Positions 1 to 64,000 of a stretch of DNA of 64,000 bases are shown here, piece by piece. The stretch is taken from contig DAIDHL010000001.1 of the NCBI GenBank assembly GCA_027459745.1, positions 13,828-77,827 of the forward strand. Reading direction: 5' to 3'. The DNA comes from Candidatus Levyibacteriota bacterium. GTDB taxonomy: Bacteria; Patescibacteriota; Microgenomatia; Levybacterales; UBA12049. A program made the position numbers and the translations under genes. The stretch's first letter is position 1; the number at the start of each line of letters is the position of its first letter. The notes beneath the pieces were generated by a model. That model saw nothing but the letters and a program-made list of their open reading frames with translations. It did not search any database and had not been told where the DNA came from.

Positions 1-61
1 AGTTATTGCTTATTATCAGGATTATCGTCATAGCTTAAATAAAAAAAACATTATAAATTTT

Positions 62-1132
62 ATGATGGCAATTTTGGCTCCCTATGTTTTCTTTCTATTT
101 TATTTATTAGTCACAGGAAGTTTTTCTGATTATGCTTATCAATCCATAATTTTTAATGAAAAATATTATATTTACAACTATCCAGGATTACAAAACGGAC
201 ATATTAATCCAATACGTTTTGCCATTGTTATGGCATACAATTTTTATAGTAATTTTTATACCTTATTAGTCCAGGTAAAAAATTTCAATTTCCCTTTTCC
301 TCTAAATATTACCTTGGCTGTAGTAGACCTTACATTACTGGTGTATGTTTTTTTCAGACGAAATTATTCGCTGTTTATTTTTATAATTCTGTATATGATT
401 TATGCCAATGCAAGATCAAACCCTTTGGATTCTGGAGAAACCGACTATCAATCAAGTGTCTATCTTTTTATGTCTCTAATTTCGTTAGTATATGTCCTAG
501 ATTCTTTATATAGTGAACTTCATTTACAAATTAATCTGGGCAAGAAAGTAATTCTTTCTAGTCTCCTTATATTATGCACGATATATAGTTTTTTTAGTGT
601 GGCTATGTTAACAGATCGTTTTTTGGGGAAAGCTTATGGTAAATATATGGGTACAGCACCCCGGATCTATGACAACTATGATCCGGCAGTTAATATCAAC
701 AATGCTATATCCAGCCCAAATGACTATATTTGGATGGGACCACTAGATTTTCAGGACTATTATTATGCAACCGGCAAACTAGCCTCTAAGTATCATATTC
801 TGATTCCTGGTATGGGGAAATCCCAGAAGATTCAGAATGAATTTATTGCAGAGATATCTACTCACAAACCTAAACTTATCTTTTTACAAAAAAATGATTT
901 TATTTTAGGTTCAGATCCTACTAAATACGGCGTTTATTTTATGAACTTTCTTAGTGCTAACTATGTCACTTTGAGTCAATACCGTCAAGGATCGGTCGCA
1001 TATACATCAACTATACAAAATAGTAAATATAGCCTCGATGAAGATATGTTCATAAACAAAGATGACGCAGATAATATAATTTCTACTCTGCTTAATGATA
1101 ATTTTATTAAACCTGTATATGCCACTCATTAA
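62..1132 (+). CDS. Hypothetical polytopic membrane protein with a soluble C-terminal domain of about 170 aa. It may be 5'-partial, because the reading frame stays open back to nt 2.
   Basis: ORF track. The N-terminal half has several hydrophobic helices (ILAPYVFFLFYLLV, LAVVDLTLLVYVFF, VILSSLLILCTIYSFFSVAML). There is no in-frame stop between the window start and the ATG at 62. Confidence 0.4.
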   Translation: MMAILAPYVFFLFYLLVTGSFSDYAYQSIIFNEKYYIYNYPGLQNGHINPIRFAIVMAYNFYSNFYTLLVQVKNFNFPFPLNITLAVVDLTLLVYVFFRRNYSLFIFIILYMIYANARSNPLDSGETDYQSSVYLFMSLISLVYVLDSLYSELHLQINLGKKVILSSLLILCTIYSFFSVAMLTDRFLGKAYGKYMGTAPRIYDNYDPAVNINNAISSPNDYIWMGPLDFQDYYYATGKLASKYHILIPGMGKSQKIQNEFIAEISTHKPKLIFLQKNDFILGSDPTKYGVYFMNFLSANYVTLSQYRQGSVAYTSTIQNSKYSLDEDMFINKDDADNIISTLLNDNFIKPVYATH

Positions 1133-2627
1133 ATCTACAAAAATCTATTGGTTTTTATTCCTAGTTATTCTAATGATTTGTTCGTACCTAAGACTGCAAA
1201 GCTCATTTAGCGGTACTTTTGCCTATACCTATGATATTGGCAGAGACATGCTAAATATTGCTAGTATTGTATATGGACATCATATTACTCTAATTGGCCC
1301 CACAACCGGCCAGGAAGGTATTTTTTATGGACCCTGGTGGTATTGGCTGCTTTCACCTTTTTTTGTACTTTTTGCCGGAAGTGTCAAGGGGATAGATGCG
1401 GTTATGGGATTAACTGGCGTCATTACTGTTTTGCTAGCTTATTGGGTAGGGTATAAAGTAGCTGGGAAGTGGAATGGTTTATTATTTATGGTTTTGTTTG
1501 GTATAGCCGGTTCATTAATCGATACTTCTTCCCAAATTTGGAATCCTAATATAGCTCCTTTTATTTTGATGTGTATTATAACTGTTTTTATTAAGTATTC
1601 TGAAGAAAAAAAAGAATTCAAAAAAATACTTTGGATGTTAGTTGTTGGTATTTTATCCACTATAACTTTAGATTCATTGGAAATAGTATATGGCACTGTA
1701 CAGTTTATAGCCGTTGTAATATTCATGCTTTTTTATTTTAGAAATAAGCTTAATCTTTTTCAGATTTGGTCATTCATTTTAGGCATTCTAATTATAGAAC
1801 TACCAAGATTCTTATTTGAAATTAGGCATCAATTTATTATGTCTAAAGCCTTATTTAACTATATATTCCATCATGCCCCGGTTAGCCAGCAGGGAGGAAT
1901 ATTTGAACAATTTGTAAAAGTCTTAAATTTAATGATGCAATTATGGCAGTCGACTATTAGTCTTCCACTCATTTGGGCTATCGTTGTTTTTATTATTACA
2001 GTTTTGAGTCTTTTGTATTTTAAAAACAAAACGAAATTTCACAAGGTAGAGAACTTACTTTATGTATTTAGTGTTTGCTATCTGTTTTGTTATTTTGTGA
2101 TATTGTCCTTCTTTAAGGGGAATGTTTGGGATCATTTTGTGGTGGGCATTCCGGTTGTTTATGAAATTTTATTCTCACTTTTTATATATAAATTGTTTTT
2201 ACATCTTAAGAAAACGAACAACAATTATGCAAAACTATTTGTAGCATTAATGATTATATATGTACTGGAGGTTTTGTTCTCATATCGACCTACTAAGACT
2301 GATTTTTTTATCAATGATCCTTCGATTTATAATAATCAAGTTGCAGTTATTAAATACATTTACTCACAAGCAGGTGGTAGGCATTTTAACTATGATGTAT
2401 ATACACCTCCAATTCATCCTTATACTTATGAATATTTGTTTAATTTTTACAGCAAAAAATATTATCCACCTAGTAACGATGGACATTTGTTATTTTATAT
2501 TATTGAACAGGATAAAAATCACCCAACTCTTAGACAGAATTGGTTAACATTGCATGATAAAAGAGGTAAAGTTATAAAAACAATAACGCTTCCTGGACAT
2601 ATCATTGTTCAAACAAGGAATATTTAA
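1095..2627 (+). CDS. Polytopic membrane protein, candidate GT-C-type glycosyltransferase; tandem paralog 1 of 4.
   Basis: About 12 predicted TM helices. It shares the N-terminal loop motif D-x-G-R-D...L-I-G-P...G-x-x-x-G-P-W-W-Y-W with the ORFs at 2605, 4852 and 6426. Confidence 0.45.
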   Translation: MIILLNLYMPLIKSTKIYWFLFLVILMICSYLRLQSSFSGTFAYTYDIGRDMLNIASIVYGHHITLIGPTTGQEGIFYGPWWYWLLSPFFVLFAGSVKGIDAVMGLTGVITVLLAYWVGYKVAGKWNGLLFMVLFGIAGSLIDTSSQIWNPNIAPFILMCIITVFIKYSEEKKEFKKILWMLVVGILSTITLDSLEIVYGTVQFIAVVIFMLFYFRNKLNLFQIWSFILGILIIELPRFLFEIRHQFIMSKALFNYIFHHAPVSQQGGIFEQFVKVLNLMMQLWQSTISLPLIWAIVVFIITVLSLLYFKNKTKFHKVENLLYVFSVCYLFCYFVILSFFKGNVWDHFVVGIPVVYEILFSLFIYKLFLHLKKTNNNYAKLFVALMIIYVLEVLFSYRPTKTDFFINDPSIYNNQVAVIKYIYSQAGGRHFNYDVYTPPIHPYTYEYLFNFYSKKYYPPSNDGHLLFYIIEQDKNHPTLRQNWLTLHDKRGKVIKTITLPGHIIVQTRNI

Positions 2628-4092
2628 TATGAGAATTTCGCTGTTAATTGTAAAAAAATATCTTAGTTTATCAAATTTCCTATTAGTATTGATCCTTCTT
2701 GTTTCAGCATTTTTCCGTTTCTATAACACTCCAGCTCGATATGGATTTGATTTTGACCCAACCCGTGATGCATTGATTATTACATATGCTGCTAAATATT
2801 TTCATTTACCTCTTATAGGAGCAGCCTCAGGAATTGCACCTATTACCTTCGGCCCATGGTATTACTATCAGATGATTATATGGCAGATTATCTTTCCTTT
2901 TACTTATTCTGCATGGTACTTGGTCGGTATTACCTCAGTACTTGTGAGCTTTTTCCTTTATAAAATAGGGGGTATGCTGGAGAATAAGTGGTACGGTTTA
3001 ATTCTGGCCTTGTTTGCAGCAATTTCTCCATCTGAAACAGGACAAACCCAAGGATTAAGTAATCCCGATCTGATTCCCATTTATTCAACCTTGATAATCT
3101 GGATGTTTGTCAGGTTTAGTAATTACAAAAATGCAGATTGGAAATGGTTATTTATGTGGGGATTTTTATTGAGTATAGGAATTAATATCCATTATCAGAT
3201 GCTGGGACTGATTCTACTACCTATATTTTATTTTATTCTTTATCACAAAAACAATATTTTAAAAGTTAGTTCATTTACCATTGGATTCTTTCTACCTTGG
3301 ATACCTTTGGTTATTTTTAATGTGCTGACTAATTGGAGCACACTGACTGGAACAATATATTTTACGCATAATCATGGATATATCGCTAATGGATGGAAAT
3401 TATATTTAAGCAATTTCTGGCTGCCGTTTTGGTCTTATATTTGGGGTGTAAATAATCTAATAGGAATCTTGATATTTCTATTTACTTTAATTATCTTTAT
3501 CTATCTTTTAGTAAGAAAAAAATTAAGCACAACATATTTAATTCTCATAAGCGTATTTTTAATTAATTTTTTAATTTTGCGTTATGCTATTGCACAAAGA
3601 GACTATTATTATTATCTGTATTTACATAGTTTAATTTTTATTTTTTTTGCCACAGCTTTATGGCAGATAAAAAAAATAAAATTCGGACTGTTAGTGATCA
3701 GTTTGTTAATATTTGTAATTACTATTTCTATGTTGGGTAAGGATTTTATCCCTCTTCAAGCAAGAAAAGATCAAAGCGACATGCTAAAAATGGCGAACAT
3801 GTTTATTAATCAATCAAATGGTAAAAAAATAACCTTGTTCGCTTGCGGAAAGGCTGGGCAGAATTATGTACAAGGAGTTGAATTCTTTCTTATGCAGACA
3901 AACAAGTTATCTGACAATACAACTGGAGCAAGATATGGTATTGCGGATTTTAGTTGTCCTTTAAAATTAACCTCAACTATTATTACAGTTGATTTGAGAT
4001 CAAGCTCTCTTAAGGATATAAATAAACAAGGATGGAAACTAATTACACCAGAAATAGTCTATAATAATACTCTAGAGTGGTGGAAAAAATAA
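2605..4092 (+). CDS. Polytopic membrane protein, candidate GT-C-type glycosyltransferase; tandem paralog 2 of 4.
   Basis: Carries the same loop motif (DPTRD...HLPLIGAASGIAPITFGPWYYY). Multi-TM, with the C-terminal region weakly similar to the other paralogs. Confidence 0.45.
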   Translation: MFKQGIFNMRISLLIVKKYLSLSNFLLVLILLVSAFFRFYNTPARYGFDFDPTRDALIITYAAKYFHLPLIGAASGIAPITFGPWYYYQMIIWQIIFPFTYSAWYLVGITSVLVSFFLYKIGGMLENKWYGLILALFAAISPSETGQTQGLSNPDLIPIYSTLIIWMFVRFSNYKNADWKWLFMWGFLLSIGINIHYQMLGLILLPIFYFILYHKNNILKVSSFTIGFFLPWIPLVIFNVLTNWSTLTGTIYFTHNHGYIANGWKLYLSNFWLPFWSYIWGVNNLIGILIFLFTLIIFIYLLVRKKLSTTYLILISVFLINFLILRYAIAQRDYYYYLYLHSLIFIFFATALWQIKKIKFGLLVISLLIFVITISMLGKDFIPLQARKDQSDMLKMANMFINQSNGKKITLFACGKAGQNYVQGVEFFLMQTNKLSDNTTGARYGIADFSCPLKLTSTIITVDLRSSSLKDINKQGWKLITPEIVYNNTLEWWKK

Positions 4093-4093
4093 T

Positions 4094-4855
4094 ATGAAAA
4101 AACTATCATTCATAACCTCAACTTTTAATGAAGAGAAGAACTTAGTTGATTGTCTTGAATCAATTAAGGATATCGCTGATGAGATTATATTGGTTGATGG
4201 GAGTTCCCAGGATAAGACGGTACAAATTGCTAAAAAATATGGGGCAAAGGTAAAAGTGACTGATAATCCACCAATTTTTTTGATCAACCGACAAAAAGCC
4301 ATCGATATGGCAACTAAAGATTGGATTCTCAATCTAGATGCTGATGAGAGGATTACTCCTGAATTGGAGAAAGAGATTAAGGATGTTTTAAAAGACGATA
4401 ATGGAAGTTTTAACGGGTATTGGATTCCCCGTAAGAATTGGTACTTGGGACGTTATTTAATGAAAGGTGGGGTATACCCTGATTATCAGTTAAGATTATA
4501 TCGCAAAGGAAAGGTTCATTTCGCACTCAAAGACGTTCATGAACAGGCAATTGTTCAAGGAAAGGTGGGTTATTTGCAACATCCTATGATTCATTTATCA
4601 GATCCTGAGTTTAAACGTTATATATTACGATTAAATCGTTATACTGACCGTATAGCAGATGAGTTAGCAGATAAACATATCGGAAAAGACCCCTTTACAG
4701 CCTTTAACTATTTTTTTATTAAACCGCTTTGGTGGTTTATTTTAACTTATGGAAGACATAAGGGTTTTATGGATGGATGGCAAGGATTGGTATTCTCTTT
4801 TTTTTCAGCTTCGCGTTTTTCAGTTGCTTATTACAAGTACCTTAAAATTAAATGA
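4094..4855 (+). CDS. Glycosyltransferase family 2 (GT-A fold).
   Basis: N-terminal GT2 signature (LSFITSTFNEEKNLVDCLESI...ILVDGSSQD...NLDADE), with the DxD-like motif DAD. Confidence 0.7.
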   Translation: MKKLSFITSTFNEEKNLVDCLESIKDIADEIILVDGSSQDKTVQIAKKYGAKVKVTDNPPIFLINRQKAIDMATKDWILNLDADERITPELEKEIKDVLKDDNGSFNGYWIPRKNWYLGRYLMKGGVYPDYQLRLYRKGKVHFALKDVHEQAIVQGKVGYLQHPMIHLSDPEFKRYILRLNRYTDRIADELADKHIGKDPFTAFNYFFIKPLWWFILTYGRHKGFMDGWQGLVFSFFSASRFSVAYYKYLKIK

Positions 4856-6429
4856 ATGTAAAAAACCTCAATTTAATACTATCCTATTTTCATAAAAATT
4901 GGCTACTAATATTTTTTATTGGGCTTACAATATTGGGACTTTATTTAAGATTTTATAACCTGCCTCTGAGAGTCGAATTAGGTGAAGATAACGGTCGTGA
5001 TATATCCATAGCCAAAGAAGCACTACTTAGGCATGAGCTACCTTTAATTGGATCTTTTAGCTCAGCTGGGCCTTTTGTTTTTGGTCCAATATATCTTTGG
5101 ACCCTTATGTTTAGTTTTGTTTTAATTCCTTCTTTTTACGCTCCATGGATTATCCTTGGCCTGCTAGAAATTATCACAGTAGCTGTTAGTTACTTAATCG
5201 GCTTAAGATTGGGAGGTAAATTGTCTGGTTTGATAATATTCTTTCTAGCAATCTTATCGCCTCAGTTGGTAGACAGTTCAACATACCTCATGCAGCATTC
5301 TTTTGTGGGATTATTTTCACTACTTAGTTTATTATTTTTTATCTTACTGTGGCAAGTTAAAAAAAATATATTTTCTTTGTTTTTAGGTTTAAGTGTAGGG
5401 GCAGCTATTAGCTTCCATTATCAGGCTATCAATTTACTAGTCGTCTTACCTTTTATATTTTTTATACCACAAATTAAATGGCCAAAGAAAATATTTATAG
5501 TCTTTCTTTTCTTCTTAGGATTATTTCTTACTCTTATGCCCTTATTTATATGGGATTACCAGCAGAAATTTGCCAATTTTCGCAATATTTTAGATTATTT
5601 TCTAATCGCTCAATACAGGATATATGTACCAAATAGTTGGAAGTTATTTATGTTTAGTTATGCTCCTAATTTTTTGAGTTATATTTCCGGGGGTAATAGT
5701 TTAATATTTTTTTATGAGTTCATAATAATCATCATTTCCGGAGTTTTGGCGTGGTATAAGAAAAGTTTCAATAATATCCTTATATCTATAATATTTATGT
5801 TTGTGCTTCTTTTAATACTAAATCGTTATTACAGGGGAGAAAGATCAGAAGGGTACTTATATTATTTTGTCCCTTTCGTTCTGATATCAGTTGGTATGTC
5901 CATCTCTTATATCTTTAGATATATATATCAGATTAATAAACGTTATTATGTTGCTGTGGCATTTTTGATAATTAGCTTACTAGTCATAGGAGTAGGAGAT
6001 TATTTGCGGATGCAAAAGGTGCCCTACTCAGGAATCTCAGTTACTCAAAGAGGAGATCAAATCATTAACTCTATAACTTCTAAGTTTCCAGGTCAAAAGT
6101 TTAGTTTATACGATTATAGAGCTAAATCTATAAATACGACAGCCTATCTAAGTGTAATTATGACAGATAAAAATTTATTAACTGAAAACGGAGTACCTAT
6201 CGGTGTAGCCAATATAAAAGATTATACGAAAGTCTCTCTTCCTATAATTTTTAAAAATGGTGAAGTTTATTTTGTAGATCTTAGTTCTCTACATATAAAA
6301 AGAACAAATAAAAATTGGGAAAAAATGAATCAAGCAGATATTTATGATACATTGATTGGTTGGTCTAATAAACATGAACTAACTTCTACATTTGATTTAA
6401 ATAGTTATCTCTTATCAAAATTTAAATGA
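4852..6429 (+). CDS. Polytopic membrane protein, candidate GT-C-type glycosyltransferase; tandem paralog 3 of 4.
   Basis: Carries the motif GEDNGRD...HELPLIGSFSSAGPFVFGPIYLW. Its C-terminus (DIYDTLIGWSNKHELTSTFDLNSYL) is conserved with the ORF at 6426. Confidence 0.5.
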   Translation: MNVKNLNLILSYFHKNWLLIFFIGLTILGLYLRFYNLPLRVELGEDNGRDISIAKEALLRHELPLIGSFSSAGPFVFGPIYLWTLMFSFVLIPSFYAPWIILGLLEIITVAVSYLIGLRLGGKLSGLIIFFLAILSPQLVDSSTYLMQHSFVGLFSLLSLLFFILLWQVKKNIFSLFLGLSVGAAISFHYQAINLLVVLPFIFFIPQIKWPKKIFIVFLFFLGLFLTLMPLFIWDYQQKFANFRNILDYFLIAQYRIYVPNSWKLFMFSYAPNFLSYISGGNSLIFFYEFIIIIISGVLAWYKKSFNNILISIIFMFVLLLILNRYYRGERSEGYLYYFVPFVLISVGMSISYIFRYIYQINKRYYVAVAFLIISLLVIGVGDYLRMQKVPYSGISVTQRGDQIINSITSKFPGQKFSLYDYRAKSINTTAYLSVIMTDKNLLTENGVPIGVANIKDYTKVSLPIIFKNGEVYFVDLSSLHIKRTNKNWEKMNQADIYDTLIGWSNKHELTSTFDLNSYLLSKFK

Positions 6430-7994
6430 AAAAAATTATTAAAAGTTTTAACTCACATTGGTATTTTTTCACAATAATTTTAATAATTATCATAGCGGGA
6501 ATAATAAGATTCTATAGCTTTAATACTTCCTGGGGGATTGGGGGGACAGACACACCCAGGGATATAATGATTTCTTCAATCGCTTTACATAGACACGAAT
6601 TACCCTTAATTGGACCTTTCAGCTCAGCCGGTCCATTTGTAACTGGACCTTTATATTTTTGGATATTAATGCCGGCAATGCTTTTCTTGCCCTTTTCTTT
6701 ATCTGCACCATTTATTTACTTCATAATGCTATCGTTACTTTTTATATTAATAATGATTTTATTAGGAAAATATTTAGTAGGAGAAATGTTTTCTTTGTTA
6801 TTGGGAATTATTGTAACATTTAGTCCCGAGAGTATTCTCTCTTCCTATACACTTAATAATCCAAACCTGGTTCCTTTATTTACTGCTCTATCTTTGTTGT
6901 TTTTCGTAATGCTAATTTATAAGCAAAAGTGGTTATATGCATTATTAATGGGATTGAGCGTGGGTATAACAATTAGCTTACATTATCAAGGTTTAAATTT
7001 ATTAATTATGATTCCTCTAATACTGGCTATTTATAATATTAAACTGCTTAACCGTTTATTTAGTTTTTTACTCTCAATTATAGGACTAATAATAACTTTT
7101 ATCCCAATTATGATTTGGGACAGCCAACAAGGTTTTGCAAATATACGTAATGTGTTGGATTATTTTTTGATAGGCCAATATAGAATGTATGTACCCAACA
7201 GCTGGAAGATTTTCTTATTAAACTTTATGCCAGATCAGTGGGCTAAAGTAATCGGAGGTTTTTATATTATAAGTCTCGTACTTATGATTTTTACACTATT
7301 TTATATCTCGTATTTATTTATAAAATTCAAAAAACAAAAACTAGAGCTAGAGTTACTTGCTATAATTTTTGTGATTTTAATTGTCGTAAACCGCTTTTAC
7401 CACGGCCTGCGACAGGAATCGTATGTGTTATATTTTTCGCCATTTATTCTTTTATTCTCCACTTTGGCTATTTATTATTTATTTATTACTATTAGGAATA
7501 AATTCAAAAATATTCCTTACATTTTTAATATCCTAGGAGGGGTTTTTATTTTATTAGTCTTAGGTTCTGGTTTACTTAGTATTGAAAATAGTTTTATTAA
7601 ACCTCAGTACCAGATGAGTAATTTAAATAATTCTGTCAATAAATTAACATCATTATACCCCCATGATAAGTTTTTGGTATTTGATTATAAAAATATGCAG
7701 AATGGTAAAAGTATGCTTTTAAGTCTGGAATTATATCGCAGGGGTTTGGAGGCCCCTCAAGGAGTAAGAATTGGCACAAGTTGCGATGCTTCCTGTGCAG
7801 TTGGGTATAGGAAATTAAATATAAGTGATTTGAATCTCGTAGAAATTCCCAAGATTGTTAAAATTAGTCAGATAGACTGGGTAAATGATAATGCGGATAA
7901 TAATTATGACCTTTTGATCGGATGGTCTAAAAAACATTTACTAAAATCCAGTTTCGATTTAAGCCAATACCTTAAAATGAGTGGCGCTAAGTGA
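6426..7994 (+). CDS. Polytopic membrane protein, candidate GT-C-type glycosyltransferase; tandem paralog 4 of 4.
   Basis: Carries the motif GGTDTPRD...HELPLIGPFSSAGPFVTGPLYFW. Its C-terminus (NYDLLIGWSKKHLLKSSFDLSQYL) is conserved with the ORF at 4852. Confidence 0.5.
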   Translation: MKKIIKSFNSHWYFFTIILIIIIAGIIRFYSFNTSWGIGGTDTPRDIMISSIALHRHELPLIGPFSSAGPFVTGPLYFWILMPAMLFLPFSLSAPFIYFIMLSLLFILIMILLGKYLVGEMFSLLLGIIVTFSPESILSSYTLNNPNLVPLFTALSLLFFVMLIYKQKWLYALLMGLSVGITISLHYQGLNLLIMIPLILAIYNIKLLNRLFSFLLSIIGLIITFIPIMIWDSQQGFANIRNVLDYFLIGQYRMYVPNSWKIFLLNFMPDQWAKVIGGFYIISLVLMIFTLFYISYLFIKFKKQKLELELLAIIFVILIVVNRFYHGLRQESYVLYFSPFILLFSTLAIYYLFITIRNKFKNIPYIFNILGGVFILLVLGSGLLSIENSFIKPQYQMSNLNNSVNKLTSLYPHDKFLVFDYKNMQNGKSMLLSLELYRRGLEAPQGVRIGTSCDASCAVGYRKLNISDLNLVEIPKIVKISQIDWVNDNADNNYDLLIGWSKKHLLKSSFDLSQYLKMSGAK

Positions 7995-8055
7995 AGATTG
8001 GATTTCCTGACTATTCCAAACTGACAGCAGATTAATTATTTGCTACAATATTATC

Positions 8056-9024
8056 ATGAATATTCTTGTGACAGGTGGAGCAGGCTATATTGGCAGTATA
8101 ACGGTTCGTAGGCTACTCAAAGAAGGGCATAACGTTACAGTCTTTGATAATTTAGTCTATGGCCACAAGGAGAACGTAGACTGTCCTCTTATTGTGGGTG
8201 ATCTGACTGATAAAGAATTCCTATTTAGTTCTTTAAAAGATAAGCAATTCGATGGAGTTATTCATTTTGCTGCCTATGCCTATGTAGGAGAATCAATGCA
8301 AAATCCTTACAAATATTTTTATAGCAATTTGAATGGCGGTTTAAATCTACTAGAATATATGGTTGCCCGAAAGATTTCTTCGATTGTTTTTTCTTCCAGC
8401 TGTACTGTATTTGGTACTCCCAAGCAACTTCCAGTTAAAGAAACTGATCCGCAAGATACTGAAAATGTTTATGGAGAGACAAAGCTAATGTTTGAAAAAA
8501 TGCTGGTCTGGTATGACAAAATATTTGGTATTAAATCAATTATTCTACGGTATTTTAATGCTTCTGGGGCAGCTTTAGACGGAAGTTTAGGTGAAAATCA
8601 TAACCCTGAGACTCATATCATTCCTATAGCTCTTCAAGTGGCTCAGGGCAAGAGACAAGAGTTTGAAATGTATGGTAATGATTATGATACCCCTGACGGG
8701 ACATGCATTCGTGATTATATACATGTTGAAGACCTGGCTACCGCCCATATTTTAGCTCTTCATAAGTTAGCAAATGATAAAATCAGTGATAATTTTAATT
8801 TGGGTACAGGCCATGGGTATTCTAATAAAGAAGTTATTTCCATGATTGAAAAAATCACTGGCAAACAAATTCCTGTAATTTTTAAACCCCGAAGATTTGG
8901 TGATGCTCCAGCTATTTATGCCGATAATTCTAAAGCTAAGAATATACTTGGATTTACGCCGGAGCATTCAGATTTAGAAACCATTATTTCTACAGCCTGG
9001 GATTGGCATAAAAAGAGCAGTTAA
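8056..9024 (+). CDS. galE: UDP-glucose 4-epimerase.
   Basis: The N-terminus MNILVTGGAGYIGS is a Rossmann GxxGxxG motif. The active-site YGETK motif is present, and overall GalE-like SDR architecture runs along the whole length. Confidence 0.85.
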   Translation: MNILVTGGAGYIGSITVRRLLKEGHNVTVFDNLVYGHKENVDCPLIVGDLTDKEFLFSSLKDKQFDGVIHFAAYAYVGESMQNPYKYFYSNLNGGLNLLEYMVARKISSIVFSSSCTVFGTPKQLPVKETDPQDTENVYGETKLMFEKMLVWYDKIFGIKSIILRYFNASGAALDGSLGENHNPETHIIPIALQVAQGKRQEFEMYGNDYDTPDGTCIRDYIHVEDLATAHILALHKLANDKISDNFNLGTGHGYSNKEVISMIEKITGKQIPVIFKPRRFGDAPAIYADNSKAKNILGFTPEHSDLETIISTAWDWHKKSS

Positions 9025-9034
9025 ATTAGTTTTT

Positions 9035-10117
9035 ATGAACATAGCTCTAGATATAACGCCCATTAGCTCTAATAGTAATTCTCAGCACAAGGTAAGAGGA
9101 GTTGGTTTTTATATTAAGAATCTTAAAAATTCTCTTACAAAATATCTTCCTGATAATAATTATCAATTTGTTGATGACTTAAATAAGATTGATTCCTCTA
9201 CAAACCTTTTGCATATACCTTATTTCGATCCTTTTTTTGTACATCTACCTAAATTTAAAAAATATTCTACTATAGTAACCATTCATGATTTAACCCCGCT
9301 TATATTTCCGGAACATTTTCCAATTGGTTTAAAGGGAAATATTAAATGGCAGATACAAAAACATCTGGTTAAACAAGCGGATGCTATTATTACTGATTCG
9401 CAATCTTCAAAAAAAGATATTGTTTCTTTGTTAAAATTTAACTCAGAAAAAGTTCACGTAGTTTATTTAGCAGCAGGGGAAGAGTTTAAACGTAGTATAA
9501 ATAATCAAAAGCAGAAAAGAGAAATGCTTACAAAATATAATTTGCCGGAAAGATTTGTACTGTATGTTGGGGATGTTACTTGGAATAAGAATCTACCTCT
9601 TCTGATAAAAGCGGTCAAAAAACAACAAATTCCTCTTGTTATGATAGGTAGCGCTTTATCTCAAGCTAATTACGATAGAACAAATCCTTGGAATAGTGAT
9701 CTTAATATGATTAATAAAGAAATTGAGAATGTTAAATATATTCATACACTAGGCTTTGTTCCTAGTCAGGACCTGGTAGATATTTACAATTTGGCTACGT
9801 GTTTAGTTTTGCCTTCTATTTATGAGGGATTTGGTCTGACTGTCCTGGAGGCCATGCAGTGTGGTTGTCCCGTTATTACGACGAGAAATGGTTCTTTACC
9901 TGAAATAGCAGGAAATGCAGCTCTATATATCAATGGAGAAGATGAAAATGATATTATAGAAGGAATACAGAAGCTTTTTTCATCTGAAAAATTGCAAAAA
10001 GAACTTTGTCTTAAAGGGTTGGAACAAGCTAGAAATTTTTCCTGGGAAAAAACAGCCAAACAAACGATGAATGTATACAAGTCCGTCTATGAAGCAACAC
10101 ATAACTCGTCTTTATAA
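9035..10117 (+). CDS. Glycosyltransferase family 4 (GT-B, Glycos_transf_1).
   Basis: C-terminal EGFGLTVLEAMQCGCPVITT nucleotide-sugar binding motif. Confidence 0.75.
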   Translation: MNIALDITPISSNSNSQHKVRGVGFYIKNLKNSLTKYLPDNNYQFVDDLNKIDSSTNLLHIPYFDPFFVHLPKFKKYSTIVTIHDLTPLIFPEHFPIGLKGNIKWQIQKHLVKQADAIITDSQSSKKDIVSLLKFNSEKVHVVYLAAGEEFKRSINNQKQKREMLTKYNLPERFVLYVGDVTWNKNLPLLIKAVKKQQIPLVMIGSALSQANYDRTNPWNSDLNMINKEIENVKYIHTLGFVPSQDLVDIYNLATCLVLPSIYEGFGLTVLEAMQCGCPVITTRNGSLPEIAGNAALYINGEDENDIIEGIQKLFSSEKLQKELCLKGLEQARNFSWEKTAKQTMNVYKSVYEATHNSSL

Positions 10118-11354
10118 CAATCCTCTAATTTCCGGAAGTACAGTAATCTTAGTGGGGAGTTTTGTGGGCAATCTGGTAAACTTCTTTTTTAATCAGCAGA
10201 TGGTTTCTCGTCTCCCTTTGGATCAGTACGGTGTATTAGCGCTTATTCTTGCGTTTGTCAATTTGCCTGGCTTTGCCTTCAGTTTTATAAATTTGATTAT
10301 TGTTAGTTATACAGGTGGAATGTTTGTGAAAAAGGAGATGGGTAAAGTAAAAGGTTTTTTTATGACTGTTTATACTTTCACTTTGCCTATAATTTTTCTC
10401 CTCTTTGTTTTATCACTCTTTTCACTCACAGGTTTTAAATCTTTTTTTCATATTACTTCAACTCCATTATTGGTCATAGCCATTGTGATAATTGTTATAT
10501 CAGTATTTAGTGTAATTAATCAGGCATTTTTACAAGCAAAACTGTCATTTTTTTATCTTACTAGCATCAATTTCTTATCGGCTGTTATGAAGTTTTTCTT
10601 TACACTGGCAGCTTTTTTTCTCGGTTGGGGACTGGAGGGAATTACTTACGGCATTCTTCTTGCTTATCTTATTGCTTATATCCTAACATTTATTCCTATG
10701 ACTTTCCTTCGTACTCACGCTCGGGAATATCATGATATACATCCGGGTAATTTATTCTCTTATAGCTGGCAGTCAGCAGTTTCATTAATTTCCTTAACGG
10801 CTTTTATTTCTACTGATCTTTTTTTAGTAAAACATTTCTATTCGCCAGATCAGGCTGGATTGTATGCTGGACTAACATTTTTAGGTAGAGTAATCTTCTT
10901 TTTTAGCGGTCCTATTGCCTCAGCTATGTTTCCTATAATAGTGCAGAAACAGGAGAAAGGCGAAAAGTATATAAACACATATTGGCTTGCGCTGATACTA
11001 GTCACGGGTTTTTCTATTGCTATAGCTGCTTTTTATAGTATTTTCCCTCAATTTATTGTAAGTTTGTTCCTTAGGAAAAGTGATTATTTATCTATATCTT
11101 ATTTGGTGGGATACTACGCATTAGTAATGGTAGTTTATACAATGCTTTCAACAACAGTTAATTTTTATTTATCGATTAAGAAAACTTCAGTTTGGATGAC
11201 CTTATTTAGCGGGGCTGTGGTACAAGCTATTTTGTTGTATCTTTTTCATCAATCTTTTTCTCAAATTGTAACTATTAATCTGATGCTTGAATCAATTGTA
11301 TTGATTTTCCTTCTTATTCAGCTACAATTGACAGGACATGAAAAAAAGAACTAA
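10071..11354 (+). CDS. Polysaccharide biosynthesis protein, candidate Wzx-like oligosaccharide flippase. The true start is probably at an internal Met.
   Basis: About 12 TM helices in a protein of roughly 420 aa within a glycan cluster. The 5' end overlaps the upstream glycosyltransferase. Confidence 0.5.
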   Translation: MYTSPSMKQHITRLYNNPLISGSTVILVGSFVGNLVNFFFNQQMVSRLPLDQYGVLALILAFVNLPGFAFSFINLIIVSYTGGMFVKKEMGKVKGFFMTVYTFTLPIIFLLFVLSLFSLTGFKSFFHITSTPLLVIAIVIIVISVFSVINQAFLQAKLSFFYLTSINFLSAVMKFFFTLAAFFLGWGLEGITYGILLAYLIAYILTFIPMTFLRTHAREYHDIHPGNLFSYSWQSAVSLISLTAFISTDLFLVKHFYSPDQAGLYAGLTFLGRVIFFFSGPIASAMFPIIVQKQEKGEKYINTYWLALILVTGFSIAIAAFYSIFPQFIVSLFLRKSDYLSISYLVGYYALVMVVYTMLSTTVNFYLSIKKTSVWMTLFSGAVVQAILLYLFHQSFSQIVTINLMLESIVLIFLLIQLQLTGHEKKN

Positions 11355-12084
11355 GAAACTTTCAATAGTAGTTCCAACATACAGACAAGAAAAAACCATA
11401 GAGACAGATATAAAATCTATTGCAGGTGTAATCGCCAAATTAAATATAGATTATGAAATTATAGTGGTGGTGGATGGAGTTGTTGATAATTCTCATCTTA
11501 AATTAAAAAAAATTAATAACAAGGAAATTAAGATCATAATTTTTGATGAGAATCAAGGTAAAGGTAAAGCTGTATGTGAAGGAGTCTTATCAGCGTCTGG
11601 TGATGTTATAGGTTTTATTGATGGTGGTATGGATATTAATCCCAAAGAGATTGAACAAATGTTGGAAATTATGATATCAAACAATGCTGATATTGTTATT
11701 GGAAGTAAATTACATCCAGACTCAAAGGTCAGTTATCCACTAAGCCGAAGAATATTATCTTGGGGCTATCGTACATTAACACACATGTTGTTTGGATTTA
11801 ATGTCAAAGATACACAAGTAGGATTAAAATTATTTAAACGCAAAGTTGCACGAGATGTATTTTCGAGAATTTTAGTTAAGAGATTTGCATTCGACGTTGA
11901 GGTGCTGGCAGTGGCATATAAACTGGGGTATACCAGAATTGTTGAAGCACCAATAATTCTTGATTTTACTGGAGTTAGCAGTATAACTTCAAAAAGTTTT
12001 TGGCGTGTAATAGGATGGATGTTGTGGGATACAGCTGCTGTGTATTATCGGTTACGGATTTTACATTATTACGATAAAAAATGA
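11338..12084 (+). CDS. Glycosyltransferase family 2.
   Basis: N-terminal LSIVVPTYRQEKTI...VVVDGVVDNS; this is a GT2 fold signature. Confidence 0.7.
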   Translation: MKKRTKKLSIVVPTYRQEKTIETDIKSIAGVIAKLNIDYEIIVVVDGVVDNSHLKLKKINNKEIKIIIFDENQGKGKAVCEGVLSASGDVIGFIDGGMDINPKEIEQMLEIMISNNADIVIGSKLHPDSKVSYPLSRRILSWGYRTLTHMLFGFNVKDTQVGLKLFKRKVARDVFSRILVKRFAFDVEVLAVAYKLGYTRIVEAPIILDFTGVSSITSKSFWRVIGWMLWDTAAVYYRLRILHYYDKK

Positions 12085-13196
12085 CTATATTAATTCTTAA
12101 TTGGCGAGATCCCAAAAACCCACTGTCAGGAGGAGCTGAAAGTGTAACTTTAAATCATGCTAAATATTGGGTTAAACAAGGAAATGAAGTGATCTGGTTG
12201 GCACAAAGGTTAAAAAACTCTACGACATATGAGGAAATCGATGGTGTAAAAATAATAAGAAAAGGAGGGGCATTTACAGTCTATCTTATTGCACCTTTTT
12301 ATTACTTATTTTCTCAAATTAAATTTGACGTAGTTATAGATGAGATACATGGAATCCCATTTTTTACTCCTTTATATGTCTATAAAGCAAAAAAAATTGC
12401 ATTCATTCATGAAGTTGCAGGTGAAATATGGGATTATATGTACAAATTCCCATTTAATCTAATAGGCAGATTTATTGAAAGTCTATATTTCATTTTTTAT
12501 AGAAATATAACATTTTGGACAGACGCAGATTCAACTATCAAAGATTTAAGAGATCATGGAATTAATGCAGAAAATATTGTTGTTATTCCTTGTCCTGTAG
12601 ATAAAAATATTCGCCCCAAACTTCATAATAAAGAAAAAAATCCAACTTTCATTTTTGTCAGTAGATTGGTTAAAATGAAAGGGATTGAAAGAGTTATTGA
12701 AGCCTTCTCGGTCATTTACAAAAAAGAAAAAAAAGCAGTACTATGGATAGTAGGCGATGGGGATAAAGATTATGTAGTGTATCTAAAAAATAAAATATAT
12801 GAGATTGAAAAACAGGAAAAATTAGAAAACTTTTCTAAAGCTATTGTTTTGTGGGGAAGAGTGTCAGAAGTTAAAAAAATAGAATTAATGGGCAAAGCAC
12901 ATTTATTGTTGCATGCATCGATAAAAGAAGGGTGGGGGTTAGTAATTCTTGAAGCCGCAAGTCAAGGAACTCCTGCTATAGTATATAGGGTGGGTGGACT
13001 TGTTGATACGGTAATTAATGGACAGACAGGAATTGTAATAGATCTTAATACTCCCCAAGAAATGGCCGAGCAGGCTCTTAATTTATTAGACGACAAAAAT
13101 AGATACAAGTTAATGCAAAAGAATGGATTAGAAAGAGTGCAAAAGATGTCTTGGGAAGAGGCTGCACAGAAAAGTTTAGTTTTAATTAGTAAATAA
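12081..13196 (+). CDS. Glycosyltransferase family 4 (GT-B).
   Basis: C-terminal EGWGLVILEAASQGTPAIVYRVGGLVDTV motif. Confidence 0.75.
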   Translation: MTILILNWRDPKNPLSGGAESVTLNHAKYWVKQGNEVIWLAQRLKNSTTYEEIDGVKIIRKGGAFTVYLIAPFYYLFSQIKFDVVIDEIHGIPFFTPLYVYKAKKIAFIHEVAGEIWDYMYKFPFNLIGRFIESLYFIFYRNITFWTDADSTIKDLRDHGINAENIVVIPCPVDKNIRPKLHNKEKNPTFIFVSRLVKMKGIERVIEAFSVIYKKEKKAVLWIVGDGDKDYVVYLKNKIYEIEKQEKLENFSKAIVLWGRVSEVKKIELMGKAHLLLHASIKEGWGLVILEAASQGTPAIVYRVGGLVDTVINGQTGIVIDLNTPQEMAEQALNLLDDKNRYKLMQKNGLERVQKMSWEEAAQKSLVLISK

Positions 13197-13203
13197 CAAT
13201 GTT

Positions 13204-14055
13204 TTGTATTATATGAATAGACCATTAGTTAGTATAATTGTTCCAACTAAAAATTCAGCATCAACATTAAAAGCATGTTTAAAAAGTATAAACTCTCAAT
13301 CCTACTCTAATAGAGAATTAATCGTTGTTGACAATAATTCTATTGATGAAACTAAATCAATCGCAAACACATACACACAATTAGTATATGATAAGGGTCC
13401 GGAAAGATCAGCTCAACGTAATTATGGAGCAAGGAAGGCTAAAGGTGAATATCTACTATTTATAGATAGTGATATGGTACTGTCCAGAGATGTGGTTAGT
13501 GAATGTGTTCAGGCTGTTAATATAAATAAAACATTAGTAGGATTAATAATTCCTGAAGAATCAGTCGGAGAAGGATTTTGGGCCAAGTGTAAAACACTTG
13601 AACGGTCTTTTTATCTAGGTGTAGAATGGATGGAAGGTGCAAGGTTCTTTTCTAAAAATGCTTTCTGGCAATTTAAAGGATATGATGAAACCCAGACAGG
13701 AACTGAAGACTTTGATTTACCCCAAAGGATTAAATCAAAGATGGGAAAAGAGAAAATTGGTAGGATTGACAGTGTTATTTATCACATGGAAGGAAAATTA
13801 TCGTTGATATATACGTTGCAAAAAAAGTATTATTATACAAAGACAGCTAGAAAATACCTATTGAACTCAGTTAATAAGATGTATTTTAATAAGCAGTCAA
13901 GTATAATCGAGCGTTACATGTTATTCTTCAGTAATCCAAGAAAATTGTGTTCTAATCCTATAATTGGAATCGGGATGCTTTTTATGAAAACAACTGAGTT
14001 TGTTGCTGGAGGTTTGGGATATCTACAGTCATTGTTACTTACTAATAAGATTTAA
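13204..14055 (+). CDS. Glycosyltransferase family 2.
   Basis: VSIIVPTKNSASTL...LIVVDNNSIDET...FIDSDM, the GT2 signature with a DxD motif. Confidence 0.7.
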   Translation: MYYMNRPLVSIIVPTKNSASTLKACLKSINSQSYSNRELIVVDNNSIDETKSIANTYTQLVYDKGPERSAQRNYGARKAKGEYLLFIDSDMVLSRDVVSECVQAVNINKTLVGLIIPEESVGEGFWAKCKTLERSFYLGVEWMEGARFFSKNAFWQFKGYDETQTGTEDFDLPQRIKSKMGKEKIGRIDSVIYHMEGKLSLIYTLQKKYYYTKTARKYLLNSVNKMYFNKQSSIIERYMLFFSNPRKLCSNPIIGIGMLFMKTTEFVAGGLGYLQSLLLTNKI

Positions 14056-14061
14056 TTTAAA

Positions 14062-15162
14062 ATGATAAAACTTAGCAAGCCATACATAGATAACCGTGAG
14101 ATTGATGCGATAAAAGCAGTGATGCTGTCATCAAACTTGGTACAAGGAGAAAAAGTTAAAACATTTGAGTATAAATTTGCTAGGGAAGTTAAAACTAAAT
14201 TCGCTATAGCAGTCAATAATGGAACTTCTGCTTTACACACTGCCCTCCTGAGTTTAAATATTGGAGAAGGTGATGAAGTTATAACAACTCCATTTACCTT
14301 TGTTGCTACTGCCAATGCTATTTTAATGACTGGTGCCAAACCTGTGTTTGTAGATATAGACGAAAGAACATTCAATATTGATTTCAATTTGATTGAGAAA
14401 AAAATAAATAAAAAAACCAGAGCCATATTAGCTGTAGACTTATTTGGTCAGCCAGCAGATTATGATGAAATAAATAAAATAGCCAAAAAGTACAAGTTAA
14501 ATGTTATTGAAGATGCGGCTCAATCAATCGGAGCGAAATATCATGGTATACCTGCTGGTTGTCTATCTGATGTTGCATGTTTTTCTTTATATGCTACTAA
14601 AAATATTATGTCAGGTGAGGGTGGAATTATAACTACTCAGAACGAGGACATTAATCTAAAAGCCAGAATGATTAGAAATCATGGACAAAAAGAAAGTGAA
14701 AGATATACTTACAACTGTTTGGGTTACAATTATAGAATGATGGATTTACAAGCTTCAATTGCATTGGAACAGCTTAAAAAACTTTCATACATTAATAAAA
14801 GAAGAAGAGAGATAGCAAAAATTTATGATAAAGAATTAAAGGGAATAAAAGGATTAATTACGCCTGTTATCAAACAGGGTAACTTATCGTCTTATCATCA
14901 ATACACTTTGAGAATTACTAATGAATTTAAGGAAAGTAGAGATACTCTTAAAAGCGACATGGAAAAAAATGGAATTTTAACAGGTGTATATTACCCAATA
15001 CCCTTGCATTTTTTTAAGCATTTAAATTTACATAACTATAAAAAAGGTGATTTTCCTATTGCAGAAATGATTGCAAATGAAGTATTATCGATACCTATAC
15101 AGCCTTTACTAACATCTAATGAAGTACTTGATGTTATTAAATTTTTGAGAAACTATGCGTAA
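14062..15162 (+). CDS. DegT/DnrJ/EryC1/StrS-family PLP-dependent sugar aminotransferase.
   Basis: LSKPYIDNREIDAIKAVMLSSNLVQGEKV...AIAVNNGTSALHTAL...YATKNI. The conserved Lys region typical of nucleotide-sugar aminotransferases is present. Confidence 0.8.
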   Translation: MIKLSKPYIDNREIDAIKAVMLSSNLVQGEKVKTFEYKFAREVKTKFAIAVNNGTSALHTALLSLNIGEGDEVITTPFTFVATANAILMTGAKPVFVDIDERTFNIDFNLIEKKINKKTRAILAVDLFGQPADYDEINKIAKKYKLNVIEDAAQSIGAKYHGIPAGCLSDVACFSLYATKNIMSGEGGIITTQNEDINLKARMIRNHGQKESERYTYNCLGYNYRMMDLQASIALEQLKKLSYINKRRREIAKIYDKELKGIKGLITPVIKQGNLSSYHQYTLRITNEFKESRDTLKSDMEKNGILTGVYYPIPLHFFKHLNLHNYKKGDFPIAEMIANEVLSIPIQPLLTSNEVLDVIKFLRNYA

Positions 15163-16213
15163 TAAAAGTCAAATAAAAAAACATAAGGTCGGAATAATTG
15201 GATGTGGGGCAATTTTCTCAAGACACATACAAGCTATAGAGATAAATAGGAATAATTATAGTTTAGTTGCAGTTTGTGATATTGACGAGAAAAAACTAAA
15301 AGAAGCGACAGAGAAATATAAGGTTAAAGGATACTTAGACTACAAACAAATGCTTAAAGAACTTCAAGGGGAAATGGATTTTGTAGTCATTGCAACTCCT
15401 AACTCTTTACATTATGAACAGGCAATTGCATCTATAAAAAATGGCTACGATGTTTTGATAGAAAAACCCATTGCACTTGACTCAAAAAAAATTATATCTA
15501 TTGCAAATTTGAGTAAAAAGTTGAAAAGAAAAGTCTATGCGGTTCTTCAAGTAAGGTATAATCCTACAATTTCTATAATGAAAGACGTATTGCATAAAAA
15601 ACTTCTAGGTAATTTAAGATCAGTTTCTTTAGTACAAAGATGGCAAAGACCAGTTTCATATTTCCATACTTGGAGAGCTGATGTTAGTATTGGAGGAAGA
15701 ACACTATTTGAAGTGGGAATACATTATCTGGATATATTACAATATTTATTTGGTATGCCTGAAGTAGTTGCAACTACTACATTTAAACATAAGCACAAAA
15801 ATATAGATTTTGAAGACACAGTTTTTTCAATTATTCTTATTAATAAAACTATTTCTGGTTCTATAGAAGTTACAATTGCTGCAGAACCAGAGAATCTAGA
15901 ATGCTCTATATCGATTCTTGGAGAGAATGGTTTTATAAAAATAGGTGGTAAAGCTCTGGATAAAATAGAAGATGTAAAGTTTATTAACAAAAAAAATAGA
16001 CTTAAATGGGAGGAGATAAACAAAAAATATAAACCTGCAGTTGCACCCAATTCTTATGGCACTCATTTAGGTTCTTGCCCAAATCATCCTGATATCTATC
16101 GTGAAATAGCATTTGGTAGAGGTATCGATATTACCGAAGCCATAGCATCAGTAAAGTTAATTGAGGATATATATAATAAAGAATTAAAAACAAAAACCCT
16201 TTCGTCAAGGTAA
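15155..16213 (+). CDS. Gfo/Idh/MocA-family NAD(P)-dependent oxidoreductase, a candidate nucleotide-sugar dehydrogenase (WbpB-like).
   Basis: N-terminal Rossmann motif KVGIIGCGAIFSRH and EKP motif (VLIEKPIAL). It lies immediately downstream of the DegT aminotransferase. Confidence 0.75.
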   Translation: MRNKSQIKKHKVGIIGCGAIFSRHIQAIEINRNNYSLVAVCDIDEKKLKEATEKYKVKGYLDYKQMLKELQGEMDFVVIATPNSLHYEQAIASIKNGYDVLIEKPIALDSKKIISIANLSKKLKRKVYAVLQVRYNPTISIMKDVLHKKLLGNLRSVSLVQRWQRPVSYFHTWRADVSIGGRTLFEVGIHYLDILQYLFGMPEVVATTTFKHKHKNIDFEDTVFSIILINKTISGSIEVTIAAEPENLECSISILGENGFIKIGGKALDKIEDVKFINKKNRLKWEEINKKYKPAVAPNSYGTHLGSCPNHPDIYREIAFGRGIDITEAIASVKLIEDIYNKELKTKTLSSR

Positions 16214-16223
16214 TCTCATCGCT

Positions 16224-16937
16224 ATGCGCACCAAGAATATAATGCTCTTTGCTTACGATTTTCCTCATAAAAAAACACAAGATTTTTTATTTAGACTTAT
16301 TATTGAAAAATATAATATAAAATATGTAATCGCGGCTCCTAGAATAAAACTTAATATTCCTGAATCACCTCAAAGAATTACTCCTATTAATGAAGGACTA
16401 ATACATCCTCGAACAATTTGTGAATATTTTCAGATACCATATTTTGTAAGTGGTCACAACGAAGAAAAAGCGATTAACATTATTAACAAATACCCAGTTG
16501 ATTTATATATTATTGCAGGTGCGAGAATACTAAAAAAAAACGTTATCAGCGCTGCTAAAAATCGAGTAATAAATGTTCATCCTGGATTATTGCCAGAGGT
16601 AAGAGGTTTAGATACAATTTTATGGTCTATAATCGAGAATAAACCTATAGGTATATCAGTACACTTCATTAGCACTAAAATGGATCTAGGTAGGTTAGTT
16701 TGTAAAGAAAAATTGGAACTTCGTCAAGATGACGACATTAAAGATGTTTCTTTAAGATTACTGGAAAAACAAACTGATGTACTAATAAAAGGACTTAATT
16801 TACTTCGTAAAATGACCTTAAAAGAGCTTAATAAAAATGAACTGAAATCAAATAATTATCATTCAAAAATGTCTCAAAAACTTGAGAAACAGGCTTTAGG
16901 TAACTTTAATGAATGGCTAAAATCAAATACGGGATGA
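16224..16937 (+). CDS. Formyltransferase-domain protein, candidate sugar N-formyltransferase.
   Basis: NVHPGLLPEVRGLDT resembles the Fmt/PurN/ArnA formyl-transferase catalytic motif (HxSLLPxxRG). The protein is about 240 aa. Confidence 0.55.
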   Translation: MRTKNIMLFAYDFPHKKTQDFLFRLIIEKYNIKYVIAAPRIKLNIPESPQRITPINEGLIHPRTICEYFQIPYFVSGHNEEKAINIINKYPVDLYIIAGARILKKNVISAAKNRVINVHPGLLPEVRGLDTILWSIIENKPIGISVHFISTKMDLGRLVCKEKLELRQDDDIKDVSLRLLEKQTDVLIKGLNLLRKMTLKELNKNELKSNNYHSKMSQKLEKQALGNFNEWLKSNTG

Positions 16938-18058
16938 AAATACTTATTATTACACCAGCCTTCTCTGGAGGAAGTTGGGTTTGTATAGAAAGATTAATAG
17001 AAAATTTAAAAAGAAAATACAAGATATCTATTATAGGACTTGGAAAAGTAGTACAAACAATAAATAATGTTGAGATTAAAAATATACCTTATCCTAGATA
17101 CGACCGATGGGCTAGAGTTGCAGGAGTTGGAGTTAGTCCCTTTATCTCTTTTGCCTGGAATTTGCCACTGTTAGTATTAAGCATAATTAAGTTATTTAGT
17201 TACAAGCCAGATCTAATTATAATAAATGGTTTTACAACAGGTCTGTTAATTTCGCCCTTAGCTAATTTACTCAAAATTAAGACTGTAGTATCATTTCATG
17301 GATTTATATCTGGGCATTTGAGTGGTATAGGTCAGTCTTATGCAAGATTATTAGCCAGGAGCGTTGACTTAGCGATTGTGAACTCTGAAGGAGCTAAAGA
17401 TGATGTAAGCCTTATTATGAGTAGTGATAGAATAATTATAAATGAACATTTTGCTGATGATATTTTCTTTAAAGGCATAATAAAAAAACATAAGTTTAAA
17501 AAGCTTATAATTTCCTATGTGGGTAGACTTGATATAGAAAAGCTATGTAGAACACTTGTCGATATTGCAGAAGATAAACAAAATGATTCTAGGTTCGAAT
17601 TTAATTTTGCAGGCGTAGGTGAATTAGAAGAAAGAGTAATTTCTTTGACAAAAAAGTCAAAAAACATTCATTATTTAGGTTACATTAAAGATAGATTAAT
17701 GCTTAAAAAGCTTTATGAAGGAACAGATATCCTTTGGACATATGCTGATGTTACGTATCTAGCTCTTCCTGCCATTGAAGCTCTTGCTTGCGGTGTTCCA
17801 ATTATGGTGACTGATAAGTCAGTAGTTCCTAATAAAAAACTTATAAACAAAGTAAACAAAAAATTAGTCCCAAAAGAAATTGGATGGCTTATTGATGCTA
17901 ATAAGAAAGATGATATACTTCGTATTATGGAAAAAATTGCAGAAAATCCCTCACCATATTCTATGAAGGAGAACTGTAGGAGATACGCTATGAAAAAATA
18001 CAGTAAATTCAATCTGCATAGCTCGATAAGTAAAATCAATAGTTTGATAATGAAATAA
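16913..18058 (+). CDS. Glycosyltransferase family 4 (GT-B).
   Basis: LPAIEALACGVPIMVTD motif and N-terminal GT4-like domain. Confidence 0.65.
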   Translation: MAKIKYGMKILIITPAFSGGSWVCIERLIENLKRKYKISIIGLGKVVQTINNVEIKNIPYPRYDRWARVAGVGVSPFISFAWNLPLLVLSIIKLFSYKPDLIIINGFTTGLLISPLANLLKIKTVVSFHGFISGHLSGIGQSYARLLARSVDLAIVNSEGAKDDVSLIMSSDRIIINEHFADDIFFKGIIKKHKFKKLIISYVGRLDIEKLCRTLVDIAEDKQNDSRFEFNFAGVGELEERVISLTKKSKNIHYLGYIKDRLMLKKLYEGTDILWTYADVTYLALPAIEALACGVPIMVTDKSVVPNKKLINKVNKKLVPKEIGWLIDANKKDDILRIMEKIAENPSPYSMKENCRRYAMKKYSKFNLHSSISKINSLIMK

Positions 18059-18060
18059 AT

Positions 18061-19173
18061 ATGAAAAAAAAGATAGTTTATATACTTGGTACTCGGCCAG
18101 AAATTATACGCTCAGCGGCAATTATTAATAATCTTAGGAATGATAAGAGCGTCGATTTTAAAGTTGTACATACAGGTCAGCATTACGATTTCCTAATGAA
18201 TGATATCTTTTTTAAAGAACTGGGGGTGCAACCACCTGATATTAATTTGAACATTGGCTCTATATCGCCTGCTAGTCAAATTTCTCGAATGATTCTTAGC
18301 CTCGAAGAATATTTTACAAAATTCAAGCCAGATGAGGTATGCGTTTTTGGTGATACTAATTCTTCTCTTGCTGGAGCTTTAACTGCATTGAAAATGAAAA
18401 TTACTCTAACGCACTTAGAAGCGGGTTTTAGAGATCGAGAAATGGATATTCCTGAAGAAACAAATCGTATTATGATTGATCATGTTTCTAATCTTTTACT
18501 ACCAGTTTCTGATATCTGTAGAAAAAATTTAATAAATGAAAAAGTCTCTGGAAAGGTTGTGGTTGTTGGAGACCCGTTATTTGATGTATTTGAGAACTCA
18601 CTATTAGATGTCAGTCTAACCACTTCACTAAAAAAAATAAAATCTCATGAAGATGACTATATATTAGTAACATTACACAGAGATAAAAATGTTGATGACC
18701 CTCTGAAACTAGAGAAAATATTAAATGCATTTGGAGAATTATCTAATTTGAGATTTATTTTTCCTGTTCATCCCCGAACAAGGATCGGTATAGAAAAACT
18801 GAAAAAACTTAATACTAGATTTAATAATATAGAATTAGTTGATCCATTAGGATACAAAAAAATATTAGAATTAGTAATGAATTCTAAGCTTGTTATTACA
18901 GATTCCGGAGGTTTACAAAAAGAAGTTTTCTGGTGCAATAAGCCCTGTTTAATTCTTAGAGATAATACAGGATGGATTGAGCCTGTAAATTATAAAGTCA
19001 GTTTTCTTTGTAAGTTAGAAACTAAAGAAATTATATCACAAATTTATTATGTTATTAACAATTACAAAACAATTATGAACAGATTTAGCAAGTTGCAAAA
19101 TCCATATTTTAAAAAAAACAATACGATTAGAATTGTTAATTTAATAAAAGACTATGCTGGCAGACAATGGTAA
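18061..19173 (+). CDS. wecB: UDP-N-acetylglucosamine 2-epimerase (non-hydrolysing).
   Basis: ILGTRPEIIRSAAII...VHTGQHYD...GDTNSSLAGALTALKM; these are canonical WecB/MnaA motifs. Confidence 0.85.
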   Translation: MKKKIVYILGTRPEIIRSAAIINNLRNDKSVDFKVVHTGQHYDFLMNDIFFKELGVQPPDINLNIGSISPASQISRMILSLEEYFTKFKPDEVCVFGDTNSSLAGALTALKMKITLTHLEAGFRDREMDIPEETNRIMIDHVSNLLLPVSDICRKNLINEKVSGKVVVVGDPLFDVFENSLLDVSLTTSLKKIKSHEDDYILVTLHRDKNVDDPLKLEKILNAFGELSNLRFIFPVHPRTRIGIEKLKKLNTRFNNIELVDPLGYKKILELVMNSKLVITDSGGLQKEVFWCNKPCLILRDNTGWIEPVNYKVSFLCKLETKEIISQIYYVINNYKTIMNRFSKLQNPYFKKNNTIRIVNLIKDYAGRQW

Positions 19174-21484
19174 TAAAATGTTCTCAATTATTCCTTCCAA
19201 AAAACAGTCGTTTTATATCTCTATACTGAACGTTTTAAGTATAGTTATTATATTATGGCTTCCTTATTATTTATTCGGTGATAAGTTATATATTGGAGGA
19301 GATGACACGAAACTTCTTTATAGTTATCCATTTGATTACTTTCGTAACGTCTCATTTTTTTCCTGGTTTAGTTTATCTTCATTACCTATGTACGATTCTG
19401 CTCAATTTTCATTGCCGTTGGCATCATTATTGGCAATATTATTGATAATATTTAAAAGCAGTATAGTTATAAATCATCTCGCATTTTCCTTAACAATAAT
19501 TTTTGGACTGATATTTTTTCAATTACTAACTCAAGAAATTATAGAAAATAGTAGAAGCTATAGGATAGAAATTTTTCTTGGATCACTGTTCTATGTGTTA
19601 TCGCCTATATTGATGTTTGATCAATATTCTAATTTTTATTCGTCTGTTTGGTTAATAGGCTTAATCCCTTGTGTAGGATATTTTTATATAAAATTTTTAA
19701 AAACTAAAAAATTTAAATTTATATTTTTTAATATCATATTTTGTACATTGTTGTCTTTGGGTTTGGCGGCTATACCATGGTTATTGGGAACTTTATTGTC
19801 ACTTTTAGCAGGGATAGTATTTTTGTTTTTTAGATTAAAAAACAAATTAGAGATCATCAGTTTATCTACATATTTCTTCATCATAACTTTGCTATCACAG
19901 GCATTTTGGTTCTTACCTTTCTTTATGTCTTATCTTATTACTGGCAAAAATAATGCAGCTTCGCAAATATTTTCTGATAATATCGCACAAAGTTTTAACG
20001 GAACAGTCCTTACTACAGCTTCAGGTAATATATTTTACCCATTATTAAATCTATTTCATAGACAAATAGCCTTTGATTATAGCTGGCCTTTGGCATTAGT
20101 ATTTAAGTATTTTTATGATAAAATCTATTATTTAAATCTGGTCTATGTCTTTATACTAATGTTAGGTTTGATATTATTTAAACCTATTATTAATAAAAAA
20201 GAAACAAATGTTTATTTATTCATATTAATTTTCTTTACTATCTCCCTTTATTTTTTTACTGTTAATATCGGTCCATTAAAATATTTGTTTTTATTGTTAG
20301 GTAATTTGCCTGGTTTTGTAATGTTTAGAAATTTTTATGACAAATTTACCTTAGGATTTTGTTTGTCCTATGCTATACTTATCACTTTTTCTTTGATATT
20401 GATTATTAGAAAATATAAAAAATGGCGGTATTTTTTATTGCTTATAGTTTTTATACTAATTTTAGTAAACGCTATACCTATTAAACAGATTGTTGATAAA
20501 CCATTATGGACTGCAAAAAATACAGCAACTAATATAAACTTACCGATAGAATATTTGAATTTTCTCAATTCTGTGAAAAACAAAATTGGCACTACTGATA
20601 ATGTTCTTTCTCTTCCACTCAACTCAGCGGGATATGCAGTTATTAGCGACTCAAATTCTAAAGGAGTATATGCAGGTACGTCTCCACTAAAAATATTTAC
20701 CGGGATAAATGACTATGCTGGAGACTTGTCTTTTGGACAAATTTATTCAAATAGGATTAATAAGGATTTACAAGACAAAAACTATAAGGATTTTGAAAAT
20801 GTATTAAAAAGATTGGATATAAATTATGTGATTTTGAATAAAAATATACCTAAGAGCGTTAAACAATCATTTTTATTTTCTGGAAAATTAAAAACACAAG
20901 ATGAAAATTTCGTAAAATCAATTACAGATAAGAAGCTGCTATCTAGCAGTCACGATAATTACCAATTGTATTCTACTAAAATCCACTCTAGTATATTTAG
21001 TGGAGGAAATATTACATTCAAAAAAATAAATCCCATAGAATATCATTTAACCATCAATAAAGTTAATAATAATACTTCGTTAATTTTTGTTAACCCTTAC
21101 AACTCAGGGTGGAAACTATATCTAGATAAAAATCAATTAAAGTGCGGTCTGGTAATTCATAGCATAGATTCATCTAAGCAATGTCAAAGCCAAAATACTA
21201 TTAATTTACTTGACGATATTAAATACATAACTTCTCCCAGCTTGAATACTGTTCACATCAATTACCTTAACTATGCTAATAAATGGAAGATTAGCAGTGA
21301 AGATATTATCAAAAACTTTCCTAAAAATGATTATAGCTTAAATAAAGATGGGACAATTAATTTAAATCTTACAGTTTACTTTTTCCCACAATTTTATTTT
21401 TATCTAGGGGTTGTTATTTCTGGATTAACATTTGTTATCATATCTCTATATTTATTTTATGAAAAAATTAAACTTAAAGCTTAA
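19154..21484 (+). CDS. Large polytopic membrane protein (776 aa) with a C-terminal extracytoplasmic domain; candidate GT-C-like glycosyltransferase; paralog of the ORF at 22477.
   Basis: About 14 TM helices followed by a soluble domain of roughly 330 aa and a terminal TM. It shares the motif LGNLPGFVMFRNFYDKF with the ORF at 22477 (FNHIPGFIMFRDPTKW). Confidence 0.45.
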   Translation: MLADNGNKMFSIIPSKKQSFYISILNVLSIVIILWLPYYLFGDKLYIGGDDTKLLYSYPFDYFRNVSFFSWFSLSSLPMYDSAQFSLPLASLLAILLIIFKSSIVINHLAFSLTIIFGLIFFQLLTQEIIENSRSYRIEIFLGSLFYVLSPILMFDQYSNFYSSVWLIGLIPCVGYFYIKFLKTKKFKFIFFNIIFCTLLSLGLAAIPWLLGTLLSLLAGIVFLFFRLKNKLEIISLSTYFFIITLLSQAFWFLPFFMSYLITGKNNAASQIFSDNIAQSFNGTVLTTASGNIFYPLLNLFHRQIAFDYSWPLALVFKYFYDKIYYLNLVYVFILMLGLILFKPIINKKETNVYLFILIFFTISLYFFTVNIGPLKYLFLLLGNLPGFVMFRNFYDKFTLGFCLSYAILITFSLILIIRKYKKWRYFLLLIVFILILVNAIPIKQIVDKPLWTAKNTATNINLPIEYLNFLNSVKNKIGTTDNVLSLPLNSAGYAVISDSNSKGVYAGTSPLKIFTGINDYAGDLSFGQIYSNRINKDLQDKNYKDFENVLKRLDINYVILNKNIPKSVKQSFLFSGKLKTQDENFVKSITDKKLLSSSHDNYQLYSTKIHSSIFSGGNITFKKINPIEYHLTINKVNNNTSLIFVNPYNSGWKLYLDKNQLKCGLVIHSIDSSKQCQSQNTINLLDDIKYITSPSLNTVHINYLNYANKWKISSEDIIKNFPKNDYSLNKDGTINLNLTVYFFPQFYFYLGVVISGLTFVIISLYLFYEKIKLKA

Positions 21485-22475
21485 TCTTTTAATTAAGCTA
21501 ATTATCCTTCTCTTTTTGGTCTTATCTGGTTTGAGTCTTGCTGTAATATTTAATTCTGGTACTGCGTTGTCGGCCATTACTGTAAGCGAATCAGGGAATG
21601 AGCTAAGATTTTCTAATACTAATCAATTATATAAAGGTGATAGCTTGACTGGGGTGTTTACTGCTAAGAATAATTATTTAGGAATAATTTATCTTAAGTT
21701 TGATAACGTTAAAAACCTGGATTATTACAATCAATCAGATTTTATTTTTAGAATAAAGAAAGACGGGGATAAATCTTGGTATGCTGTAAATAAATATAAG
21801 TCTGGTATAATTTATAATAATAACTACTTTCCATTTGGCTTTCCTCCAATAAGAAATTCACAAAATCATCAATTCGTTTTCCAGATTATATCCTTGAATG
21901 GAAATAAAACAAACTTTATCAAGATAGATACCAGTGTCTTTAATTTCGCTGCAAGTTATATCATTCCCAAAAGTGAAATTACATCAAATATTAGTTCTTT
22001 AGCAATATTTTTTATTAGGAAAGCCTTTTATTCATTGAATAATCCATATTTTGTTTTGAACTCCTTGAAGTACTTCATCCCAGCTCTTTTTTACTTTATT
22101 TGGATTACCCTACTTAATCGTTTTACGCAAATAAAGTATTCTTTAAGTCTAATAAGTATAACAATGGTTATATTAGATATTGTTTTCTTAAATGACATTT
22201 ACAGCGGGATACTTTTGGGAGCAGTAGGCTTATGGATATGGTCAGTTGTATTATATAAACTTGAATATAGCTTATCAATTTTAGTATCTTTATTATTGAT
22301 ATTATTAGGTACATTAACACTTAATATCGCTAATCCTAGTATGACTGATAAGATCTCAACGTGGGGATATCTGTTTTTTGTTTCTGGAATAGGTTTGGCA
22401 ATTTATCAAAGTTCTAATACTAAATCAAATTATATTACTATGAGACGATTTTTAAAGGATTTATCTAAAATCTAA
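21432..22475 (+). CDS. Hypothetical membrane protein: N-terminal TM, central extracytoplasmic domain, C-terminal TM bundle.
   Basis: ORF track and hydrophobicity pattern. The probable start is the internal MKKLNLKLN. Confidence 0.4.
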   Translation: MLSYLYIYFMKKLNLKLNLLIKLIILLFLVLSGLSLAVIFNSGTALSAITVSESGNELRFSNTNQLYKGDSLTGVFTAKNNYLGIIYLKFDNVKNLDYYNQSDFIFRIKKDGDKSWYAVNKYKSGIIYNNNYFPFGFPPIRNSQNHQFVFQIISLNGNKTNFIKIDTSVFNFAASYIIPKSEITSNISSLAIFFIRKAFYSLNNPYFVLNSLKYFIPALFYFIWITLLNRFTQIKYSLSLISITMVILDIVFLNDIYSGILLGAVGLWIWSVVLYKLEYSLSILVSLLLILLGTLTLNIANPSMTDKISTWGYLFFVSGIGLAIYQSSNTKSNYITMRRFLKDLSKI

Positions 22476-22476
22476 T

Positions 22477-24567
22477 ATGAAACATTGGATATTTAATTTA
22501 CTTTTTCTTCTTGTAATTATTAGAATTATCTTTCATGCCTGGTTTTTACCTGGAAGCCTTAACGGTGGAGACACTTGGTATTCAACACTATTATATTATC
22601 AACAGAATGAATTGCATCTTTGGGCTTGGCTGCCTACTTCTGGTAATGGTTTAGGAGCTTTCAACGCGTTTTTTAATTGGATTAGTTTATATTACCAGGT
22701 CCCGATAGCGTTTTTAGAAGGGATTTTTCATCTAAACTTATCATGGATTGAGCGTATAGGTTTTGTCTATCCATATTTGATTGTAGGAATTATTTCATCG
22801 ATATATTTAAGCAAGCTATTTAACAGAACTTCAAGCCTGTTATTTTTATTTAGTTTGATATTCATTTTTAATACATATTCACTCATGTTAATTTCGGGGC
22901 AGGTAGAATTAGCTTTAGCTTATGTCTTATCAGCATGGATTGTGTATCTTTTCTTAAATATTGTAAATAAAAGGCCAAACAGACAGACATATTTGTTCGC
23001 TTGTCTTCTTCTTTCGTTTCAAACCACAATAGACCCTAGAATTACCTACATAACTCTGTTAGCGATATTCTTATATTTTGTATTATATTTTATTCTAACT
23101 TTCCGTAACGATTATAAATTTTTTCATCGGATAATTAAGATTACATTTAAAATATTTATAATACCTGGAATCATTGATTTTTTAATAAACTCATACTGGT
23201 TACTACCGACAATAATCAATCACCAGAGTCCCCTTACTCAGTTAGGCTCTGCATATACTGAAACTGCTTCTGTGCAATATTTTAGTTTCGCAAAACTAGA
23301 AAATTCGATATCCCTACTGCATCCAAACTGGCCTGAAAATATATTTGGTTTGACACATTTTATGCAACCTGAGTTTATAATTTTGCCGATTTTGGCATTT
23401 ATCTCTTTACTGTTTATCAAAAGTGTTAATAGACAAGAAAAGATATACATTCTTTACTTTAGTCTACTTACTTTAATTGGATCCTTCTTGGCAAAAGGAG
23501 CTAATGCTCCATTGGGTATTCTTTATATGTGGATGTTTAATCATATACCCGGTTTTATTATGTTCCGTGATCCAACTAAATGGTATGTGTTAGTAGCGCT
23601 TGGATTTTCAGTATTAATTCCCTTCACTATTTTTAAAATTTATGAACTGTTAAAAACATGGGAAAACTTTAACATAAAAAAATATCTGGTTAGATTAAAT
23701 TTAAATAATAGTTTTTTTAATTTGTATAATTTATTTCTGTTTTTAGTTATTTTTTATCTACTTGTACTGATTATGCCTGCTTTATTTGGACAATTGACGG
23801 GTATGTTGAAGTCGACTCCCGTACCGATCGATTATGTCAATTTAGAAAAGTTTCTTAGTAATAAAAACAGGTTTTCAAGGACATTATGGATTCCGGTTAC
23901 ACAACGTTTTGGATATTATTCAAATACACATCCTGAAATAAGTGGAGAAAGTTTTTATAACATCTATGATCCAACGAAAGTTGTAAGTGAACTTAAATCT
24001 AATTCTGCTCAAATACAATTACAGGAAGCAGGTGTAGCATATGTAATTGTTCCTTATGATTCCGAAGGAGAAATATTTTTAAATGATCGTAAATATGATT
24101 CAAATTTATATGAGAAAACTATCGATCAGTTGAATAAGATTAAATGGCTCAAGGCTATTCCAGGTTTCGGTAGCGTAAAAGTATTCCAAGTCTCAAATTT
24201 TAAAAATCACTTCTGGTCACCCGATAAAATGTCTGTAAGTTATAAATATGTAAGCCCAGTTGAATATAAAGTTAATATAAGTAACGCCTCACATGGAGAT
24301 AAATTAGTTTTCGTTGAAGGATATGACTCTAATTGGGAGTTGGTAGATTCTAATAACCATATTATTCATTCTGGTGTATATGATCATCGATATAATAGTT
24401 TCTTGATCCCTGATAATGGCACCTACACAGTTTATTATTCCCCACAAATCTGGGTGGATAGGGGAGTAATTATTAGTCTAATTAGTTTGGGAATAAGTCT
24501 AATAATCCTCTTATATTTAACCTTTAAATCGAAGCTAAAAACTTTGTTTAAGTTCAGATTAAGCTAG
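22477..24567 (+). CDS. Large polytopic membrane protein (696 aa) with a C-terminal extracytoplasmic domain; paralog of the ORF at 19154.
   Basis: Multi-TM N-terminus with the shared PGF[VI]MFR motif and a soluble C-terminal domain. Confidence 0.45.
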   Translation: MKHWIFNLLFLLVIIRIIFHAWFLPGSLNGGDTWYSTLLYYQQNELHLWAWLPTSGNGLGAFNAFFNWISLYYQVPIAFLEGIFHLNLSWIERIGFVYPYLIVGIISSIYLSKLFNRTSSLLFLFSLIFIFNTYSLMLISGQVELALAYVLSAWIVYLFLNIVNKRPNRQTYLFACLLLSFQTTIDPRITYITLLAIFLYFVLYFILTFRNDYKFFHRIIKITFKIFIIPGIIDFLINSYWLLPTIINHQSPLTQLGSAYTETASVQYFSFAKLENSISLLHPNWPENIFGLTHFMQPEFIILPILAFISLLFIKSVNRQEKIYILYFSLLTLIGSFLAKGANAPLGILYMWMFNHIPGFIMFRDPTKWYVLVALGFSVLIPFTIFKIYELLKTWENFNIKKYLVRLNLNNSFFNLYNLFLFLVIFYLLVLIMPALFGQLTGMLKSTPVPIDYVNLEKFLSNKNRFSRTLWIPVTQRFGYYSNTHPEISGESFYNIYDPTKVVSELKSNSAQIQLQEAGVAYVIVPYDSEGEIFLNDRKYDSNLYEKTIDQLNKIKWLKAIPGFGSVKVFQVSNFKNHFWSPDKMSVSYKYVSPVEYKVNISNASHGDKLVFVEGYDSNWELVDSNNHIIHSGVYDHRYNSFLIPDNGTYTVYYSPQIWVDRGVIISLISLGISLIILLYLTFKSKLKTLFKFRLS

Positions 24568-24625
24568 AATTCAGATTTTATTGTTAAGGTTTGGTTTTAG
24601 CCTTATATCATGCTAAAATACGCCT

Positions 24626-25555
24626 ATGATCAGTTATGTAATTCCAGTCTACAACGAGGAAGAGAGTTTGTCCGCATTTTATAAAGAACTCAAAAAAGTT
24701 ATAAGCAAGATAAAAGATTCAGCTGAAATTATTTTTATTGATGACGGTTCTACAGATTCTTCTTTAAGATTATTAAAAGATTTATCTAAAAAAGATAAAT
24801 TTGTTAGAATATTTTCTTTTCGCAAAAATCAGGGTAAAGCAGAAGCTTTAACGCTTGGTTTTCAAAAAGCAAAAGGAGAATATGCAGTAACACTAGATGC
24901 AGATTTACAAGATCGTCCAAGTGAAATAAGTAAACTACTAAAACTTATTAAACAGGATGAGTGGGATATGGTTAGTGGATGGCGATATAAACGACAGGAT
25001 AGTAAGCAAAAAGTAATTTCCTCTAAATTTTTCAATTACCTAGCGCGTAATTTTTGGGGATTATATTTGCATGATTATAATTGTGGGCTAAAAGCATACA
25101 CCTCAGAATGCGCTAAATCTTTAAAACTGTATGGAGGTTTTCACCGTTTTATCCCACTTCTGGCTTATCAGGAAGGATTTCAGGTAACTGAAGTAGCCAT
25201 TGAACATGACAAAAGAAAATTTGGCAAGTCTAAATTCGGGTTTTCCAAGGTTTGGAAGGATCTGCCTGATATCTTTACCATGCTATTTTTGTATAAATAT
25301 AGTAAAAGACCCATGCACTTTTTTGGTATGTTGGGAGGAATAATATTTTTAATAGGTCTTGGAATTTTAATCTACTTGTCTATTATGCATTTTATTGGCT
25401 ATACAATAGGAGATAGACCGCTTTTAACTTATGGAATGCTATTTTTATTAGCCGGGTTACAATCCTTCTTGACTGGATTTTTAGCAGACCTCATAATAAA
25501 CACATCAGCCAAAGAAATTACGCATCATCCACTGCGTTTCTCGACTGATGTTTAA
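24626..25555 (+). CDS. Polyprenol-phosphate glycosyltransferase of the Dpm1/GtrB/ArnC type: a GT2 domain with a C-terminal TM pair.
   Basis: MISYVIPVYNEEESL...IFIDDGSTDSS...TLDADLQDRP. The C-terminus has two TM helices (MHFFGMLGGIIFLIGLGILIYL..., LLTYGMLFLLAGLQSFLTGFLADL), the classic architecture of polyprenyl-phosphate sugar synthases. Confidence 0.75.
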   Translation: MISYVIPVYNEEESLSAFYKELKKVISKIKDSAEIIFIDDGSTDSSLRLLKDLSKKDKFVRIFSFRKNQGKAEALTLGFQKAKGEYAVTLDADLQDRPSEISKLLKLIKQDEWDMVSGWRYKRQDSKQKVISSKFFNYLARNFWGLYLHDYNCGLKAYTSECAKSLKLYGGFHRFIPLLAYQEGFQVTEVAIEHDKRKFGKSKFGFSKVWKDLPDIFTMLFLYKYSKRPMHFFGMLGGIIFLIGLGILIYLSIMHFIGYTIGDRPLLTYGMLFLLAGLQSFLTGFLADLIINTSAKEITHHPLRFSTDV

Positions 25556-25776
25556 TGAAGATTCAAGATATTATCTTTTTAGTTATTCTGATCGCTTTTT
25601 TGTATAAAGCGAAACCTAACTGGTTTGTAGGAGCTGGGTTAGTAAGTTTTCTTATCTCCATTCCGCTTTTTGCTTTGCATATATTTTTTACCGCTGAAAG
25701 ATTAGTGTGGTATGCAGCAGGATTTTTGTTTGTAGCAGTTATAGTTAATTTATACCAAATGATGAGAGACAAATAA
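25555..25776 (+). CDS. Small 2-TM membrane protein (73 aa).
   Basis: Two hydrophobic helices. It is translationally coupled to the upstream polyprenol-P glycosyltransferase (ATG overlaps the stop). Confidence 0.4.
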   Translation: MKIQDIIFLVILIAFLYKAKPNWFVGAGLVSFLISIPLFALHIFFTAERLVWYAAGFLFVAVIVNLYQMMRDK

Positions 25777-25779
25777 GCT

Positions 25780-26316
25780 ATGAAAATAGGGGTTGATATT
25801 AGTCAATTAGTCTATATTAATACAGGCGTAGCAAACTATCTATCACAACTGATAGGTCATTTGTTGGACAAGGATCGGGAAAATGAATATATTTTGTTCT
25901 TTTCTTCGTTGCGCGGTAATATCCAAAGATTAGACTTAAATTTAGCGTCAAAAAAAAATGTTTCACTAAAAAAATATAATTTTCCTCCCGGTTTGTTGGA
26001 TTTACTTTGGAATAAAATGCATGTGATGCCGATCGAGTGGCTTATCGGAGATATCGATGTGTTTATTACTTCCGACTGGACTGAACCACCCAGTTTAAAG
26101 GCTAAAAAAATCTCCATTCTTTACGATCTGATTGTTTATACAAATCCCCAAGAGACGGATAAGAAAATTATCCAGACCCAGAAAAGAAAGTTAAAATGGG
26201 CGGTTAAAGAAGATAGCAGATTTATTTGTATTTCTGAATCAACTAAAAAAGATGCAGAAAAATGGCTTAATTTGTCCAGAGATAAGTTAGAGGTGGTTTA
26301 TCCGGGGGTTAAATAA
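25780..26316 (+). pseudogene. Truncated GT4 N-terminal domain. It looks like a partial tandem duplicate of the following gene, as either a pseudogene or a stand-alone N-domain.
   Basis: The 178-aa product aligns in pattern with residues 1 to about 175 of the ORF at 26319. Both begin M(K/L)IG(V/I)D and end ...KL/KVVV(I)YPG(V/I)K, and the C-terminal GT-B domain is absent. Confidence 0.45.
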
Positions 26317-26318
26317 AT

Positions 26319-27455
26319 ATGTTAATAGGAATTGATGGCAACGAAGCAAATGTAACAAAAAGAGTAGGTGTGAGCGAGTTTGCTTATGAATTGATTAATC
26401 AATTTGCACAAATGGATAATCAGGACTCTAGCTTCAGAATTTATCTTAAAGAACAGCCATTGGATGACTTCCCAACACAAACTAATAATTGGAGATACAA
26501 AGTGTTTGGTCCCAAAAAAATGTGGACACAATTTGCGTTACCTACGCGTCTATTACTTGAAACAAAAAAACCGGATGTATTCTTCACTCCTTCTCACTAT
26601 GCACCAAGATTATCCTTGTGCCCTACGGTAATATCAATTATGGATTTAGCATTTATCCATTTTTCACAGTATTTTGCCAAAAAAGACCTATATCAGCTTC
26701 AGAATTGGACTAAATATTCCGTGAAAAATGCAGTAAAAATCATTACTATAAGCGAAGCGAGCAAATCTGATATACTCAAGGAGTACGGTGTTGATCGGGA
26801 TAAAGTTGTAGTGATTTATCCTGGTATCAAGCCCAAAATGGATATGTCAACCTTAGAACCACATATTTATAAATGGCAAGAAGTTCAACGTAAATTTGAA
26901 ATTGCAGATAGGTATTTGCTGTTTGTCAGCACTCTCCAACCACGAAAGAATGCTGCTCGTTTGATTGAAGCATTTTCCCAACTTAAAGCTGTTAAAAAAG
27001 GTGAATTGCAATTGCTCATCGTGGGTAAAAAAGGTTGGCTATATGAAGAAATTTTGGCCGCCCCAGAAAAGTTTGGTGTAGAAAAGGAAGTAAAGTTTTT
27101 GGACTTTGTAAATAATGAGGACTTGGAAGTTTTATATAGGAATGCTCAGTTGTTTGTTTACCCCAGTCTGTATGAAGGATTTGGTTTACCAGTGGTTGAA
27201 GCGATGAGATATGATTGTCCAGTTGTAACCAGCAATGTCAGTAGCTTGCCTGAGGCAGGAGGAGACGCTGCATTATATTTTGATCCACTTAATGTTGACG
27301 ATATGACCAAGGTCATAGAAAAAGTTTTGAATGAGCCAGAGCTACGAAAGAAAATGATAGCCAAGGGACATGCACAAATTTTAAAATTCAGCTGGGAGAA
27401 AGCAGCTAAGGAGACGCTAGAGGTGTTGAGAGAGGTAGCGGGGAAGAAGGGGTAG
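26319..27455 (+). CDS. Glycosyltransferase family 4 (GT-B).
   Basis: EGFGLPVVEAMRYDCPVVTSNVSSLPE motif. Confidence 0.8.
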   Translation: MLIGIDGNEANVTKRVGVSEFAYELINQFAQMDNQDSSFRIYLKEQPLDDFPTQTNNWRYKVFGPKKMWTQFALPTRLLLETKKPDVFFTPSHYAPRLSLCPTVISIMDLAFIHFSQYFAKKDLYQLQNWTKYSVKNAVKIITISEASKSDILKEYGVDRDKVVVIYPGIKPKMDMSTLEPHIYKWQEVQRKFEIADRYLLFVSTLQPRKNAARLIEAFSQLKAVKKGELQLLIVGKKGWLYEEILAAPEKFGVEKEVKFLDFVNNEDLEVLYRNAQLFVYPSLYEGFGLPVVEAMRYDCPVVTSNVSSLPEAGGDAALYFDPLNVDDMTKVIEKVLNEPELRKKMIAKGHAQILKFSWEKAAKETLEVLREVAGKKG

Positions 27456-27497
27456 ATCCTTCGACTCGCCCCGATTTAATCGGTGCTCGCTCAGGAT

Positions 27498-27531
27498 GAC
27501 AGAAAAAGTGGGAAATTTTACTTTTTCTGTC
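27498..27531 (+). terminator. Stem-loop with a 12-bp perfect stem: a candidate intrinsic terminator or RNA structure.
   Basis: GACAGAAAAAGT(27498-27509), a 10-nt loop, then ACTTTTTCTGTC(27520-27531). It lies in the 108-nt gap after the GT4 gene. No strong U-tract follows. Confidence 0.4.
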
Positions 27532-27563
27532 AAGTAAATTACAGTTGATTACATTAATAAATT

Positions 27564-28169
27564 ATGCAAGATAAAACTGGGAAATCATTATCAGCGAACG
27601 AAATTATGAGTAAAGGAACAGGGCGTTTGAATGCAATTTTTATGGAATTGGGTAATATGCTGGAAATGTGGGTTGGTTATATACCTGTGCACCATGTTAG
27701 AAGATTTTTCTATCGTTTAGGTGGCATGCGTATAGGTAGTGGTTCGTCAATTCATACTGGTACGCGCTTTTATAATTTAGGTAATATTGCTGTAGGTAAG
27801 GATACGATTATTGGCGAAGGGGCAGTTCTAGATGGACGCTCAAAATTACAAATTGGTGATCATGTAGATATTGCCTCAGAAGTCATGATCTACAATGCGG
27901 AACATAATATCAATGCTGAACATTTTGCCGATGCTGATAGCGTCGTTCAGGCGCCAGTGATTATTGAAGATTATGTGTTTATCGGCCCAAGGGCAATAAT
28001 TTTACCAGGCGTGACTATTGGCAAAGGGGCAATCGTAGCAGCAGGTGCAGTTGTAACTAAAGATATCCCTGAATATGCTATTGTAGGCGGTGTACCCGCT
28101 AAGATAATTGGTGAGAGGCAAAATAAGGATTTACATTACAAATTAGGGCGAGCAGCTTGGTTTCGTTAA
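27564..28169 (+). CDS. Hexapeptide-repeat (left-handed beta-helix) acetyltransferase, candidate sugar O-acetyltransferase.
   Basis: Repeated [LIV]G-x-x-x-x hexads: IGDHVDIASEVMI...GPRAIILPGVTIGKGAIVAAGAVVTKDIPEYAIVGGVPAKII. Confidence 0.75.
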   Translation: MQDKTGKSLSANEIMSKGTGRLNAIFMELGNMLEMWVGYIPVHHVRRFFYRLGGMRIGSGSSIHTGTRFYNLGNIAVGKDTIIGEGAVLDGRSKLQIGDHVDIASEVMIYNAEHNINAEHFADADSVVQAPVIIEDYVFIGPRAIILPGVTIGKGAIVAAGAVVTKDIPEYAIVGGVPAKIIGERQNKDLHYKLGRAAWFR

Positions 28170-28178
28170 CTCTTCGTT

Positions 28179-29054
28179 ATGCAACTTTCTATCATCACGT
28201 TAAATTTTCGTAAGCCATTGTTAACCTTGGCTTGTATCGCCTCATTATACAAAACATATAGTAAAGAATTTGCTGAAGATAAATTTGAAGTAATTATAGT
28301 AGACAATTTTTCTCAAGATAATTCAGTTGAGGTGATCAAAGCAGAACTTAAGAAGAAAAATTACAAAAATTGTCATTTATTAGAAAATAGTAAAAATGCG
28401 GGTTTTGGAGCTGGAAATAACTTTGGCGTTACTAAAGCAAAAGGAGAGGCTGTTGTTTTTTTGAATAACGATACAGAGGTTAAAGATGGTTTGCAAGAAA
28501 TGCTTAATTTTCTAATGAGTCACAAAGAGGTAACAATTTTAGGTGGACAATTAAAAAATGATGATGGTTCACTGCAAAATTCAAGCGGTAAATTCTATAC
28601 TCTTTGGAATTTAGCCTTATTTTTACTCGGTTTGCAAAATTTTGGTTTAGTTGACAAAAGTCCTGCTCATATAGCAGAAGTGGATTGGGTGAAAGGTGCC
28701 CTTTTGATGATTAGGAGAGAAGCTTTTGAAGTATTAGAAGGATTTGATGAGCATATTTTTATGTATTTAGAAGATATGGAGCTATGTTTTAGAGCCAGAA
28801 AAAAAGGCTATAAAGTGTTCTTTTATCCTAATGTCAATATAATTCACCAAGATCAGGGTAGCTCTAATCGGACCTTTGCAATTATAAATATTTATAAGAA
28901 TATGCTGTACTTTTACGCCAAGCATAAAAGTAGTGTAGAATATATATTAGCTAAGTACATGCTGCTAATTAAAGCATATTTTGTTATACTTGTGGGTATG
29001 CTTTTAAATAAAAAGGAATTAGTTTCAAGGTATAAAGCAGCAATAAAATTCTAA
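28179..29054 (+). CDS. Glycosyltransferase family 2.
   Basis: LSIITLNFRKP...VIIVDNFSQDNS...FLNNDTEV, a GT2 signature. Confidence 0.7.
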   Translation: MQLSIITLNFRKPLLTLACIASLYKTYSKEFAEDKFEVIIVDNFSQDNSVEVIKAELKKKNYKNCHLLENSKNAGFGAGNNFGVTKAKGEAVVFLNNDTEVKDGLQEMLNFLMSHKEVTILGGQLKNDDGSLQNSSGKFYTLWNLALFLLGLQNFGLVDKSPAHIAEVDWVKGALLMIRREAFEVLEGFDEHIFMYLEDMELCFRARKKGYKVFFYPNVNIIHQDQGSSNRTFAIINIYKNMLYFYAKHKSSVEYILAKYMLLIKAYFVILVGMLLNKKELVSRYKAAIKF

Positions 29055-29058
29055 ACGT

Positions 29059-32000
29059 ATGAACTTAATGCATGAACTGAGTTACATTTTTTTAAATAAT
29101 GTTTCGGTTGACTCTTGGCAATTATATTCACCCATAGTTTTAATACTGCTAATGATAGTAGGATATGCCTTATCGCCCTTCATTAGAAAGCATTTGTTAT
29201 TTATTTATACATCGTTTTTAACTCTATTTATCCCTTTATATCCTAAGATTCCTATAGAAGGCGTACGCAATACTTTTGTATATCTAAGATTAGATGATAT
29301 TGCCGTGGCAATTGGAGTAGTATTATGGCTGTTTTATCTAGTTAAAAAGAAAACTACTTGGAAGACACCTTTAACTATTCCTATCTTAATATATTGGGTA
29401 ATAGGTTTAATTTCTACAGTAGTTGCTTTAATATTTATTTTCCCAACGCTTCCAAACGTATTCCCGCATAATGCGATACTTTTTTACTTGCGGCATATTG
29501 AATATTTAATTGTGTACTTTTTGGCCTTTTCAGCCATGCGAGATAAGAAATATTTGCCCTGGATGAGCGGTATTTTGGTATTTACAATGCTGTTAATAAT
29601 CGGATATGGATTTGGTCAGGCAAGATATCCGTCTGTCTTCTTGGCATATTCGACCATGAACGAACAGTTTGCCAAAGGTATTCCGTTGATTCTGCAATCA
29701 GGAGCTAGAATTCAGGCCACCTTTGCAGGTCATTATGATCTGGCTGCTTATCTAGTGCTCTTAATTCCTTTGATTGGTAGCTTAGTATTCGGGACAAAAA
29801 AATGGTACTGGAAGATATTGTTTATTCTGACTGCTTTGATGGGTTTAATTTTATTATTGCTTACAGCCTCCAGAACGTCTTATGCAGTATATATAGTTGC
29901 GGTTATCATGATGCTTATTTTGCAGAAGAAAAAGATTTGGATTGTACCAGTTTTGGTCGTAAGCGTGTTACTTCTGTTATCTTTTCATACATTAGCCCAA
30001 AGATTTGCTGATACCTTGACCCAGCAATCTGTAGTTATTGATGCGAGAACTCATCAGGTTGTAGGTTTGGCAAATCAGAATAAGAAGACTGGTAAGGTGA
30101 CTGTTGTAGAAAAAACCGCTGTAGGGCAAAATTTAGCTCCAGGAAGCGGGTATATTGTATCTAATACCCAACAACCTATTCAGAAAACCACGGACGTAAC
30201 TTTTAAGAAGACTACTTTGCGGGCCGGAAGTGAGTCAGCTCAAATTACTAACCTGCGTGGGGACTTTGTCGTGCAGAAGGCTTTAGCATATGATGATTCC
30301 TTTACGACCCGTTTTCAAGGAGAATGGCCCATTGCAATTGCTGCGTTCTTGCGTGATCCTTTGCTGGGAAGTGGATATTCATCTATTGGCTTGGCCAGTG
30401 ATAACAATTACTTACGTATGTTAGGAGAAACGGGCTTATTGGGATTTTTGTCATTTCTGTTCATTTTTCTTATGACTGGGATTTATGCCTATAGGGTATT
30501 GCCAGATGTAGATTCACCTTTGGCCAAAAGTATGGTTTTTGGTACTCTGTCAGGTATCTTTGGCTTGGGATTAAACGCTATTTTAATTGATGTTTTCGAG
30601 GCTTCCAAGGATGCTTATGCACTTTGGTTATTACTAGGTATAACCATAGGTATATTGTCTTTGTATCAAAAGCATAAAGTTAATTTTATTTCAGATTTAA
30701 AAATCTTAATTTCCACTCCAGCTGTCGCCGTCTATTTCTTAATCGCTTGTTTGGGACTATTTATTAATAGTTTGAATAATTTCTTTGTAGCAGATGATTT
30801 TACTTGGTTGCGTTGGGTAGCAGATTGCAATAAGGTAGTTGTAAATGGTGTTGGGACTTGTGAGTCTGTAAAAGTTACCTTGTTACACTTTTTTACGAAC
30901 GCTGGTGGATTCTTCTATCGTCCGATGGAAAAATTATACTTTTACTTTATGTACACGCTCTTTGGATTTAATCCCACACCTTTTCATGCAGTTTCTGTTA
31001 TTACTCATTGGCTAGTCACAGTATTAATTTACATATTATCTAAAAGATTATTTGCTAATAAAAAATTCCCCGCTTTCTTGGTGGCTGTAGTTTTCATGTT
31101 GCTTAGTAGTCATACAGAAGACATTTACTGGATTTCTGCATCGGGTCATCTATTCGTAGCTCTATTTAGTTTATTGGCTGTACTATTTTATGACAATTAT
31201 CGTTTACATAAAAAGAAAATACAACTTATTTTAAGCTTACTTGCAGCGCTTATTGCACCGATGTTTCATGAGTCAGGAGTTATGGCTTCTGTTCTAGTGC
31301 TGTTATATGCAATAGTAATGGATTGGAATAATCTGCATAAGAGGGGAGCAAAGATATGGAGCTATCTAGTATGGTTAATGCCATTACCAGTATATTTTGC
31401 GATGAGAATATATGCAAAAAGTATTTGGAGTGCAGGGGATTATAGTTATAACTTAGCCAAATTACCACTTAATTTCTTTGGCAACATTTTAGGTTATTTT
31501 GTTACTACAATGGCTGGTCTATCATTTGTTTCATCCTATACTTTTATGCGTGATTATGGTAAATCGCATGTTTTAATAGTCATTTTAATTCTTTTAATTA
31601 TTTTAGCTGTTTTGATTGGTATATATTTGTTATTAAGGAAATCTAAAAAAGCATGGAATTATAAATTAATATTAATAGGTTTATTATTTTTTGTGGTGCC
31701 TTTGTTGCCATTCTTGGGACTGGGAAATATGTCCCCAAGATATGAATATTTGGCCAGTTTTGGAATTATATTATTAGTTGTTTATTTATTAGAAAAACTT
31801 TTTAAAGCAGTTAAATTAAATAACACATATGCATTGGGACTAATAAGTGTTATTTTAGTAGGTTTATTTAGTTGGTATCACTATATACAAATTATAAATA
31901 CCAGTGAAGATTGGACTAAGGCTGGTCAAATAGCACAAAATTCCCTGGTGGAAATTTCTAATGAATATGCTCAGCCGGGTTCATTACCTCCGAGTCCTGT

Positions 32001-32250
32001 CTTTTATTTTAGTAATGTACCCGCCACGTATGGTAAAGCGTTAGTTTTTCCGACCGGTATGCAAGATGCAATATGGATGTATTTCCAGGATAAAAATGTC
32101 ATCGTAAAAGAGACGCCCAATATTAATATATCTATTAAAGAAGGCGAAGCCACTACTAGCGCTAGGTTTTATGAATTTGACAAAAATTATAATATCATCG
32201 AAACAGCTCGGACGGTAGTTACTATTACTAAAAATAAAAATGCAAAATAA
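29059..32250 (+). CDS. Very large (1063 aa) polytopic membrane protein in two parts. The N-terminal part is O-antigen ligase/polymerase-like (Wzy_C). The C-terminal part is a second multi-TM module that looks like a GT-C/PMT glycosyltransferase.
   Basis: The N-terminal module of about 10 TM helices carries an LLTASRTSYAVYIVAVIMM segment, matching the Wzy_C arginine region. There is a soluble loop at about aa 330-420. The C-terminal module of more than 10 TM helices carries a FFYRPMEKLYFYFMYTLFGFNP loop. Confidence 0.45.
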   Translation: MNLMHELSYIFLNNVSVDSWQLYSPIVLILLMIVGYALSPFIRKHLLFIYTSFLTLFIPLYPKIPIEGVRNTFVYLRLDDIAVAIGVVLWLFYLVKKKTTWKTPLTIPILIYWVIGLISTVVALIFIFPTLPNVFPHNAILFYLRHIEYLIVYFLAFSAMRDKKYLPWMSGILVFTMLLIIGYGFGQARYPSVFLAYSTMNEQFAKGIPLILQSGARIQATFAGHYDLAAYLVLLIPLIGSLVFGTKKWYWKILFILTALMGLILLLLTASRTSYAVYIVAVIMMLILQKKKIWIVPVLVVSVLLLLSFHTLAQRFADTLTQQSVVIDARTHQVVGLANQNKKTGKVTVVEKTAVGQNLAPGSGYIVSNTQQPIQKTTDVTFKKTTLRAGSESAQITNLRGDFVVQKALAYDDSFTTRFQGEWPIAIAAFLRDPLLGSGYSSIGLASDNNYLRMLGETGLLGFLSFLFIFLMTGIYAYRVLPDVDSPLAKSMVFGTLSGIFGLGLNAILIDVFEASKDAYALWLLLGITIGILSLYQKHKVNFISDLKILISTPAVAVYFLIACLGLFINSLNNFFVADDFTWLRWVADCNKVVVNGVGTCESVKVTLLHFFTNAGGFFYRPMEKLYFYFMYTLFGFNPTPFHAVSVITHWLVTVLIYILSKRLFANKKFPAFLVAVVFMLLSSHTEDIYWISASGHLFVALFSLLAVLFYDNYRLHKKKIQLILSLLAALIAPMFHESGVMASVLVLLYAIVMDWNNLHKRGAKIWSYLVWLMPLPVYFAMRIYAKSIWSAGDYSYNLAKLPLNFFGNILGYFVTTMAGLSFVSSYTFMRDYGKSHVLIVILILLIILAVLIGIYLLLRKSKKAWNYKLILIGLLFFVVPLLPFLGLGNMSPRYEYLASFGIILLVVYLLEKLFKAVKLNNTYALGLISVILVGLFSWYHYIQIINTSEDWTKAGQIAQNSLVEISNEYAQPGSLPPSPVFYFSNVPATYGKALVFPTGMQDAIWMYFQDKNVIVKETPNINISIKEGEATTSARFYEFDKNYNIIETARTVVTITKNKNAK

Positions 32251-33745
32251 AAAAATATTCTCTCTCATCTTACTATTTTTAATTCTGATAGGCGCATTTG
32301 TAGTTAGATTATACAGATTTAATAATCCAATCGCTGATTGGCATAGTTGGAGACAAGCAGACACATCTGCTGTTTCTAGATATTTTGTGCAACATGGGTA
32401 TGATATTTTACATCCACATTTTGAAGATATTTCAAATGTTCCTTCTGGCTTGGAGAATCCACAAGGTTATAGATTTGTTGAATTTCCAATATACAACGTT
32501 GAACAGGCATTTCTATCTCAAATGTTTCCGTTCTTGACGCTGGAAGAATGGGGGAGGATGGTGAGTATTTTAGCTTCTCTTTTAACTATAGTTTTTTTGT
32601 ATCTTTTAATTAAAAAATATACTGATAGTAATACTGCTATTTTCGTTGCATTCTTGTACGCTTTTATCCCTTACAATATTTACTATAACCGGACGATTTT
32701 GCCTGATACTTCTATGGTTACGGCAATTATTGGAGGAATATATTTTTTTGATAAGTGGCTTGAACAGCAAATAGTTATAAAAAATCATAAATCAACTATA
32801 AAGACTAGACTCATAAGTTTTATATATTTTGCACTGTCCTTATTATTTACAACCGCAGCATTTCTATTAAAACCTTACGCGTTATTTTTTACCTTACCAA
32901 TGATTTATTTGGCTATTATTCATTTTAGATGGAAGATTTTTTTACAGTGGAAATTATATATCTATCTAATAGTCTCAGTTGTGCCTTTAATCTGGTGGAG
33001 AAGCTGGATGCAACAGTGGCCTGCAGGTATACCTGCCAGTAGCTGGCTGTTTAATGGCAATGGAATTCGTTTTAAACCAGCCTATTTTTATTGGCTATAT
33101 GCTGACAGATTAGGCCGTTTAATTATGGGTTATTGGGGTATGTTTCTTTTTCTTTTGGGGATCTCATATATCAGTTCAAAAACTTTTTTTGAGAAATACC
33201 GTATTGCAGTTGGCTTACTTATCAGTTTTATTCTTTCAAGTTTTATATATATTACGGTTATTGCCACAGGCAATGTTCAGCATGATTATTATCAAATCCT
33301 TATAGTTCCAAGTATTGCTATATTTGCAGGTGTGGGTTGCTCTATGCTTTTTAAATCCTCAGGTTCGTTTATAAATCCTATTATGGCCAAGATTTTATTG
33401 TTTGTTACTTTAAGCTTTATGCTCTTCTTTGGTTGGTATTTTGTCCGAACGTATTTTGATATTAATAATCCCAGCATCGTGGTGGCAGGAGAAGCAGTCA
33501 ATAAATTAACTCCTAAAGACGCTAAGGTTATTGCTTCTTATAACGGAGACACTTCCTTTTTATACCAGACTAACCGTCAAGGATGGCCTGTTTTTGCGCA
33601 TAGTCTTTCAGAATTAATACAGATGGGAGCTGATTATATGATATTTGCCAATCCTGCTCCTAATGAACTTGCTTTTAAAAGTCAATACAGAGTGGTAGCT
33701 GAAACACCTCAATATATAATTTATAACTTACACGAGAAACCATGA
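32240..33745 (+). CDS. ArnT/PMT-family (GT39/GT83-like) polytopic glycosyltransferase.
   Basis: 501 aa, multi-TM, with an N-terminal VVRLYRFNNPIADWHSWRQADTSAVSRYF loop typical of the ArnT-like PMT_2 family. Confidence 0.55.
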   Translation: MQNKKIFSLILLFLILIGAFVVRLYRFNNPIADWHSWRQADTSAVSRYFVQHGYDILHPHFEDISNVPSGLENPQGYRFVEFPIYNVEQAFLSQMFPFLTLEEWGRMVSILASLLTIVFLYLLIKKYTDSNTAIFVAFLYAFIPYNIYYNRTILPDTSMVTAIIGGIYFFDKWLEQQIVIKNHKSTIKTRLISFIYFALSLLFTTAAFLLKPYALFFTLPMIYLAIIHFRWKIFLQWKLYIYLIVSVVPLIWWRSWMQQWPAGIPASSWLFNGNGIRFKPAYFYWLYADRLGRLIMGYWGMFLFLLGISYISSKTFFEKYRIAVGLLISFILSSFIYITVIATGNVQHDYYQILIVPSIAIFAGVGCSMLFKSSGSFINPIMAKILLFVTLSFMLFFGWYFVRTYFDINNPSIVVAGEAVNKLTPKDAKVIASYNGDTSFLYQTNRQGWPVFAHSLSELIQMGADYMIFANPAPNELAFKSQYRVVAETPQYIIYNLHEKP

Positions 33746-34941
33746 ATATTCTTGTAGTGAGCTCTTATCTGCCCTTCCCATTACATTCGGGAGGAGAGAC
33801 AAGGCTATATAATTTACTAAAGATTTTAAGCCAAAAACATAAAATAACTTTAGTTTGTGAAATGCGTTCTTTTCAAACTAAGCGGGATATTTTTGAACTG
33901 GAAAAATTTTGTCAAAGTGTCATCACAGTCCCTCGCAAAAAACAATGGAGTCTGAATAATATTTTAAAAACTGGCTTTTCTGCTAACTCTTTCTTAATAA
34001 CAGGACATACTAGTCAATCTATGAGAGATGCCATAACATCTATACTTTTTACACAGCACATTGATTTAATTCACGTAGAGACATCATATGTATTACAAAA
34101 TATTCCAGCAACTAAAGTACCCGTATTATTAGTTGAACATAATATAGAATACCTTGTCTATCAAAGATATTTGGATAAAGGAAATAAACTAAGTAAGCCT
34201 TTATTACAGGTAGATGTCAATAAACTTAAGCGTTTCGAGCAACATGCATGGCGAAGGGCTAGCAGAGTCGCAGCTGTTTCTCCGCAAGAAAGAGATGTAA
34301 TTAAAAAATTAAAATCTGATGTATCAGTTATACCAAATGGTGTGGACTTGGATACTTTCGCCATGAAACATGTACCTTCTTTCTTAAAAACAGTCAAAGA
34401 AAAAAGATTATTATTTATTGGTGATTTCAACTGGATTCAGAATAGAGATGCTGTCTCTTGGTTAATTTTGAAAGTTTGGCCTTTACTTAGAAAAAGATTT
34501 AGTGATAGTAATTTAAAGTTATGGATTGTGGGCAGGCATATTCCAGATAGTATTAAAAATATGTCTGGCCTGGATATTTTAGCAACAGAGTCCGCTCCCA
34601 GTGCCGCTGATGTATTTAGACAGTCATATTTACTACTTGCCCCGATAAGAGTAGGTGGGGGAACAAGTTATAAAATTTTAGAATCAATGGCATGTGGAAC
34701 TCCCGTTATTACTACCTCTCTGGGTGCTGAAGGAATTTTAGCAGATAAGGATAAAGACATATTAGTAGGAAATGAACCAAGTGAAATATGCGATATGGTG
34801 GAGAGGCTATTAGAAAATGATAAAATGTATACCAAAATTGCCGTAAATGCCAGAGAGAAAATCGAACAAAATTATTCTTGGTTAGGTATAGCTAAACAAT
34901 TGGATGAACTATATCACTTAACTGCAGTCACAAAAAAATAG
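33742..34941 (+). CDS. Glycosyltransferase family 4 (GT-B).
   Basis: Glyco_trans_4-like N-domain and C-terminal ESMACGTPVITTSLGAEGIL motif. Confidence 0.7.
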   Translation: MNILVVSSYLPFPLHSGGETRLYNLLKILSQKHKITLVCEMRSFQTKRDIFELEKFCQSVITVPRKKQWSLNNILKTGFSANSFLITGHTSQSMRDAITSILFTQHIDLIHVETSYVLQNIPATKVPVLLVEHNIEYLVYQRYLDKGNKLSKPLLQVDVNKLKRFEQHAWRRASRVAAVSPQERDVIKKLKSDVSVIPNGVDLDTFAMKHVPSFLKTVKEKRLLFIGDFNWIQNRDAVSWLILKVWPLLRKRFSDSNLKLWIVGRHIPDSIKNMSGLDILATESAPSAADVFRQSYLLLAPIRVGGGTSYKILESMACGTPVITTSLGAEGILADKDKDILVGNEPSEICDMVERLLENDKMYTKIAVNAREKIEQNYSWLGIAKQLDELYHLTAVTKK

Positions 34942-34968
34942 TAAATAATTTTAATTACTGATTTTAAA

Positions 34969-36360
34969 TTAGAAATCTTTTTTGAAAGGAAGTGTAAAAA
35001 GCTTATTATCCAAACAGTACTTTATTCGATTTAATATAGAAGTTGGGTAGTCTGTGGATAAATAGTCGAATTTTGGTCGATAATAAATGTTATTAATTGA
35101 GATACTGTCCACGTACGAATATAACTTATTTACAGCATCAGGAATACTTACGCCAGAGGCGGTTACGGGAGCAATGACTGTATCGTAACCAACATTGTAG
35201 TAATTGTCTTTTTTTAGAGCTAGTTCATAGAACCAAATATGTTCAGTGTATTTGTCTGGGAAATTAATTGAAATATTTGACTGATAATTGCCTGCTTTTA
35301 AATCTTGAATTAGATTGAACAATGTTATCGAAACTCCCACGCTTCCCAGTTTGTAAGGATTTTTTTTATTAACTACGCTTTCGAAATAATAAGAGAGATT
35401 GGGCATTTGTTCTAATGTAGTATAAAATGAGTTAAATCCAAATCTATTAGGACAAAATTCTCCAAAATATACTTTATTTGTTTTTCTATCAATCAACAAC
35501 GAAGCATCCCAGATGAATAATCCTTTATGTTTTTTTGCTATTTCATCGACAATCGGAGGGAAAGATAAATCATGAATTTTGCTATCCATACTTATCGGGA
35601 AAACTACATCCCCTGCACAGCCCACCTGGTATGAGAGATTGCCGCTACCTATAAACTTATTCTCAAACATGACTGTCATTCCTAGGGGTTGTCCATCATA
35701 ATAAATTTTTTCTGGAGTTATTTCTACTACATCTTCTATCTTCTTTTCTAAAATGAAACCAAACTTCTCATATTCGTGTTGGTTTTTATATAAGTTGTCA
35801 ATTAACTGTTTTCTTGCCTGAAGAGGATCATTTATAGGTGGAACAAATGTCGCGACAGAATCAGTCTGGGATTTTAGCACCCATACTTCTTTACTTTTAT
35901 TCAAAAAAGCTATAGCTTTATCAACAGAGTTAAATTTTTCTATTAACGATTCTGAAATATTAGGATAGTGTTTCTTAACGAATTCTTTTGCTTTATTCCT
36001 GTCCAATTCATACTCTCTATCTTCCTCTGTAGGGAATATGCCTTCAAATCCCATGGCCTGCAATTTTTGAGCGTATTTAAAAACATAATTAGATTCACAA
36101 ATGACAAAATAATCAGAAGGATTTTTGATTTTCTTAGCTTTTTTCAAGAAAACATCAGCATCGATCTTATTAATAATTTTGTTATATAAACTCAATCGTT
36201 GTTTTTTATCTAGAGGAGACTCTTTCTCAAAAGGTTCATTTGAAGTTCTGACATCTTTTAAATTTGCAATTTGGGCGAGTATTACTTCTTGACCTTCTTT
36301 TTGAAGTTTGTATGCAAGCGAGAAAATGAAACCTTCAAAGCCTATGATAATATATTTCAT
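34969..36360 (-). CDS. PurD-like (glycinamide-ribonucleotide-synthetase family) ATP-grasp ligase, paralog A.
   Basis: Segments are collinear with PurD. MKYIIIGFEGFIFSLAYKL matches the GARS_N MKVLVIGSGGREHALAWKL region. MGFEGIFPTEEDREYELDRNKAKEFVKKHYP matches AGLKIFGPT..A.LEGSKAFTKDFL. KVYFGEFCPNRFGFNSF matches PKVIEFNCRFGDPETQ. Confidence 0.5.
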   Translation of the reverse strand: MKYIIIGFEGFIFSLAYKLQKEGQEVILAQIANLKDVRTSNEPFEKESPLDKKQRLSLYNKIINKIDADVFLKKAKKIKNPSDYFVICESNYVFKYAQKLQAMGFEGIFPTEEDREYELDRNKAKEFVKKHYPNISESLIEKFNSVDKAIAFLNKSKEVWVLKSQTDSVATFVPPINDPLQARKQLIDNLYKNQHEYEKFGFILEKKIEDVVEITPEKIYYDGQPLGMTVMFENKFIGSGNLSYQVGCAGDVVFPISMDSKIHDLSFPPIVDEIAKKHKGLFIWDASLLIDRKTNKVYFGEFCPNRFGFNSFYTTLEQMPNLSYYFESVVNKKNPYKLGSVGVSITLFNLIQDLKAGNYQSNISINFPDKYTEHIWFYELALKKDNYYNVGYDTVIAPVTASGVSIPDAVNKLYSYVDSISINNIYYRPKFDYLSTDYPTSILNRIKYCLDNKLFTLPFKKDF

Positions 36361-36366
36361 GAGATT

Positions 36367-37830
36367 TTAAAAAGTGACCGGAAAAGGTAGTTTATATAGC
36401 TTTTTTTGTAATCCATATCTTAAACGATTTAATATTGAGCTAGGATAATCCAACGAAAGAAAATCTGATTTAGGGCGATAATAAATTCCTGCCAAAGAAA
36501 ATCCTTCAATGTTTTCAAACAACATTCTAGTCGCTTCATCAATAGAATGGCCAACTCCAGTTATTGGTGCAAGTTGCCAATCATATCCTACGATTCTCAT
36601 TTTATCATTTTTCTTTTTTTTGTAAACGTCCCAAGACCAGATGTGTTTAGAAGCTTCTTGAGTATAATTTACTGAAGCACCGGATAAAAGATGTCTCTCG
36701 GTCGGATCTCGTAATAAATTAAATAATGTAGTTGATACACCTACCGTACCCAATTCAAATGGATTTTCTTTTTTAACAATTTTTTCAAAAAAATAATGAA
36801 TTGAAGGTAATTGAGATAGACATGTAAAAAAAGAGTTATATCCAGGTCGATTAGGGCAAAATTCGCCAAAATAAATATCTCCTGTTTTCTTATCAATTAA
36901 TAAAGATGCGTCCCAAATAAACAGTCCTTTATGTTTTTTTGCCATTTTGTCAATTATAGGGGGGAAAGTTATCTTGTCGATTTTGTTATCTAAATCTATA
37001 GGAAAAACAAGATCAGCTGCACAGCCTGTTTGTAAAGATATATTACCGCTACCTATTTGTTTGTTTTCAAAATTTATAGTTAGAGATAAAAGTTTTCCGT
37101 CATAGTAGATTCTCTCTGGCGTGACCTCCGCAACAGAGATAATTTTCCTTTCCAGAATAAAGCCTGCATCTTCATAATAATCCTTAAATGCTTCCAGAGT
37201 TTCAATAACTTGCCATTTTGCAAGTTCGGGATCATCTGTGTTTGGTACGAAAGTCGGTGCCCATAAGTTTTTACCTTTAAGAACCCATACTTTATCTCCA
37301 TTATTTTCTTTTAAAAATTTCTTTCCTCTTCGGATAGTTCTAAATTCTGCTTTTTCTGCGATTTTAACATCCTTGTAATATTTTTTAACAAAATTTTTAG
37401 AGAAGTCTCTATCGACTTCAAATAAACGATCTTTCTCGGTTGGAAAATTCCCCCGTGTAAATCCTAGCGCCTTGACATGATCTGCGTATCTAAATAAATT
37501 ATTGTAGTCAAAAAAAACAAAGTAATTATCTTTATCTTTGATTCTTTTCATTTGTCTTAAAAGTTTTACGGCAGGAATCTTATTGATCATATTTTTGTAT
37601 AATGACAATCTTCTTTTTTTTTCAACACTGGTTTCGGAGTCATTAGTTTTTTTCTCAATTCTGGTTAAAGTTGTTTTTCTGTCCTCAACTATTCCCACAA
37701 TAACTTCTTGCCCTTCTTCTTGTAGTTTATGTGCAATTGGTAGTCCTTCTCCCGCATATGTGAAGATAATGTATTTCATACTAGTAATTAAAGAATAATT
37801 TCTGCGAAATTGCAAGAATTTATACAACAT
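36367..37830 (-). CDS. PurD-like ATP-grasp ligase, paralog B. The true start is probably the internal MKYIIFTYAGEG at about nt 37776.
   Basis: Same collinear motifs as paralog A: KALGFTRGNFPTEKDRLFEVDRDFSKNFVKKYY; DIYFGEFCPNRPGYNSF. It lies tandem to the ORF at 34969. Confidence 0.5.
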   Translation of the reverse strand: MLYKFLQFRRNYSLITSMKYIIFTYAGEGLPIAHKLQEEGQEVIVGIVEDRKTTLTRIEKKTNDSETSVEKKRRLSLYKNMINKIPAVKLLRQMKRIKDKDNYFVFFDYNNLFRYADHVKALGFTRGNFPTEKDRLFEVDRDFSKNFVKKYYKDVKIAEKAEFRTIRRGKKFLKENNGDKVWVLKGKNLWAPTFVPNTDDPELAKWQVIETLEAFKDYYEDAGFILERKIISVAEVTPERIYYDGKLLSLTINFENKQIGSGNISLQTGCAADLVFPIDLDNKIDKITFPPIIDKMAKKHKGLFIWDASLLIDKKTGDIYFGEFCPNRPGYNSFFTCLSQLPSIHYFFEKIVKKENPFELGTVGVSTTLFNLLRDPTERHLLSGASVNYTQEASKHIWSWDVYKKKKNDKMRIVGYDWQLAPITGVGHSIDEATRMLFENIEGFSLAGIYYRPKSDFLSLDYPSSILNRLRYGLQKKLYKLPFPVTF

Positions 37831-37886
37831 TGCTTATGTTTTGCTAATAAAATGGAGTTTAAACTCTTGTGATATACTAGCCATAT

Positions 37887-39005
37887 ATGAAAATTGGTAT
37901 TGATGTTCGTTTATGGAATGAAACAGGGGTAGGAAGATATATAAGAGAATTAGTAAAAAACTTATCAAAAATTGACAAGAAAAATAATTATGTACTTTTC
38001 GCTTTGTCTGAAAATATTGATGAAATAAATAATGTCATTGCAAGTAATTCATTCAAAATAGTGCAAGCAAATTTTCGTTGGCACAGTCTGGAAGAACAAC
38101 TATTATTCTCTATGGCAATTAAAAATGAAGGAGTGGACTTAATGCATTTTCCTTATTTTTCAGTGCCGATTTTATATAATTCACTTTTTGTAGTAACAAT
38201 ACATGATCTTATCTTAAATAACTTTCCAACAGGAAAAGCTTCTACATTACCGTTTTTTGTTTATCAAATAAAACGTTTTGCTTATAACGCTGTTATAGAT
38301 CATGCATTAAATAAGAGCAGTAAAATTATTGTACCCTTAAATGCAGTTAAGGCGGATATACTTAACAAATTTCATTTGAATGAGAATAAAATTGTAGTTA
38401 CCTATGAAGGGAGTTTAGAAGTATCTGATAATAAACGACATATTATTACTAATATTCCAAAGAAATATTTTTTACATGTAGGTAATGTCTATCCGCATAA
38501 GAACTGTGACCGATTAATAAAGTCATTTAAAAAATTGACAGAAGAACAGTTTGATGTAAACTTACTTTTTGTTGGTCGAGAAGATTATTTCATGAAAAGA
38601 TTAAAAAGTAATGTTGAAAATTTGAACTTGAGTAAAAATATTGTATTTGTAGGTGAGGTAACTGATCAAGAATTGAATTTTTATTATAGACAAGCGGTTG
38701 GTGTAGTAATTCCTTCTCTTATGGAGGGTTTTGGTTTACCTGCAATTGAGAGTTTGACAAATTCATCGCTAGTTTTAGCTGCTGATATTCCTGCACTTAG
38801 AGAGGTCTGTGGAGATAGTGCTATATTTTTTGATCCCTATAATGAGAATGATATTGCAGAGTCAATGAAAAAAGCATTAGAATTATCTCCCAATAAAAGA
38901 AAGGAATTATTACAGATTGGAATTACTCATATCAAACAATTCTCTTGGATAAGTATGGCTAAAAATACTTTAAAAATTTATGAAAGTTGCATTAGTCTAC
39001 GATAG
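37887..39005 (+). CDS. Glycosyltransferase family 4 (GT-B).
   Basis: EGFGLPAIESL...DIPALREVCGDSAIFFDP motif. Confidence 0.75.
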   Translation: MKIGIDVRLWNETGVGRYIRELVKNLSKIDKKNNYVLFALSENIDEINNVIASNSFKIVQANFRWHSLEEQLLFSMAIKNEGVDLMHFPYFSVPILYNSLFVVTIHDLILNNFPTGKASTLPFFVYQIKRFAYNAVIDHALNKSSKIIVPLNAVKADILNKFHLNENKIVVTYEGSLEVSDNKRHIITNIPKKYFLHVGNVYPHKNCDRLIKSFKKLTEEQFDVNLLFVGREDYFMKRLKSNVENLNLSKNIVFVGEVTDQELNFYYRQAVGVVIPSLMEGFGLPAIESLTNSSLVLAADIPALREVCGDSAIFFDPYNENDIAESMKKALELSPNKRKELLQIGITHIKQFSWISMAKNTLKIYESCISLR

Positions 39006-40065
39006 GGTAAATAAGTGGGGAGGAGCAGAAAGAGTGCTTCTTGCGCTGCACAAAATGTTTCCTGATGCTCCTCTTTATACATCAGTATATAGTCCTCGTT
39101 CAGCTACTTGGGCAAGTGTATTTAAAGTACATACATCTTTTTTACAGAGAATTCCGGTTATTCGCCGTAGACATGAATTAGTGCCATTTTTAATGCCAAT
39201 AGCTTTTGAGCAATTTAACTTCAGTAAATACGATTTAGTAATTTCTATAACCAGTGAGGCAGCAAAGGGGATCATTACGAATGGTAAAACCAAACATTTA
39301 TGTTACTGTCTAACTCCTACCAGATATTTATGGGGCGGTTACGAAACATATTTTTCTAGTCAAACCTTTAAGTTTCTAACAAAGCCAGCGGTTAATTATC
39401 TTAGAAATTGGGATAAGATTGCGAGTAGTAGACCGGATAAGATTGTTGCTATCTCCAAAGAAATACAATCCCAGATAAAAACATTTTACAAGCGGGAAGC
39501 TGATGTCATTTATCCTCCTTTGCTGCTTAATGAATTGAACAAAAAACGGCGTTCAAGTAGTACAAAAGAACAGCCTTATTTATTAATAGTGTCCCGCTTA
39601 GTGAATTATAAAAAGATTGATTTAGCCATAAAGGCTTGTAATCTGTTAAGATTACCATTATATATAATAGGTACAGGTAATGACTATTATAGATTACAGC
39701 TTATGTCAGGACCAACAATTAAATTTTTAGGCTCCTTGCCTGATGATGATATGATAGCTTATTACAAGAATTGTCGTGGCTTTATATTCCCAGGCAAAGA
39801 AGATTTCGGTTTGACAGCTTTGGAAGCACAATATTTCGGTAAGCCTGTTTTAGCTTATAATAAAGGTGGGGTAACAGAAACAGTCATTGATGGGAAAACT
39901 GGGATGTTTTTTAATGAATTAACTGTAGAGTCGCTAGCTGATGCGTTGACGAAATTTGTTAACTTCCGTTATAATCCAGATATCTGTAGAAAACAAGCGG
40001 AAAAATTTAGCTTAGAACGCTTTGAGAATGAATTTAACCGGGCAGTACATAGTTTAATTATATGA
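38980..40065 (+). CDS. Glycosyltransferase family 4 (GT-B).
   Basis: N-terminal KVALVYDRVNKWGGAERVLLAL and C-terminal EDFGLTALEAQYFGKPVLAYNKGGVTETV. Confidence 0.75.
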   Translation: MKVALVYDRVNKWGGAERVLLALHKMFPDAPLYTSVYSPRSATWASVFKVHTSFLQRIPVIRRRHELVPFLMPIAFEQFNFSKYDLVISITSEAAKGIITNGKTKHLCYCLTPTRYLWGGYETYFSSQTFKFLTKPAVNYLRNWDKIASSRPDKIVAISKEIQSQIKTFYKREADVIYPPLLLNELNKKRRSSSTKEQPYLLIVSRLVNYKKIDLAIKACNLLRLPLYIIGTGNDYYRLQLMSGPTIKFLGSLPDDDMIAYYKNCRGFIFPGKEDFGLTALEAQYFGKPVLAYNKGGVTETVIDGKTGMFFNELTVESLADALTKFVNFRYNPDICRKQAEKFSLERFENEFNRAVHSLII

Positions 40066-41147
40066 AAATTATTGTTTTTGCTGGTGGTGTAGGATCAAGA
40101 TTATGGCCTTTATCTCGTAAAAATACTCCGAAACAGTTCGGTAAAATTATTCAGGATCGTTCAATGTTACAAATAGCCGTGCATAAACTTTTTCCTGGTT
40201 TTGAGTGGAAAGACATTTATATTTCAACCGGTGAGCGTTATCAAGATATTATTAAGGAGCAATTGCCACTGTTGAACAAAGAAAATATAATTGTTGAGCC
40301 AGAAATGAGAGATGTGGGTCCAGCAGTTGGACTGGTTATCTCCAGATTAGTAAAAACTCATCCTGATGAACCAATAGTTCTGCTTTGGGGTAGCGATCAT
40401 TTAGTTAAAGAAGAAGCTAAATTTAGAAAAATTTTGAAAGCGGCAGGTAAGTTAATAGAACAAAAGCCGGATCGTATAGTCTTCATTGGACAAAAGCCTC
40501 GATATGGAAATCAAAATGTAGGATATATTGAATTTGGTGAAGAAATGAATAAGGCAGATGATTTTAATGTCTATAAATTTACAGGCTTCCAATATAGTCC
40601 ACCTTTGGAGATTGCACAAAAATATTCCACAGATGGTAAACACGCGTGGAATCTGGGATATTTTGCTACTACTCCTAAATTTTTATGGAAACTATTTGAA
40701 TCACTTGCTCCTGAGATCTTTGCAAAATTAAAAGTAATTCATGATGCATATGGCACTGAAAATTATGAACAAGTGTTGAAAGATGTTTATTCAACCATTG
40801 AGAAAATTTCTTTTGATAACGCTATTTTAGAAAAAATGGACACCAAATATGGTTGTGTAATTTCAGAAGATATAGGATGGAGTGATATTGGTGCCTGGGA
40901 AGCGATGAAAGAAGCTTTAAGCGATACTGTTGATGCTAACGTTACTAAAGGCAAGGTTATTCTTGAAGACTGCAAGGACTCTATTGTTCATAATGAAACA
41001 GGGCAACTAATTGTAGGTATAGATCTAGAAGGTCTTGTGGCAGTAAGTACGAATGATGTGATTTTAATTTGTCCTAAAGAGTCAGTTCCAAAAATTAAGA
41101 AGTTTGTTGCTAGTTTAAAAGGAACGGAGCATGAGAATCTTACATGA
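40062..41147 (+). CDS. manC: Mannose-1-phosphate guanylyltransferase (GDP-mannose pyrophosphorylase), nucleotidyltransferase domain only.
   Basis: MKIIVFAGGVGSRLWPLSRKNTPKQF N-terminal signature of ManC/CpsB-type NTP-transferases. There is no PMI cupin domain. Confidence 0.75.
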   Translation: MKIIVFAGGVGSRLWPLSRKNTPKQFGKIIQDRSMLQIAVHKLFPGFEWKDIYISTGERYQDIIKEQLPLLNKENIIVEPEMRDVGPAVGLVISRLVKTHPDEPIVLLWGSDHLVKEEAKFRKILKAAGKLIEQKPDRIVFIGQKPRYGNQNVGYIEFGEEMNKADDFNVYKFTGFQYSPPLEIAQKYSTDGKHAWNLGYFATTPKFLWKLFESLAPEIFAKLKVIHDAYGTENYEQVLKDVYSTIEKISFDNAILEKMDTKYGCVISEDIGWSDIGAWEAMKEALSDTVDANVTKGKVILEDCKDSIVHNETGQLIVGIDLEGLVAVSTNDVILICPKESVPKIKKFVASLKGTEHENLT

Positions 41148-41815
41148 TGCCAACAGAAGAACTTAATCAATTTAGGGTTTATAATTTCATTAAAAGATTA
41201 ATGGATATAATTTTATCGATTATTCTATTAATAATTTTTTCACCTATAATACTAATTGTCGCATTAATAATAAAAATTGATTCTGAGGGACCAATTTTTG
41301 CAGATACTCCTAAAAGAGTGGGCAAAAATGGAGAAAGATTTTATCCTTATAAATTTCGCTCCATGATAACGAATGCTTATTATTTACTTAAGACAGATCC
41401 TAAATTTCGTAAGGCCTATGAGGAACAACAAAAAGGTGGAAATTATAAAATAAAGGATGATCCCAGAATTACGAAAATTGGCAAGTTTATCCGAAAATAT
41501 TCTCTGGATGAAGTGCCACAATTAGTAAACGTTTTAAAAGGAGACATGAGTCTAGTTGGTCCACGCCCATATTATCCGGAAGAATTAGAGAAACAGCAAA
41601 AACGTTATCCGGAAACTAAAGAGTTGGTAAGAGAAGTGTTATCTGTAAAGCCAGGTGTGACTGGATATTGGCAGGTTTCGGGGCGAAGTATGTTAAATTT
41701 TGATAAACGAATTAGTATGGATGCTGAGTATGCTCGTCGTAAATCAATTATTTACGATTTTTTTATCATACTTAAAACTCCGTGGGCTATGATTTCTGGG
41801 AAAAATGCCTTATAG
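41144..41815 (+). CDS. Polyprenyl-phosphate sugar-phosphate transferase (monotopic PGT, PglC/WbaP C-domain type), the initiating glycosyltransferase.
   Basis: Single N-terminal hydrophobic helix followed by the Bac_transf motifs KFRSM and DEVPQLVNVLKGDMSLVGPRP. Confidence 0.85.
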   Translation: MMPTEELNQFRVYNFIKRLMDIILSIILLIIFSPIILIVALIIKIDSEGPIFADTPKRVGKNGERFYPYKFRSMITNAYYLLKTDPKFRKAYEEQQKGGNYKIKDDPRITKIGKFIRKYSLDEVPQLVNVLKGDMSLVGPRPYYPEELEKQQKRYPETKELVREVLSVKPGVTGYWQVSGRSMLNFDKRISMDAEYARRKSIIYDFFIILKTPWAMISGKNAL

Positions 41816-41866
41816 AGTCAGAGTATATATTTGTGTGACGTGTCAAGTTGACAAGTTACACCTCGG

Positions 41867-43846
41867 TTGAGTAATATTATTACTGTAATGGATGGATTTA
41901 AGAAAATTGATTTTGCAGATAAAAAAGTTTTAGAGAAGCATGGTCTGTCTCCTGTTTCTCCGCAGCCTATGAGGACTAAAAGAACAAGTAAGAATTGGAA
42001 GAAAAAAGTTGGTGTAGGTGTAACTATTTTGGCAGTTGTTGTAATGATACTTATATTTGCAGTTGTAATTCCTGTAAAAAATCTTATTTCTTCTGCAAAA
42101 ATAACAAAAGCTTCGCTAACAGCTTTTTATGCTGCAGTTAAATCCCAGAATATTGATGATGCAGATAATCAATTACAACAAAGTAAAGCCGCTATGGCAG
42201 ATACAGCCCAAAAGCTAAATGCGATGGGTTATCTACAATTTGTCCCGATTGCCAATATGTACTATTCTGATGCTCAGCATGGTATGAAAGCAGGTACTGC
42301 AGCTTTGGATACCGCACAAGTAGTTATTAATGATTTAAAACCCTATGCGGATTTATTAGGCCTGAAGGGAAAAGGAAGTTTTGTGGGGGGGTCAGCAGCA
42401 TCACGCATTTCTACTGCAGTTCTTACATTGGGGAAGATTACTCCGGACATAGGTAATATTGCTACTAAGTTGGATCAGGTTAAGTCAGAAGTAGATGCTA
42501 TTGATCCTAATCATTATCCTGCTTGGTTATTTGGTAAGACAATTGGAGCAGATATCTCTCAAGCTCAGACTTATGTAGATGAAGGGGTAGTCGCAGTTAA
42601 CCAAGCCAGGCCATTTATTACAGAACTTCCTGCCTTACTAGGTGAAAATAGTCCACAAAAATACTTTATTATTTTCCAAAACGATAAAGAGCTTCGTCCG
42701 GGTGGAGGATTTATGACTGGATATTCAATTTTTTCTCTGGACAAGGGAGTGATAACCCCTGAAACATCATCTGATATTTATCCTTTGGATGACTCAATAG
42801 CAAATAAACCGGCTGCTCCAGCACCATTAGTTGAATATTTACATTTAACTGATCCCGTATATAACCTTCGTGATTCAAATCTCTCACCTGATTTTTTGAC
42901 CAATATAGACTTGTTCAAGCAAATGTATGCAAAATCATCTAGTTATCAGCCGGTAGATGGATATATCGCTATTGATACGTATGTATTAACATCCACGATT
43001 AAAATATTGGATAATTCTGTTTATGCAAATGGTATAGAATTTACTACTAACAATGATCCAAGATGTGATTGTCCCCAGGTTATCTACCAGCTAGAAAATG
43101 ATATTTCCCGTCCTGTTAACTATTTGAGAACGGACAGAAAAAGTTTGTTGGGTGCATTGTTGGTGTCTATTATGCAAAAATCCTTGCAATCTTCACCAAA
43201 GAAGTATTGGGGTCCTCTATTCCAATCCATGATTACTTTAACTTCTCAGAAGCATATCTTGTTCGATTTGAATGATGTTCAGGCGCAAAAAGGGTTAGAA
43301 GCCTTGAATGCAGCAGGTCAAATATTGCCGTTTAATGGAGATTATTTGTCAGTTAATGATGCTAATTTTGGAGGGGATAAGGCTAATTTATATACAAAGG
43401 AGGCAGTAGAAAGTGACTATACAATTGGCTCAGATGGTACAATTACGAAAACTGTTACACTTAACTATACCAATAATCATGCCCCTTCAAATTGCAGTCT
43501 TGCCAGTGGCGGGTTGTGCTTGAATTCAGACTTGAGAGACTGGATAAGAATTTATGTCCCACAGGGTAGTCAGCTGGTATCAAATACCGGATCACAAGTT
43601 ACAATGAAGACTTATAACCAACTTGGCAAGACAGTGTTTGAAGGTTATACAGATATCAGACCATTGGGTAAAGCTACCTTGTCAGTAACGTATAAGTTAC
43701 CTTTCAAGTTACAAAATGGATCGTCATTACCATTGATGATTCAAAAACAAGCAGGAACTGACGGTAACGAATATACAATTGTTTATAACGGACGACAAAT
43801 AGATCAATTCCCCTTGTTAACTGATAGAACTTTACAATTGAAGTAG
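41867..43846 (+). CDS. Hypothetical membrane-anchored extracytoplasmic protein (659 aa).
   Basis: N-terminal TM (VGVGVTILAVVVMILIFAVVI) followed by a large hydrophilic domain. It sits at the 3' edge of the glycan cluster. Confidence 0.4.
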   Translation: MSNIITVMDGFKKIDFADKKVLEKHGLSPVSPQPMRTKRTSKNWKKKVGVGVTILAVVVMILIFAVVIPVKNLISSAKITKASLTAFYAAVKSQNIDDADNQLQQSKAAMADTAQKLNAMGYLQFVPIANMYYSDAQHGMKAGTAALDTAQVVINDLKPYADLLGLKGKGSFVGGSAASRISTAVLTLGKITPDIGNIATKLDQVKSEVDAIDPNHYPAWLFGKTIGADISQAQTYVDEGVVAVNQARPFITELPALLGENSPQKYFIIFQNDKELRPGGGFMTGYSIFSLDKGVITPETSSDIYPLDDSIANKPAAPAPLVEYLHLTDPVYNLRDSNLSPDFLTNIDLFKQMYAKSSSYQPVDGYIAIDTYVLTSTIKILDNSVYANGIEFTTNNDPRCDCPQVIYQLENDISRPVNYLRTDRKSLLGALLVSIMQKSLQSSPKKYWGPLFQSMITLTSQKHILFDLNDVQAQKGLEALNAAGQILPFNGDYLSVNDANFGGDKANLYTKEAVESDYTIGSDGTITKTVTLNYTNNHAPSNCSLASGGLCLNSDLRDWIRIYVPQGSQLVSNTGSQVTMKTYNQLGKTVFEGYTDIRPLGKATLSVTYKLPFKLQNGSSLPLMIQKQAGTDGNEYTIVYNGRQIDQFPLLTDRTLQLK

Positions 43847-43885
43847 ATAATTTTTTTAGTCTTGCACAAAAATCTATTTAGATTT

Positions 43886-43897
43886 AAAAGGCCTTTT
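43886..43897. terminator. Short palindrome AAAAGGCCTTTT between convergent genes: a weak candidate bidirectional terminator.
   Basis: Perfect 12-nt palindrome flanked by A/T runs in the 68-nt gap between the converging ORFs at 41867(+) and 43915(-). The stem is short, so support is weak. Confidence 0.25.
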
Positions 43898-43914
43898 TTA
43901 TCTTACAAAATATT

Positions 43915-45306
43915 TTAATTGCCAAACCATGTCCACGAAGGGGTACCTGAATAGGTAAGTGTAATAGATTGTCCTGCTGGTACATAAAAAGAACCAGCAG
44001 TACTTAACCCTGTAGATTGTCCTCCAATGGCAACTCCTGTTATGGTTCCTCCGAAGAGGGTAACAAAGGCATCAAAACCAAAGTTGTTAGTGTATGCAGT
44101 TCCAGAGGCGGGAATTGCTGGTTGAGCAGGTGAGGTGAAATATCCCACGGGGTTAAATCCTTTGTTATCCTTTATTATATGTCCGGTGCCAGTACCTAAT
44201 TGAATCGCACCGCTACTCCAGGAACCACTGTCGGTACTAAAGTTGTTGCCTAGGATCATTATGTTGGTTGGAGTGCCGGAGGTTAAGTTTACACAGCTTC
44301 TTCCACTGCCGCCAGGGTTAAATTGGTTTCCTTGAATTAGAGTTTCAGAAATATTATCAGGTAATATTCCGTCGGCTGTTCCATGTGCACCTACATTATA
44401 GAAAATGTTACCTTGAATAATAATTCTATTTCCATTTAATCTTATATTTTCAGTACCCCCGACTCCATCAAAAGTACAACCAATAATTTTACCATTATCG
44501 CCTTGTATCTTAATACCTCTTCCATAAGTGCTATATATTGGGCCGACGAATACACAGTTCATATAGCTATTTAGTCCTGTCAAATCCACTATATGGAAAG
44601 ATCTATCAGTGTGTACTCCTCCCAGACCATTATTCTCAAAGTCACTGTTTAGTATCATATTTTCATCACTAGCATCAATTTGTAAACCGATTCCATCCCC
44701 TTCGTTACTAGATATACCATTATCAAATAGACAATTTACTACCCGATTGTGATGACCTGTACCTGAGTTGCCATCTTGAGATATATGAAGTCCTGCCCCC
44801 CAGGGATTGGTAAAATGACAATGATCCCACAAACATTGGATTGCTCCGTAAGCATAAAATATATCTCCGGCAGTTTGATTAGCGCCTTGTCCATCGAATA
44901 TGAGATTAGAAAAAAGCGCTCCTACTATGCCTTTACCAGCGGCTGGAGTAAATTGAATTAAATTGTCGTTTAAGGAAGCTTTAGCAATAATTTTTGCACC
45001 CATTCCATCAGCTGTACCCCAGCCTCCTTGTCCCATAACTCTAATAGAGTCTGAGATAGTAATTTTAGAACAGAGGTATTTACCATTGGGTAAAAATAAA
45101 GTTCCACCACTTGCAACGGCAGCGTTTACTGCATTTTGTAGGGCTGTTGTATCATCAGTAGTGCCATCTCCCACTACCCCATAATCTTTAGCATTGATGA
45201 AAAGATTTTTTAGTGTCCCATCTGAATTATGAGAAATTGCAAGAAAACTATTGAGAACATTGCCCCAATTTCCATCATCTCCTCCAACTGTAGGTAATCT
45301 AGCCAT
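43915..45306 (-). CDS. Right-handed parallel beta-helix protein of the pectate-lyase-3 / phage-tailspike-like superfamily: a candidate polysaccharide depolymerase or surface protein.
   Basis: AKDYGVVGDGTTDDTTALQNAVNAA is the hallmark Pectate_lyase_3 motif. Numerous G/N/D-rich beta-helix rungs follow (NCLFDNG, ILNSDFENNG, IQGNIFYNVG, LGNNFS). There is no signal peptide. The gene is visibly more GC-rich than its neighbours. Confidence 0.6.
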   Translation of the reverse strand: MARLPTVGGDDGNWGNVLNSFLAISHNSDGTLKNLFINAKDYGVVGDGTTDDTTALQNAVNAAVASGGTLFLPNGKYLCSKITISDSIRVMGQGGWGTADGMGAKIIAKASLNDNLIQFTPAAGKGIVGALFSNLIFDGQGANQTAGDIFYAYGAIQCLWDHCHFTNPWGAGLHISQDGNSGTGHHNRVVNCLFDNGISSNEGDGIGLQIDASDENMILNSDFENNGLGGVHTDRSFHIVDLTGLNSYMNCVFVGPIYSTYGRGIKIQGDNGKIIGCTFDGVGGTENIRLNGNRIIIQGNIFYNVGAHGTADGILPDNISETLIQGNQFNPGGSGRSCVNLTSGTPTNIMILGNNFSTDSGSWSSGAIQLGTGTGHIIKDNKGFNPVGYFTSPAQPAIPASGTAYTNNFGFDAFVTLFGGTITGVAIGGQSTGLSTAGSFYVPAGQSITLTYSGTPSWTWFGN

Positions 45307-45320
45307 AATGTTATAAAAAA

Positions 45321-45497
45321 TTATCTTCCGTAAGGACCTGAACCAAACCCTTGTTCTGTTTTAGTTTGAGAAATAGAGTTTAAGGATTTAATAATGCCTG
45401 AAATTCCGGTTATGGTAATAATAAATAATCCAATGAGAAGCAGAAATTCTTTTCTGGTAACTTCTTTTTGAAGAAAATTATTATTGAGGAAATTCAT
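45321..45497 (-). CDS. Small ORF (58 aa) with one hydrophobic helix preceded by TRKEFLL, a twin-arginine-like motif. It is uncertain whether this is a real gene.
   Basis: ATG at 45497, stop at 45321-45323, not in the supplied ORF track because it is under 60 aa. Translation: MNFLNNNFLQKEVTRKEFLLLIGLFIITITGISGIIKSLNSISQTKTEQGFGSGPYGR. It lies between tatC and the beta-helix gene. Confidence 0.2.
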   Translation of the reverse strand: MNFLNNNFLQKEVTRKEFLLLIGLFIITITGISGIIKSLNSISQTKTEQGFGSGPYGR

Positions 45498-45548
45498 AGC
45501 TATAAAAAGTATAGACAGAAATATTGTCGTATTTCAAGGTCTGCTATA

Positions 45549-46304
45549 TTAGAGATTGCCAGCCTGTTTGTTAAAAAAATAAATGATGACTACTGAAAGA
45601 TAAAATAAAATAATCAAAGGTATTGCCATAATAGTTTGGTCTATAGGATCTAGAGTAAAAATAGCCGAGACTACAAAACAAGCCACAATTAAATGTCTCT
45701 GATATTTTAAAAGAACATTTATTTTTAGAGGCAAAACAAAATTTATTAATATTAAGACAACTGGCAGCTGAAATAGTATAGATATGCCTATGAAATATTG
45801 CATCACAAAAGATAAATATTCATTGCTGGAAATTAATGGGTGCAGTTGGCCATTATTGAACAAATTAAAAAAATGTAGAGTAGCGGGAAGGCTTACTAAA
45901 TATGAAAAACTAAGTCCACAAATTAATAAAAAAACAGAAAGAAACATTAAAAAAAATATTGCTTTACCTATTTGTAAAGAAAATGTTGGTTGTATAAATT
46001 TAAAAATTTGATATACCAGTATAGGTAAAGAAATAATAAAACCAAAGATAACTGAAACTTGAAAGGCAAAATTCAGACCTCCCACGGGTGATGTGTAATA
46101 TAATGGCTCATTTAATGGGGTTATAAGAAATTTAATAAGAGTGCGATAAAAGTAAAAACCTAGGCACGTACATAAAAATAATGACAATAACCACCAAAGC
46201 AATCTGGAACGCAATTCTAATAAATGACTGTTAATTGAATTTTTTTTCGGAAGAGGATTATCTCGATTTAGTTTTTTTCTTTTTTGTGACTGATTTTTTT
46301 TCAT
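45549..46304 (-). CDS. tatC: Sec-independent protein translocase TatC. The annotated start overlaps tatA by 47 nt, so the true start may be downstream.
   Basis: HLLELRSRLLWWLLSLF is the conserved N-terminal TatC motif. Six TM helices in about 250 aa. Confidence 0.85.
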   Translation of the reverse strand: MKKNQSQKRKKLNRDNPLPKKNSINSHLLELRSRLLWWLLSLFLCTCLGFYFYRTLIKFLITPLNEPLYYTSPVGGLNFAFQVSVIFGFIISLPILVYQIFKFIQPTFSLQIGKAIFFLMFLSVFLLICGLSFSYLVSLPATLHFFNLFNNGQLHPLISSNEYLSFVMQYFIGISILFQLPVVLILINFVLPLKINVLLKYQRHLIVACFVVSAIFTLDPIDQTIMAIPLIILFYLSVVIIYFFNKQAGNL

Positions 46305-46461
46305 TGGTTAAATTCTCATCAGTTTTTTCATTCAGTCCTTTTCTAAATTCTTTTAAAGCTTCTCCCAAACCTCGAGAAATTTCTGAAATTCTTTTTCCTC
46401 CGAAAAGAAGCAATAAAATTAATAAAATTAAAAGTAACTCTTCAAATCTTAGTCCAAACAT
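46258..46461 (-). CDS. tatA: Sec-independent translocase TatA/E.
   Basis: MFGLRFEELLLILLILLLLFGGKRISEISRGLGEALKEFRKGL is the classic TatA architecture: a TM helix, a hinge FGxK and an amphipathic helix. Confidence 0.85.
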   Translation of the reverse strand: MFGLRFEELLLILLILLLLFGGKRISEISRGLGEALKEFRKGLNEKTDENLTNEKKSVTKKKKTKSR

Positions 46462-46526
46462 AAGCTTGCAATATTTCTTATCACATTATATGCTGGTATA
46501 TATCCCTCGTGCAATAGGTAATTGTT

Positions 46527-47315
46527 TTGACAAATAATATGTTAATTCTACAAAAAGTTAAAAGAACAATATTTATTTTATTTTACATAATCGTCTTAAC
46601 AACATTTACGCAACAAAATGTTTTTGCGTCTACATACGGTTCCGGAAACTATGGCTCAAGTATTTATAATAATGGATCATCAAATTCATCTGCCAGTTCG
46701 GGATCTTCTTCCTCTAGTGGAGGAAGTTCTGGGAATAATAATCATAGTAACCCCTGTACAAACATTCCGCCTGTTTCTTATCCAGACTTATACGAGATTG
46801 ATATAAAAGGAATCAATGCGACTTTGTACTTAGCACCACCTCCGATGCCTTATTCTAACTATCAAATCAGTTTTGGTAACGGTTCCAAAGATGAAGGATA
46901 TAATGTGACTTTTCCTATGAACAATGCGAAAGGGGCTATAGCCTATACTGTACAGGATTTGCAACCGAATACTAGTTATACATTCAAAGTCAGAGCGTTA
47001 AATGGCTGCATGCCCGGTAAGTGGTCATCAGACTTAGCGGCAAACTCTCAAGGTAAAGATAGTTCTTTTGTAGAGAAATACTATCCTTCTACACCTCCTG
47101 TTATACCATATGTTCCAGTAAAAAATGTGGTCACAACCCAGAGTGGTACTTATCAGAAAGGTTCACCTGCACAGTTTGTTGTACCACCACAACAGAGGCA
47201 GACGGTAACACAAAATGTCCAACCTAAAAATTCTAATTCCACATCTGCCAAGTCATCTGGAGGAAAATCTTGGTGGGGTAGTATTATTAACTTTATCTCA
47301 CATTTTGGACTTTAA
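46527..47315 (+). CDS. Secreted protein with a Ser/Gly-rich low-complexity linker and a fibronectin-III-like domain.
   Basis: Signal-peptide-like N-terminus (IFILFYIIVLTTFTQQNVFAS) followed by SSNSSASSGSSSSSGGSSG. The FN3-like motif is YTVQDLQPNTSYTFKVRALNG. Confidence 0.5.
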   Translation: MTNNMLILQKVKRTIFILFYIIVLTTFTQQNVFASTYGSGNYGSSIYNNGSSNSSASSGSSSSSGGSSGNNNHSNPCTNIPPVSYPDLYEIDIKGINATLYLAPPPMPYSNYQISFGNGSKDEGYNVTFPMNNAKGAIAYTVQDLQPNTSYTFKVRALNGCMPGKWSSDLAANSQGKDSSFVEKYYPSTPPVIPYVPVKNVVTTQSGTYQKGSPAQFVVPPQQRQTVTQNVQPKNSNSTSAKSSGGKSWWGSIINFISHFGL

Positions 47316-47364
47316 GGGGGAATAATTAAGTTAATTATATTATGGAAGTGAATAGTGTTTCCTT

Positions 47365-47910
47365 ATGAAAATTCTTAAAACAGAAGGCATTGTTATTAGA
47401 CGAAGAAATTTTGGTGAAGCGGATAAGCTATTGACTATATTTACTAAATCAAATGGTAAAATTACAGTTAAAGCACCTGGTATTCGCAAAGTAGCTAGTA
47501 GACGCTCACCTCACGTTGAATTATTAAATCGTACAAAATTAACTTTATATACCAATGGCAATATGCCTTTATTATCTGAAGCAGAAATGATATCTGATTA
47601 TAAGTTTATAAAGAATGATTTGTTGAAGGTAGGTTTTGGTTATCATATTTGTGAAGTCATTGATGGTCTATGTCCAGAAAATGAGTACAATGAAGATGTA
47701 TTTACTTTATTAGTGCAAACCTTAGATACGCTTTGTGTTGAAGAAGATACACATGAATTGATAAGGAACTTTGAATTAAGATTACTGGATCTATTGGGTT
47801 TTGCCAATAGACGTATGTGGACAAGTGACTATTTTAATGTACAGGCCTATATAGAGAGTTTGATGGAAAAAAAATTGAAGAGTAAAGATATCTTCTTGAA
47901 TAAACCCTAA
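47365..47910 (+). CDS. recO: DNA repair protein RecO (short form, 181 aa).
   Basis: The N-terminal OB-fold region MKILKTEGIVIRRRNFGEADKLLTIFTKSNGKITVKAPGIRK matches RecO. It lies immediately upstream of glyQS, as in the era-recO-glyQS synteny of Firmicutes. Confidence 0.6.
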   Translation: MKILKTEGIVIRRRNFGEADKLLTIFTKSNGKITVKAPGIRKVASRRSPHVELLNRTKLTLYTNGNMPLLSEAEMISDYKFIKNDLLKVGFGYHICEVIDGLCPENEYNEDVFTLLVQTLDTLCVEEDTHELIRNFELRLLDLLGFANRRMWTSDYFNVQAYIESLMEKKLKSKDIFLNKP

Positions 47911-48086
47911 TATCTTAAGTATATTAATTTGAGTTTCGAAGTACAGATTTCGAAAGTATTTAAAAATTATAAACGCAAAAAATACCGCCCAGACTCTTTA
48001 ATTTATCCCGATTTTGGCTCGTGGATTTTGTTATTTGAGTTTGTATGATGCTTAGATTTTTAGACTTTTTATGATATGATAGACGT

Positions 48087-49397
48087 ATGGCAGAGAATCT
48101 AATGGAAAAATTAGTTGCATTGTGTAAACGTCGGGGATTTATTTATCCTGGTTCTGAGATATATGGTGGTTTAGGTGGAACTTGGGATTATGGACCAGTT
48201 GGAAGTTTACTTAAAAAAAATCTGAAAGATTTGTGGTGGAAAGAAATGGTTCAATTGCGTAACGATATTGTTGGCGTTGATGCAGCTATTATGATGAATC
48301 CGAAAGCATGGGAAGCATCAGGGCATGTAGAAGCTTTTACGGATCCACTTGTAGAATGCAAAATTTGTCACCAAAGATTTCGCGCAGATAAACCTGAAGA
48401 AATTGCACTTCATGAAAAGTCTCATAAAGACGTCAGGATTGAATGGACAGAGCCACAACAGTTTAATCTCCTTGTTAAATCTTATTTGGGAGTTTTGGAA
48501 GGCAAGCAGTCAGAAATTTTTTTACGTGGAGAAATTACTAACGGAGTGCATGTTAATTTCCGCAATGTAGTTGACTCTACACGCGTCAAAATTCCATTCG
48601 GGATTGCCCAAATAGGAAAGGCATTTCGTAATGAAATTACGCCAGGTAATTTTACATTTCGCTCTCGTGAATTTGAACAGATGGAAGTGCAATTTTATAT
48701 TAAACCTGAACAGAACGAAGGTAAGAAATGGTTTGAATATTGGAAAAAGAATAGGATGGATTTTTATCTTTCTTTAGGAATGGCTAAAGAAAACTTACGT
48801 TTTAGGGACCATGCAGATAATGAGCGGGCACATTATGCAAAGGCTGCGACAGATATTGAATATAAGGCTCCATTTGGCTGGTCCGAGTTCATGGGGATTC
48901 ATCATAGAGGAGACTGGGACCTTAGTCGTCATCAAAAATATTCTGGAAAAGATATGACATACAAAGATCCCGTAAGTGGAGAGTCATATATTCCCTGGGA
49001 TATTGAAACTTCTGCAGGGGTTGACCGCTCAATTTTATTTTTATTATTAGATGCATATACAGAAGAAGAAAAACGTATTGTGATGAAATTGAGTCCGAAA
49101 ATCGCGCCCTATAAAGTAGCGGTATTTCCTTTATTAGCTAACAAAGAAGAACTGGTTGGAAAGGCCAGAGAAATTTATGAAAGCTTGCGCAAAAACTTTA
49201 TGACTGCTTGGGATGACCGTGGAAATATTGGGAAGAGATACTTGGCACAGGATGAAATAGGAACACCCTGGTGTGTGACAGTTGATTTCCAAACATTAGA
49301 AGATGGAATGGTGACAGTGCGTGATCGAGATACTGCACAACAGACTAGAGTAAAAATTGGAGAGCTTAAGGATTACTTTGTTTCTCATTTAATCTAG
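48087..49397 (+). CDS. glyQS: Glycine--tRNA ligase, alpha2 homodimeric (GlyQS) type.
   Basis: N-terminus LVALCKRRGFIYPGSEIYGGLGGTWDYGPVG and class II aaRS motifs (FRNEITPGNFTFRSREFEQME motif 2 region). The length is 436 aa. Confidence 0.9.
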   Translation: MAENLMEKLVALCKRRGFIYPGSEIYGGLGGTWDYGPVGSLLKKNLKDLWWKEMVQLRNDIVGVDAAIMMNPKAWEASGHVEAFTDPLVECKICHQRFRADKPEEIALHEKSHKDVRIEWTEPQQFNLLVKSYLGVLEGKQSEIFLRGEITNGVHVNFRNVVDSTRVKIPFGIAQIGKAFRNEITPGNFTFRSREFEQMEVQFYIKPEQNEGKKWFEYWKKNRMDFYLSLGMAKENLRFRDHADNERAHYAKAATDIEYKAPFGWSEFMGIHHRGDWDLSRHQKYSGKDMTYKDPVSGESYIPWDIETSAGVDRSILFLLLDAYTEEEKRIVMKLSPKIAPYKVAVFPLLANKEELVGKAREIYESLRKNFMTAWDDRGNIGKRYLAQDEIGTPWCVTVDFQTLEDGMVTVRDRDTAQQTRVKIGELKDYFVSHLI

Positions 49398-49404
49398 TAC
49401 TTCA

Positions 49405-51300
49405 TTATTGAAGAGCAAATCCTTTTAACTGTCGTATTCTATCTCTTCGTCGCTTTAATAAGCTTTTCTCAGAAAGTCCTTTTACTTTTAAGAAAGCATA
49501 TCCAAGAGCATCATGTATGGCCTTTGCAGTTATGTAAGGATTTTTATCTTCAGGAATAACTTCATCAATAAGCCCGAGGTCTTTTTGATCGGCTGCTGTC
49601 GCCCTCATATTATTTATTGTAAGTTTAATGTCTTCAACTGTAGGGTTTGCTTCATTATTAAGAATGGCAGTTGCCGAACGTGGTTCTGCCACAAAAGCCA
49701 TGCTTTTTCCCGTCATAGCTACATGATCTCCAAGTGGTGTGGTGGCCAGTCCGCCACCACTTCCGAGTGCGCCTATCACCACAGAAATAACTGGATGTGG
49801 GTAAGTTATTCCTGCTTGGATTGACTTGGCTATTTCTCTTGACTGACCGTTCTTTTCTGCTTCCAGAGTAGGCTTTGCTCCGAGGGTATCTGTAAAAAAT
49901 ACTACTGGTAAGTGCAATCGCTCACCCATAGCTAACATCCTTTGCATATATTCAAAATCAGCGGGACCCGGGCTTGACGGGATTTTATTTACTTTATCTC
50001 CGACTTGAATATAACTTGGCTGATTACCAATTGCTAAGAAAGGCTGCTCACCAATTTTGCCTAGTCCAGCAATAATTGCAGGATAGTTTATATTTCCTTG
50101 GTCTTGAAAGCTATTGTATAAAGGCAAAAAGTCACTAAAAGAATGGGACATAAAAAATTCAGAGTCTGGTCGATTTGCATTCTTAATTAATGATTCATAT
50201 TGTTTATATAATCTATCCTCAGTAGATTCTTGTGTTGATGGTAAATCTTTTCCCCATAGTGTACTCGCCTCACTGGGTTGTCGATTTACATTGGAAAATT
50301 GGGATGTATTAGCTCCTTGTACATCTTTATACGAAATACCAGGTTGTACTTGGAAATTAGCTATCATTTCAGGAGTAATAACTCTATGATCTCGTTTTGT
50401 TAGTCTTAAATAATGATGAAGAAACTTTAATAAATCATGTTGATCATCAACTAAAAGGTCAACATTCCTTTGTATAAGATTAATCTCTGCACTTTGTTCG
50501 CCTTTAAGAACTGGCTTTTTCGTATATGTTTCAATAACTCTAGGTCCGGAAAAACCGTAGTCAGTTCCTCGAAATGCTACGACGAGATCTGCCAAAGGAA
50601 CACCACTTGCAGATACACCACCCCATACTTGCCCATTCAGAACTGCTACTGATGGTTGATCTGTGAGTCTCTTATGTGATTCTATGGCTTGTACCATTCG
50701 GGTCATCTGAATAAGGCCTGCGAAATTTTCTTGTTGACGCACTCCTGCTGATGAATATATTGAAACAAGTGGTAAATTTCTACTTATAGCCAGGTCTGAT
50801 GCAGCTTGAAGTTTTTCGCCGGCAACAACACCTAAAGAACCTGCAAAAAAATCCCAGTGCATACTATAAAGGGCTATACTTTGCTCGCCTATTTTCGCAG
50901 TTCCCACAGCTGCTGCTTCATTTTTTCCCTTCGCTGCTTCCTTTGCTAGTTTATCAGTATATGTTTCAAATCCGCCGCTAGTCAGGCGACGAAGAAGGCC
51001 TATTCTATCTTCTCCAATTTGCCATCCTTTATGTCTTTCTCTGAATCGCAGTCTTACTTTCATACCTGCAGCAGTCTGTGCTGCATCAACTTTTGGGCGT
51101 AATGTCATAATACGACTCAGAGGAGTTGCCACTTCTTTAAAAGGAGGAAGTGCCTCTACTAATCCTGCAACATCACCTTGATCTGCATAATATTCTGAGG
51201 GTTCTTGAGGGATATGGCGATTTTTAAATAATTTAGCTTGGCTTGGAATTTCAGCTGATGACATAGTGCGTATTCTAGCAAAGCAAGAATGGTTGTGCAA
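49405..51300 (-). CDS. Acetyl-CoA (acyl-CoA) carboxylase carboxyltransferase, fused beta (AccD-like) and alpha (AccA-like) subunits.
   Basis: The N-terminal half reads AKIGEQSIALYSMHWDFFAGSLGVVAGEKL...IYSSAGVRQQE, matching AccD ...AFEFAFMGGSMG...SASGGARMQE. The C-terminal half reads HLPVVFFTDTLGAKPTLEAEKNGQSREIAKSI...VISVVIGALGSGGGLA, matching AccA [23 protein letters not shown]...VIGEGGSGGALA. Confidence 0.75.
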   Translation of the reverse strand: MHNHSCFARIRTMSSAEIPSQAKLFKNRHIPQEPSEYYADQGDVAGLVEALPPFKEVATPLSRIMTLRPKVDAAQTAAGMKVRLRFRERHKGWQIGEDRIGLLRRLTSGGFETYTDKLAKEAAKGKNEAAAVGTAKIGEQSIALYSMHWDFFAGSLGVVAGEKLQAASDLAISRNLPLVSIYSSAGVRQQENFAGLIQMTRMVQAIESHKRLTDQPSVAVLNGQVWGGVSASGVPLADLVVAFRGTDYGFSGPRVIETYTKKPVLKGEQSAEINLIQRNVDLLVDDQHDLLKFLHHYLRLTKRDHRVITPEMIANFQVQPGISYKDVQGANTSQFSNVNRQPSEASTLWGKDLPSTQESTEDRLYKQYESLIKNANRPDSEFFMSHSFSDFLPLYNSFQDQGNINYPAIIAGLGKIGEQPFLAIGNQPSYIQVGDKVNKIPSSPGPADFEYMQRMLAMGERLHLPVVFFTDTLGAKPTLEAEKNGQSREIAKSIQAGITYPHPVISVVIGALGSGGGLATTPLGDHVAMTGKSMAFVAEPRSATAILNNEANPTVEDIKLTINNMRATAADQKDLGLIDEVIPEDKNPYITAKAIHDALGYAFLKVKGLSEKSLLKRRRDRIRQLKGFALQ

Positions 51301-51356
51301 TTTAAATTAGTCTTAGTTGACAAAAGCTGTACGGCTGGTAAAATTGATATAAATAC

Positions 51357-51890
51357 ATGAAATATTTGCAAAATACTAAAATTTTAATAGGTGCCATAGC
51401 AGTATTAGTAATTTTAATTGTGGGTGGTGCAGCCTGGTTTTTCTTTAATAATAAAGGATTAACTAATCAAGCAGATCAAGGACAGGCAAATTCTCAGAGT
51501 GGAGGTCAATCCCAAACTATTGGATCCTTGTCCCCATCTGATATAGGATTGCAGATGGTATTAAGAAGTGACAGCAAAGCAATCAAGTTTACAGCTAATA
51601 AACTACAAGGGGTAAAGTCTCTAGAATGGAATTTTACCTATCAAGCCGATATACCTCAGAGTGATCAGAATCAGTACAATCAGGGGCAGAAAGTGACCCA
51701 GGAATTTGGTAGTGACAGTCCCGTGATATTGAATGGCAAGACATCTTACGAATCGCAGTTCCGTGAATTGGGGACGTGTTCGAGTGGTGTATGTAGATAT
51801 GATACCGGAGTGACTTCAGTACAACTACAAATGAAGGTCACTAAATTAGATGGGTCAATTTACAAAGTGGACGACTCAATTAACCTCTAA
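51357..51890 (+). CDS. Hypothetical membrane-anchored/secreted protein with a Gln/Ser-rich linker.
   Basis: N-terminal TM (ILIGAIAVLVILIVGGAAWFFF) followed by a low-complexity QADQGQANSQSGGQSQ segment. Confidence 0.4.
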   Translation: MKYLQNTKILIGAIAVLVILIVGGAAWFFFNNKGLTNQADQGQANSQSGGQSQTIGSLSPSDIGLQMVLRSDSKAIKFTANKLQGVKSLEWNFTYQADIPQSDQNQYNQGQKVTQEFGSDSPVILNGKTSYESQFRELGTCSSGVCRYDTGVTSVQLQMKVTKLDGSIYKVDDSINL

Positions 51891-52110
51891 ACTTCAAATA
51901 TATCTGGATAGAAAAGCCTTCATTAGCTATTAAATTGGTATAGACCGTTATTTTTAGGCATGCTAAGAATAAATTAAAGACACTTCTGTTATCCAAGTTT
52001 CAATTAATAAGAAAAGTTTCTGATGTTGATAGAAGTATTTCTTCTATTTATTTTCGTCTATTTTTGTATTGACTTTTCACAGAAATAAGCGCAAAATAAA
52101 TAATTAGTAC

Positions 52111-52130
52111 AAAGTAGGAAAAAGTAGGAA
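52111..52130 (+). promoter_or_regulatory. Perfect 10-bp tandem direct repeat AAAGTAGGAA x2 immediately upstream of mraZ. It is a candidate MraZ operator and also contains the RBS.
   Basis: aaagtaggaa(52111-52120) aaagtaggaa(52121-52130), followed by aaaat and the ATG at 52136. A TTGACT hexamer lies at 52069-52074. Confidence 0.35.
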
Positions 52131-52135
52131 AAAAT

Positions 52136-52573
52136 ATGTTGCTGGGACAGTACGAAGGAACGTTAACGAACAAACAACAAATCAGTCTGCCCAGTAAATT
52201 TAGACAGATTCTTGGTGAGAGAATTATCATCACTAAAGGGTTTGAGCATTGTTTAATTGTAGTTTCAGAAGGAATGTGGAAGACATTATTGGAGGGGACT
52301 GAGGGAAAACCATTTACAGATAAACCGGCAAGAGAAATACAAAGGTTTTTACTAGGAAACGCTACATTCGTAGAACTGGACAGTAAAGGTAGATGTGTGC
52401 TGCCTGCATACCTACGTGAATATGCCCAGATTATGAATGAAATTGTTTTTGCAGGTCTCTCCCGCTTTGTGGAGATTTGGGATAAAAAGGCCTGGAAAGA
52501 ACAACAAAGTAGTTTAAGTGAAAATGCAGTCAGTATTGCAGAACGCCTGTCCAGAGAGGAAAAAGATGAGTAA
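52136..52573 (+). CDS. mraZ: Transcriptional regulator MraZ.
   Basis: MLLGQYEGTLTNKQQISLPSKFRQIL...ITKGFEHCLIV and a second half-domain ...ATFVELDSKGRCVLPAYLREYA: the duplicated SpoVT/AbrB-like MraZ fold. It is the first gene of the dcw block. Confidence 0.9.
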   Translation: MLLGQYEGTLTNKQQISLPSKFRQILGERIIITKGFEHCLIVVSEGMWKTLLEGTEGKPFTDKPAREIQRFLLGNATFVELDSKGRCVLPAYLREYAQIMNEIVFAGLSRFVEIWDKKAWKEQQSSLSENAVSIAERLSREEKDE

Positions 52574-53492
52574 TTATCATACTAGCGTTTTGCCTGAGGA
52601 AACGATTGGATATTTAAACATAAAAAGAGGTGAAAAATATATTGATGCTACGCTAGGTGGAGGAGGACATACAACTCAAATTCTAGAGCAGGGTGGGAAA
52701 GTTTTAGGAATTGATGTCGACCAAGAAGCGTTGGACGAGGTTGAAAAAAGAATTAAAGATCAAAAGTTTTTAGTTCATGTATCAAGTGAAAAGGAACAGG
52801 CAAACATAAGATTGGATGCAGATTTAATTTTAGTTAAGGGAAATTTTAGAGATATAAGAAAAATTGCAAAAAAATATGGTTTTGAAAACGTTGCAGGCAT
52901 TATTTTTGATCTTGGTGTTTCAAGTCATCAGATTGATGACGCAAATAGAGGATTCAGTTTTAGTAAAGAAGGACCGTTAGACATGCGGATGGATAATAAT
53001 TTGTCTGTTACAGCCAAAGATTTGGTAAATGGATTACATAGGAATGAGTTGATTGAGATATTCAAACGGTTTGGGGAAGAAAATTTTGCGCACGGCATTG
53101 CAACAGAGATTGTTAAAACAAGAAAAGAGAAACCGATTGAAACAACTAAACAACTGACTGAAATTATTGAAAGAGTAATGCCAGCCAAGTTAAATAGAAT
53201 GGCGGCGGCGGCTAGAATATTTCAGTCTTTAAGGATAGTAGTAAATGATGAGCTACATGCCATTGAAGATGCGTTGCCTGAAGCTTGTAGTTTGTTGCAA
53301 ACAAGAGGAAAATTAATTGTTATTTCTTTTCATTCCTTGGAGGATAGAATAGTAAAGCATTTGTTCGTAAAATTCGAACAACAAGGAATGGGAAAAGCAT
53401 TGACACACCAACCAGTGTTGGCGACAGAAAAAGAAATAGCAATGAATGTTAGAAGTAGAAGCGCTAAATTAAGAGTGTTTGAAAAAATATAA
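52566..53492 (+). CDS. rsmH: 16S rRNA (cytosine1402-N4)-methyltransferase RsmH (MraW).
   Basis: HTSVLPEETIGYL...YIDATLGGGGHT is the SAM-binding motif of RsmH. The start is chosen at MSNYHT; the ORF-track start at 52518 would overlap mraZ. Confidence 0.9.
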   Translation: MSNYHTSVLPEETIGYLNIKRGEKYIDATLGGGGHTTQILEQGGKVLGIDVDQEALDEVEKRIKDQKFLVHVSSEKEQANIRLDADLILVKGNFRDIRKIAKKYGFENVAGIIFDLGVSSHQIDDANRGFSFSKEGPLDMRMDNNLSVTAKDLVNGLHRNELIEIFKRFGEENFAHGIATEIVKTRKEKPIETTKQLTEIIERVMPAKLNRMAAAARIFQSLRIVVNDELHAIEDALPEACSLLQTRGKLIVISFHSLEDRIVKHLFVKFEQQGMGKALTHQPVLATEKEIAMNVRSRSAKLRVFEKI

Positions 53493-53495
53493 AAT

Positions 53496-53786
53496 ATGAA
53501 ACTGCCTATTATTACTTTATCTATATTATTAATATTAGTTGTATCATTACTGATAGTTAATTTAACTGTTTCTAATATGATGTCTACGGGTGGCATAAGT
53601 TTAGATAACTTGCAGACTCAACTTGTCAACCTGCAACAGGAAGATACTAACCTGGAACAAAAAGTACTGGCTCTTTCATCATATACACATATTGCCTCAG
53701 CGGCTGCTACAATGGGATTTGCAGCGGATAAAAATACAGTTGCGTTTTCTACGCAGAATTCCATGCCGCTTGCCTATCAACAATGA
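53496..53786 (+). CDS. ftsL: Cell division protein FtsL-like.
   Basis: A 96-aa bitopic protein with a single TM (IITLSILLILVVSLLIV) followed by a coiled-coil-like LQTQLVNLQQEDTNLEQKVLAL. It sits between rsmH and ftsI. Confidence 0.65.
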   Translation: MKLPIITLSILLILVVSLLIVNLTVSNMMSTGGISLDNLQTQLVNLQQEDTNLEQKVLALSSYTHIASAAATMGFAADKNTVAFSTQNSMPLAYQQ

Positions 53787-55471
53787 GTCGCCGTTATCGT
53801 TTGACTTTAATAGCTTTTACGCTACTTTTCTTATTTGTCGCACTGCGTTTGTTTTATTGGCAGATAGTACGAGCCAATGAATTAGTCAACATGGGCAATG
53901 CTCAATATGGTAATTATGTAAAGGTAACTCCTAAAAGAGGTGAGATTGAGGCATCAGATGGTTATCCCATCGCAGCAGATAAAGTTGACTATACCGTCTT
54001 TGCTAACCCAAAACTTATAAGCAATTCTAGTCTGGTCGCAAGTGCATTAAGTCCGATTTTAAATGAAGATCCAGCATCAATAAGTGCATTGTTAAATTTA
54101 AATTTGTTTTGGGTGTCATTGGCTCCGAAAGTAGATAATACCGTTGAAGAGAAAATTAGTAAGTTAAATCTACCAGGAGTCGGATTCGAAGAAAAATATG
54201 GACGATATTACCCAGAGGCTTCCATGGCTGCTAATCTACTGGGTTTTGTAGGTAAAGATGCCAATGGAAATGATAAAGGATATTTTGGGTTAGAAGGTTT
54301 TTATAATCGGCTTTTAGCGGGACAATCTACCTATGAAATGGAAATTCATGATGCATTTGGCAGGCCTATTCTTTCAAAGTTACAAAGCTATACGCCAGAT
54401 CAGGAAGGTAGAACTCTGGTACTGAATGTAGATAGAGCTTTTCAATATGACATGGAAACTGAGTTGAAAAAAGGTTTGGCTTTGTATGGAGGTAAGAGCA
54501 TTATGGCCGCTGCTATTGATCCAAAGACAGGAGGAATTTTGGCTATGGCGCAATATCCAAGCTTTGACCCTGCCAATTATGTAGATTACTCTGACCAGGA
54601 GTACATAAATGGTTTTATTACAGATACTTATGAACCTGGTTCAACTTTTAAACCTCTGGTGATGGCCACGGCCATAGATAAGGGCCTAGTAACGCCATAT
54701 ACTAAATGTACGATCTGTGGAGGACCGGTTTCGATTGGTGGATATCAGATTCACACCTGGAATGACAAATATATTCCCGGTATAAATATGATAGACGTCA
54801 TTCAAAATTCTGATAATACCGGGATGACTTTTGTCAGCGAGAAACTTGGTATGGCAGGTATGGAAGACGTATTAAACAGATTTGGTATGAAAGATATAAC
54901 GGGAATTGATTTGCAAGGTGAAGCTTCGGCAGATATAAAACCGGAGAATCAATGGTATTCGATTGATGTAGCTACTGCGAGTTTTGGACAGGGTATAGCA
55001 GTAACTCCGATCGAGTTATTGACTGGGTTTGCCAGTTTAGCGAATAATGGGATTTTGATGCAGCCAGAAGTTGTGAAACAGATTATTAATCCTGATGGTA
55101 GCGTGGTTAATATTTCTCCAAAAATGGTGAGAAGAACTGTTTCAGTCCAAACGGCTAAGACCATGAATGAAATTTTGGTTAATTCAGTTGACCATGGTGA
55201 GGCGCAATTTTATAGAGTTCATGGGTACAGAATTGCGGGTAAGACAGGGACAGCGCAAATTCCCGTAAATGGTCACTATGATCCAACTAATACAATTGCT
55301 TCATTTATCGGATACGCCCCGGCAGATGATCCTAAATTTGCTATGTTAGTAATTGTTAATAAGCCTACTTTATATGAGTGGGGATCAGAAACAGCTGCGC
55401 CTACCTGGTTTAATATCGCTAAAGATATGCTGACATACTACAATATACCTCCCACTGGAGGGGATAATTAA
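53783..55471 (+). CDS. ftsI: Penicillin-binding protein (class B transpeptidase, FtsI/PBP2-like).
   Basis: N-terminal TM, then SxxK (GSTFKP), SxN (NSDNTG) and KTG(T) (AGKTGTAQI) motifs. Confidence 0.9.
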   Translation: MSRRYRLTLIAFTLLFLFVALRLFYWQIVRANELVNMGNAQYGNYVKVTPKRGEIEASDGYPIAADKVDYTVFANPKLISNSSLVASALSPILNEDPASISALLNLNLFWVSLAPKVDNTVEEKISKLNLPGVGFEEKYGRYYPEASMAANLLGFVGKDANGNDKGYFGLEGFYNRLLAGQSTYEMEIHDAFGRPILSKLQSYTPDQEGRTLVLNVDRAFQYDMETELKKGLALYGGKSIMAAAIDPKTGGILAMAQYPSFDPANYVDYSDQEYINGFITDTYEPGSTFKPLVMATAIDKGLVTPYTKCTICGGPVSIGGYQIHTWNDKYIPGINMIDVIQNSDNTGMTFVSEKLGMAGMEDVLNRFGMKDITGIDLQGEASADIKPENQWYSIDVATASFGQGIAVTPIELLTGFASLANNGILMQPEVVKQIINPDGSVVNISPKMVRRTVSVQTAKTMNEILVNSVDHGEAQFYRVHGYRIAGKTGTAQIPVNGHYDPTNTIASFIGYAPADDPKFAMLVIVNKPTLYEWGSETAAPTWFNIAKDMLTYYNIPPTGGDN

Positions 55472-55486
55472 AAAATAGGATTATAA

Positions 55487-55816
55487 TTAGCGAATAGTTG
55501 CACCAGGTTTGGTGTCTTCACTGGGTTTTAGAGGCAATGGTTTTTCTCCTTCAGCTGCAAGTATCATGCCTTCTGAATCTTCGCCCATCATTTTGCGAGG
55601 CTGCAGATTAAGAATAAAAATGAACTGTTTATTCTCCAAATCTTCGGGCATGTACCATTGTTTAATGCCAGACAAAATATTTCGTGTTCCTTCTTCACCA
55701 AAATTAACGGTTAACCTGAGCAATTTCTCAGAATTCTCTTTTTCTTCGGCCTTAATTACTTTCCCGACACGTAAGTCTAATTTGGAAAAATCGTCAATAG
55801 TGATTATTGGTTTCAT
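55487..55816 (-). CDS. csaA: tRNA-binding domain protein (CsaA/Trbp111/EMAP-like OB fold).
   Basis: DFSKLDLRVGKVIKAEE...KLLRLTVNFGEE...RNILSGIK is the Myf/tRNA_bind domain signature. Confidence 0.7.
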   Translation of the reverse strand: MKPIITIDDFSKLDLRVGKVIKAEEKENSEKLLRLTVNFGEEGTRNILSGIKQWYMPEDLENKQFIFILNLQPRKMMGEDSEGMILAAEGEKPLPLKPSEDTKPGATIR

Positions 55817-55842
55817 AATCAGAATTATACCATACCATAAAA

Positions 55843-55898
55843 GGGTTAAGGGTTAAGGGTTAAGGGTTAAGGGTTAAGGGTTAAGGGTTAAGGGTTAA
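55843..55898. repeat. Heptanucleotide microsatellite (GGGTTAA)x8.
   Basis: Eight perfect tandem copies at 55843-55898. On the minus strand the tract encodes the last residues (..LTLNP) and the TAA stop of the DUF192 gene. It lies in the upstream region of the csaA-like gene. Confidence 0.95.
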
Positions 55899-56195
55899 TT
55901 TGTCTCCAAGTTTGATATTCCTTTTTTTTATAAATGTAGGGGGTAATTCTAAAATATTTTTAAATCTGGGAGGCCAAAAAAATAATCTATTGGGTACCAT
56001 ATTTTTTTTTAGTTTCTTTACAATAAAGTTATTATCTAAAACAACTACATCAATAGGATATTGCATGCCAAAAGTGTGTATTCCCCAGCGAGTTTGAAAG
56101 TAGAGGGGTTTGGGATGAGAAGAGTTGAGGAGACCAATTACTTTGTTTATTAGAGTATTCGCATTGGTTACATTAAAAATTGTTACAGTTTTCAT
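55881..56195 (-). CDS. DUF192 (COG1430) family protein.
   Basis: The 104-aa product's central TRWGIHTFGMQYPIDVVVLDNNFIV segment matches the conserved core of DUF192. Confidence 0.5.
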   Translation of the reverse strand: MKTVTIFNVTNANTLINKVIGLLNSSHPKPLYFQTRWGIHTFGMQYPIDVVVLDNNFIVKKLKKNMVPNRLFFWPPRFKNILELPPTFIKKRNIKLGDKLTLNP

Positions 56196-56325
56196 AAGTA
56201 AAGTATAACGATTATTGTTCGATCGAATTGAGCACTAACCGTCTGGACCTTTCGCCTCTGGCTCGAGAAATATTACAGATCTTTATTACTAAAGTTTAAT
56301 ACTCTATACTAAATAATACTATCAT

Positions 56326-56904
56326 ATGACTGGGCGTACACATGACTTAGCCGCTTTCACTACATTGACTTATATAGTAGCTACTCAACCTGTTCATAGT
56401 ATTTCACTGGCTACAGGTTTAGTTGCTATTACTGCAAATTTAATTGGAGGAATTGCTCCTGATGTAGATCAACCTACCGCTCCTTTTTGGAAAAATTTAC
56501 CGATAGGCGGAGTGCTTGGTCGTATCTTTGATAAATTTTTGGGTGGACATCGTTTTATCTCCCATTCGCTAATTGGAGTGGCAATTTTTGGTTTTATTTT
56601 CCATTACATTTTACAGATTCTTCGCCCCAGCTTTCCTCATTTGGATATGAACTTGATATGGTGGGCATTTGTGGTAGGCTATTTGTCTCATTTAGTCATG
56701 GATACAATTACTAGAGAAGGTGTCCCTTGGTTATTGCCAATTCCCTATAAATTTGGTTTCCCTCCCATTAAAGAATTGCGTGTTCAAACTGGAGGTTTAG
56801 TAGAGCGCTTAGTCGTTTTTCCTCTATTACTGATTGGGTGTGGATATATTTTTTATACACATTATCATCAGTTTTTAATTCTTATGCACCAGATTGGAAA
56901 ATAA
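56326..56904 (+). CDS. Membrane-bound metal-dependent hydrolase, YdjM/DUF457 family.
   Basis: MTGRTHDLAAFTTLTYIV...GGIAPDVDQP; the family has conserved His/Asp residues in the TM segments. About 190 aa with four TM helices. Confidence 0.55.
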   Translation: MTGRTHDLAAFTTLTYIVATQPVHSISLATGLVAITANLIGGIAPDVDQPTAPFWKNLPIGGVLGRIFDKFLGGHRFISHSLIGVAIFGFIFHYILQILRPSFPHLDMNLIWWAFVVGYLSHLVMDTITREGVPWLLPIPYKFGFPPIKELRVQTGGLVERLVVFPLLLIGCGYIFYTHYHQFLILMHQIGK

Positions 56905-56960
56905 TTTATACAAAGAGCTTTTACATATTGCTTACAGCTTAACCTTTATTCCAGGTAAGT

Positions 56961-58226
56961 GTGACATATTATGGCGTTAGCGGTATAATCACAAATATGT
57001 GGCAAAAAGCTAAAAATGTATATCATTTCGGACAGGCAGTCACTGCACATGTGGCCAATGGCTTTCCAGCTCGTGGGGTAACGTTTATTGGTGTTACTGG
57101 AACAGATGGCAAAACAACTACTTCTAGTATGATTTATCATATTTTGCATAGTGTAGGTAAAAAAGTTGCTTTAGTCTCTACCGTAGCAGCTATTATTGAT
57201 GGCAAGTCTTATGATACAGGTTTCCACGTCACAAATCCTGACCCGGCAGCCTTACTGAAATATATCAAGCTGGCCATTAGAGCCAAGTCAGAATTTATCG
57301 TCTTGGAGGTAACATCACATGGCCTTGATCAGCATCGTGTTTTTGGGATTCCTTTCAAAATAGGAGTTATTACTAATATTACCCACGAACATTTAGATTA
57401 TCATAAAACTTACGACAATTACGTAGCCGCTAAATTTAAATTATTACAAAGCTCACAAATTGCAATTATTAATCGGGACGATCAATCATATGAAAATATA
57501 AAATTCAAGATAAAGCGAGAAGCTAGATTTAGTCAAAAAAAAGTTATAACTTATGGCTTAAGGTCTGATGCAGATATAAATCCGCGAGTTTTTCCCTTTA
57601 AAAATCATCTCTTAGGTGATTTTAATAATTATAATTGTTTAGCTGCAATATCAGTTTGTCTACAATTAGGTTTACTGCCTGATGAAATACGCAATGCCCT
57701 AGCTGATTTTAGTGCACCCGTGGGAAGAGAAGAGATTGTATACAATAAGGATTTTGCCGTAATGATAGACTTTGCTCACACACCCAATGCTATAGAGCAA
57801 ATATTATCAGCAATTAAAAAAGATATTAAAAAAACGGGGAAAATTATTCATGTGTTTGGAGCAGCTGGTTTACGTGATCATACTAAGCGTCCATTGATGG
57901 GAGAAGCCAGTGATAAATATGCAGACATTACAATACTCACCGCAGAGGATCCCAGGACGGAAAAAGTAAATGAAATTATTCGTCAAATTTGCAAGGGAAT
58001 GAAAAATTATGAGTTAAGAACTAAGAATAATACACTACTGATTATTGAAGATAGGCAGCAGGCAATTGATAAGGCGATAGCACTTGCAAAAAAAGGAGAT
58101 ATGGTGGTGGTGACGGGTAAAGGACATGAAAGCTCAATGAACTTTGGGAAAGATGAGGTTCCCTGGAATGATCATGAAGCCGTGAAATCTGCATTGGAGA
58201 AGAGAAAAAATGCTACAAAAAACTAG
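56961..58226 (+). CDS. murE: UDP-N-acetylmuramoyl-tripeptide synthetase (Mur ligase, MurE-like) with a short N-terminal domain.
   Basis: P-loop GVTGTDGKTTTSSM. The DFAHTPNAIEQIL motif matches MurE DYAHTPDAL. The C-terminus reads GDMVVVTGKGHE. Only about 45 aa precede the P-loop. Confidence 0.7.
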   Translation: MTYYGVSGIITNMWQKAKNVYHFGQAVTAHVANGFPARGVTFIGVTGTDGKTTTSSMIYHILHSVGKKVALVSTVAAIIDGKSYDTGFHVTNPDPAALLKYIKLAIRAKSEFIVLEVTSHGLDQHRVFGIPFKIGVITNITHEHLDYHKTYDNYVAAKFKLLQSSQIAIINRDDQSYENIKFKIKREARFSQKKVITYGLRSDADINPRVFPFKNHLLGDFNNYNCLAAISVCLQLGLLPDEIRNALADFSAPVGREEIVYNKDFAVMIDFAHTPNAIEQILSAIKKDIKKTGKIIHVFGAAGLRDHTKRPLMGEASDKYADITILTAEDPRTEKVNEIIRQICKGMKNYELRTKNNTLLIIEDRQQAIDKAIALAKKGDMVVVTGKGHESSMNFGKDEVPWNDHEAVKSALEKRKNATKN

Positions 58227-58947
58227 TACTGACTTCTATGAATTTAGTGAATTAAAAAGTTTAGGCCTCAAACAAGGCTTCTCCACTCGGGAAATGGGAG
58301 ACATGCAATTTTCTTCTCATCATGGTTTATCTAATTTGAAACGATTTGTTGAACAATTAGACCAGGTTAATAAAGGTATAATTAGGATGCAACAGATACA
58401 TGGAATTGAGGTAAAAATTGTCACTTTAGCAGATTCAGGTTCAGTTCAAGCCAAAGCAGACGGTTTAATTACTAAAGACAAGAGATTATTTTTGTGTATA
58501 AGAACGGCTGATTGTTTACCCCTGATTTTATTTGATAATAAGCAACAGACTCTTGCGGCTGTGCATGCAGGTTATAAAGGTGTATATGCCAATATCGCTC
58601 AGGAAGCTATTAGTAAAATGATTAAACTTGGTAGCAAGCCGGGAAATATAGTGGTTGGTATTGGGCCTTCCATCCGTGACTGCTGTTACTCAATCGACGA
58701 GTCTAGAGTAAATGAATTTAGGCACAAATATCCTGAAAAAATTGACTATTTGGTATATAGAGGCCAACAAGCTTTTTTGAGCTTGCAAAGTCTGGTAAAA
58801 TGGCAATTAAGAACAGCTGGGGTACTGCAGGAGAATATTTTTGATGCTATGATGTGTACACAGGACCATGATGATAAGTTTTTCTCTTTCAGAGCAAGAA
58901 AGGATAAAGCTTCAGGTGAGGTTTTTGCGACAGTTGTGGGATTATAG
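58210..58947 (+). CDS. pgeF: YfiH/PgeF-family (DUF152) purine nucleoside phosphorylase / peptidoglycan editing factor.
   Basis: CIRTADCLPLILFD and AVHAGYKGV motifs of the YfiH family (conserved Cys-His-His). Confidence 0.7.
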   Translation: MLQKTSTDFYEFSELKSLGLKQGFSTREMGDMQFSSHHGLSNLKRFVEQLDQVNKGIIRMQQIHGIEVKIVTLADSGSVQAKADGLITKDKRLFLCIRTADCLPLILFDNKQQTLAAVHAGYKGVYANIAQEAISKMIKLGSKPGNIVVGIGPSIRDCCYSIDESRVNEFRHKYPEKIDYLVYRGQQAFLSLQSLVKWQLRTAGVLQENIFDAMMCTQDHDDKFFSFRARKDKASGEVFATVVGL

Positions 58948-59087
58948 AGGGAAGGAAAGGGGAGTAAAGTTGTTCTACTGGTATATTGTTTAATTGTTAA
59001 CCTTACATAATCTCCCCCTACAAGACGGAGGAAAATGAGACTTGAACAATTTATCGATGTAACAATTTAGCAATTAAGTTTAAAATA

Positions 59088-60521
59088 TTGCCTAGAGCAA
59101 TCATATACACAATGAACAAGGTTAATTCAATACATTTTGTCGGAATTAAAGGAGTTGGTATGACACCACTGGCAATTATTGCCAAACAGGCAGGGATTGC
59201 AGTGACAGGATCTGATTTGCCGCAAGTTTTTATCACAGACGCTGTATTGGCTAAAAACGAAATTAAAGTCTTCGATGGCTTTTCTGCAGAGCATGTGGGT
59301 GAGATTGATCTTGTGGTGGTGACTAATGCCCATGGAGGTTATGACAATGTCGAAGTAAAAGCGGCAAAAGATAAAGATATTCCGGTTATCTCTCAAGCTC
59401 AGGCTGTAGGAGAATTCATGAAAGGTGAAATATTAAACCGTGAATTTGTAGGTATATCTATCACAGGTACACATGGAAAAACTACTACGAGTGCTATGAT
59501 TGCTTCTCTACTTACGACAGCTGGTAAAGATCCTAGTTATGTAATTGGTACAGCTAGTATTCCATCTTTGGGGCATGCAGGACATTTAGGCAAGGGCGAA
59601 TATTTTGTTGCGGAGGCGGATGAATATATTACGGAGATCAAATATGACCGGACTATAAAATTTTTATGGCAACATCCAAAGGTGTTGGTAATGACCAATT
59701 TAGAACACGATCATCCTGATGTCTACCCAGATTTGCAGAGTGTTAAACAAGCATTCTCTAATTTTATTCAGCAATTATATCCTGAAGGGTTGTTAATTAT
59801 AAATGGTGATGATAGTAATTTGAGGGAAGTTAGCAAGCATTCCAAGGCACAAGTTACGACTTATGGTCTATTAAAAGATAATGAATATCAAATTAAAAAT
59901 ATCCAGGTATCGACTCATGAAACCAAGTTTGTGTTAGCTCATAAGGGGATAGATCTGGAAGAGTTTATCTTGCATGTTTCGGGAGAGCATAATGTTTTGA
60001 ATGCGACTGCAGCTATCATTGTGGGGATTAGTGCCGGTTTATCCATTGATGATATTCAAATGTACATGCAAATTTTTAGAGGTAGCAAAAGACGTCTAGA
60101 ATATCGTGGAGACAGTAGACAAGGCTATGTTCTGTATGATGATTACGGACATCATCCGACGGAAATAAAAGCTAGTTTAAAGGCTCTAAAAAGCATGTTT
60201 CCTAACTTCCATTTGGTTTGTATTTTTCAACCGCATACTGCTTCACGTACAAAGGCCTTATTTGAGAGTTTCGCGCAAGCTTTTTCACAAGCGGATGAGG
60301 TTATATTAATGGATATTTTTACTTCTGCTCGAGAAGAGACTGATCCAACAGTATCTTCAGAATTGTTAGCAGAAGCAATACACAAAGCTGGTAAAAAAGT
60401 GAAATATGAGGCTAATATGGCTGATGTGGTAAAATACATAAATCACCAAAAATATCCCTCCAAAACCTTGATCGTGACGATGGGAGCGGGAGATGTTTAT
60501 AAATTAATCGAGGAGATATAA
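59088..60521 (+). CDS. murC: UDP-N-acetylmuramate--L-alanine ligase.
   Basis: HFVGIKGVGMTPLAIIAKQAGIAVTGSD N-terminal MurC Rossmann domain, plus P-loop ISITGTHGKTTTSAM. Confidence 0.85.
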   Translation: MPRAIIYTMNKVNSIHFVGIKGVGMTPLAIIAKQAGIAVTGSDLPQVFITDAVLAKNEIKVFDGFSAEHVGEIDLVVVTNAHGGYDNVEVKAAKDKDIPVISQAQAVGEFMKGEILNREFVGISITGTHGKTTTSAMIASLLTTAGKDPSYVIGTASIPSLGHAGHLGKGEYFVAEADEYITEIKYDRTIKFLWQHPKVLVMTNLEHDHPDVYPDLQSVKQAFSNFIQQLYPEGLLIINGDDSNLREVSKHSKAQVTTYGLLKDNEYQIKNIQVSTHETKFVLAHKGIDLEEFILHVSGEHNVLNATAAIIVGISAGLSIDDIQMYMQIFRGSKRRLEYRGDSRQGYVLYDDYGHHPTEIKASLKALKSMFPNFHLVCIFQPHTASRTKALFESFAQAFSQADEVILMDIFTSAREETDPTVSSELLAEAIHKAGKKVKYEANMADVVKYINHQKYPSKTLIVTMGAGDVYKLIEEI

Positions 60522-60542
60522 TATAGGTAATAGGTAAAAATT

Positions 60543-61883
60543 ATGGAAAACAAAAACCAGAAATATATCATAACTGGCGGAAACGCACTAAAAGGTTCTA
60601 TACGTCCTTCTGGTGCTAAAAATGTAGCTCTTAAAGCGATTGTAGCTGCATGTTTAACTGCAGAACCAGTAGTTATTCATAATGTCCCTTTAATATCTGA
60701 TTTTTTTGTAATGTCAGAAATTATCCAGGAATTAGGTGGGACAGTTGAGCTCAAAGATCATACTGCTACAATTCAGGTTAAAACATTTAGCAAAGATAAA
60801 ATCACTCTTGATCAAGCTGCTCATATTCGCACTTCTTCTATGTTTCTTTCTCCGTTGTTGGCACGTTTGCATCATGCGATTATCCCTAACCCTGGTGGTT
60901 GTCGTCTAGGTGCTCGTCCAATCGATCGCACTGTTGAAGGCTTGATTAAATTGGGTGCACGAGTGAATTATGAGAGCGAAGATGGATATTTTCATGCTGA
61001 AACAGATGGATTACAAGGATGTGAGTATACATTCAACAAGAACACCCATACTGGCACCGAGACTTTATTAATAGCTGCGACTTTAGCTAGAGGTAAAACA
61101 GTTTTACATAATGCAGCGGCTGAACCTGAGATTGACGAACTGATTGATTTGTTAAATAAGATGGGAGCCAAAATACAGAGAACTTCCACTCGTGAGATTG
61201 AAATAGAGGGAGTAAATAATTTACATGGGACTGAATTTACTATCGCACCAGATAGAAATGAGGTAGTAACTTTTGCTATTGCTGCAGTGGCATCCCAAGG
61301 AGATGTGTTTATAGAAGGCGTACAGGAGATGGGACTGAAAGAGTTTAATGATGTATTATTACAGGCAGGTGGTGGAGTTGAAATTAAAGATAGTGGTATC
61401 AGATATTTTTATAGAGGTCATTTAAAGCCAGTTGATGTTACTACTCAACCTTATCCCGGCTTTATGACGGACTGGCAAGCACCTTGGGCAGTCTTGATGA
61501 CCCAAGCCGAGGGTGAATCTGTAATACATGAAACTGTTTTTGAAGACAGATTTAGTTACGTTACGCAATTGAGAAAAATGGGTGCGAAAATAGATTTATT
61601 TAATCCACAAGTCGAGGATAAAAAATCTTTTTATAACTTCAATCTAGATGATGACAGACCAGAATTCTTCCATGCAGCAAAAATTTTAGGACCTGTTAAA
61701 CTACATGATGGAGTTGTAGGCGTATCTGATTTGCGCGCTGGTGCGTCGTTGGTAGTAGCAGCTTTAATTGCCAATGGAGAAAGTATCGTACATGGAGTAA
61801 ATACCATCAGAAGAGGCTATGAAGGTTTCGAAGAGCGTTTAAAAAAACTAGGTGCCAATATTAGAAAGGAACAAGATGAGTAA
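60543..61883 (+). CDS. murA: UDP-N-acetylglucosamine 1-carboxyvinyltransferase.
   Basis: YIITGGNALKGSIRPSGAKNVALKAIVAACLTAEPVVIHNVP with EPT-fold repeats. The length is 446 aa. Confidence 0.9.
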   Translation: MENKNQKYIITGGNALKGSIRPSGAKNVALKAIVAACLTAEPVVIHNVPLISDFFVMSEIIQELGGTVELKDHTATIQVKTFSKDKITLDQAAHIRTSSMFLSPLLARLHHAIIPNPGGCRLGARPIDRTVEGLIKLGARVNYESEDGYFHAETDGLQGCEYTFNKNTHTGTETLLIAATLARGKTVLHNAAAEPEIDELIDLLNKMGAKIQRTSTREIEIEGVNNLHGTEFTIAPDRNEVVTFAIAAVASQGDVFIEGVQEMGLKEFNDVLLQAGGGVEIKDSGIRYFYRGHLKPVDVTTQPYPGFMTDWQAPWAVLMTQAEGESVIHETVFEDRFSYVTQLRKMGAKIDLFNPQVEDKKSFYNFNLDDDRPEFFHAAKILGPVKLHDGVVGVSDLRAGASLVVAALIANGESIVHGVNTIRRGYEGFEERLKKLGANIRKEQDE

Positions 61884-61903
61884 TTATTCAATTACTCACT
61901 AAT

Positions 61904-62653
61904 ATGATGGAAAGTTACTCAAATATTGCTGCAGTTATATTAGCCGCCGGTAAGGGAACACGCATGCCCGCTGACAATAAAAACAAAGTTACTCATCATC
62001 TCAACGATCAGCCAATTATTTTACGTATTGTCAAAATGTTTGAAAGTTTGAAATTAGGAGCAGTAATTGTGGTAGTTGGTTTTGCCAAAGAATCTGTATA
62101 CCAAGTGTTAAATGGTCAGCAAGTTGTATTTGCAGAGCAAGATCAACAACTAGGTACGGCTCATGCCACACAAGCTGGTTTAGAAAAGGTTTCAGAAGGT
62201 ATTTCAGATGTCATAGTAATTTATGGTGATGATGCGTCGATGTATCCAAAAAGTTTATTAAAGGATCTAATTGTGCAACATCAACGAGAAAAAAATATGA
62301 TTACATTTGTTAGTTTCGAAGTTGAAAATCCCACCGACTTGGGCAGAATAGAGAGAGAAAATGACAAAGTTGTAGGGATTGTAGAAGAAAAGAACGCTAC
62401 GGACGAACAAAAGAAAATAAAAGAAATAAATTCAGGGCTATATATTTTTAACAAAAGTTTTTTAAAAGAATATTTGCCCAAATTACACGTTAATGATATA
62501 TCGAAAGAATATTATTTGACTGATTTAGTAGAAACTGCTTTACGAAACAATTTGCCTATCAGTGTATTACAAGCAGGAAAGTTACCTTGGTTTGGCATAA
62601 ATTCATTTGCTGATTTAGAAAAAGCTCAACAAGTTTACAAACAACAAAATTAA
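61904..62653 (+). CDS. Sugar-1-phosphate nucleotidyltransferase, like the GlmU N-terminal domain, without an acetyltransferase domain.
   Basis: AAVILAAGKGTRMPADNKNKV N-terminal NTP-transferase motif. The 249-aa product has no hexapeptide repeats. Confidence 0.6.
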   Translation: MMESYSNIAAVILAAGKGTRMPADNKNKVTHHLNDQPIILRIVKMFESLKLGAVIVVVGFAKESVYQVLNGQQVVFAEQDQQLGTAHATQAGLEKVSEGISDVIVIYGDDASMYPKSLLKDLIVQHQREKNMITFVSFEVENPTDLGRIERENDKVVGIVEEKNATDEQKKIKEINSGLYIFNKSFLKEYLPKLHVNDISKEYYLTDLVETALRNNLPISVLQAGKLPWFGINSFADLEKAQQVYKQQN

Positions 62654-62656
62654 TAT

Positions 62657-63919
62657 ATGCAAATAGTTTTATTAGCAGCTGGCAATTCTAGTAGGTTTTA
62701 TCCATATATAAATTATGGGCATAAGTCTTTTTTTCCAATATTTGATAAACCTATCATTTACCATACTCTTAAATCCATTCAAGCTACTGGTTTTAAAGAA
62801 GTTATTGTTGTAGTCAGAGAAAAAAAACAATTGGAAGAAATTCTTAAACATAATACAGATTTAGATTTAAATATTACGATTATTGAGCAACCAGAAGCAT
62901 TAGGTATGGGAGATGCTTTGCTGAGGGCAAGAGAATATTTACAGGATAGTTTTTTTGTTATGCATGCGCATCATGTTGACTTTGCTGATTTTGCAGAAAT
63001 AATCTCAAGAGAAAAAACAGAAAAAGATCAAGTGGTTTTATTGGCAAGAAAAGAAAATGATATCGCAAAATTTGGTGTTTTGAGAGTAGATGAGAATAGA
63101 GTTTTAGAAATTGTAGAAAAGCCAACCAATGCTGACCATGTTTCGAATTTGCGGTTGATTGGAATCTATTTGTTATCAATTAAATTTTTGGATTCTTTAT
63201 CTAGTACAAAATTAGAACATTATAATTTTGAAACAGCTCTGTCCGAGTTTGCTCAAAACAATTTGGTGACCTATGTCGAGACACAAGAAGAAAGTGTCTC
63301 CTTAAAATATCCCTGGAATTTATTTGCTCTTAAGAATTATTTATTTAATTCTCAAACCTACTCAATTTCTGTTAATTCAACTGTAGCCACTAATGTAACT
63401 TTAGAAGGAACTGTGATTATTGAGGACGGTGCTAAAGTTATGGAAAATGCGGTATTGAAGGGACCGGTTTACGTGGGAGCAAATTCAGTGGTGGGGACGA
63501 ATGCCATTTTACGTGAGGGGACTGTTTTAAGCGCCAACTGTATGGTAGGTGCAAATATGGAGATAAGAAATTCAATAATTTCTGCCGGCACACATTTTCA
63601 TTCTGGATTTGCGGGGGATTCTTTATTTGGACAAAATGGAAGATTTGGTGCCGGATTTAATACAGGAAACAAGAGATTGGATCGACAAGGAGTTGATATT
63701 AAATTAGATAATAAAATATTAACAACAGGTATTCATAATTTAGGGGTAATCGTAGGTGATAATGTTAAAGTTGGCATTAATGTTTCCACAATGCCAGGGA
63801 CAATTATCGGAAATGATTCTATTGTAGGTCCCCATACTATGGTTAGAAAAAATGTCGCAGATAAAACCAGATACTATACTAAGTTTAAAGAAATAATAAC
63901 TTCTATTACTGAAGATTAG
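62657..63919 (+). CDS. Bifunctional-type sugar-1-phosphate nucleotidyltransferase with a C-terminal left-handed beta-helix acyltransferase domain (GlmU-like).
   Basis: N-terminal MQIVLLAAGNSSRF. The C-terminal half contains many hexapeptide repeats (VYVGANSVVGTNAILREGTVLSANCMVGANMEI...). Confidence 0.65.
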   Translation: MQIVLLAAGNSSRFYPYINYGHKSFFPIFDKPIIYHTLKSIQATGFKEVIVVVREKKQLEEILKHNTDLDLNITIIEQPEALGMGDALLRAREYLQDSFFVMHAHHVDFADFAEIISREKTEKDQVVLLARKENDIAKFGVLRVDENRVLEIVEKPTNADHVSNLRLIGIYLLSIKFLDSLSSTKLEHYNFETALSEFAQNNLVTYVETQEESVSLKYPWNLFALKNYLFNSQTYSISVNSTVATNVTLEGTVIIEDGAKVMENAVLKGPVYVGANSVVGTNAILREGTVLSANCMVGANMEIRNSIISAGTHFHSGFAGDSLFGQNGRFGAGFNTGNKRLDRQGVDIKLDNKILTTGIHNLGVIVGDNVKVGINVSTMPGTIIGNDSIVGPHTMVRKNVADKTRYYTKFKEIITSITED

Positions 63920-63967
63920 TACTTGATTTTATAATCAAAATAATTACAATGTAACTCAACTTTTAAT

Positions 63968-64000
63968 ATGTGTGGAATATTTGCTTATATTGGTAAAAAA
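63968..64000 (+). CDS. glmS: Glutamine--fructose-6-phosphate aminotransferase, 5' end only; truncated by the window.
   Basis: MCGIFAYIGKK matches the invariant GlmS N-terminus (Met-Cys-Gly-Ile, with the catalytic Cys2). Confidence 0.6.
   Translation, partial: MCGIFAYIGKK

What the first reader, a model, noticed from the sequence alone, without database searches (positions are those of the whole stretch)
1095..7994. Tandem array of four divergent paralogous GT-C-like polytopic membrane proteins with one embedded GT2
Four consecutive genes of about 500 aa (1095, 2605, 4852, 6426) encode multi-TM proteins. They share an N-terminal loop signature (D-x-x-R-D, about 20 aa, then [HY]-L-P-L-I-G-x-x-S-x-x-G-P-x-x-x-G-P-x-Y-x-W). 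The last two also share a conserved C-terminus (LIGWS-KH-L-S-FDL-YL). The paralogs are strongly diverged from each other, and a soluble GT2 (4094-4855) is inserted between the second and third. Local expansion of a membrane glycosyltransferase-like family in a small genome suggests several distinct acceptor or donor specificities for cell-surface glycosylation. I could not assign the family (GT39/83-like, GT87-like or novel) from memory alone. The first ORF (62-1132) may be a further, window-truncated member.
Basis: partly seen in the sequence, partly recalled or inferred. Interest (0 to 1): 0.6.

Follow-up and report, generated by a model that had tools for sequence, protein, structure and literature searches.

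The report
Tandem GT-C glycosyltransferase array, Patescibacteria
The start of this window encodes five membrane glycosyltransferases in a row, plus a cytoplasmic partner enzyme, at the head of a roughly 44 kb cell-surface sugar locus in a small-genome candidate-phyla bacterium; this is a real and conserved example of an enzyme class that is already known.

Summary
Four consecutive + strand genes (A 1095-2627, B 2605-4092, C 4852-6429, D 6426-7994) are true paralogs (BLASTP 1e-8 to 1e-88). All four carry D-x-x-R-D just after TM1, and this motif is invariant or nearly so in 72 homologs.

An AlphaFold model of D (pLDDT 93.5) matches only GT-C enzymes (AglB, ArnT, PglB, STT3, Pmt4). 60 of 72 family members hit Pfam PMT_2.

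The window-truncated first ORF is a fifth member. Its full-length protein (580 aa, no Pfam hit) also folds as GT-C, and distant relatives carry an N-terminal GtrA flippase domain.

The GT2 is not an accidental insert. About 35 of 118 homologs of D are GT2~GT-C fusions, and GT2 -> GT-C -> GalE-like epimerase is a recurring core across Levy-/Gottesmanbacteria loci. Its closest solved relatives are GmaR and SunS, not ArnC/GtrB/DPMS. Canonical donor synthases lie downstream (11338, 24626).

Best reading: a set of polyprenyl-phosphate-sugar-dependent transferases that decorate an envelope glycoconjugate outside the membrane.

This is a new member of a known kind, of moderate interest. Acceptors, sugars and the GT2's role remain inferred.

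The parts
1..1132 (+). ORF0: the C-terminal 376 aa of a 580-aa polytopic protein (full length = P0121). It is the fifth tandem GT-C and belongs to a family with no Pfam model.
   Evidence: - The frame is open to the window edge.
- P0121 matches at 100% identity over 376 aa and comes from the same 265,673-nt NCBI contig.
- AF2 model: pLDDT 92.0.
- Foldseek top 30 PDB hits are all GT-C, with ArnT 5ezm at 5.8e-6.
- 0 of 57 family members hit a GT-C Pfam model.
- The catalytic loop (YPDEFDN...LPY.GFFSHHGP) lies upstream of the window.
1095..2627 (+). Paralog A (510 aa). It is the most divergent member of the D-x-x-R-D family, and its C-terminal domain differs from those of C and D.
   Evidence: - Scores 2e-39 against the HMM of outside homologs, covering positions 10-426 of 517.
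- D47-I-G-R-D51 is present.
- Own orthologs exist in other loci at up to 1e-106, and 1e-262 in L062.
2605..4092 (+). Paralog B (495 aa from TTG 2605, or 487 aa from ATG 2629).
   Evidence: - Pfam PMT_2: 26.4 bits against a cut-off of 26.1.
- 9.5e-95 against the family HMM.
- D51-P-T-R-D55 is present.
4094..4855 (+). Cytoplasmic GT2 (GT-A fold family) with no TM segment and an aromatic-rich, amphipathic C-terminal stretch of about 55 aa. It is the partner of the C/D-type GT-C.
   Evidence: - Pfam PF00535 at 6.9e-22.
- 61% identical to residues 3-255 of the 762-aa fusion P0002.
- A profile of 16 orthologs against PDB gives GmaR 1.3e-21, SunS 2.4e-15, DPMS 1.7e-6 (N-terminal 100 aa only), GtrB 4.6e-5 and ArnC 0.45.
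- No TM segment.
4852..6429 (+). Paralog C (525 aa). Its start overlaps the GT2 stop (ATGA). It is equivalent to the GT-C half of the fusion proteins.
   Evidence: - 40% identical to residues 257-758 of P0002.
- 1e-172 against the family HMM.
- D46-N-G-R-D50 is present.
6426..7994 (+). Paralog D (522 aa); this is the protein that was modelled.
   Evidence: - AF2 model: pLDDT 93.5.
- Foldseek hits are GT-C only.
- Pfam PMT_2: 22.5 bits, below the cut-off.
6549..6662 (+). First extracytoplasmic loop signature of D: D42-T-P-R-D46, then 12 residues, then L59-P-L-I-G-P-F-S-S-A-G-P-F-V-T-G-P-L-Y-F-W79. This is the candidate catalytic / lipid-phosphate site.
   Evidence: - Conservation: D42 71/72, R45 69/72, D46 72/72.
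- hhalign places D-x-x-R-D on the D-E-T-R-Y motif of E. coli ArnT (E 8.5e-4, prob 24%).
- The loop follows TM1 (helix 12-29) in the model.
7905..7973 (+). C-terminal conserved motif of the soluble extracytoplasmic domain of D (Y494-D-L-L-I-G-W-S-K-K-H-L-L-K-S-S-F-D-L-S-Q-Y-L). It is shared with C and with their orthologs.
   Evidence: - Alignment of the paralogs.
- Column counts across homologs.
- An alpha/beta domain spans residues 397-522 in the model.
8056..9024 (+). GalE-like NAD-dependent sugar-nucleotide epimerase. It is the third member of the conserved GT2 / GT-C / epimerase core.
   Evidence: - Pfam Epimerase at 7e-57.
- An epimerase follows the C/D-type gene in L001, L002, L003 and many genome loci.
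10071..11354 (+). Wzx-type (MOP family) 12-TM flippase candidate.
   Evidence: - Pfam Polysacc_synt_3 at 8e-11.
- 12 hydrophobic segments.
- Found at the same position in L001 and L003.
11338..12084 (+). TM-less DPMS-like GT2; a candidate polyprenyl-phosphate-sugar synthase.
   Evidence: - PDB: DPMS 5mlz at 7.8e-16 over the whole catalytic domain, followed by ArnC and GtrB.
- NCBIfam gives a sub-threshold PpgS-like hit.
24626..25555 (+). ArnC/GtrB-type GT2 with two C-terminal TM helices; a canonical undecaprenyl-phosphate-sugar synthase candidate.
   Evidence: - NCBIfam ArnC at 6e-46 over the full length, but below the equivalog cut-off.
- PDB: ArnC 9e-38, GtrB 1.9e-26.
- TM helices at 239-257 and 273-291.
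32240..33745 (+). A sixth GT-C in the window. It belongs to a different PMT_2 subfamily and has no D-x-x-R-D motif.
   Evidence: - Pfam PMT_2: 33.4 bits, above the cut-off.
- hhalign against the family profile: prob 93%, E 3.4e-7.

Best explanation
**What the genes are.** Window 1-7994 encodes five tandem, anciently diverged GT-C-fold integral-membrane glycosyltransferases: ORF0, A, B, C and D. A-D belong to a Patescibacteria-centred subfamily of Pfam PMT_2 (ArnT/PMT-like). ORF0 belongs to a sister family that has no Pfam model.

**Topology.** Each enzyme has its N-terminus in the cytoplasm. After the first transmembrane helix comes an extracytoplasmic loop carrying an acidic motif: D-x-x-R-D in A-D, D-E-F-D-N in ORF0.

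**Inferred mechanism.** Each enzyme takes a sugar from a polyprenyl-phosphate-linked donor at the outer face of the membrane. It transfers that sugar to an envelope acceptor, either a cell-wall or surface glycopolymer or a glycoprotein. The acceptor would be the product of the roughly 44 kb Wzx/Wzy-type glycan locus that follows. Different paralogs would serve different acceptor positions or different sugars.

**The GT2.** The 253-aa GT2 is the cytoplasmic partner of the C/D-type enzyme. Together with the downstream GalE-like epimerase it forms a conserved module. Most likely the epimerase supplies a UDP-hexose 4-epimer, the GT2 loads it onto the lipid carrier at the inner face, a flippase (the Wzx-type gene at 10071 is the local candidate) turns it over, and C or D transfers it.

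**Shown versus inferred.**
- Shown: paralogy, motif conservation, GT-C fold, the GT2~GT-C and GtrA~GT-C fusions in relatives, and synteny.
- Inferred: the lipid-linked donor, the GT2 acting as donor synthase, the identity of the sugars and acceptors, and the division of labour among the paralogs.
For: **Fold.**
- D model: pLDDT 93.5, with only GT-C hits.
- ORF0 full-length model: pLDDT 92.0, with only GT-C hits.

**Family.** 60 of 72 homologs hit PMT_2, and B passes the Pfam cut-off.

**Catalytic-loop motif.**
- It is invariant or nearly so in 72 homologs and present in all four paralogs.
- It aligns with the D-E-T-R-Y motif of ArnT.

**Topology.** In the fusion proteins the cytoplasmic GT2 is joined directly to TM1. 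This puts the N-terminus inside and loop 1 outside.

**GT2 fusion and adjacency evidence.**
- About 35 of 118 homologs of D are 750-790-aa proteins carrying PF00535.
- The fusion was confirmed as one ORF in two independent assemblies and in 7 genome loci.

**Flippase fusion evidence.**
- About 27 of the top 150 ORF0-family representatives have an N-terminal extension of about 140 aa.
- 3 of 3 tested extensions are GtrA_DPMS_TM. This links the family to Und-P-sugar flipping.
- The fusion gene was also seen in two independent assemblies.

**Conserved context.**
- L003 has the same gene order as the window.
- L001 has at least 8 tandem PMT_2 genes plus the fusion plus the epimerase.
- GT2 -> C/D -> epimerase recurs across loci.

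**Supply genes in the window.**
- An ArnC/GtrB-type GT2 and a DPMS-type GT2.
- A Wzx-like gene.
- A DegT aminotransferase, a formyltransferase, a 2-epimerase, a Bac_transf initiating enzyme and a Wzy_C-like protein.

**Precedent.** Multi-component transmembrane glycosylation systems (GT2 + flippase + GT-C) are described, including a TM-less GT2 (WpsA/GacI) that makes C55-P-GlcNAc, in PMC10821137.
Against: - No biochemical evidence exists for any member.
- The GT2's closest solved relatives are GmaR and SunS, which are protein/peptide glycosyltransferases using nucleotide sugars. ArnC, GtrB and DPMS match only weakly, over the N-terminal 100 residues.
- Two better-matching donor synthases exist elsewhere in the locus, so the GT2 may do something else.
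- No GtrA-type flippase gene was found in the window or in the related loci, although the test was a low-sensitivity 3-sequence HMM.
- Sequence links to ArnT are weak (hhalign prob 24%), and profile searches of PDB find nothing.
- TM-scores to solved GT-Cs are only 0.5-0.6 for D and 0.36-0.46 for ORF0.
- Only 40 of 79 genome loci have a window-type GT2 within 10 kb, and only 17 have it fused or immediately upstream.
Confidence: 0.72

Rival explanations
1. The GT-C identity is the same, but the embedded GT2 is not the donor synthase. It would be a cytoplasmic glycosyltransferase that modifies a lipid-linked intermediate or a protein substrate before export. The lipid-phosphate-sugar donors for the GT-C enzymes would come from the DPMS-like GT2 (11338) and the ArnC-like GT2 (24626).
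For: - The GT2 profile's best PDB matches are GmaR (1.3e-21, over the whole GT-A domain) and SunS (2.4e-15). ArnC scores only 0.45.
- The controls behave as expected. 24626 hits ArnC at 9e-38, and 11338 hits DPMS at 7.8e-16 over the full domain.
- 11338 sits next to the Wzx-like gene in a conserved pair.
Against: - Fusion of the GT2 to TM1 of the GT-C in about 30% of homologs, and the self-contained GT2 / GT-C / epimerase triad, are most simply explained by donor synthesis for the attached transferase.
- TM-less GT2 enzymes that load C55-P are known (WpsA/GacI; PMC10821137).
- Acceptor specificity is poorly predicted by GT-A subfamily.
Confidence: 0.35
2. The array is a set of protein O-glycosyltransferases in the PMT (GT39) sense. 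They would glycosylate Ser/Thr of secreted or surface proteins such as pilins, S-layer proteins or adhesins, rather than a polysaccharide or a lipid.
For: - The Pfam family that matches is PMT_2.
- NCBI names some homologs 'glycosyltransferase family 39 protein'.
- Pmt4 and Pmt1/2 are among the Foldseek hits.
- The partner GT2's nearest solved relatives glycosylate proteins or peptides.
Against: - None of A-D hits PF02366 (PMT proper) at E <= 1.
- ArnT gives the most complete mutual coverage (TMq 0.57 / TMt 0.55), whereas the Pmt1/Pmt2 and S. cerevisiae Pmt4 matches cover only about half the model.
- The genes are embedded in a Wzx/Wzy-type polysaccharide locus.
- The acceptor class cannot be read from sequence.
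Confidence: 0.25
3. They are en-bloc transferases (oligosaccharyltransferase or ligase/polymerase type, like PglB, AglB or WaaL). They would move a preassembled Und-PP-linked oligosaccharide onto its final acceptor.
For: - The top Foldseek E-values for D are to AglB and PglB.
- One homolog is named 'Oligosaccharyl transferase STT3 subunit' by its source (P0102).
- The locus has an initiating phosphoglycosyltransferase and a Wzx.
Against: - The WWDxG motif is absent in 0/72 and 0/57 sequences.
- Target coverage is low for AglB and PglB (TMt 0.33-0.42) because their large C-terminal domain is missing.
- A separate Wzy_C/O-antigen-ligase-like protein is present at 29059.
- The fusions to GT2 and to GtrA point to Und-P-monosaccharide chemistry.
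Confidence: 0.07
4. Some paralogs, A in particular, are catalytically dead remnants or scaffolds of a decaying duplication and are not working enzymes.
For: - A and B are only 19-27% identical to C and D.
- The L-P-L-I-G / G-P block is degenerate in A.
- In the nearest relative, L062, the C/D region is replaced by a single inverted GT-C, so the array turns over.
Against: - All four keep D-x-x-R-D.
- A has full-length orthologs at 1e-88 to 1e-106 in many genomes, which implies long-term purifying selection.
- All are intact ORFs with coupled starts.
Confidence: 0.05

Closest known systems
ArnT / ArnC lipid A aminoarabinose system (GT83 GT-C plus GT2 Und-P-sugar synthase plus ArnE/F flippase)
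   Same: - A polytopic GT-C of about 520-550 aa with a small C-terminal extracytoplasmic domain.
- Best mutual structural coverage among the solved structures.
- The loop-1 motif D-x-x-R-[DY] aligns with the ArnT motif D-E-T-R-Y.
- The window also holds ArnC-like, ArnB-like (DegT) and formyltransferase genes.
   Different: - There is no LPS in this lineage, so the acceptor must differ.
- Sequence similarity is marginal (prob 24%).
- There are five to six paralogs instead of one.
- The adjacent GT2 is GmaR/SunS-like, not ArnC-like.
- No ArnE/F or ArnD homologue was noticed.
Multi-component transmembrane glycosylation systems of Gram-positive bacteria and phages (GtrA/B/C; CsbB-GtcA-YfhO; CsdCD/CflA; GacI/J/K/L)
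   Same: - The logic is a cytoplasmic GT2 that loads C55-P, then a flippase (GtrA or Wzx type), then a GT-C that decorates a wall polymer (PMC10821137).
- All three functions are linked here by gene fusion in relatives: GT2~GT-C and GtrA~GT-C.
- A TM-less GT2 loading C55-P has a precedent in WpsA/GacI.
   Different: - Known systems have one GT-C per module and separate genes.
- Here up to 5 GT-C genes (window) or at least 8 (L001) are tandem.
- The fused GT2 is of another GT2 clade.
- No GacJ/WpsB-like activator and no GtrA gene was found locally.
Rhizobium RgtA/RgtB/RgtC/RgtD with RgtE (own knowledge; Brown et al. 2012 J Biol Chem 287:935, seen only as a reference)
   Same: Several paralogous ArnT-like GT-C enzymes, some encoded side by side, use one lipid-phosphate-sugar donor made by a GT2, and each serves a different acceptor position.
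   Different: - The acceptor there is LPS core / lipid A.
- The number of paralogs is smaller.
- No fusion proteins are known.
- The paper could not be read here, so the comparison rests on memory.
Mycobacterial cell-envelope GT-C enzymes (EmbA/B/C, AftA-D, MptA/B, PimE; PpgS-Rv3779)
   Same: - Many GT-C paralogs per genome build or decorate an envelope polysaccharide outside the membrane from polyprenyl-phosphate monosaccharides.
- AftA/B, Emb and AftD are among the Foldseek hits.
- A related locus carries an MptA_B-family gene.
   Different: - Different GT-C families (GT53/85/87/89).
- The enzymes are much larger (Emb, AftD).
- There is no evidence here for chain-building as opposed to decoration.
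Protein O-mannosyltransferases (GT39, Pfam PMT PF02366)
   Same: - Same clan and the same conserved N-terminal TM module.
- An acidic loop-1 motif.
- Homologs are named GT39 by NCBI.
   Different: - No PF02366 hit for A-D.
- No MIR domains.
- The structural match to Pmt1/2 covers only about 260-300 columns.

Membership tests
GT-C fold superfamily | Polytopic membrane protein (8-13 TM) with a conserved N-terminal TM module, as seen in solved GT-C structures | tested here: met
   - D model: pLDDT 93.5, top 47 PDB hits all GT-C, prob 1.00, TMq 0.50-0.59.
- ORF0 full-length model: pLDDT 92.0, top 30 hits all GT-C.
- A, B and C are included by homology to D.
- These are predicted structures, not experimental ones.
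GT-C fold superfamily | Conserved acidic residue(s) in the first extracytoplasmic loop | tested here: met
   - D42 71/72 and D46 72/72.
- The motif is present in A, B, C and D.
- The ORF0 family has invariant D47, E48 and D50.
- The location outside the membrane is inferred from the GT2 fusion at the N-terminus.
GT-C fold superfamily | Uses a lipid-phosphate-linked sugar donor | not testable with these tools
   Only indirect evidence is available: the GtrA~GT-C and GT2~GT-C fusions in relatives and the ArnC-/DPMS-like synthases in the locus.
Pfam PMT_2 (PF13231; ArnT/RgtA-D-like) | Score at or above the gathering threshold of 26.1 bits | tested here: inconclusive
   - B scores 26.4 (passes), D scores 22.5 (fails), and A and C have no hit at E <= 1.
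- 60 of 72 homologs match at E <= 1e-3, with the best at 9.5e-14.
- The family as a whole belongs to PMT_2; the individual window proteins are borderline.
GT83 ArnT | Detectable homology to ArnT, including the loop-1 D-E-x-R-Y motif | tested here: inconclusive
   - hhalign of the family profile against E. coli ArnT gives prob 24%, E 8.5e-4, 186 columns, with D-x-x-R-D aligned on D-E-T-R-Y.
- HMM searches of PDB sequences find no ArnT.
- No NCBIfam ArnT hit.
GT39 protein O-mannosyltransferase | Match to Pfam PMT (PF02366), with a D-E loop-1 motif and MIR domain(s) | tested here: not met
   - No PF02366 hit and no MIR hit for A-D at E <= 1.
- The motif is D-x-x-R-D, not D-E.
- NCBI's 'GT39' names for homologs are automatic annotations.
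GT66 oligosaccharyltransferase (STT3/PglB/AglB) | WWDxG motif and a large C-terminal periplasmic domain | tested here: not met
   - WWDxG is found in 0/72 and 0/57 sequences.
- The C-terminal domain is only about 125 aa.
- TMt is 0.33-0.44 to AglB, PglB and STT3.
Gtr-type three-component glycosylation system | A GtrB-type GT2 with two C-terminal TM helices encoded with the GT-C | tested here: inconclusive
   - One is present in the window at 24626-25555 (ArnC 9e-38, GtrB 1.9e-26, 2 TM), but it lies 17 kb from the array.
- The adjacent GT2 (4094) is not of this type.
Gtr-type three-component glycosylation system | A GtrA-family flippase | tested here: not met
   - No GtrA-like ORF was found in the window or in 80+ related loci with a 3-sequence HMM, which has low sensitivity.
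- A Wzx-type protein is present instead.
- The GtrA domain is fused to distant ORF0-family members.
Polyprenyl-phosphate sugar synthase GT2 clade (DPMS/GtrB/ArnC), asked of the embedded GT2 | Full-length catalytic-domain similarity to DPMS, GtrB or ArnC | tested here: not met
   - Profile A6 gives DPMS 1.7e-6 and GtrB 4.6e-5 over the N-terminal ~100 residues only, and ArnC 0.45.
- GmaR scores 1.3e-21 over residues 4-194.
- Failing this test lowers the claim 'it is a DPMS-type enzyme'. It does not lower the claim 'it loads a lipid carrier'.

The most novel reading that the evidence does not exclude
The GT2~GT-C proteins (split into two coupled genes in this window) may be self-contained transmembrane glycosylation machines. 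A GmaR/SunS-clade GT2, not previously known to act on lipid carriers, would load a polyprenyl phosphate on the inner face. The attached GT-C would then use that donor on the outer face, possibly helping to translocate it, since no dedicated GtrA is encoded nearby. Arrays of 5 to 10 or more such GT-C genes in genomes of about 1 Mb would then assemble, not merely decorate, a major envelope polymer extracytoplasmically, as mycobacteria do. This would make the arrays a lineage-defining trait of the cell surface of Microgenomates.
Probability: 0.15. Interest if true: 0.65.

Novelty: new member of a known kind. Interest (0 to 1): 0.4.

Why it matters
Candidate-phyla (Patescibacteria) bacteria have genomes of about 1 Mb and are thought to live attached to, or dependent on, other cells. 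Their surface chemistry is almost unknown.

This window devotes about 44 kb to glycan synthesis. Five to six of those genes are GT-C genes, and relatives have eight or more in a row.

If the array does what the evidence suggests, it would create surface-glycan diversity. That diversity could matter for host attachment, phage resistance and envelope stability.

The work also gives three concrete handles:
- a Pfam-less GT-C family (about 1,300 cluster representatives at 50% identity) that can now be annotated;
- an invariant D-x-x-R-D motif to mutate;
- natural GT2~GT-C and GtrA~GT-C fusions that could be expressed as single polypeptides to test donor and acceptor chemistry.

None of this overturns current understanding of GT-C enzymes.

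Tried and rejected
**Sequence-profile searches of PDB with the family.** Neither the 4-sequence nor the 72-sequence profile gave a meaningful hit. The fold had to be shown by structure prediction.

**NCBIfam on ORF0, A-D and the GT2.** Nothing informative for the membrane proteins; the GT2 gave only sub-threshold hits.

**Sequence tests of ORF0 against the family.**
- The A1 HMM, the outside-homolog HMM and hhalign were all non-significant.
- hhalign did align the two loop motifs onto each other.
- The question was settled only by modelling the full-length protein.

**Looking up the window's own proteins in the contig index.** Not on record, so the upstream half of ORF0 was obtained through the homolog search instead.

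**The search for related loci with the 72-sequence alignment.** It was repeated with 16 sequences.

**hhalign of the polytopic ORFs 19154 and 22477 against the family.** No relation was found.

**GtrA search in the window and loci.** Nothing found.

**PADLOC scan.** No defence-system hit.

**Promoter and terminator scan of 1-12500.** Counts were not above shuffled expectation (promoters) or only weakly above (terminators). The one suggestive site is CTGACA-17-TACAAT at 8021-8049, before the epimerase gene.

**Literature.**
- No paper on GT-C arrays or GT39/ArnT-like genes in Patescibacteria was found.
- No paper on the Glycos_transf_2 + PMT_2 domain architecture was found.
- The Rgt paper could not be opened.

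**Rejected explanations.**
- An STT3-type OST: there is no WWDxG motif.
- An assembly or gene-calling artefact as the source of the fusions: the same fused ORF occurs in independent assemblies.

Full report
**1. Observation**

- B ends one base before the GT2 starts.
- GT2/C and C/D share ATGA stop/start overlaps.
- ORF0/A and A/B overlap by a few codons. B could equally start at ATG 2629 instead of TTG 2605.

These junctions indicate a tightly coupled operon-like block.

The four ~500-aa proteins are real paralogs.
- BLASTP E-values run from 1.8e-8 (A-C) to 1.7e-88 (C-D, 38% identity).
- An HMM built from 68 homologs from other organisms, excluding the window proteins, scores C 1e-172, D 2e-164, B 9.5e-95 and A 2e-39.

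The D-x-x-R-D motif is in all four, at A47, B51, C46 and D42.
- Across 72 family members, the first D is kept in 71, the R in 69 and the second D in all 72.
- The downstream L-P-L-I-G...G-P block is likewise conserved.
- The spacer is 12 residues rather than about 20, and the block is degenerate in A and B.

The C-terminal motif shared by C and D is conserved in their orthologs.

The GT2 is PF00535 (6.9e-22) and has no hydrophobic segment long enough for a TM helix.

**2. What the membrane proteins are**

Pfam gives borderline PMT_2 hits: B at 26.4 bits against a cut-off of 26.1, D at 22.5, and A and C with none. However, 60 of 72 homologs hit PMT_2, the best at 9.5e-14.

Profile searches of PDB sequences find nothing.

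An AlphaFold2 model of D built on the 72-sequence alignment is confident (pLDDT 93.5, pTM 0.94).
- Foldseek against PDB returns only GT-C enzymes in its first 47 places: AglB 9e-8, ArnT, PglB, STT3, Pmt4, ALG9/12, AftA/B, Emb and AftD.
- The most balanced coverage is to ArnT (TMq 0.57, TMt 0.55).

hhalign of the family profile against E. coli ArnT is weak (prob 24%, E 8.5e-4). It does, however, place D-x-x-R-D exactly on ArnT's D-E-T-R-Y motif after TM1. From general knowledge of ArnT, PMT and PglB, that position holds the catalytic acidic residue of the first external loop. I could not superpose coordinates to confirm this.

WWDxG, the hallmark of STT3-type oligosaccharyltransferases, is absent from all members. 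No member of the array hits PF02366 (PMT proper).

The family is therefore best filed as a PMT_2 / ArnT-like subfamily of GT-C. It is neither GT39 sensu stricto nor GT66.

**3. The truncated first ORF**

Frame 2 is open from base 2. Sequence methods do not link ORF0 to A-D.

Its full-length product was recovered from the protein collection: P0121, 580 aa, from the same 265,673-nt NCBI contig.
- 221 homologs were found, all unnamed or 'hypothetical', and none has a Pfam domain.
- After TM1, orthologs carry Y-P-D-E-F-D-N...L-P-Y-x-G-F-F-S-H-H-G-P. This visibly parallels the A-D signature, and hhalign aligns the two, although without significance.
- The model of P0121 is confident (pLDDT 92.0).
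- Its first 30 PDB matches are all GT-C, led by ArnT at 5.8e-6.

So the window starts inside a fifth tandem GT-C gene, which belongs to a family that Pfam does not cover.

A full HMMER scan of 1.84 billion cluster representatives finds 1,318 members at E <= 1e-3.
- About 27 of the best 150 have an N-terminal extension of about 140 residues.
- All three extensions that I tested are GtrA_DPMS_TM, the flippase domain of Gtr-type systems.
- The fusion gene is seen in two independent assemblies.
- One distant member passes the PMT_2 threshold at 35.8 bits. This ties the family to PMT_2 through intermediates.

**4. The GT2**

Roughly 35 of the 118 homologs of D are 750-790-aa proteins with PF00535 at the N-terminus.
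- In P0002, residues 3-255 are 61% identical to the window GT2.
- Residues 257-758 of P0002 are 40% identical to C, and there is no linker.
- The fused ORF is intact in independent ENA and Logan assemblies and in seven genome loci.

This shows functional coupling. It also fixes the topology: N-terminus in the cytoplasm, loop 1 outside.

Typing the neighbours by best hit shows a recurring core: GT2 (free or fused), then a C/D-type GT-C, then a GalE-like epimerase. A-type and sometimes ORF0- and B-type genes lie upstream.

The GT2 is not a canonical polyprenyl-phosphate sugar synthase, however. A 16-sequence profile matches as follows:

| PDB protein | E-value | Extent of match |
|---|---|---|
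| GmaR | 1.3e-21 | whole GT-A domain |
| SunS | 2.4e-15 | residues 8-100 |
| DPMS | 1.7e-6 | N-terminal ~100 residues only |
| GtrB | 4.6e-5 | N-terminal ~100 residues only |
| ArnC | 0.45 | N-terminal ~90 residues |

The controls from the same window behave as expected.
- The 309-aa GT2 at 24626, with two C-terminal TM helices, hits ArnC at 9e-38 and GtrB at 1.9e-26.
- The 248-aa GT2 at 11338 hits DPMS at 7.8e-16 over the full domain.

The donor-synthase role of the embedded GT2 is therefore an inference from fusion and synteny, not from family membership. A TM-less GT2 that loads C55-P does have a precedent in WpsA/GacI (PMC10821137).

**5. Context and distribution**

The window is one large glycan locus up to about 43.8 kb. 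It contains the following:
- GalE-like epimerase;
- seven full-length GT4 genes plus a GT4 N-terminal fragment;
- five GT2 genes, counting the embedded one;
- a Wzx-like gene;
- a DegT aminotransferase, a GFO oxidoreductase and a formyltransferase;
- a UDP-GlcNAc 2-epimerase and a hexapeptide acyltransferase;
- a 1063-aa Wzy_C-like protein;
- a sixth GT-C (32240-33745; PMT_2 at 33.4 bits; hhalign 93% to the family);
- a ManC-like enzyme, a Bac_transf initiating enzyme and a DUF4012 protein.

This locus is followed by TatC, RecO and a peptidoglycan/division cluster.

Related loci come almost entirely from Patescibacteria: Levy-, Gottesman- and Curtissbacteria. They include complete chromosomes of 1.09 and 1.14 Mb. 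Many third-party assemblies are titled 'uncultured Gammaproteobacteria'. I take that to be a placeholder label but did not verify it.

- L003 has the same gene order as the window.
- L001 has at least eight PMT_2 genes in a row before the fusion gene, and more GT-C genes after it.
- The nearest relative, L062 (a Levyibacteriota MAG, about 73% nucleotide identity), is colinear except that C and D are replaced by one inverted GT-C. The array therefore turns over between close relatives.
- A-, B-, C/D- and ORF0-types each have orthologs far closer than the paralogs are to each other. The duplications are old.

**6. Mechanism**

The best-supported reading has three parts.
- The GT-C enzymes transfer sugars from polyprenyl-phosphate donors to an envelope acceptor at the outer face of the membrane.
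- The GT2 and the epimerase feed the C/D-type enzyme.
- The ArnC-like and DPMS-like GT2s, with the aminotransferase and formyltransferase genes, can supply other donors, by analogy with the Arn pathway.

The rivals differ in three ways:
- the GT2's role (confidence 0.35 that it is not the donor synthase);
- the acceptor class (protein rather than glycopolymer, 0.25);
- en-bloc transfer (0.07).

**7. Novelty**

Homologs are already labelled 'GT39 family' or 'ArnT family' by NCBI. The multi-component logic is well known. I found no paper describing these arrays or fusions in Patescibacteria.

The finding is a well-supported new member of a known kind, with three modestly new details:
- a Pfam-less GT-C family;
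- GT2~GT-C and GtrA~GT-C fusions;
- a partner GT2 from an unexpected clade.

Noticed in passing
window 19154-21484 and 22477-24567 (+): Two large polytopic proteins (776 aa with about 12 TM; 696 aa with about 10 TM) are paralogs of each other (BLASTP 1.3e-8). They have no Pfam hit. Each carries a G-G-D-[DT] motif right after TM1, followed by a long loop, which is a GT-C-like layout. hhalign shows no relation to the A-D family. NCBIfam gives only a weak MmpA-like hit for the second protein. They may be further GT-C-like enzymes of unknown family.
   Followed up: partly
window 29059-32250 (+): A 1063-aa protein with about 19 hydrophobic segments. It has a Wzy_C/O-antigen-ligase domain scoring just under the Pfam cut-off (31.1 against 31.7 bits). 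It is unusually large for a polymerase or ligase, and it overlaps the start of the sixth GT-C gene (32240).
   Followed up: no
window 14062-16937 and 24626-25555 (+): A DegT aminotransferase, a GFO/IDH/MocA oxidoreductase, a formyltransferase and an ArnC-like GT2 together resemble the ArnB / ArnA-formyltransferase / ArnC logic. This suggests an N-formylated amino sugar carried on undecaprenyl phosphate as one donor for the GT-C enzymes. No ArnD-like deformylase turned up among the Pfam hits.
   Followed up: partly
window 34969-36360 and 36367-37830 (- strand): Two tandem paralogs (49% identity, E 2.7e-160) encode soluble proteins of about 470 aa. They have no confident Pfam domain (a weak DUF4362 hit only). 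They are the only minus-strand genes inside the otherwise + strand glycan locus.
   Followed up: no
L062 9983-12762 compared with window 4094-8056: In the closest relative (about 73% nucleotide identity) the C and D genes are replaced by a single GT-C gene in inverted orientation, lying between the GT2 and the epimerase. The flanks on both sides are colinear. This is evidence of recent rearrangement within the array.
   Followed up: partly
window 25780-26316 (+): A 178-aa ORF containing only the N-terminal Glyco_transf_4 domain lies directly upstream of a complete GT4 gene (26319-27455), to which it is weakly similar (1.2e-8). It may be a split gene or a remnant.
   Followed up: no
L001 1-17000 (ENA contig_12217, 619 kb): A related genome has at least eight consecutive PMT_2 genes. 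These are followed by the GT2~GT-C fusion, the epimerase, another PMT_2 gene and an MptA_B-family GT-C. That is about eleven GT-C genes in 17 kb, a far larger array than in the window.
   Followed up: partly
window 41867-43846 (+) and 43915-45306 (-): A DUF4012 protein with one TM helix sits next to the Bac_transf initiating enzyme. A pectate-lyase-like beta-helix protein on the opposite strand marks the end of the glycan locus. Their functions were not examined.
   Followed up: no
L004-L082 record titles: Many third-party MAG records that carry this Patescibacteria-type locus are titled 'uncultured Gammaproteobacteria' or 'Pseudomonadales'. These are probably placeholder or wrong taxonomic labels in the public records.
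   Followed up: no

Follow-up and report, generated by a model that had tools for sequence, protein, structure and literature searches.

Five neighbouring genes of a cell-surface sugar locus that look like the doubly N-acetylated mannuronic acid pathway, with a formyltransferase instead of the acetyltransferase

Gene content of the locus

The window analysed here, which is the whole 64 kb stretch of DNA, carries at 14062-19173 five neighbouring genes. From their sequences they look like part of a cell-surface sugar locus resembling the pathway to a doubly N-acetylated mannuronic acid, with a formyltransferase instead of the acetyltransferase. The genes, together with the motifs of the formyltransferase, are the following:

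14062..15162, + strand: DegT-family PLP aminotransferase, 366 aa (PF01041 DegT_DnrJ_EryC1, E 2e-120, 403 bits)
15155..16213, + strand: Gfo/Idh/MocA NAD-dependent dehydrogenase, 352 aa (PF01408, PF22725, PF02894, E 7e-26)
16224..16937, + strand: formyltransferase, 237 aa (PF00551 Formyl_trans_N, E 6.6e-19, 68.8 bits, cut-off 26.1)
16260..16283, + strand: clade-specific N-terminal motif FPHKKTQD, outside the part matched by PF00551
16569..16607, + strand: INVHPGLLPEVRG motif, which holds two catalytic residues (Asn117, His119) and the LLP motif of the folate site; aligned with 'iNlHpsLLP' in PseJ and the LgrA formylation domain
16677..16691, + strand: KMDLG motif with the third triad residue, Asp154; aligns with 'vDtG' of LgrA and PseJ
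16913..18058, + strand: GT4 glycosyltransferase (PF00534, PF13439, PF13579), between formyltransferase and epimerase
18061..19173, + strand: non-hydrolysing UDP-sugar 2-epimerase of the WbpI/WlbD type (TIGR00236 wecB, 271 bits, cut-off 210)

The first three open reading frames, pointed out earlier in a sequence-only reading of this DNA, were recovered on the + strand at 14062-15162, 15155-16213 and 16224-16937. The domain models confirmed that a DegT aminotransferase gene adjoins a Gfo/Idh/MocA gene and that a formyltransferase frame follows directly. The nearby UDP-GlcNAc 2-epimerase named in the same reading was also confirmed, as the TIGR00236 score lies above its cut-off. The packing is operon-like, with an 8 nt overlap between the DegT and Gfo genes, a 10 nt gap before the formyltransferase gene, a 25 nt overlap of the latter with the GT4 gene and 2 nt between the GT4 and epimerase genes. 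The GT4 protein may be a candidate transferase for the product sugar; it is not conserved among related loci. The wider setting contains glycosyltransferases, a flippase and many GT-C-like membrane proteins, and an ArnC-like GT2 gene lies at 24626-25555.

Several enzymes of nucleotide-sugar metabolism were searched for and not found. A UDP-GlcNAc 6-dehydrogenase (UDPG_MGDP_dh, WbpA-type) is absent from every frame of the window, no hexapeptide protein is encoded within 10 kb of the gene cluster, and neither an ATP-grasp nor another amino-acid ligase was found in or near it. The only LbH acyltransferase near the cluster (27564-28169, 10.6 kb off) resembles maltose/galactoside O-acetyltransferases and matches WlbB at just 3e-10. 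The locus also lacks a 4,6-dehydratase and a 3,4-ketoisomerase, and the sole nearby SDR (8056-9024) scores as GalE. Because the dehydratase and ketoisomerase are missing, and the 3-keto group would be formed by a WlbA-type dehydrogenase on a UDP-GlcNAc-type substrate, Qui3NFo, Fuc3NFo and Qui4NFo, previously suggested as products, are unlikely.

Properties of the four enzymes

The PF00551 match of the formyltransferase is confined to residues 77-189 (profile positions 65-179). Of the two domains proposed for checking by HMM, this one was therefore present, whereas the Pfam search gave no match to the PF02911 C-terminal domain. The HPGLLPEVRG string, previously noted as the catalytic signature, occupies residues 119-128, inside INVHPGLLPEVRG. 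A match to formyltransferase models and a conserved triad had been named beforehand as the test of the assignment, and both were found: besides the PF00551 match, all 28 relatives compared keep Asn117, His119 and Asp154. The same set of relatives shares P120, G121, P124, R127, G128 and G156 around the triad, and P14, H15, K16, K17 and D20 in the N-terminal motif. It may be guessed that FPHKKTQD binds the phosphates of the nucleotide sugar.

The AlphaFold2 model of the protein (pLDDT 93.1, pTM 0.90) gave 157 Foldseek matches in the PDB at E≤0.001. The best 50 of these 157 have the formyltransferase fold and comprise sugar, tRNA and GAR formyltransferases, ArnA, PurU-type deformylases and the FDH hydrolase domain. 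WbkC, Fmt, ArnA, VioF and PseJ are matched with E of about 1e-12 to 1e-10, TM 0.53-0.69 and 14-23% identity, and identity to any solved enzyme does not exceed 23%. In phmmer comparisons with characterised enzymes, E was no better than 7e-12 and only the core was aligned. The proposed likeness to WbtJ, VioF and WlaRD does not extend to the sequence level, where those matches reach E 1e-4 to 5e-10 and cover the core only. The equivalog models of PurN (TIGR00639, 61.5 bits, cut-off 150.1) and Fmt (TIGR00460, 61.3 bits, cut-off 201.5) also scored below threshold. Judged from sequence, the protein is assigned to a separate, unnamed clade, and it is predicted to be an N10-formyl-THF-dependent N-formyltransferase acting on a 3-amino group.

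The Gfo protein contains the dinucleotide-binding motif GIIGCGAI and the EKP motif. In the PDB it matches WlbA best, that of C. violaceum (3q2i, 7.6e-42) ahead of that of B. pertussis (3q2k, 2.2e-35), with residues 9-277 covered, followed by the next unrelated structure (9e-20), WbpB (1e-18) and inositol dehydrogenases (1e-7 to 1e-13). The archaeal UDP-GlcNAc 3-dehydrogenase family NF040723 is its top NCBIfam match, yet at 116 bits against a cut-off of 450. The protein is predicted to be a WlbA-type UDP-GlcNAc(A) 3-dehydrogenase. In the DegT protein, the PLP lysine is Lys180 within a YATKN motif, and QdtB (6e-75) and WbpE (3e-68) are among the PDB matches. C-4 aminotransferases score about as well as WbpE (PseC model, 332 bits; perosamine synthetase, 6e-65). 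Since sequence scores fail to separate C-3 from C-4 aminotransferases, the C-3 specificity is read from the context, in which the protein is predicted to be a WbpE/WlbC-like aminotransferase converting a UDP-3-keto sugar to UDP-GlcNAc3N(A).

The residues that discriminate UDP-GlcNAc3NAcA 2-epimerase from ordinary UDP-GlcNAc 2-epimerases are a small residue for Leu/Met, an aromatic one for His/Gln and Trp for Arg, the Arg of the ordinary enzymes forming a hydrogen bond with the 3-OH (PMC10622841). All three substitutions are present in the window epimerase, where Ser18, Phe96 and Trp305 stand at the positions of Ala18, Tyr96 and Trp307 in the T. thermophilus enzyme. From these residues, the epimerase is predicted to turn the gluco product into its manno form. 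The ManNAc-derived variant, mentioned earlier as a further possibility, is thus the best-supported option, because the neighbouring epimerase shows the substitutions of an enzyme that acts on a 2,3-di-N-acylated sugar.

Related loci and known systems

Conservation of the arrangement was assessed in 37 loci, each with 3 kb or more of sequence on either side of the gene for a formyltransferase that shares at least 34% identity with that of the window. This sample spans many phyla, and linked loci occur, for example, in Daviesbacteria, Defluviitalea, Dehalococcoidia and Thermoanaerobaculia. Within 3 kb of the formyltransferase gene, 25 of the 37 loci have a Gfo gene and 23 a DegT gene; for Gfo the count rises to 30 within 8 kb. 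Fusion proteins of both orders were found, Gfo-formyltransferase (P0140) and formyltransferase-Gfo (P0156), and locus L023 encodes a formyltransferase joined to a hexapeptide acyltransferase in a single protein. In nine related loci both the formyltransferase and an LbH acyltransferase (within 3 kb) occur, so the acetyltransferase is not always replaced by the formyltransferase. Among epimerases linked to the formyltransferase family and scoring above 180 bits, 13 of 14 have the Trp; in the closest relatives from the candidate phyla radiation, CPR (L001, L006 and L007), the neighbouring epimerases are of another type, without the Trp.

The locus of Thermus altitudinis (L043) has the order UDPG-dehydrogenase, Gfo, formyltransferase, DegT, flippase and epimerase. 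The formyltransferase gene stands between WbpB and WbpE orthologues, WbpA and WbpI orthologues are in the same run, and this run contains no hexapeptide acetyltransferase. Its Gfo protein scores 445 bits against T. thermophilus WlbA and its epimerase 612 bits against 8sxv, and its DegT protein is 43% identical to that of the window. The idea that a WbpB/WbpE-like dehydrogenase and aminotransferase pair feeds an N-formyltransferase is thus supported by the domains, the fold, the triad, the cross-phylum synteny, the fusions and the replacement of the acetyltransferase in Thermus. The formyltransferase clade comprises about 330 clusters at 50% identity; the species genomes in which it was found number at least 151 and belong to DPANN archaea as well as to many bacterial phyla. 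Databases now list the clade members as hypothetical proteins or misname them PurN or Fmt (methionyl-tRNA formyltransferase), and no report of a clade member formylating a nucleotide-linked amino sugar was found in the literature searched.

The UDP-ManNAc3NAcA pathway has been described (PMC10622841) and is listed for E. coli O180 with MndA-D (PMC7685785). The Wbp/Wlb systems (WbpA, B, E, D and I of P. aeruginosa; WlbA-D of Bordetella; T. thermophilus HB27; MndA-D) and the window have the same types of Gfo, DegT and WbpI-type epimerase proteins. The window cluster, however, has no LbH N-acetyltransferase (WbpD, WlbB, MndB) but a Formyl_trans_N protein in its place, the predicted N-3 group is formyl rather than acetyl, and the window also lacks the WbpA-type enzyme.

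The fold and the Asn/His/Asp triad are common to the window formyltransferase and the sugar N-formyltransferases WbkC, VioF, WlaRD, WbtJ, QdtF/FdtF, the ArnA N-domain, PseJ and Rv3404c, which are likewise encoded beside a sugar aminotransferase. QdtF and FdtF have C-terminal ankyrin repeats, as do some members of the clade. The window enzyme differs from these known enzymes in its low identity (14-23%) and in the clade-specific N-terminal motif. Their substrates are dTDP-, GDP- and UDP-4-amino or 3-amino-6-deoxy sugars, Ara4N and the pseudaminic acid precursor; to our knowledge, no characterised sugar N-formyltransferase acts on a UDP-2-acetamido-3-amino sugar. For E. coli, UDP-L-RhaNAc3NFo (formyltransferase WekD) and UDP-L-RhaNAc3NAc (acetyltransferase WeiO) have been proposed, in a pathway that is not experimentally based, and this offers a precedent both for a sugar of the 2-acetamido-3-formamido kind and for an acetyl/formyl swap through exchange of the N-acylase gene (PMC7685785). 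The WekD pathway leads to a 6-deoxy-L-manno sugar by a dehydratase/epimerase and two aminotransferases, and not by a Gfo/Idh/MocA 3-dehydrogenase.

A Gfo/Idh/MocA and DegT pair, GnnA/GnnB, converts UDP-GlcNAc to UDP-GlcNAc3N for lipid A without prior C-6 oxidation, and the missing 6-dehydrogenase is consistent with such action directly on UDP-GlcNAc. Fatty acids, not formyl groups, are attached to the GnnA/GnnB products for lipid A, whereas the window genes lie in a glycosyltransferase and flippase locus.

Proposed pathway and alternative explanations

On balance, we consider it probable that the genes at 14062-19173 specify a Wbp/Wlb pathway in a formyl variant; the usual end product of the Wbp/Wlb pathway is UDP-2,3-diacetamido-2,3-dideoxy-D-mannuronic acid. 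In the scheme that we infer, from substrate, formyl donor and order of steps to C-6 oxidation state and product fate, the WlbA-type protein would oxidise C-3 of UDP-GlcNAc or UDP-GlcNAcA, and the DegT protein would turn the 3-keto group into an amine. The formyltransferase, with its Asn117/His119/Asp154 triad, would then move the formyl group from N10-formyl-tetrahydrofolate onto the 3-amine, standing in for the acetyl-CoA-dependent WbpD/WlbB; the N-acylation probably draws the unfavourable oxidation and transamination forward. Inversion of C-2 by the WbpI-type epimerase would give UDP-ManNAc3NFo or UDP-ManNAc3NFoA, and the GT4 protein would likely add the sugar to a surface glycan. With a formyltransferase standing where the acetyltransferase would be, the cell probably produces the diacetylated mannuronic acid in a 3-formamido form. 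Of the possible products, UDP-2-acetamido-3-formamido-2,3-dideoxy-mannose or its uronic acid is the likeliest. The uronic acid is not established for the window, since the 64 kb lack a 6-dehydrogenase and such a gene occurs within 8 kb in only 15 of the 37 related loci. No report of a 3-formamido GlcNAc3N(A)/ManNAc3N(A) residue was found in the literature searched, most carbohydrate-chemistry journals lying outside it.

Other explanations differ in which part of this scheme they change. The epimerase could be an ordinary WecB that supplies UDP-ManNAc independently, and the formamido sugar would then stay gluco (UDP-GlcNAc3NFo or its acid). The protein passes the wecB equivalog model, it matches the UDP-GlcNAc 2-epimerase of M. 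jannaschii (4neq, 1.6e-66) as well as the T. thermophilus UDP-GlcNAc3NAcA 2-epimerase (8sxv, 2.4e-66), and an epimerase of this type lies within 8 kb in just 10 of the 37 related loci. The three substitutions, including loss of the Arg that binds the 3-OH, and the Trp common to nearly all linked epimerases argue against this reading, which we regard as unlikely. It is also quite unlikely that the formyltransferase acts on a different amine, either of a sugar-attached amino acid or of a second amino group. N-formyl-alanyl substituents occur in some Vibrio O antigens, an ATP-grasp ligase gene lies immediately upstream of Gfo, formyltransferase and DegT in the Daviesbacteria locus (L001), and an LbH acyltransferase paired with or fused to the formyltransferase, as in some loci, could take the 3-amine. 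Against this stand the lack of a ligase in or near the window cluster, the position of the Thermus gene in a run without a hexapeptide gene, and the formyltransferase being the sole N-acylase beside Gfo and DegT in most loci.

A scaffold other than UDP-GlcNAc, such as an inositol-derived aminocyclitol or a dTDP/GDP sugar formylated after the action of Gfo and DegT, is suggested by the best PDB match of the DegT protein (7b0d, labelled glutamine-scyllo-inositol transaminase, 1.2e-80) and by the match of the Gfo protein to the myo-inositol 2-dehydrogenase model (iolG). The latter reaches 93 bits, far under its cut-off of 355, the WlbA matches (about 1e-42) are far stronger than those to inositol dehydrogenases, and both the adjacent WbpI-type epimerase and the operon of Thermus favour the UDP-GlcNAc series, which makes another scaffold very improbable. 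The formyltransferase could belong to folate metabolism (PurN, Fmt or PurU-like), or be a hydrolase or an inactive relic rather than a sugar enzyme: PurN and Fmt are its best NCBIfam matches (both 61 bits), some database copies bear these names, and PurU and the FDH hydrolase domain have the same triad. Those scores, however, lie far under the cut-offs, the PF02911 domain is missing, the N-terminus is clade-specific, and the association with Gfo and DegT, through gene neighbourhood and fusion, holds strongly across phyla; a decayed relic is disfavoured by the invariant triad and 28 invariant columns, and we hold this explanation to be very unlikely. By analogy with the ArnA/ArnC/ArnD aminoarabinose route, the formyl group might be a transient handle and not a permanent decoration, to which we give little probability. 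Formylation would then pull the oxidation and transamination, the ArnC-like GT2 would load the formamido sugar onto polyprenyl phosphate, a GT-C-like membrane protein would deliver the flipped sugar, and deformylation outside would leave a cationic free-amine sugar on the CPR-type envelope.

Summarizing, the proposed formyl variant would extend the logic of a known pathway, Wbp/Wlb, and opens no new kind of biology. Two annotation rules are offered, a clade formyltransferase beside Gfo and DegT and the Trp-type 2-epimerase, and cultured carriers of the clade include Thermus altitudinis, Breznakiella homolactica and Defluviitalea raffinosedens. If the proposal is true, it would predict the nucleotide sugar UDP-ManNAc3NFo or its uronic acid, give a function to an unnamed formyltransferase clade whose members are now called hypothetical, PurN or Fmt, and add an acetyl-to-formyl swap to a pathway that is important for the diversity of O antigens and surface glycans.

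Gene run and glycan locus

The sequence-only reading had proposed that a dehydrogenase, an aminotransferase and a formyltransferase encoded side by side form a formamido-sugar pathway. All three ORFs are present, with exactly the boundaries and strand assigned to them:

14062-15162, + strand, DegT/DnrJ/EryC1 aminotransferase, hereafter DegT (PF01041, E 2e-120)
15155-16213, + strand, two-domain Gfo/Idh/MocA oxidoreductase, hereafter Gfo (PF01408, E 7e-26, plus PF22725 and PF02894)
16224-16937, + strand, Formyl_trans_N protein (PF00551, 68.8 bits against a gathering score of 26.1)

The HPGLLPEVRG string, quoted earlier as a formyltransferase signature, corresponds to residues 119-128 of the last protein. 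The DegT and Gfo genes overlap by 8 nt, 10 nt separate Gfo from the formyltransferase gene, which overlaps a GT4 glycosyltransferase gene (16913-18058) by 25 nt, and a 2-epimerase gene (18061-19173) follows after 2 nt. These five genes are packed like one operon. The GT4 gene is not kept in related loci and was rejected as a conserved partner.

The surroundings of the trio (bacterial DNA, G+C of the window about 32%) form a long glycan locus running in one direction, with GT2 and GT4 glycosyltransferases, a flippase, GalE, a Bac_transf initiating transferase and many polytopic membrane proteins, followed by the cell-wall genes MraW, a PBP, Mur ligases and MurA. The density of polytopic membrane proteins is unusually high: many large ORFs of this kind, with 7-20 hydrophobic segments each in a crude hydropathy scan, lie at 1095-7994, 19154-24567 and 29059-33745, and their Pfam and NCBIfam matches are absent or limited to weak PMT_2 (GT-C-like) hits. 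Two adjoining ORFs (463 and 487 aa) at 34969-37830 on the - strand, opposite to the surrounding glycan genes, encode predicted soluble proteins without a Pfam match. A DUF4012 protein (659 aa; 41867-43846, - strand) and a pectate-lyase-like (RHGA/epimerase) protein (43915-45306, - strand) mark the downstream edge of the locus. Elsewhere in the window, a single 631-aa ORF with Carboxyl_trans (AccD-like) and ACCA (AccA) domains (49405-51300, - strand) is a fused acetyl-CoA carboxylase carboxyltransferase.

The formyltransferase and its relatives

The protein encoded at 16224-16937 belongs to the Formyl_trans_N superfamily, yet it falls outside every characterised subfamily. At 61 bits it stays below the equivalog cut-offs of both PurN (150) and Fmt (201), and the C-terminal domain typical of Fmt is lacking. 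The closest solved sequences, PseJ and the gramicidin synthetase formylation domain (6-7e-12), match the catalytic core only. In an alignment of 28 relatives (38-58% identical), Asn117, His119 and Asp154 are invariant, as is a clade-specific N-terminal motif (F9, Y11, P14, H15, K16, K17, D20) in a part of the protein that the Pfam model does not reach. The AlphaFold2 model built from this alignment reached a pLDDT of 93.1 and a pTM of 0.90, and its best PDB fold matches were WbkC, Fmt, the ArnA formyltransferase domain, VioF and PseJ (E about 1e-12 to 1e-10, TM 0.53-0.69, identity 14-23%). The conserved triad, the confident model and the fold matches indicate that the ORF encodes a genuine formyltransferase of a separate clade, one that is probably active; its probable function is sugar N-formylation.

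No specific NCBIfam model exists for this clade, and database copies are unnamed or labelled hypothetical, PurN or Fmt. Roizmanbacteria and Daviesbacteria supply the nearest relatives, at 60% identity, which makes a CPR (candidate phyla radiation) origin of the window likely. When one genome per species was scanned, relatives turned up in 151 genomes, among them those of CPR, Chloroflexota, Deinococcota, Bacteroidota, Verrucomicrobiota, Gemmatimonadota, Spirochaetota, Bacillota and DPANN archaea; exhaustive profile searching yielded 332 representative clusters at E<=1e-30. In some clade members of about 365-376 aa (proteins P0210, P0219, P0232 and P0250) the C terminus carries ankyrin repeats, an architecture whose other known carriers are the sugar N-formyltransferases QdtF and FdtF.

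Synteny was assessed in 37 loci, chosen for a formyltransferase of 34% or higher identity to that of the window and for flanks of 3 kb or more on either side. The tblastn counts were made with the window Gfo and three further Gfo queries at a threshold looser than 1e-15, as the window Gfo alone at 1e-15 misses the WbpB-type Gfo genes that, according to Pfam, adjoin the formyltransferase gene in loci L003 and L004. Of the 37 loci, 25 have a Gfo/Idh/MocA gene no more than 3 kb away (30 when the limit is 8 kb) and 23 a DegT gene no more than 3 kb away; at up to 8 kb, 15 have a UDP-sugar 6-dehydrogenase and 10 a WbpI-like epimerase. The gene tables of four distant taxa show the same neighbours around the formyltransferase gene. 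Moreover, metagenomic representative proteins include Gfo/Idh/MocA and formyltransferase fusions, one in each order (Gfo-formyltransferase, P0140; formyltransferase-Gfo, P0156). A Daviesbacteria locus has an ATP-grasp (PylC-like) ligase gene (L001:4021-5004) immediately upstream of its trio of Gfo, formyltransferase and DegT genes, with carbamoyltransferase, methyltransferase and hydrolase genes in the vicinity, which suggests more elaborate modification there; aminoacyl variants may thus exist elsewhere, and none was seen in the window.

The most telling comparative case is an operon of the cultured Thermus altitudinis (L043:5687-12139), in which the order is 6-dehydrogenase, Gfo, formyltransferase, DegT, flippase, epimerase. 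Its Gfo matches the crystallised T. thermophilus WlbA at 445 bits and its epimerase matches the T. thermophilus UDP-GlcNAc3NAcA 2-epimerase (8sxv) at 612 bits, and the run contains no hexapeptide acetyltransferase. T. thermophilus HB27 possesses homologues of WbpA, B, D, E and I (PMC10622841), and from this gene content the formyltransferase appears to stand in for WbpD in T. altitudinis. Strict replacement of a WbpD-like acetyltransferase throughout the family was dropped, because nine related loci have a hexapeptide acyltransferase (LbH) gene within 3 kb and one locus encodes a formyltransferase-LbH fusion (L023:4617-5933); the formyltransferase is thus not always a substitute, and loci with both enzymes may make mixed or doubly modified products.

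Predicted pathway and product

The best solved relatives of the window Gfo are the WlbA enzymes of Chromobacterium violaceum (3q2i, 7.6e-42) and Bordetella pertussis (3q2k, 2.2e-35), both UDP-GlcNAcA 3-dehydrogenases of the ManNAc3NAcA pathway; WbpB-type enzymes scored 1e-18 and inositol dehydrogenases 1e-7 to 1e-13. The Bordetella and Chromobacterium WlbA enzymes use a sequential mechanism, and WbpB a ping-pong mechanism with alpha-ketoglutarate (PMC10622841); the window Gfo is predicted to belong with the sequential group. DegT matches the C-3 aminotransferases QdtB (6e-75) and WbpE (3e-68), but C-4 aminotransferases score nearly as well, and its regiochemistry therefore rests on context.

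The 2-epimerase passes the wecB model and scores equally against 4neq (UDP-GlcNAc 2-epimerase) and 8sxv. The T. thermophilus enzyme differs from UDP-GlcNAc epimerases in three changes: Trp307 for the conserved 3-OH-binding Arg, Ala18 for Leu/Met and Tyr96 for His/Gln (Thoden et al., PMC10622841). In a residue-by-residue alignment, the window epimerase has Trp305, Ser18 and Phe96 at these positions, and the M. jannaschii epimerase Arg, Leu and Gln. These residues indicate that the window enzyme belongs to the type whose substrate is the 2,3-di-N-acylated sugar and whose step comes last. The Trp signature also occurs in 13 of 14 epimerases that are linked to the formyltransferase family and score above 180 bits. 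With an epimerase of this type, the ManNAc-derived variant, a secondary remark in the sequence-only reading, becomes the leading product prediction.

Homology and linkage together suggest a route in which the WlbA-type Gfo would oxidise C-3 of UDP-GlcNAc or UDP-GlcNAcA, DegT would aminate it, the formyltransferase would N-formylate N-3 with N10-formyl-THF as donor, and 2-epimerisation would yield the manno form; that the embedded GT4 then transfers the sugar is a guess. No UDP-GlcNAc 6-dehydrogenase was found in any frame of the 64-kb window or in the closest CPR loci. GnnA/GnnB and an archaeal UDP-GlcNAc 3-dehydrogenase are precedents for enzymes acting on UDP-GlcNAc directly, the model of the archaeal enzyme being the top, sub-threshold, NCBIfam match of the window Gfo. 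Neutral UDP-ManNAc3NFo and its uronic acid form are about equally likely as products.

Two other assignments were weighed against this route. The dTDP-6-deoxy routes, which would lead to the products earlier offered as examples (Qui3NFo, Fuc3NFo and Qui4NFo), were rejected, the required 4,6-dehydratase and ketoisomerase being absent from the locus. An LbH protein (27564-28169) was considered as the true N-3 acylase and likewise rejected, as it is O-acetyltransferase-like and 10.6 kb away. Within the same locus, the GT2 at 24626-25555 has as its top NCBIfam match ArnC, the undecaprenyl-phosphate 4-deoxy-4-formamido-L-arabinose transferase, a match worth noting beside a formamido-sugar pathway; at 157 bits it is far under the cut-off of 529, and the protein is probably a polyprenyl-phosphate glycosyltransferase of the generic kind. 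The window showed no ArnD-like deformylase.

Relation to known systems

The window cluster would follow the Wbp/Wlb pathway, called Mnd in E. coli O180, but with a different N-acylase. Its membership of that pathway is incomplete, as WbpD is missing and no WbpA was found. There is precedent for a 2-acetamido-3-formamido sugar in L-RhaNAc3NFo, which is part of an E. coli O antigen; the WekD formyltransferase is placed there instead of the WeiO acetyltransferase, in a proposal that is not experimentally based (PMC7685785). Unlike the window cluster, that route is a 6-deoxy one and lacks a Gfo/Idh/MocA enzyme. The literature searched, which is thin on carbohydrate-chemistry journals, yielded neither GlcNAc3NFo(A) nor ManNAc3NFo(A), nor an enzyme for either, and this absence is weak evidence.

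Summarizing, the overall interpretation as a formamido-sugar pathway is supported, with its substrate and product refined. The cluster is best described, on sequence grounds, as a predicted variant of a known pathway, carried by a widespread, uncharacterised formyltransferase clade. The predicted formyl pathway is readily testable and useful for annotation, and T. altitudinis is a convenient organism in which to seek the predicted sugar.

Follow-up and report, generated by a model that had tools for sequence, protein, structure and literature searches.

A conserved Levybacteria protein that unites a Wzy_C/WaaL-like module with a GT-C class A module in one predicted bifunctional membrane glycosyltransferase

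Both enzyme classes considered here are well known, and one bimodular ligase, WadA, has already been described. The first class includes WaaL (GT121; structure 7TPG), with a Wzy_C-type domain in which a large external loop is followed by three helices, and PglL-type enzymes also require the conserved WaaL-type His. The second comprises the PMT_2, PMT and TMTC-like enzymes, which have the GT-C class A fold with a DD pair just after TM1 and which we take to be CAZy families GT39, GT83 (ArnT) and GT105 (TMTC). Enzymes such as PglB and STT3 (GT66) use diphosphate-linked oligosaccharides, and their C-terminal periplasmic domain carries a WWDYG motif. In O-ligases, two Arg are accompanied by a His, whereas SEDS proteins and the inverting Wzy polymerases (clan GT-C1; GT119 and GT125-129), which are of the same structural class, bind the diphosphate through one or two Arg, and an Asp or Glu occupies the site of the ligase His (PMC10920833). 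In WadA (GT121 plus GT25; Brucella and Mesorhizobium), a Wzy_C-type module and a second glycosyltransferase serve the same glycoconjugate, the GT25 domain attaching the final sugar of the core ahead of the GT121 ligase step (PMC10920833). Three-component systems of extracytoplasmic glycosylation (GtrA/B/C; ArnC/ArnT; GT136, PMC11127046) combine a GT2 synthase with external modification of a glycan by a GT-C enzyme that acts as a separate protein. Fusion to a GT-C class A module is not known for any of the GT-C1 families, and in the searchable literature we found no case of a Wzy_C-type enzyme (GT-C class B) joined covalently to one of GT-C class A.

The window that we analysed, a single 64-kb stretch of DNA, encodes such a union. 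As originally predicted, one polypeptide of 1063 aa contains two modules, and it is encoded by one uninterrupted frame on the + strand (29059..32250), from an ATG to a TAA stop codon at 32248-32250. More than 1,298 database proteins match it; the best 120 of these matches, which stem from independent assemblies, are all 997-1131 aa long with a query coverage of 84-100%, and homologs at 85% and 67% identity are collinear with it. Relatives are encoded by 310 GTDB species genomes, nearly all from Levybacteria/Patescibacteria. When the best 80 of these 310 were surveyed for fused versus separate genes, both modules lay in one reading frame in every species-representative genome (80/80). Since the best 120 matches agree in length and all 80 genomes keep one frame, the fusion is neither a chance ORF nor a mis-join; it is a real gene and not an assembly artefact. 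It had been thought unusual, a view that we correct here: the fusion is not rare, and is close to a clade hallmark of Levybacteria. The structure model of the full-length protein has a pTM of 0.83, a value that implies a defined packing of the two halves. Sequence searches with the full protein and with a query profile (A1) gave no meaningful match among PDB sequences, and our literature searches found no relevant prior description of the fusion or of Levybacteria glycosylation. Levybacteria belong to the candidate phyla radiation.

The fusion sits among conserved neighbours. Directly upstream, in 66 of the 80 genomes, is a GT2 glycosyltransferase gene (28179..29054, +; 291 aa) of the Leloir type with EpsD/rhamnosyltransferase-like family matches, and immediately downstream, in 76 of them, is a gene of the PMT_2-type GT-C class (32240..33745, +; 501 aa), so that the order GT2-fusion-PMT_2 is kept in 66 to 76 of the 80. 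The ATG of the downstream gene, at 32240, places its start within the fusion's 3´ end, with an overlap of 11 nt. This gene was first called ArnT-like. It is indeed a PMT_2-type GT-C gene (33.4 bits against a threshold of 26.1) that overlaps the fusion, but nothing marks it as ArnT specifically; it has no ArnT match in NCBIfam, only a weak match to the AZOBR_p60025 family (E 5e-4). By domain matches and synteny, a hexapeptide-repeat acyltransferase (27564..28169, +) and a GT4 glycosyltransferase (33742..34941, +) are further members of the conserved cluster. An ArnC/PgfS/AglJ-like GT2 with two C-terminal TM helices (24626..25555, +) matches NF007986 over its full length (E 6e-46) and is a candidate polyprenyl-phosphate sugar synthase that could supply the GT-C class A enzymes with donors. 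We also considered the GT2 directly upstream of the fusion for this role and rejected it, as it resembles Leloir GT2 enzymes and the ArnC-like gene lies elsewhere. Together with many glycosyltransferases, the cluster contains an initiating polyprenyl-phosphate hexose-1-phosphate transferase with a Bac_transf, WbaP-type catalytic domain (41144..41815, +) and a 12-TM Polysacc_synt_3 protein that is a candidate Wzx-type flippase (10071..11354, +). No Wzz-type co-polymerase, LCP-type ligase or tRNA gene was recognised within the window, and no GtrA- or MATE-type donor flippase was identified.

Module 1 (aa 1-541, with the module proper spanning aa ~20-541; 29059..30681, +) has about 13 helices. 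Its likeness to Wzy_C and WaaL proteins, recognised in the original prediction, is supported by sequence and by fold, while its size, given there as about 320 aa, is closer to 540 aa. The Pfam model Wzy_C (PF04932) matches aa 258-467 (29830..30459, +) end to end, from model position 2 to 149 of 149, around an insertion of about 60 aa. On the isolated N-terminal half (aa 1-550) the match scores 36.8 bits, above the gathering threshold of 31.7 bits; on the full-length protein it scores 31.1 bits, just under that threshold, and most homologs carry precomputed PF04932 matches. By hhalign, profile A1 aligns with a WaaL profile (A4) over aa 47-334 (E 1.3e-4, probability 54%). WaaL (7tpg_B) ranks first in Foldseek, at a target-normalised TM-score of 0.62, and the fold matches include FtsW. 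A predicted external loop of 145 aa (aa 314-458; 29998..30432, +) precedes three more TM helices. Part of this loop (aa ~320-412) is a beta-rich insertion modelled at low pLDDT, and a loop insertion of some 60-90 aa sets the module apart from WaaL, as do the second enzyme fused to its C-terminus and its Patescibacterial host. What had been read as a hydrophilic loop between the modules is this large external catalytic loop within module 1 and not a linker. By Pfam, profile and model, module 1 is a Wzy_C/WaaL-like GT-C class B enzyme with predicted catalytic activity. It is the only Wzy_C-type protein recognised in the cluster. Public annotation, "O-antigen ligase family protein", covers only this first half.

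In an alignment of 76 homologs, twelve residues of module 1 are invariant: R145, E148, R217, D227, R272, R315, R418, D448, R453, E457, D511 and K517. R272 is the Arg of the predicted segment LLTASRTSYAV, which is present at aa 266-276. In the hhalign alignment with the WaaL profile (E 1.3e-4), R217 falls on R161 and R272 on R215, so that R272 stands opposite the first diphosphate-binding Arg of EcWaaL (R215) and CmWaaL (R191). R418 lies opposite EcWaaL R288 / CmWaaL R265 only in non-significant alignments. Both R418 and D448 (codon 30400..30402, +) are within the large external loop. An ungapped motif alignment places D448-N449 at the HN position of WaaL, with D448 opposite the catalytic His (EcWaaL H338 / CmWaaL H313), and we infer that D448 is the positional equivalent of this His; the profile-profile alignment of aa 400-541 with the WaaL tail was not significant. 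Between aa 413 and 483, where D448, R453 and E457 are invariant, there is no conserved His, and 65 of the 76 homologs have no His there at all. A second candidate for the role of D448 is H225, which is nearly invariant and lies on a different external loop. With D448 placed by the ungapped alignment, R272, R418 and D448 fit the Arg-plus-Asp pattern of the GT-C1 enzymes, a likeness of residue pattern and fold without a family assignment at the sequence level. The earlier suggestion that the protein may "ligate or polymerise" can thus be narrowed: ligation is doubtful, given that the His of WaaL- and PglL-type enzymes is missing, and the invariant Asp in its place is the polymerase/SEDS pattern. 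For this reason, module 1 is most likely, as judged from its residues, an inverting Wzy-like polymerase rather than a WaaL-type ligase.

The strongest alternative is that module 1 is, after all, a ligase or O-oligosaccharyltransferase, which moves a finished Und-PP-glycan en bloc to an acceptor other than LPS, for example a lipid, a wall polymer, a pilin or an S-layer protein. In that case, module 2 would add a sugar that creates or completes the acceptor site, by analogy with WadA. The database name of the family, the rank of WaaL as best fold match, the bimodular precedent of WadA and the lack of a co-polymerase in the window agree with this alternative, and the relatives of module 2 include protein O-glycosyltransferases of PMT/TMTC-like type. 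The missing His, which PglL-type enzymes need as well, and the invariant Asp weigh against it, as does the cluster itself, in which a PGT, a Wzx-like flippase and many glycosyltransferases are accompanied by no other Wzy candidate. To our knowledge, moreover, Patescibacteria have neither LPS nor a lipid A-core acceptor. We regard this alternative as unlikely, though it deserves to be taken seriously.

Module 2 (aa ~545-1063) follows a linker of about 12 residues (aa 537-548, QKHKVNFISDLK; 30667..30702, +) that is predicted to be cytoplasmic. The original prediction of a second GT-C-like module holds in that it is separable, with fold matches to class A only and with stand-alone homologs, although it starts at about aa 545. 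Its membrane domain (aa 545-946; 30691..31896, +) has TM1, an external loop of 74 aa and then about 10 helices. A soluble alpha/beta domain (aa 947-1063; 31897..32247, +), predicted to be external, forms the C-terminus, and P988, A994, G1000, D1003 and W1006 are its conserved residues. Modelled alone, module 2 reaches a pLDDT of 92 and a pTM of 0.92, and Foldseek matches the model only to GT-C class A structures (PglB, ArnT, STT3, Pmt4, ALG9, AftA, AftD and Emb; probability ~1.00, best TM-scores 0.40-0.50), with no match to WaaL. The expected Pfam matches were not obtained: neither PMT (PF02366) nor PMT_2 (PF13231) matches module 2 even at E<=10, and no Pfam or NCBIfam family scores above threshold. 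Its relation to these families is a distant one. A phmmer search of 1.84 billion proteins returned 9,754 relatives, among them PMT_2 proteins and PMT+TPR proteins (the latter at E 1e-18 to 1e-20 over ~400 aa), and distant relatives such as P0242 (PMT_2) and P0255 (PMT) are above the Pfam threshold. The motifs FVxDD, YRP, HxExxW and (H/K)E are common to module 2 and these relatives. The DD pair, D579-D580 (codons 30793..30798, +), lies in the first external loop (FFVADDF) and is invariant in 76 sequences. Where PMT/TMTC-like enzymes have TPR or MIR domains, module 2 has a small C-terminal domain of alpha/beta type, and it also differs from them in its lack of a Pfam match and its fusion to a Wzy_C module. 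Paralogy with the downstream PMT_2 gene, or with any other GT-C-like gene of the window, was considered and rejected, since neither phmmer nor HMM comparisons detected similarity. We conclude from model and motifs that module 2 is a compact member of the GT-C class A enzymes, with kinship to PMT_2 and TMTC-like proteins, for which catalysis is predicted.

The best Foldseek E-values of module 2 are those for PglB and STT3, and a second alternative holds that module 2, too, uses a diphosphate-linked oligosaccharide, as an oligosaccharyltransferase-like enzyme or an EpsG/GT-C3-type polymerase, so that polymerisation and final transfer would be united in one protein. A weak EpsG match (E 6e-4) covers most of that model, and R621, H643, H650, R831 and R894 are near-invariant in module 2; in GT-C3 polymerases, a long loop lies near the N-terminus and Arg, Asp and His residues are conserved (PMC10920833). 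However, the EpsG score is far under threshold, and when TM-scores are normalised to the target, Pmt4 (0.48), ArnT (0.42-0.44) and ALG9 (0.43) do as well as or better than PglB (0.34). No WWDYG-type motif was seen when the sequence of module 2 was read by eye, and the C-terminal domain has just ~115 aa. Among its relatives by sequence, the PMT_2 and PMT+TPR proteins, the characterised members take single sugars from monophosphate-linked donors, and we consider a second diphosphate-dependent module improbable. It is far less probable still that module 2 serves in this protein as a scaffold or pseudo-enzyme without catalytic activity. In one small clade (the L007 fusion, P0248 and P0264), the DD, YRP, HxE and FHE motifs have been lost at unchanged length, and an intact stand-alone copy lies nearby, but the acidic motifs are invariant in the 76-sequence alignment, and all of them are retained by the protein in the window and by 150 of the 159 fused homologs whose C-module is complete. 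That a frameshift, or an error in sequencing or assembly, merged two neighbouring genes, as a few loci with separate calls for the two modules might hint, has next to no probability; the mis-assembled junction named at the outset as an alternative is refuted by the shared length of the best 120 matches from independent assemblies, the single frame in 80/80 genomes and the collinear homologs. The few apparent split genes break at the inter-module linker. In L002, an in-frame TAG interrupts module 1; L008 shifts frame within the linker, at an A6 run; P0129 covers just part of a protein of 1068 aa; and P0121 lies where a contig ends. Only L003 looks clean, which weakens the split calls as evidence for separable genes.

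We therefore return to a fusion of two different enzymes, a roughly 24-helix bifunctional membrane glycosyltransferase conserved in Levybacteria, in which one polypeptide would couple polymerisation or ligation of an Und-PP-linked glycan with its decoration from lipid-phosphate sugars. We give this explanation as a whole, including its donors, polymerase role and coupling, a probability of about 0.55. By the positive-inside rule, the large loops of both modules are predicted to be outside, consistent with a 12-aa cytoplasmic linker, and we infer that both catalytic centres lie on the outer side of the cytoplasmic membrane. Module 1 would take a flipped undecaprenyl-diphosphate-linked oligosaccharide as donor, with R272 and R418 holding the diphosphate and D448 acting as the base that activates the acceptor. 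Module 2 would draw on a polyprenyl-monophosphate sugar, the product of the ArnC-like GT2, and use D579-D580 to transfer this sugar to the glycan on which module 1 works, during its synthesis; the module's small C-terminal external domain probably holds the acceptor. The arrangement recalls WadA, but in WadA the second domain is a globular GT25 of the Leloir type, which depends on a nucleotide sugar, while the partner here is an 11-helix GT-C class A membrane enzyme that presumably uses a lipid-phosphate sugar on the outer face. As in the three-component systems, a GT2 synthase would feed an external GT-C enzyme, here covalently joined to a Wzy_C enzyme. The downstream PMT_2 protein, whose gene is translationally coupled to the fusion, would add a further modification that depends on a lipid-phosphate sugar. 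A single complex of the fusion and this protein is plausible, and fits the fusion itself, the conserved adjacency and the modelled packing. We suggest, more tentatively, that the two could form the core of a Levybacteria-specific assembly line for extracytoplasmic glycans, working as one complex, a possibility that we hold to be more doubtful than not.

The fusion provides "Rosetta-stone" evidence that polymerisation or ligation of diphosphate-lipid-linked glycans may be physically coupled to decoration with monophosphate-lipid-linked sugars, a coupling that is hard to examine in model organisms, where the enzymes are separate. Module 2 defines an unannotated GT-C class A family with approximately 10,000 relatives and clear candidate catalytic residues. 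In practical terms, the finding allows better annotation and offers a compact target for structural and reconstitution work. The fusion also serves as a marker for a conserved set of some 13 genes, the probable source of the main surface glycan in Levybacteria. If the assembly line exists, the dead module 2 that one lineage has kept beside a live copy would point to a structural role for this module as well. Such an assembly line would parallel, in bacteria, the extension and subsequent transfer of glycans in the ER lumen; its product would be the main envelope glycan of these organisms, which are ultrasmall and probably symbiotic.

The fusion is encoded by a single open reading frame of 1063 aa (29059..32250, plus strand) in a window of ~32% G+C. 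Its ATG lies 4 nt past the stop codon of the upstream GT2 gene (28179..29054), and the next open reading frame, a PMT_2 gene of 501 aa (32240..33745, plus strand), starts 11 nt before the fusion TAA. A search of 5.8 billion proteins with the fusion as query returned more than 1,298 matches. The best 120 of these are all 997-1131 aa long, with query coverage of 84-100% and identity of 41-100%; those with a source-given name are called 'O-antigen ligase family protein' and come from Patescibacteria or Levybacteria. When one genome per GTDB species was scanned, 310 contained a relative; these are labeled, with few exceptions, as Levybacteria, Levyibacteriota or Patescibacteria. Both modules lie in one unbroken frame at every one of the best 80 of these 310 loci. 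Given this common length range and the intact frames, the fusion is not an artefact of mis-assembly or frameshift, a possibility raised along with the original prediction. Many GTDB representative records with a fusion gene and neighborhood of the Levybacteria type (loci L014, L018, L020 and others) are titled 'uncultured Gammaproteobacteria bacterium', titles that look like placeholders or wrong taxonomy.

We derived the layout of the protein from a hydropathy scan and an AlphaFold model (pLDDT 82, pTM 0.83), the pTM of which implies that the two equal halves would pack against each other in a defined way. Module 1 (aa ~20-541) comprises ~10 helices, a 145-aa external loop (aa 314-458) and three further helices. 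A Lys-rich linker of ~12 residues (aa 537-548) leads to TM1 of module 2 (aa 549-573), which is followed by a 74-aa loop containing FFVADDF, ~10 helices and a C-terminal soluble alpha/beta domain (aa 947-1063). The original prediction had placed a hydrophilic loop after an N-terminal module of ~320 aa and before the second module, a boundary that falls in the middle of the catalytic loop and is wrong, because the 145-aa loop and the three later helices belong to module 1. From the positive-inside loops, we infer that module 1 exposes its large loop, and module 2 its first loop, on the same outer face, and the short, putatively cytoplasmic linker is consistent with a topology in which both are outside. 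The external loop of module 1 also holds a beta-rich insertion (aa ~320-412, within the stretch 29998-30294 for aa 314-412; pLDDT about 50-68), which is absent from WaaL.

The proposal that the N-terminal module is Wzy_C/WaaL-like was borne out. Pfam Wzy_C scores 31.1 bits on the full-length fusion, against a threshold of 31.7, and 36.8 bits on isolated aa 1-550; the model is matched end to end at aa 258-467, with the insertion. WaaL (7tpg_B) is the best Foldseek match of the full model (E 7e-4, target-normalised TM-score 0.62), and FtsW is also among the matches.

Is module 1 a ligase or a polymerase? O-ligases have two Arg and a His, with Asp or Glu found at the site of the His in SEDS proteins and in inverting polymerases of the same clan (PMC10920833). 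Key residues of E. coli WaaL (from NC_000913) were mapped onto the solved C. metallidurans enzyme, which pairs R215 with R191, R288 with R265 and H338 with H313. A WaaL profile built from 23 sequences aligned with the profile of the fusion family over aa 47-334 (E 1.3e-4, probability 54%), placing fusion R217 opposite WaaL R161, and R272, in the LLTASR segment, opposite R215. Past the loop insertion there is no significant profile alignment between the fusion and WaaL, and the best guide is an ungapped motif alignment anchored on the next helix, which sets D448-N-N-Y-L-R-M-L-G-E-T-G-L-L-G of the fusion against H338-N-E-I-I-E-A-G-S-L-K-G-L-M-G of WaaL. This alignment suggests that D448 occupies the position of the WaaL catalytic-site His. 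D448, R453 and E457 do not vary among the 76 aligned fusion homologs, and a His on a different loop of module 1, H225, is 99% conserved; regardless of how this part is aligned, 65 of the 76 have no His in aa 413-483. Because the ligase His is missing and an invariant Asp apparently stands in its place, as in SEDS proteins and inverting polymerases, we consider with moderate confidence that module 1 is of the Wzy_C type and more polymerase-like than ligase-like. One of the two main, less probable rivals to our preferred reading, in which the fusion polymerises and then decorates a glycan, is a 'prime then ligate' enzyme resembling WadA. WadA, a bimodular ligase (GT121+GT25), is among the closest known systems; module 1 lacks the conserved ligase His.

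Module 2 has no Pfam or NCBIfam family, its sole family signal being a sub-threshold EpsG match (E 6e-4). Modeled alone with 76 homologs (pLDDT 92, pTM 0.92), it matches GT-C class A enzymes exclusively in Foldseek (PglB, ArnT, STT3, Pmt4, ALG9, AftA, AftD and Emb; probability ~1.00), in keeping with the GT-C-like character first proposed for it. WaaL is not among these matches; the halves thus have distinct GT-C folds, the first of class B and the second of class A. When 1.84 billion cluster representatives were searched exhaustively with phmmer, module 2 had 9,754 relatives. The best 148, which we classified, include 47 proteins with both modules and 27 near-complete stand-alone proteins of 450-560 aa. 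Remoter stand-alone relatives (E 1e-18 to 1e-20 over ~400 aa) include P0242, with PMT_2 above the Pfam threshold, P0255, with PMT above threshold and TPR repeats, and P0259, also with TPR repeats; this PMT+TPR architecture resembles that of the eukaryotic TMTC enzymes. The FVxDD, YRP, HxExxW and (H/K)E motifs can be aligned across module 2 and all of these relatives, including the PMT_2 and PMT+TPR proteins. D579, D580, E687, E738 and D794 are invariant in the fused family, and the acidic residues are kept in 150 of the 159 fused proteins in the set with a complete C-module. No similarity was detected between module 2 and the PMT_2 protein encoded downstream, or between module 2 and the remaining GT-C-like proteins of the window.

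Characterized members of the PMT_2 and PMT families use single sugars on polyprenyl monophosphate as donors, and by analogy a polyprenyl-monophosphate sugar is most likely the donor for module 2. The other main rival takes the protein as a polymerase-ligase fusion in which module 2 would use a diphosphate-linked donor.

The modules are called as separate genes at only a few loci, and these cases weaken on inspection. At L002 (~2985-3015), the codon for the conserved Glu of the IDVFEASK motif within module 1 is an in-frame TAG instead, giving two called open reading frames; either a nonsense mutation or an error in sequencing may be responsible. The frame changes at an A6 run in the linker at L008, and at L003 the module genes overlap by 11 nt with divergent ends, which may be a true split. 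At L007 (GCA_964406795.1), the fused protein (2984-6169) is 31% identical to that of the window, and its module 2 lacks the DD, YRP, HxE and FHE motifs. It is followed by a GT2 gene, an intact stand-alone module 2 paralog (P0162, 503 aa; 7001-8512) and the PMT_2 gene. L009 is probably of the same lineage type, and fused proteins P0248 and P0264 have likewise lost the conserved acidic motifs of the class A module. Since the L007 lineage has a stand-alone paralog beside a degenerate fused copy, module 2 is a separable unit. That an apparently dead module 2 has been kept in the fusion points to a possible structural role, and the L007-type copy looks like a pseudo-enzyme retained as a scaffold.

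The fusion lies in a region, more than 40 kb long, of genes for glycan biosynthesis. Here we found a WbaP-type initiating transferase (PGT; 41144-41815), a 12-TM Polysacc_synt_3 protein that is a candidate flippase (10071-11354), many GT4 and GT2 enzymes, sugar-modifying enzymes (DegT aminotransferase, GFO oxidoreductase, formyltransferase and UDP-GlcNAc 2-epimerase) and no fewer than seven other polytopic proteins whose topology is GT-C-like. Immediately around the fusion, in a cluster of roughly 13 genes (25780-43846), the gene order is GT4-N, GT4, hexapeptide transferase, GT2, the fusion, PMT_2, GT4, GT2, GT4, GT4, NTP-transferase, PGT and DUF4012, and this order is kept in genomes of only 43-44% identity. 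Of the best 80 of the 310 genomes, 76 have the PMT_2 gene directly downstream of the fusion and 66 have the GT2 gene directly upstream. Another GT2 protein (24626-25555), with two C-terminal TM helices, has its best match, along its entire length, to ArnC (E 6e-46), with PgfS and AglJ next; as judged from these matches, it is a polyprenyl-phosphate sugar synthase, the type of enzyme from which GT-C class A enzymes receive their donors. The same cluster has genes for a DegT aminotransferase, a GFO/IDH oxidoreductase and a formyltransferase (14062-16937), suggesting that this Patescibacterium makes a formamido sugar and, by an Arn-like logic, delivers it on a lipid-phosphate carrier.

Several other features of the region were documented. 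Four successive paralogous polytopic genes (1095-7994; 510, 495, 525 and 522 aa), with a GT2 gene in between (4094-4855), encode proteins of GT-C-like topology, two of them at or near the PMT_2 threshold; those at 4852-6429 and 6426-7994 are close relatives (phmmer E 1e-88). Two large proteins (19154-21484, 776 aa; 22477-24567, 696 aa) with 10-12 TM helices and a C-terminal TM belong to no Pfam family. In each, a GGDD or GGD motif lies shortly after TM1; one has a weak MmpA-family match, and they may be further unannotated GT-C-like enzymes. Directly before the complete GT4 gene, a 178-aa open reading frame (25780-26316) encodes only the N-terminal Glyco_transf_4 domain. It is not a broken gene, because related genomes keep the same short gene (L004 4822-5367, L006 4831-5364, L007 697-1227, L008 1843-2412). 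A minus-strand pair (34969-37830; 463 and 487 aa) with weak PurD/ATP-grasp-like similarity breaks the otherwise conserved cluster, and is missing at that place in L004 and L006. The DUF4012 protein (41867-43846; 659 aa, one N-terminal TM) is encoded immediately after the initiating PGT, likewise in L004 and L006, and may have a chain-length or export role.

In the polymerise-then-decorate model, the PGT and cytoplasmic glycosyltransferases would assemble an Und-PP-oligosaccharide, which a Wzx-like protein would flip. Module 1 would then link the units with inversion, using its Arg residues to hold the diphosphate and D448 as the base; alternatively, it might hand the glycan to an acceptor. Sugars from polyprenyl-phosphate donors would be added to the same chain by module 2 and by the coupled PMT_2 enzyme.

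The closest known counterparts are WaaL/Wzy_C and the inverting Wzy/SEDS clan for module 1, PMT_2/PMT/TMTC-like GT-C class A enzymes for module 2, and, among whole systems, three-component extracytoplasmic glycosylation systems. In full-text literature searches, neither a fusion of Wzy_C with GT-C class A nor glycan assembly in Levybacteria was found to be described. The functional claims made here are predictions; the proteins themselves are already in databases, yet half annotated.
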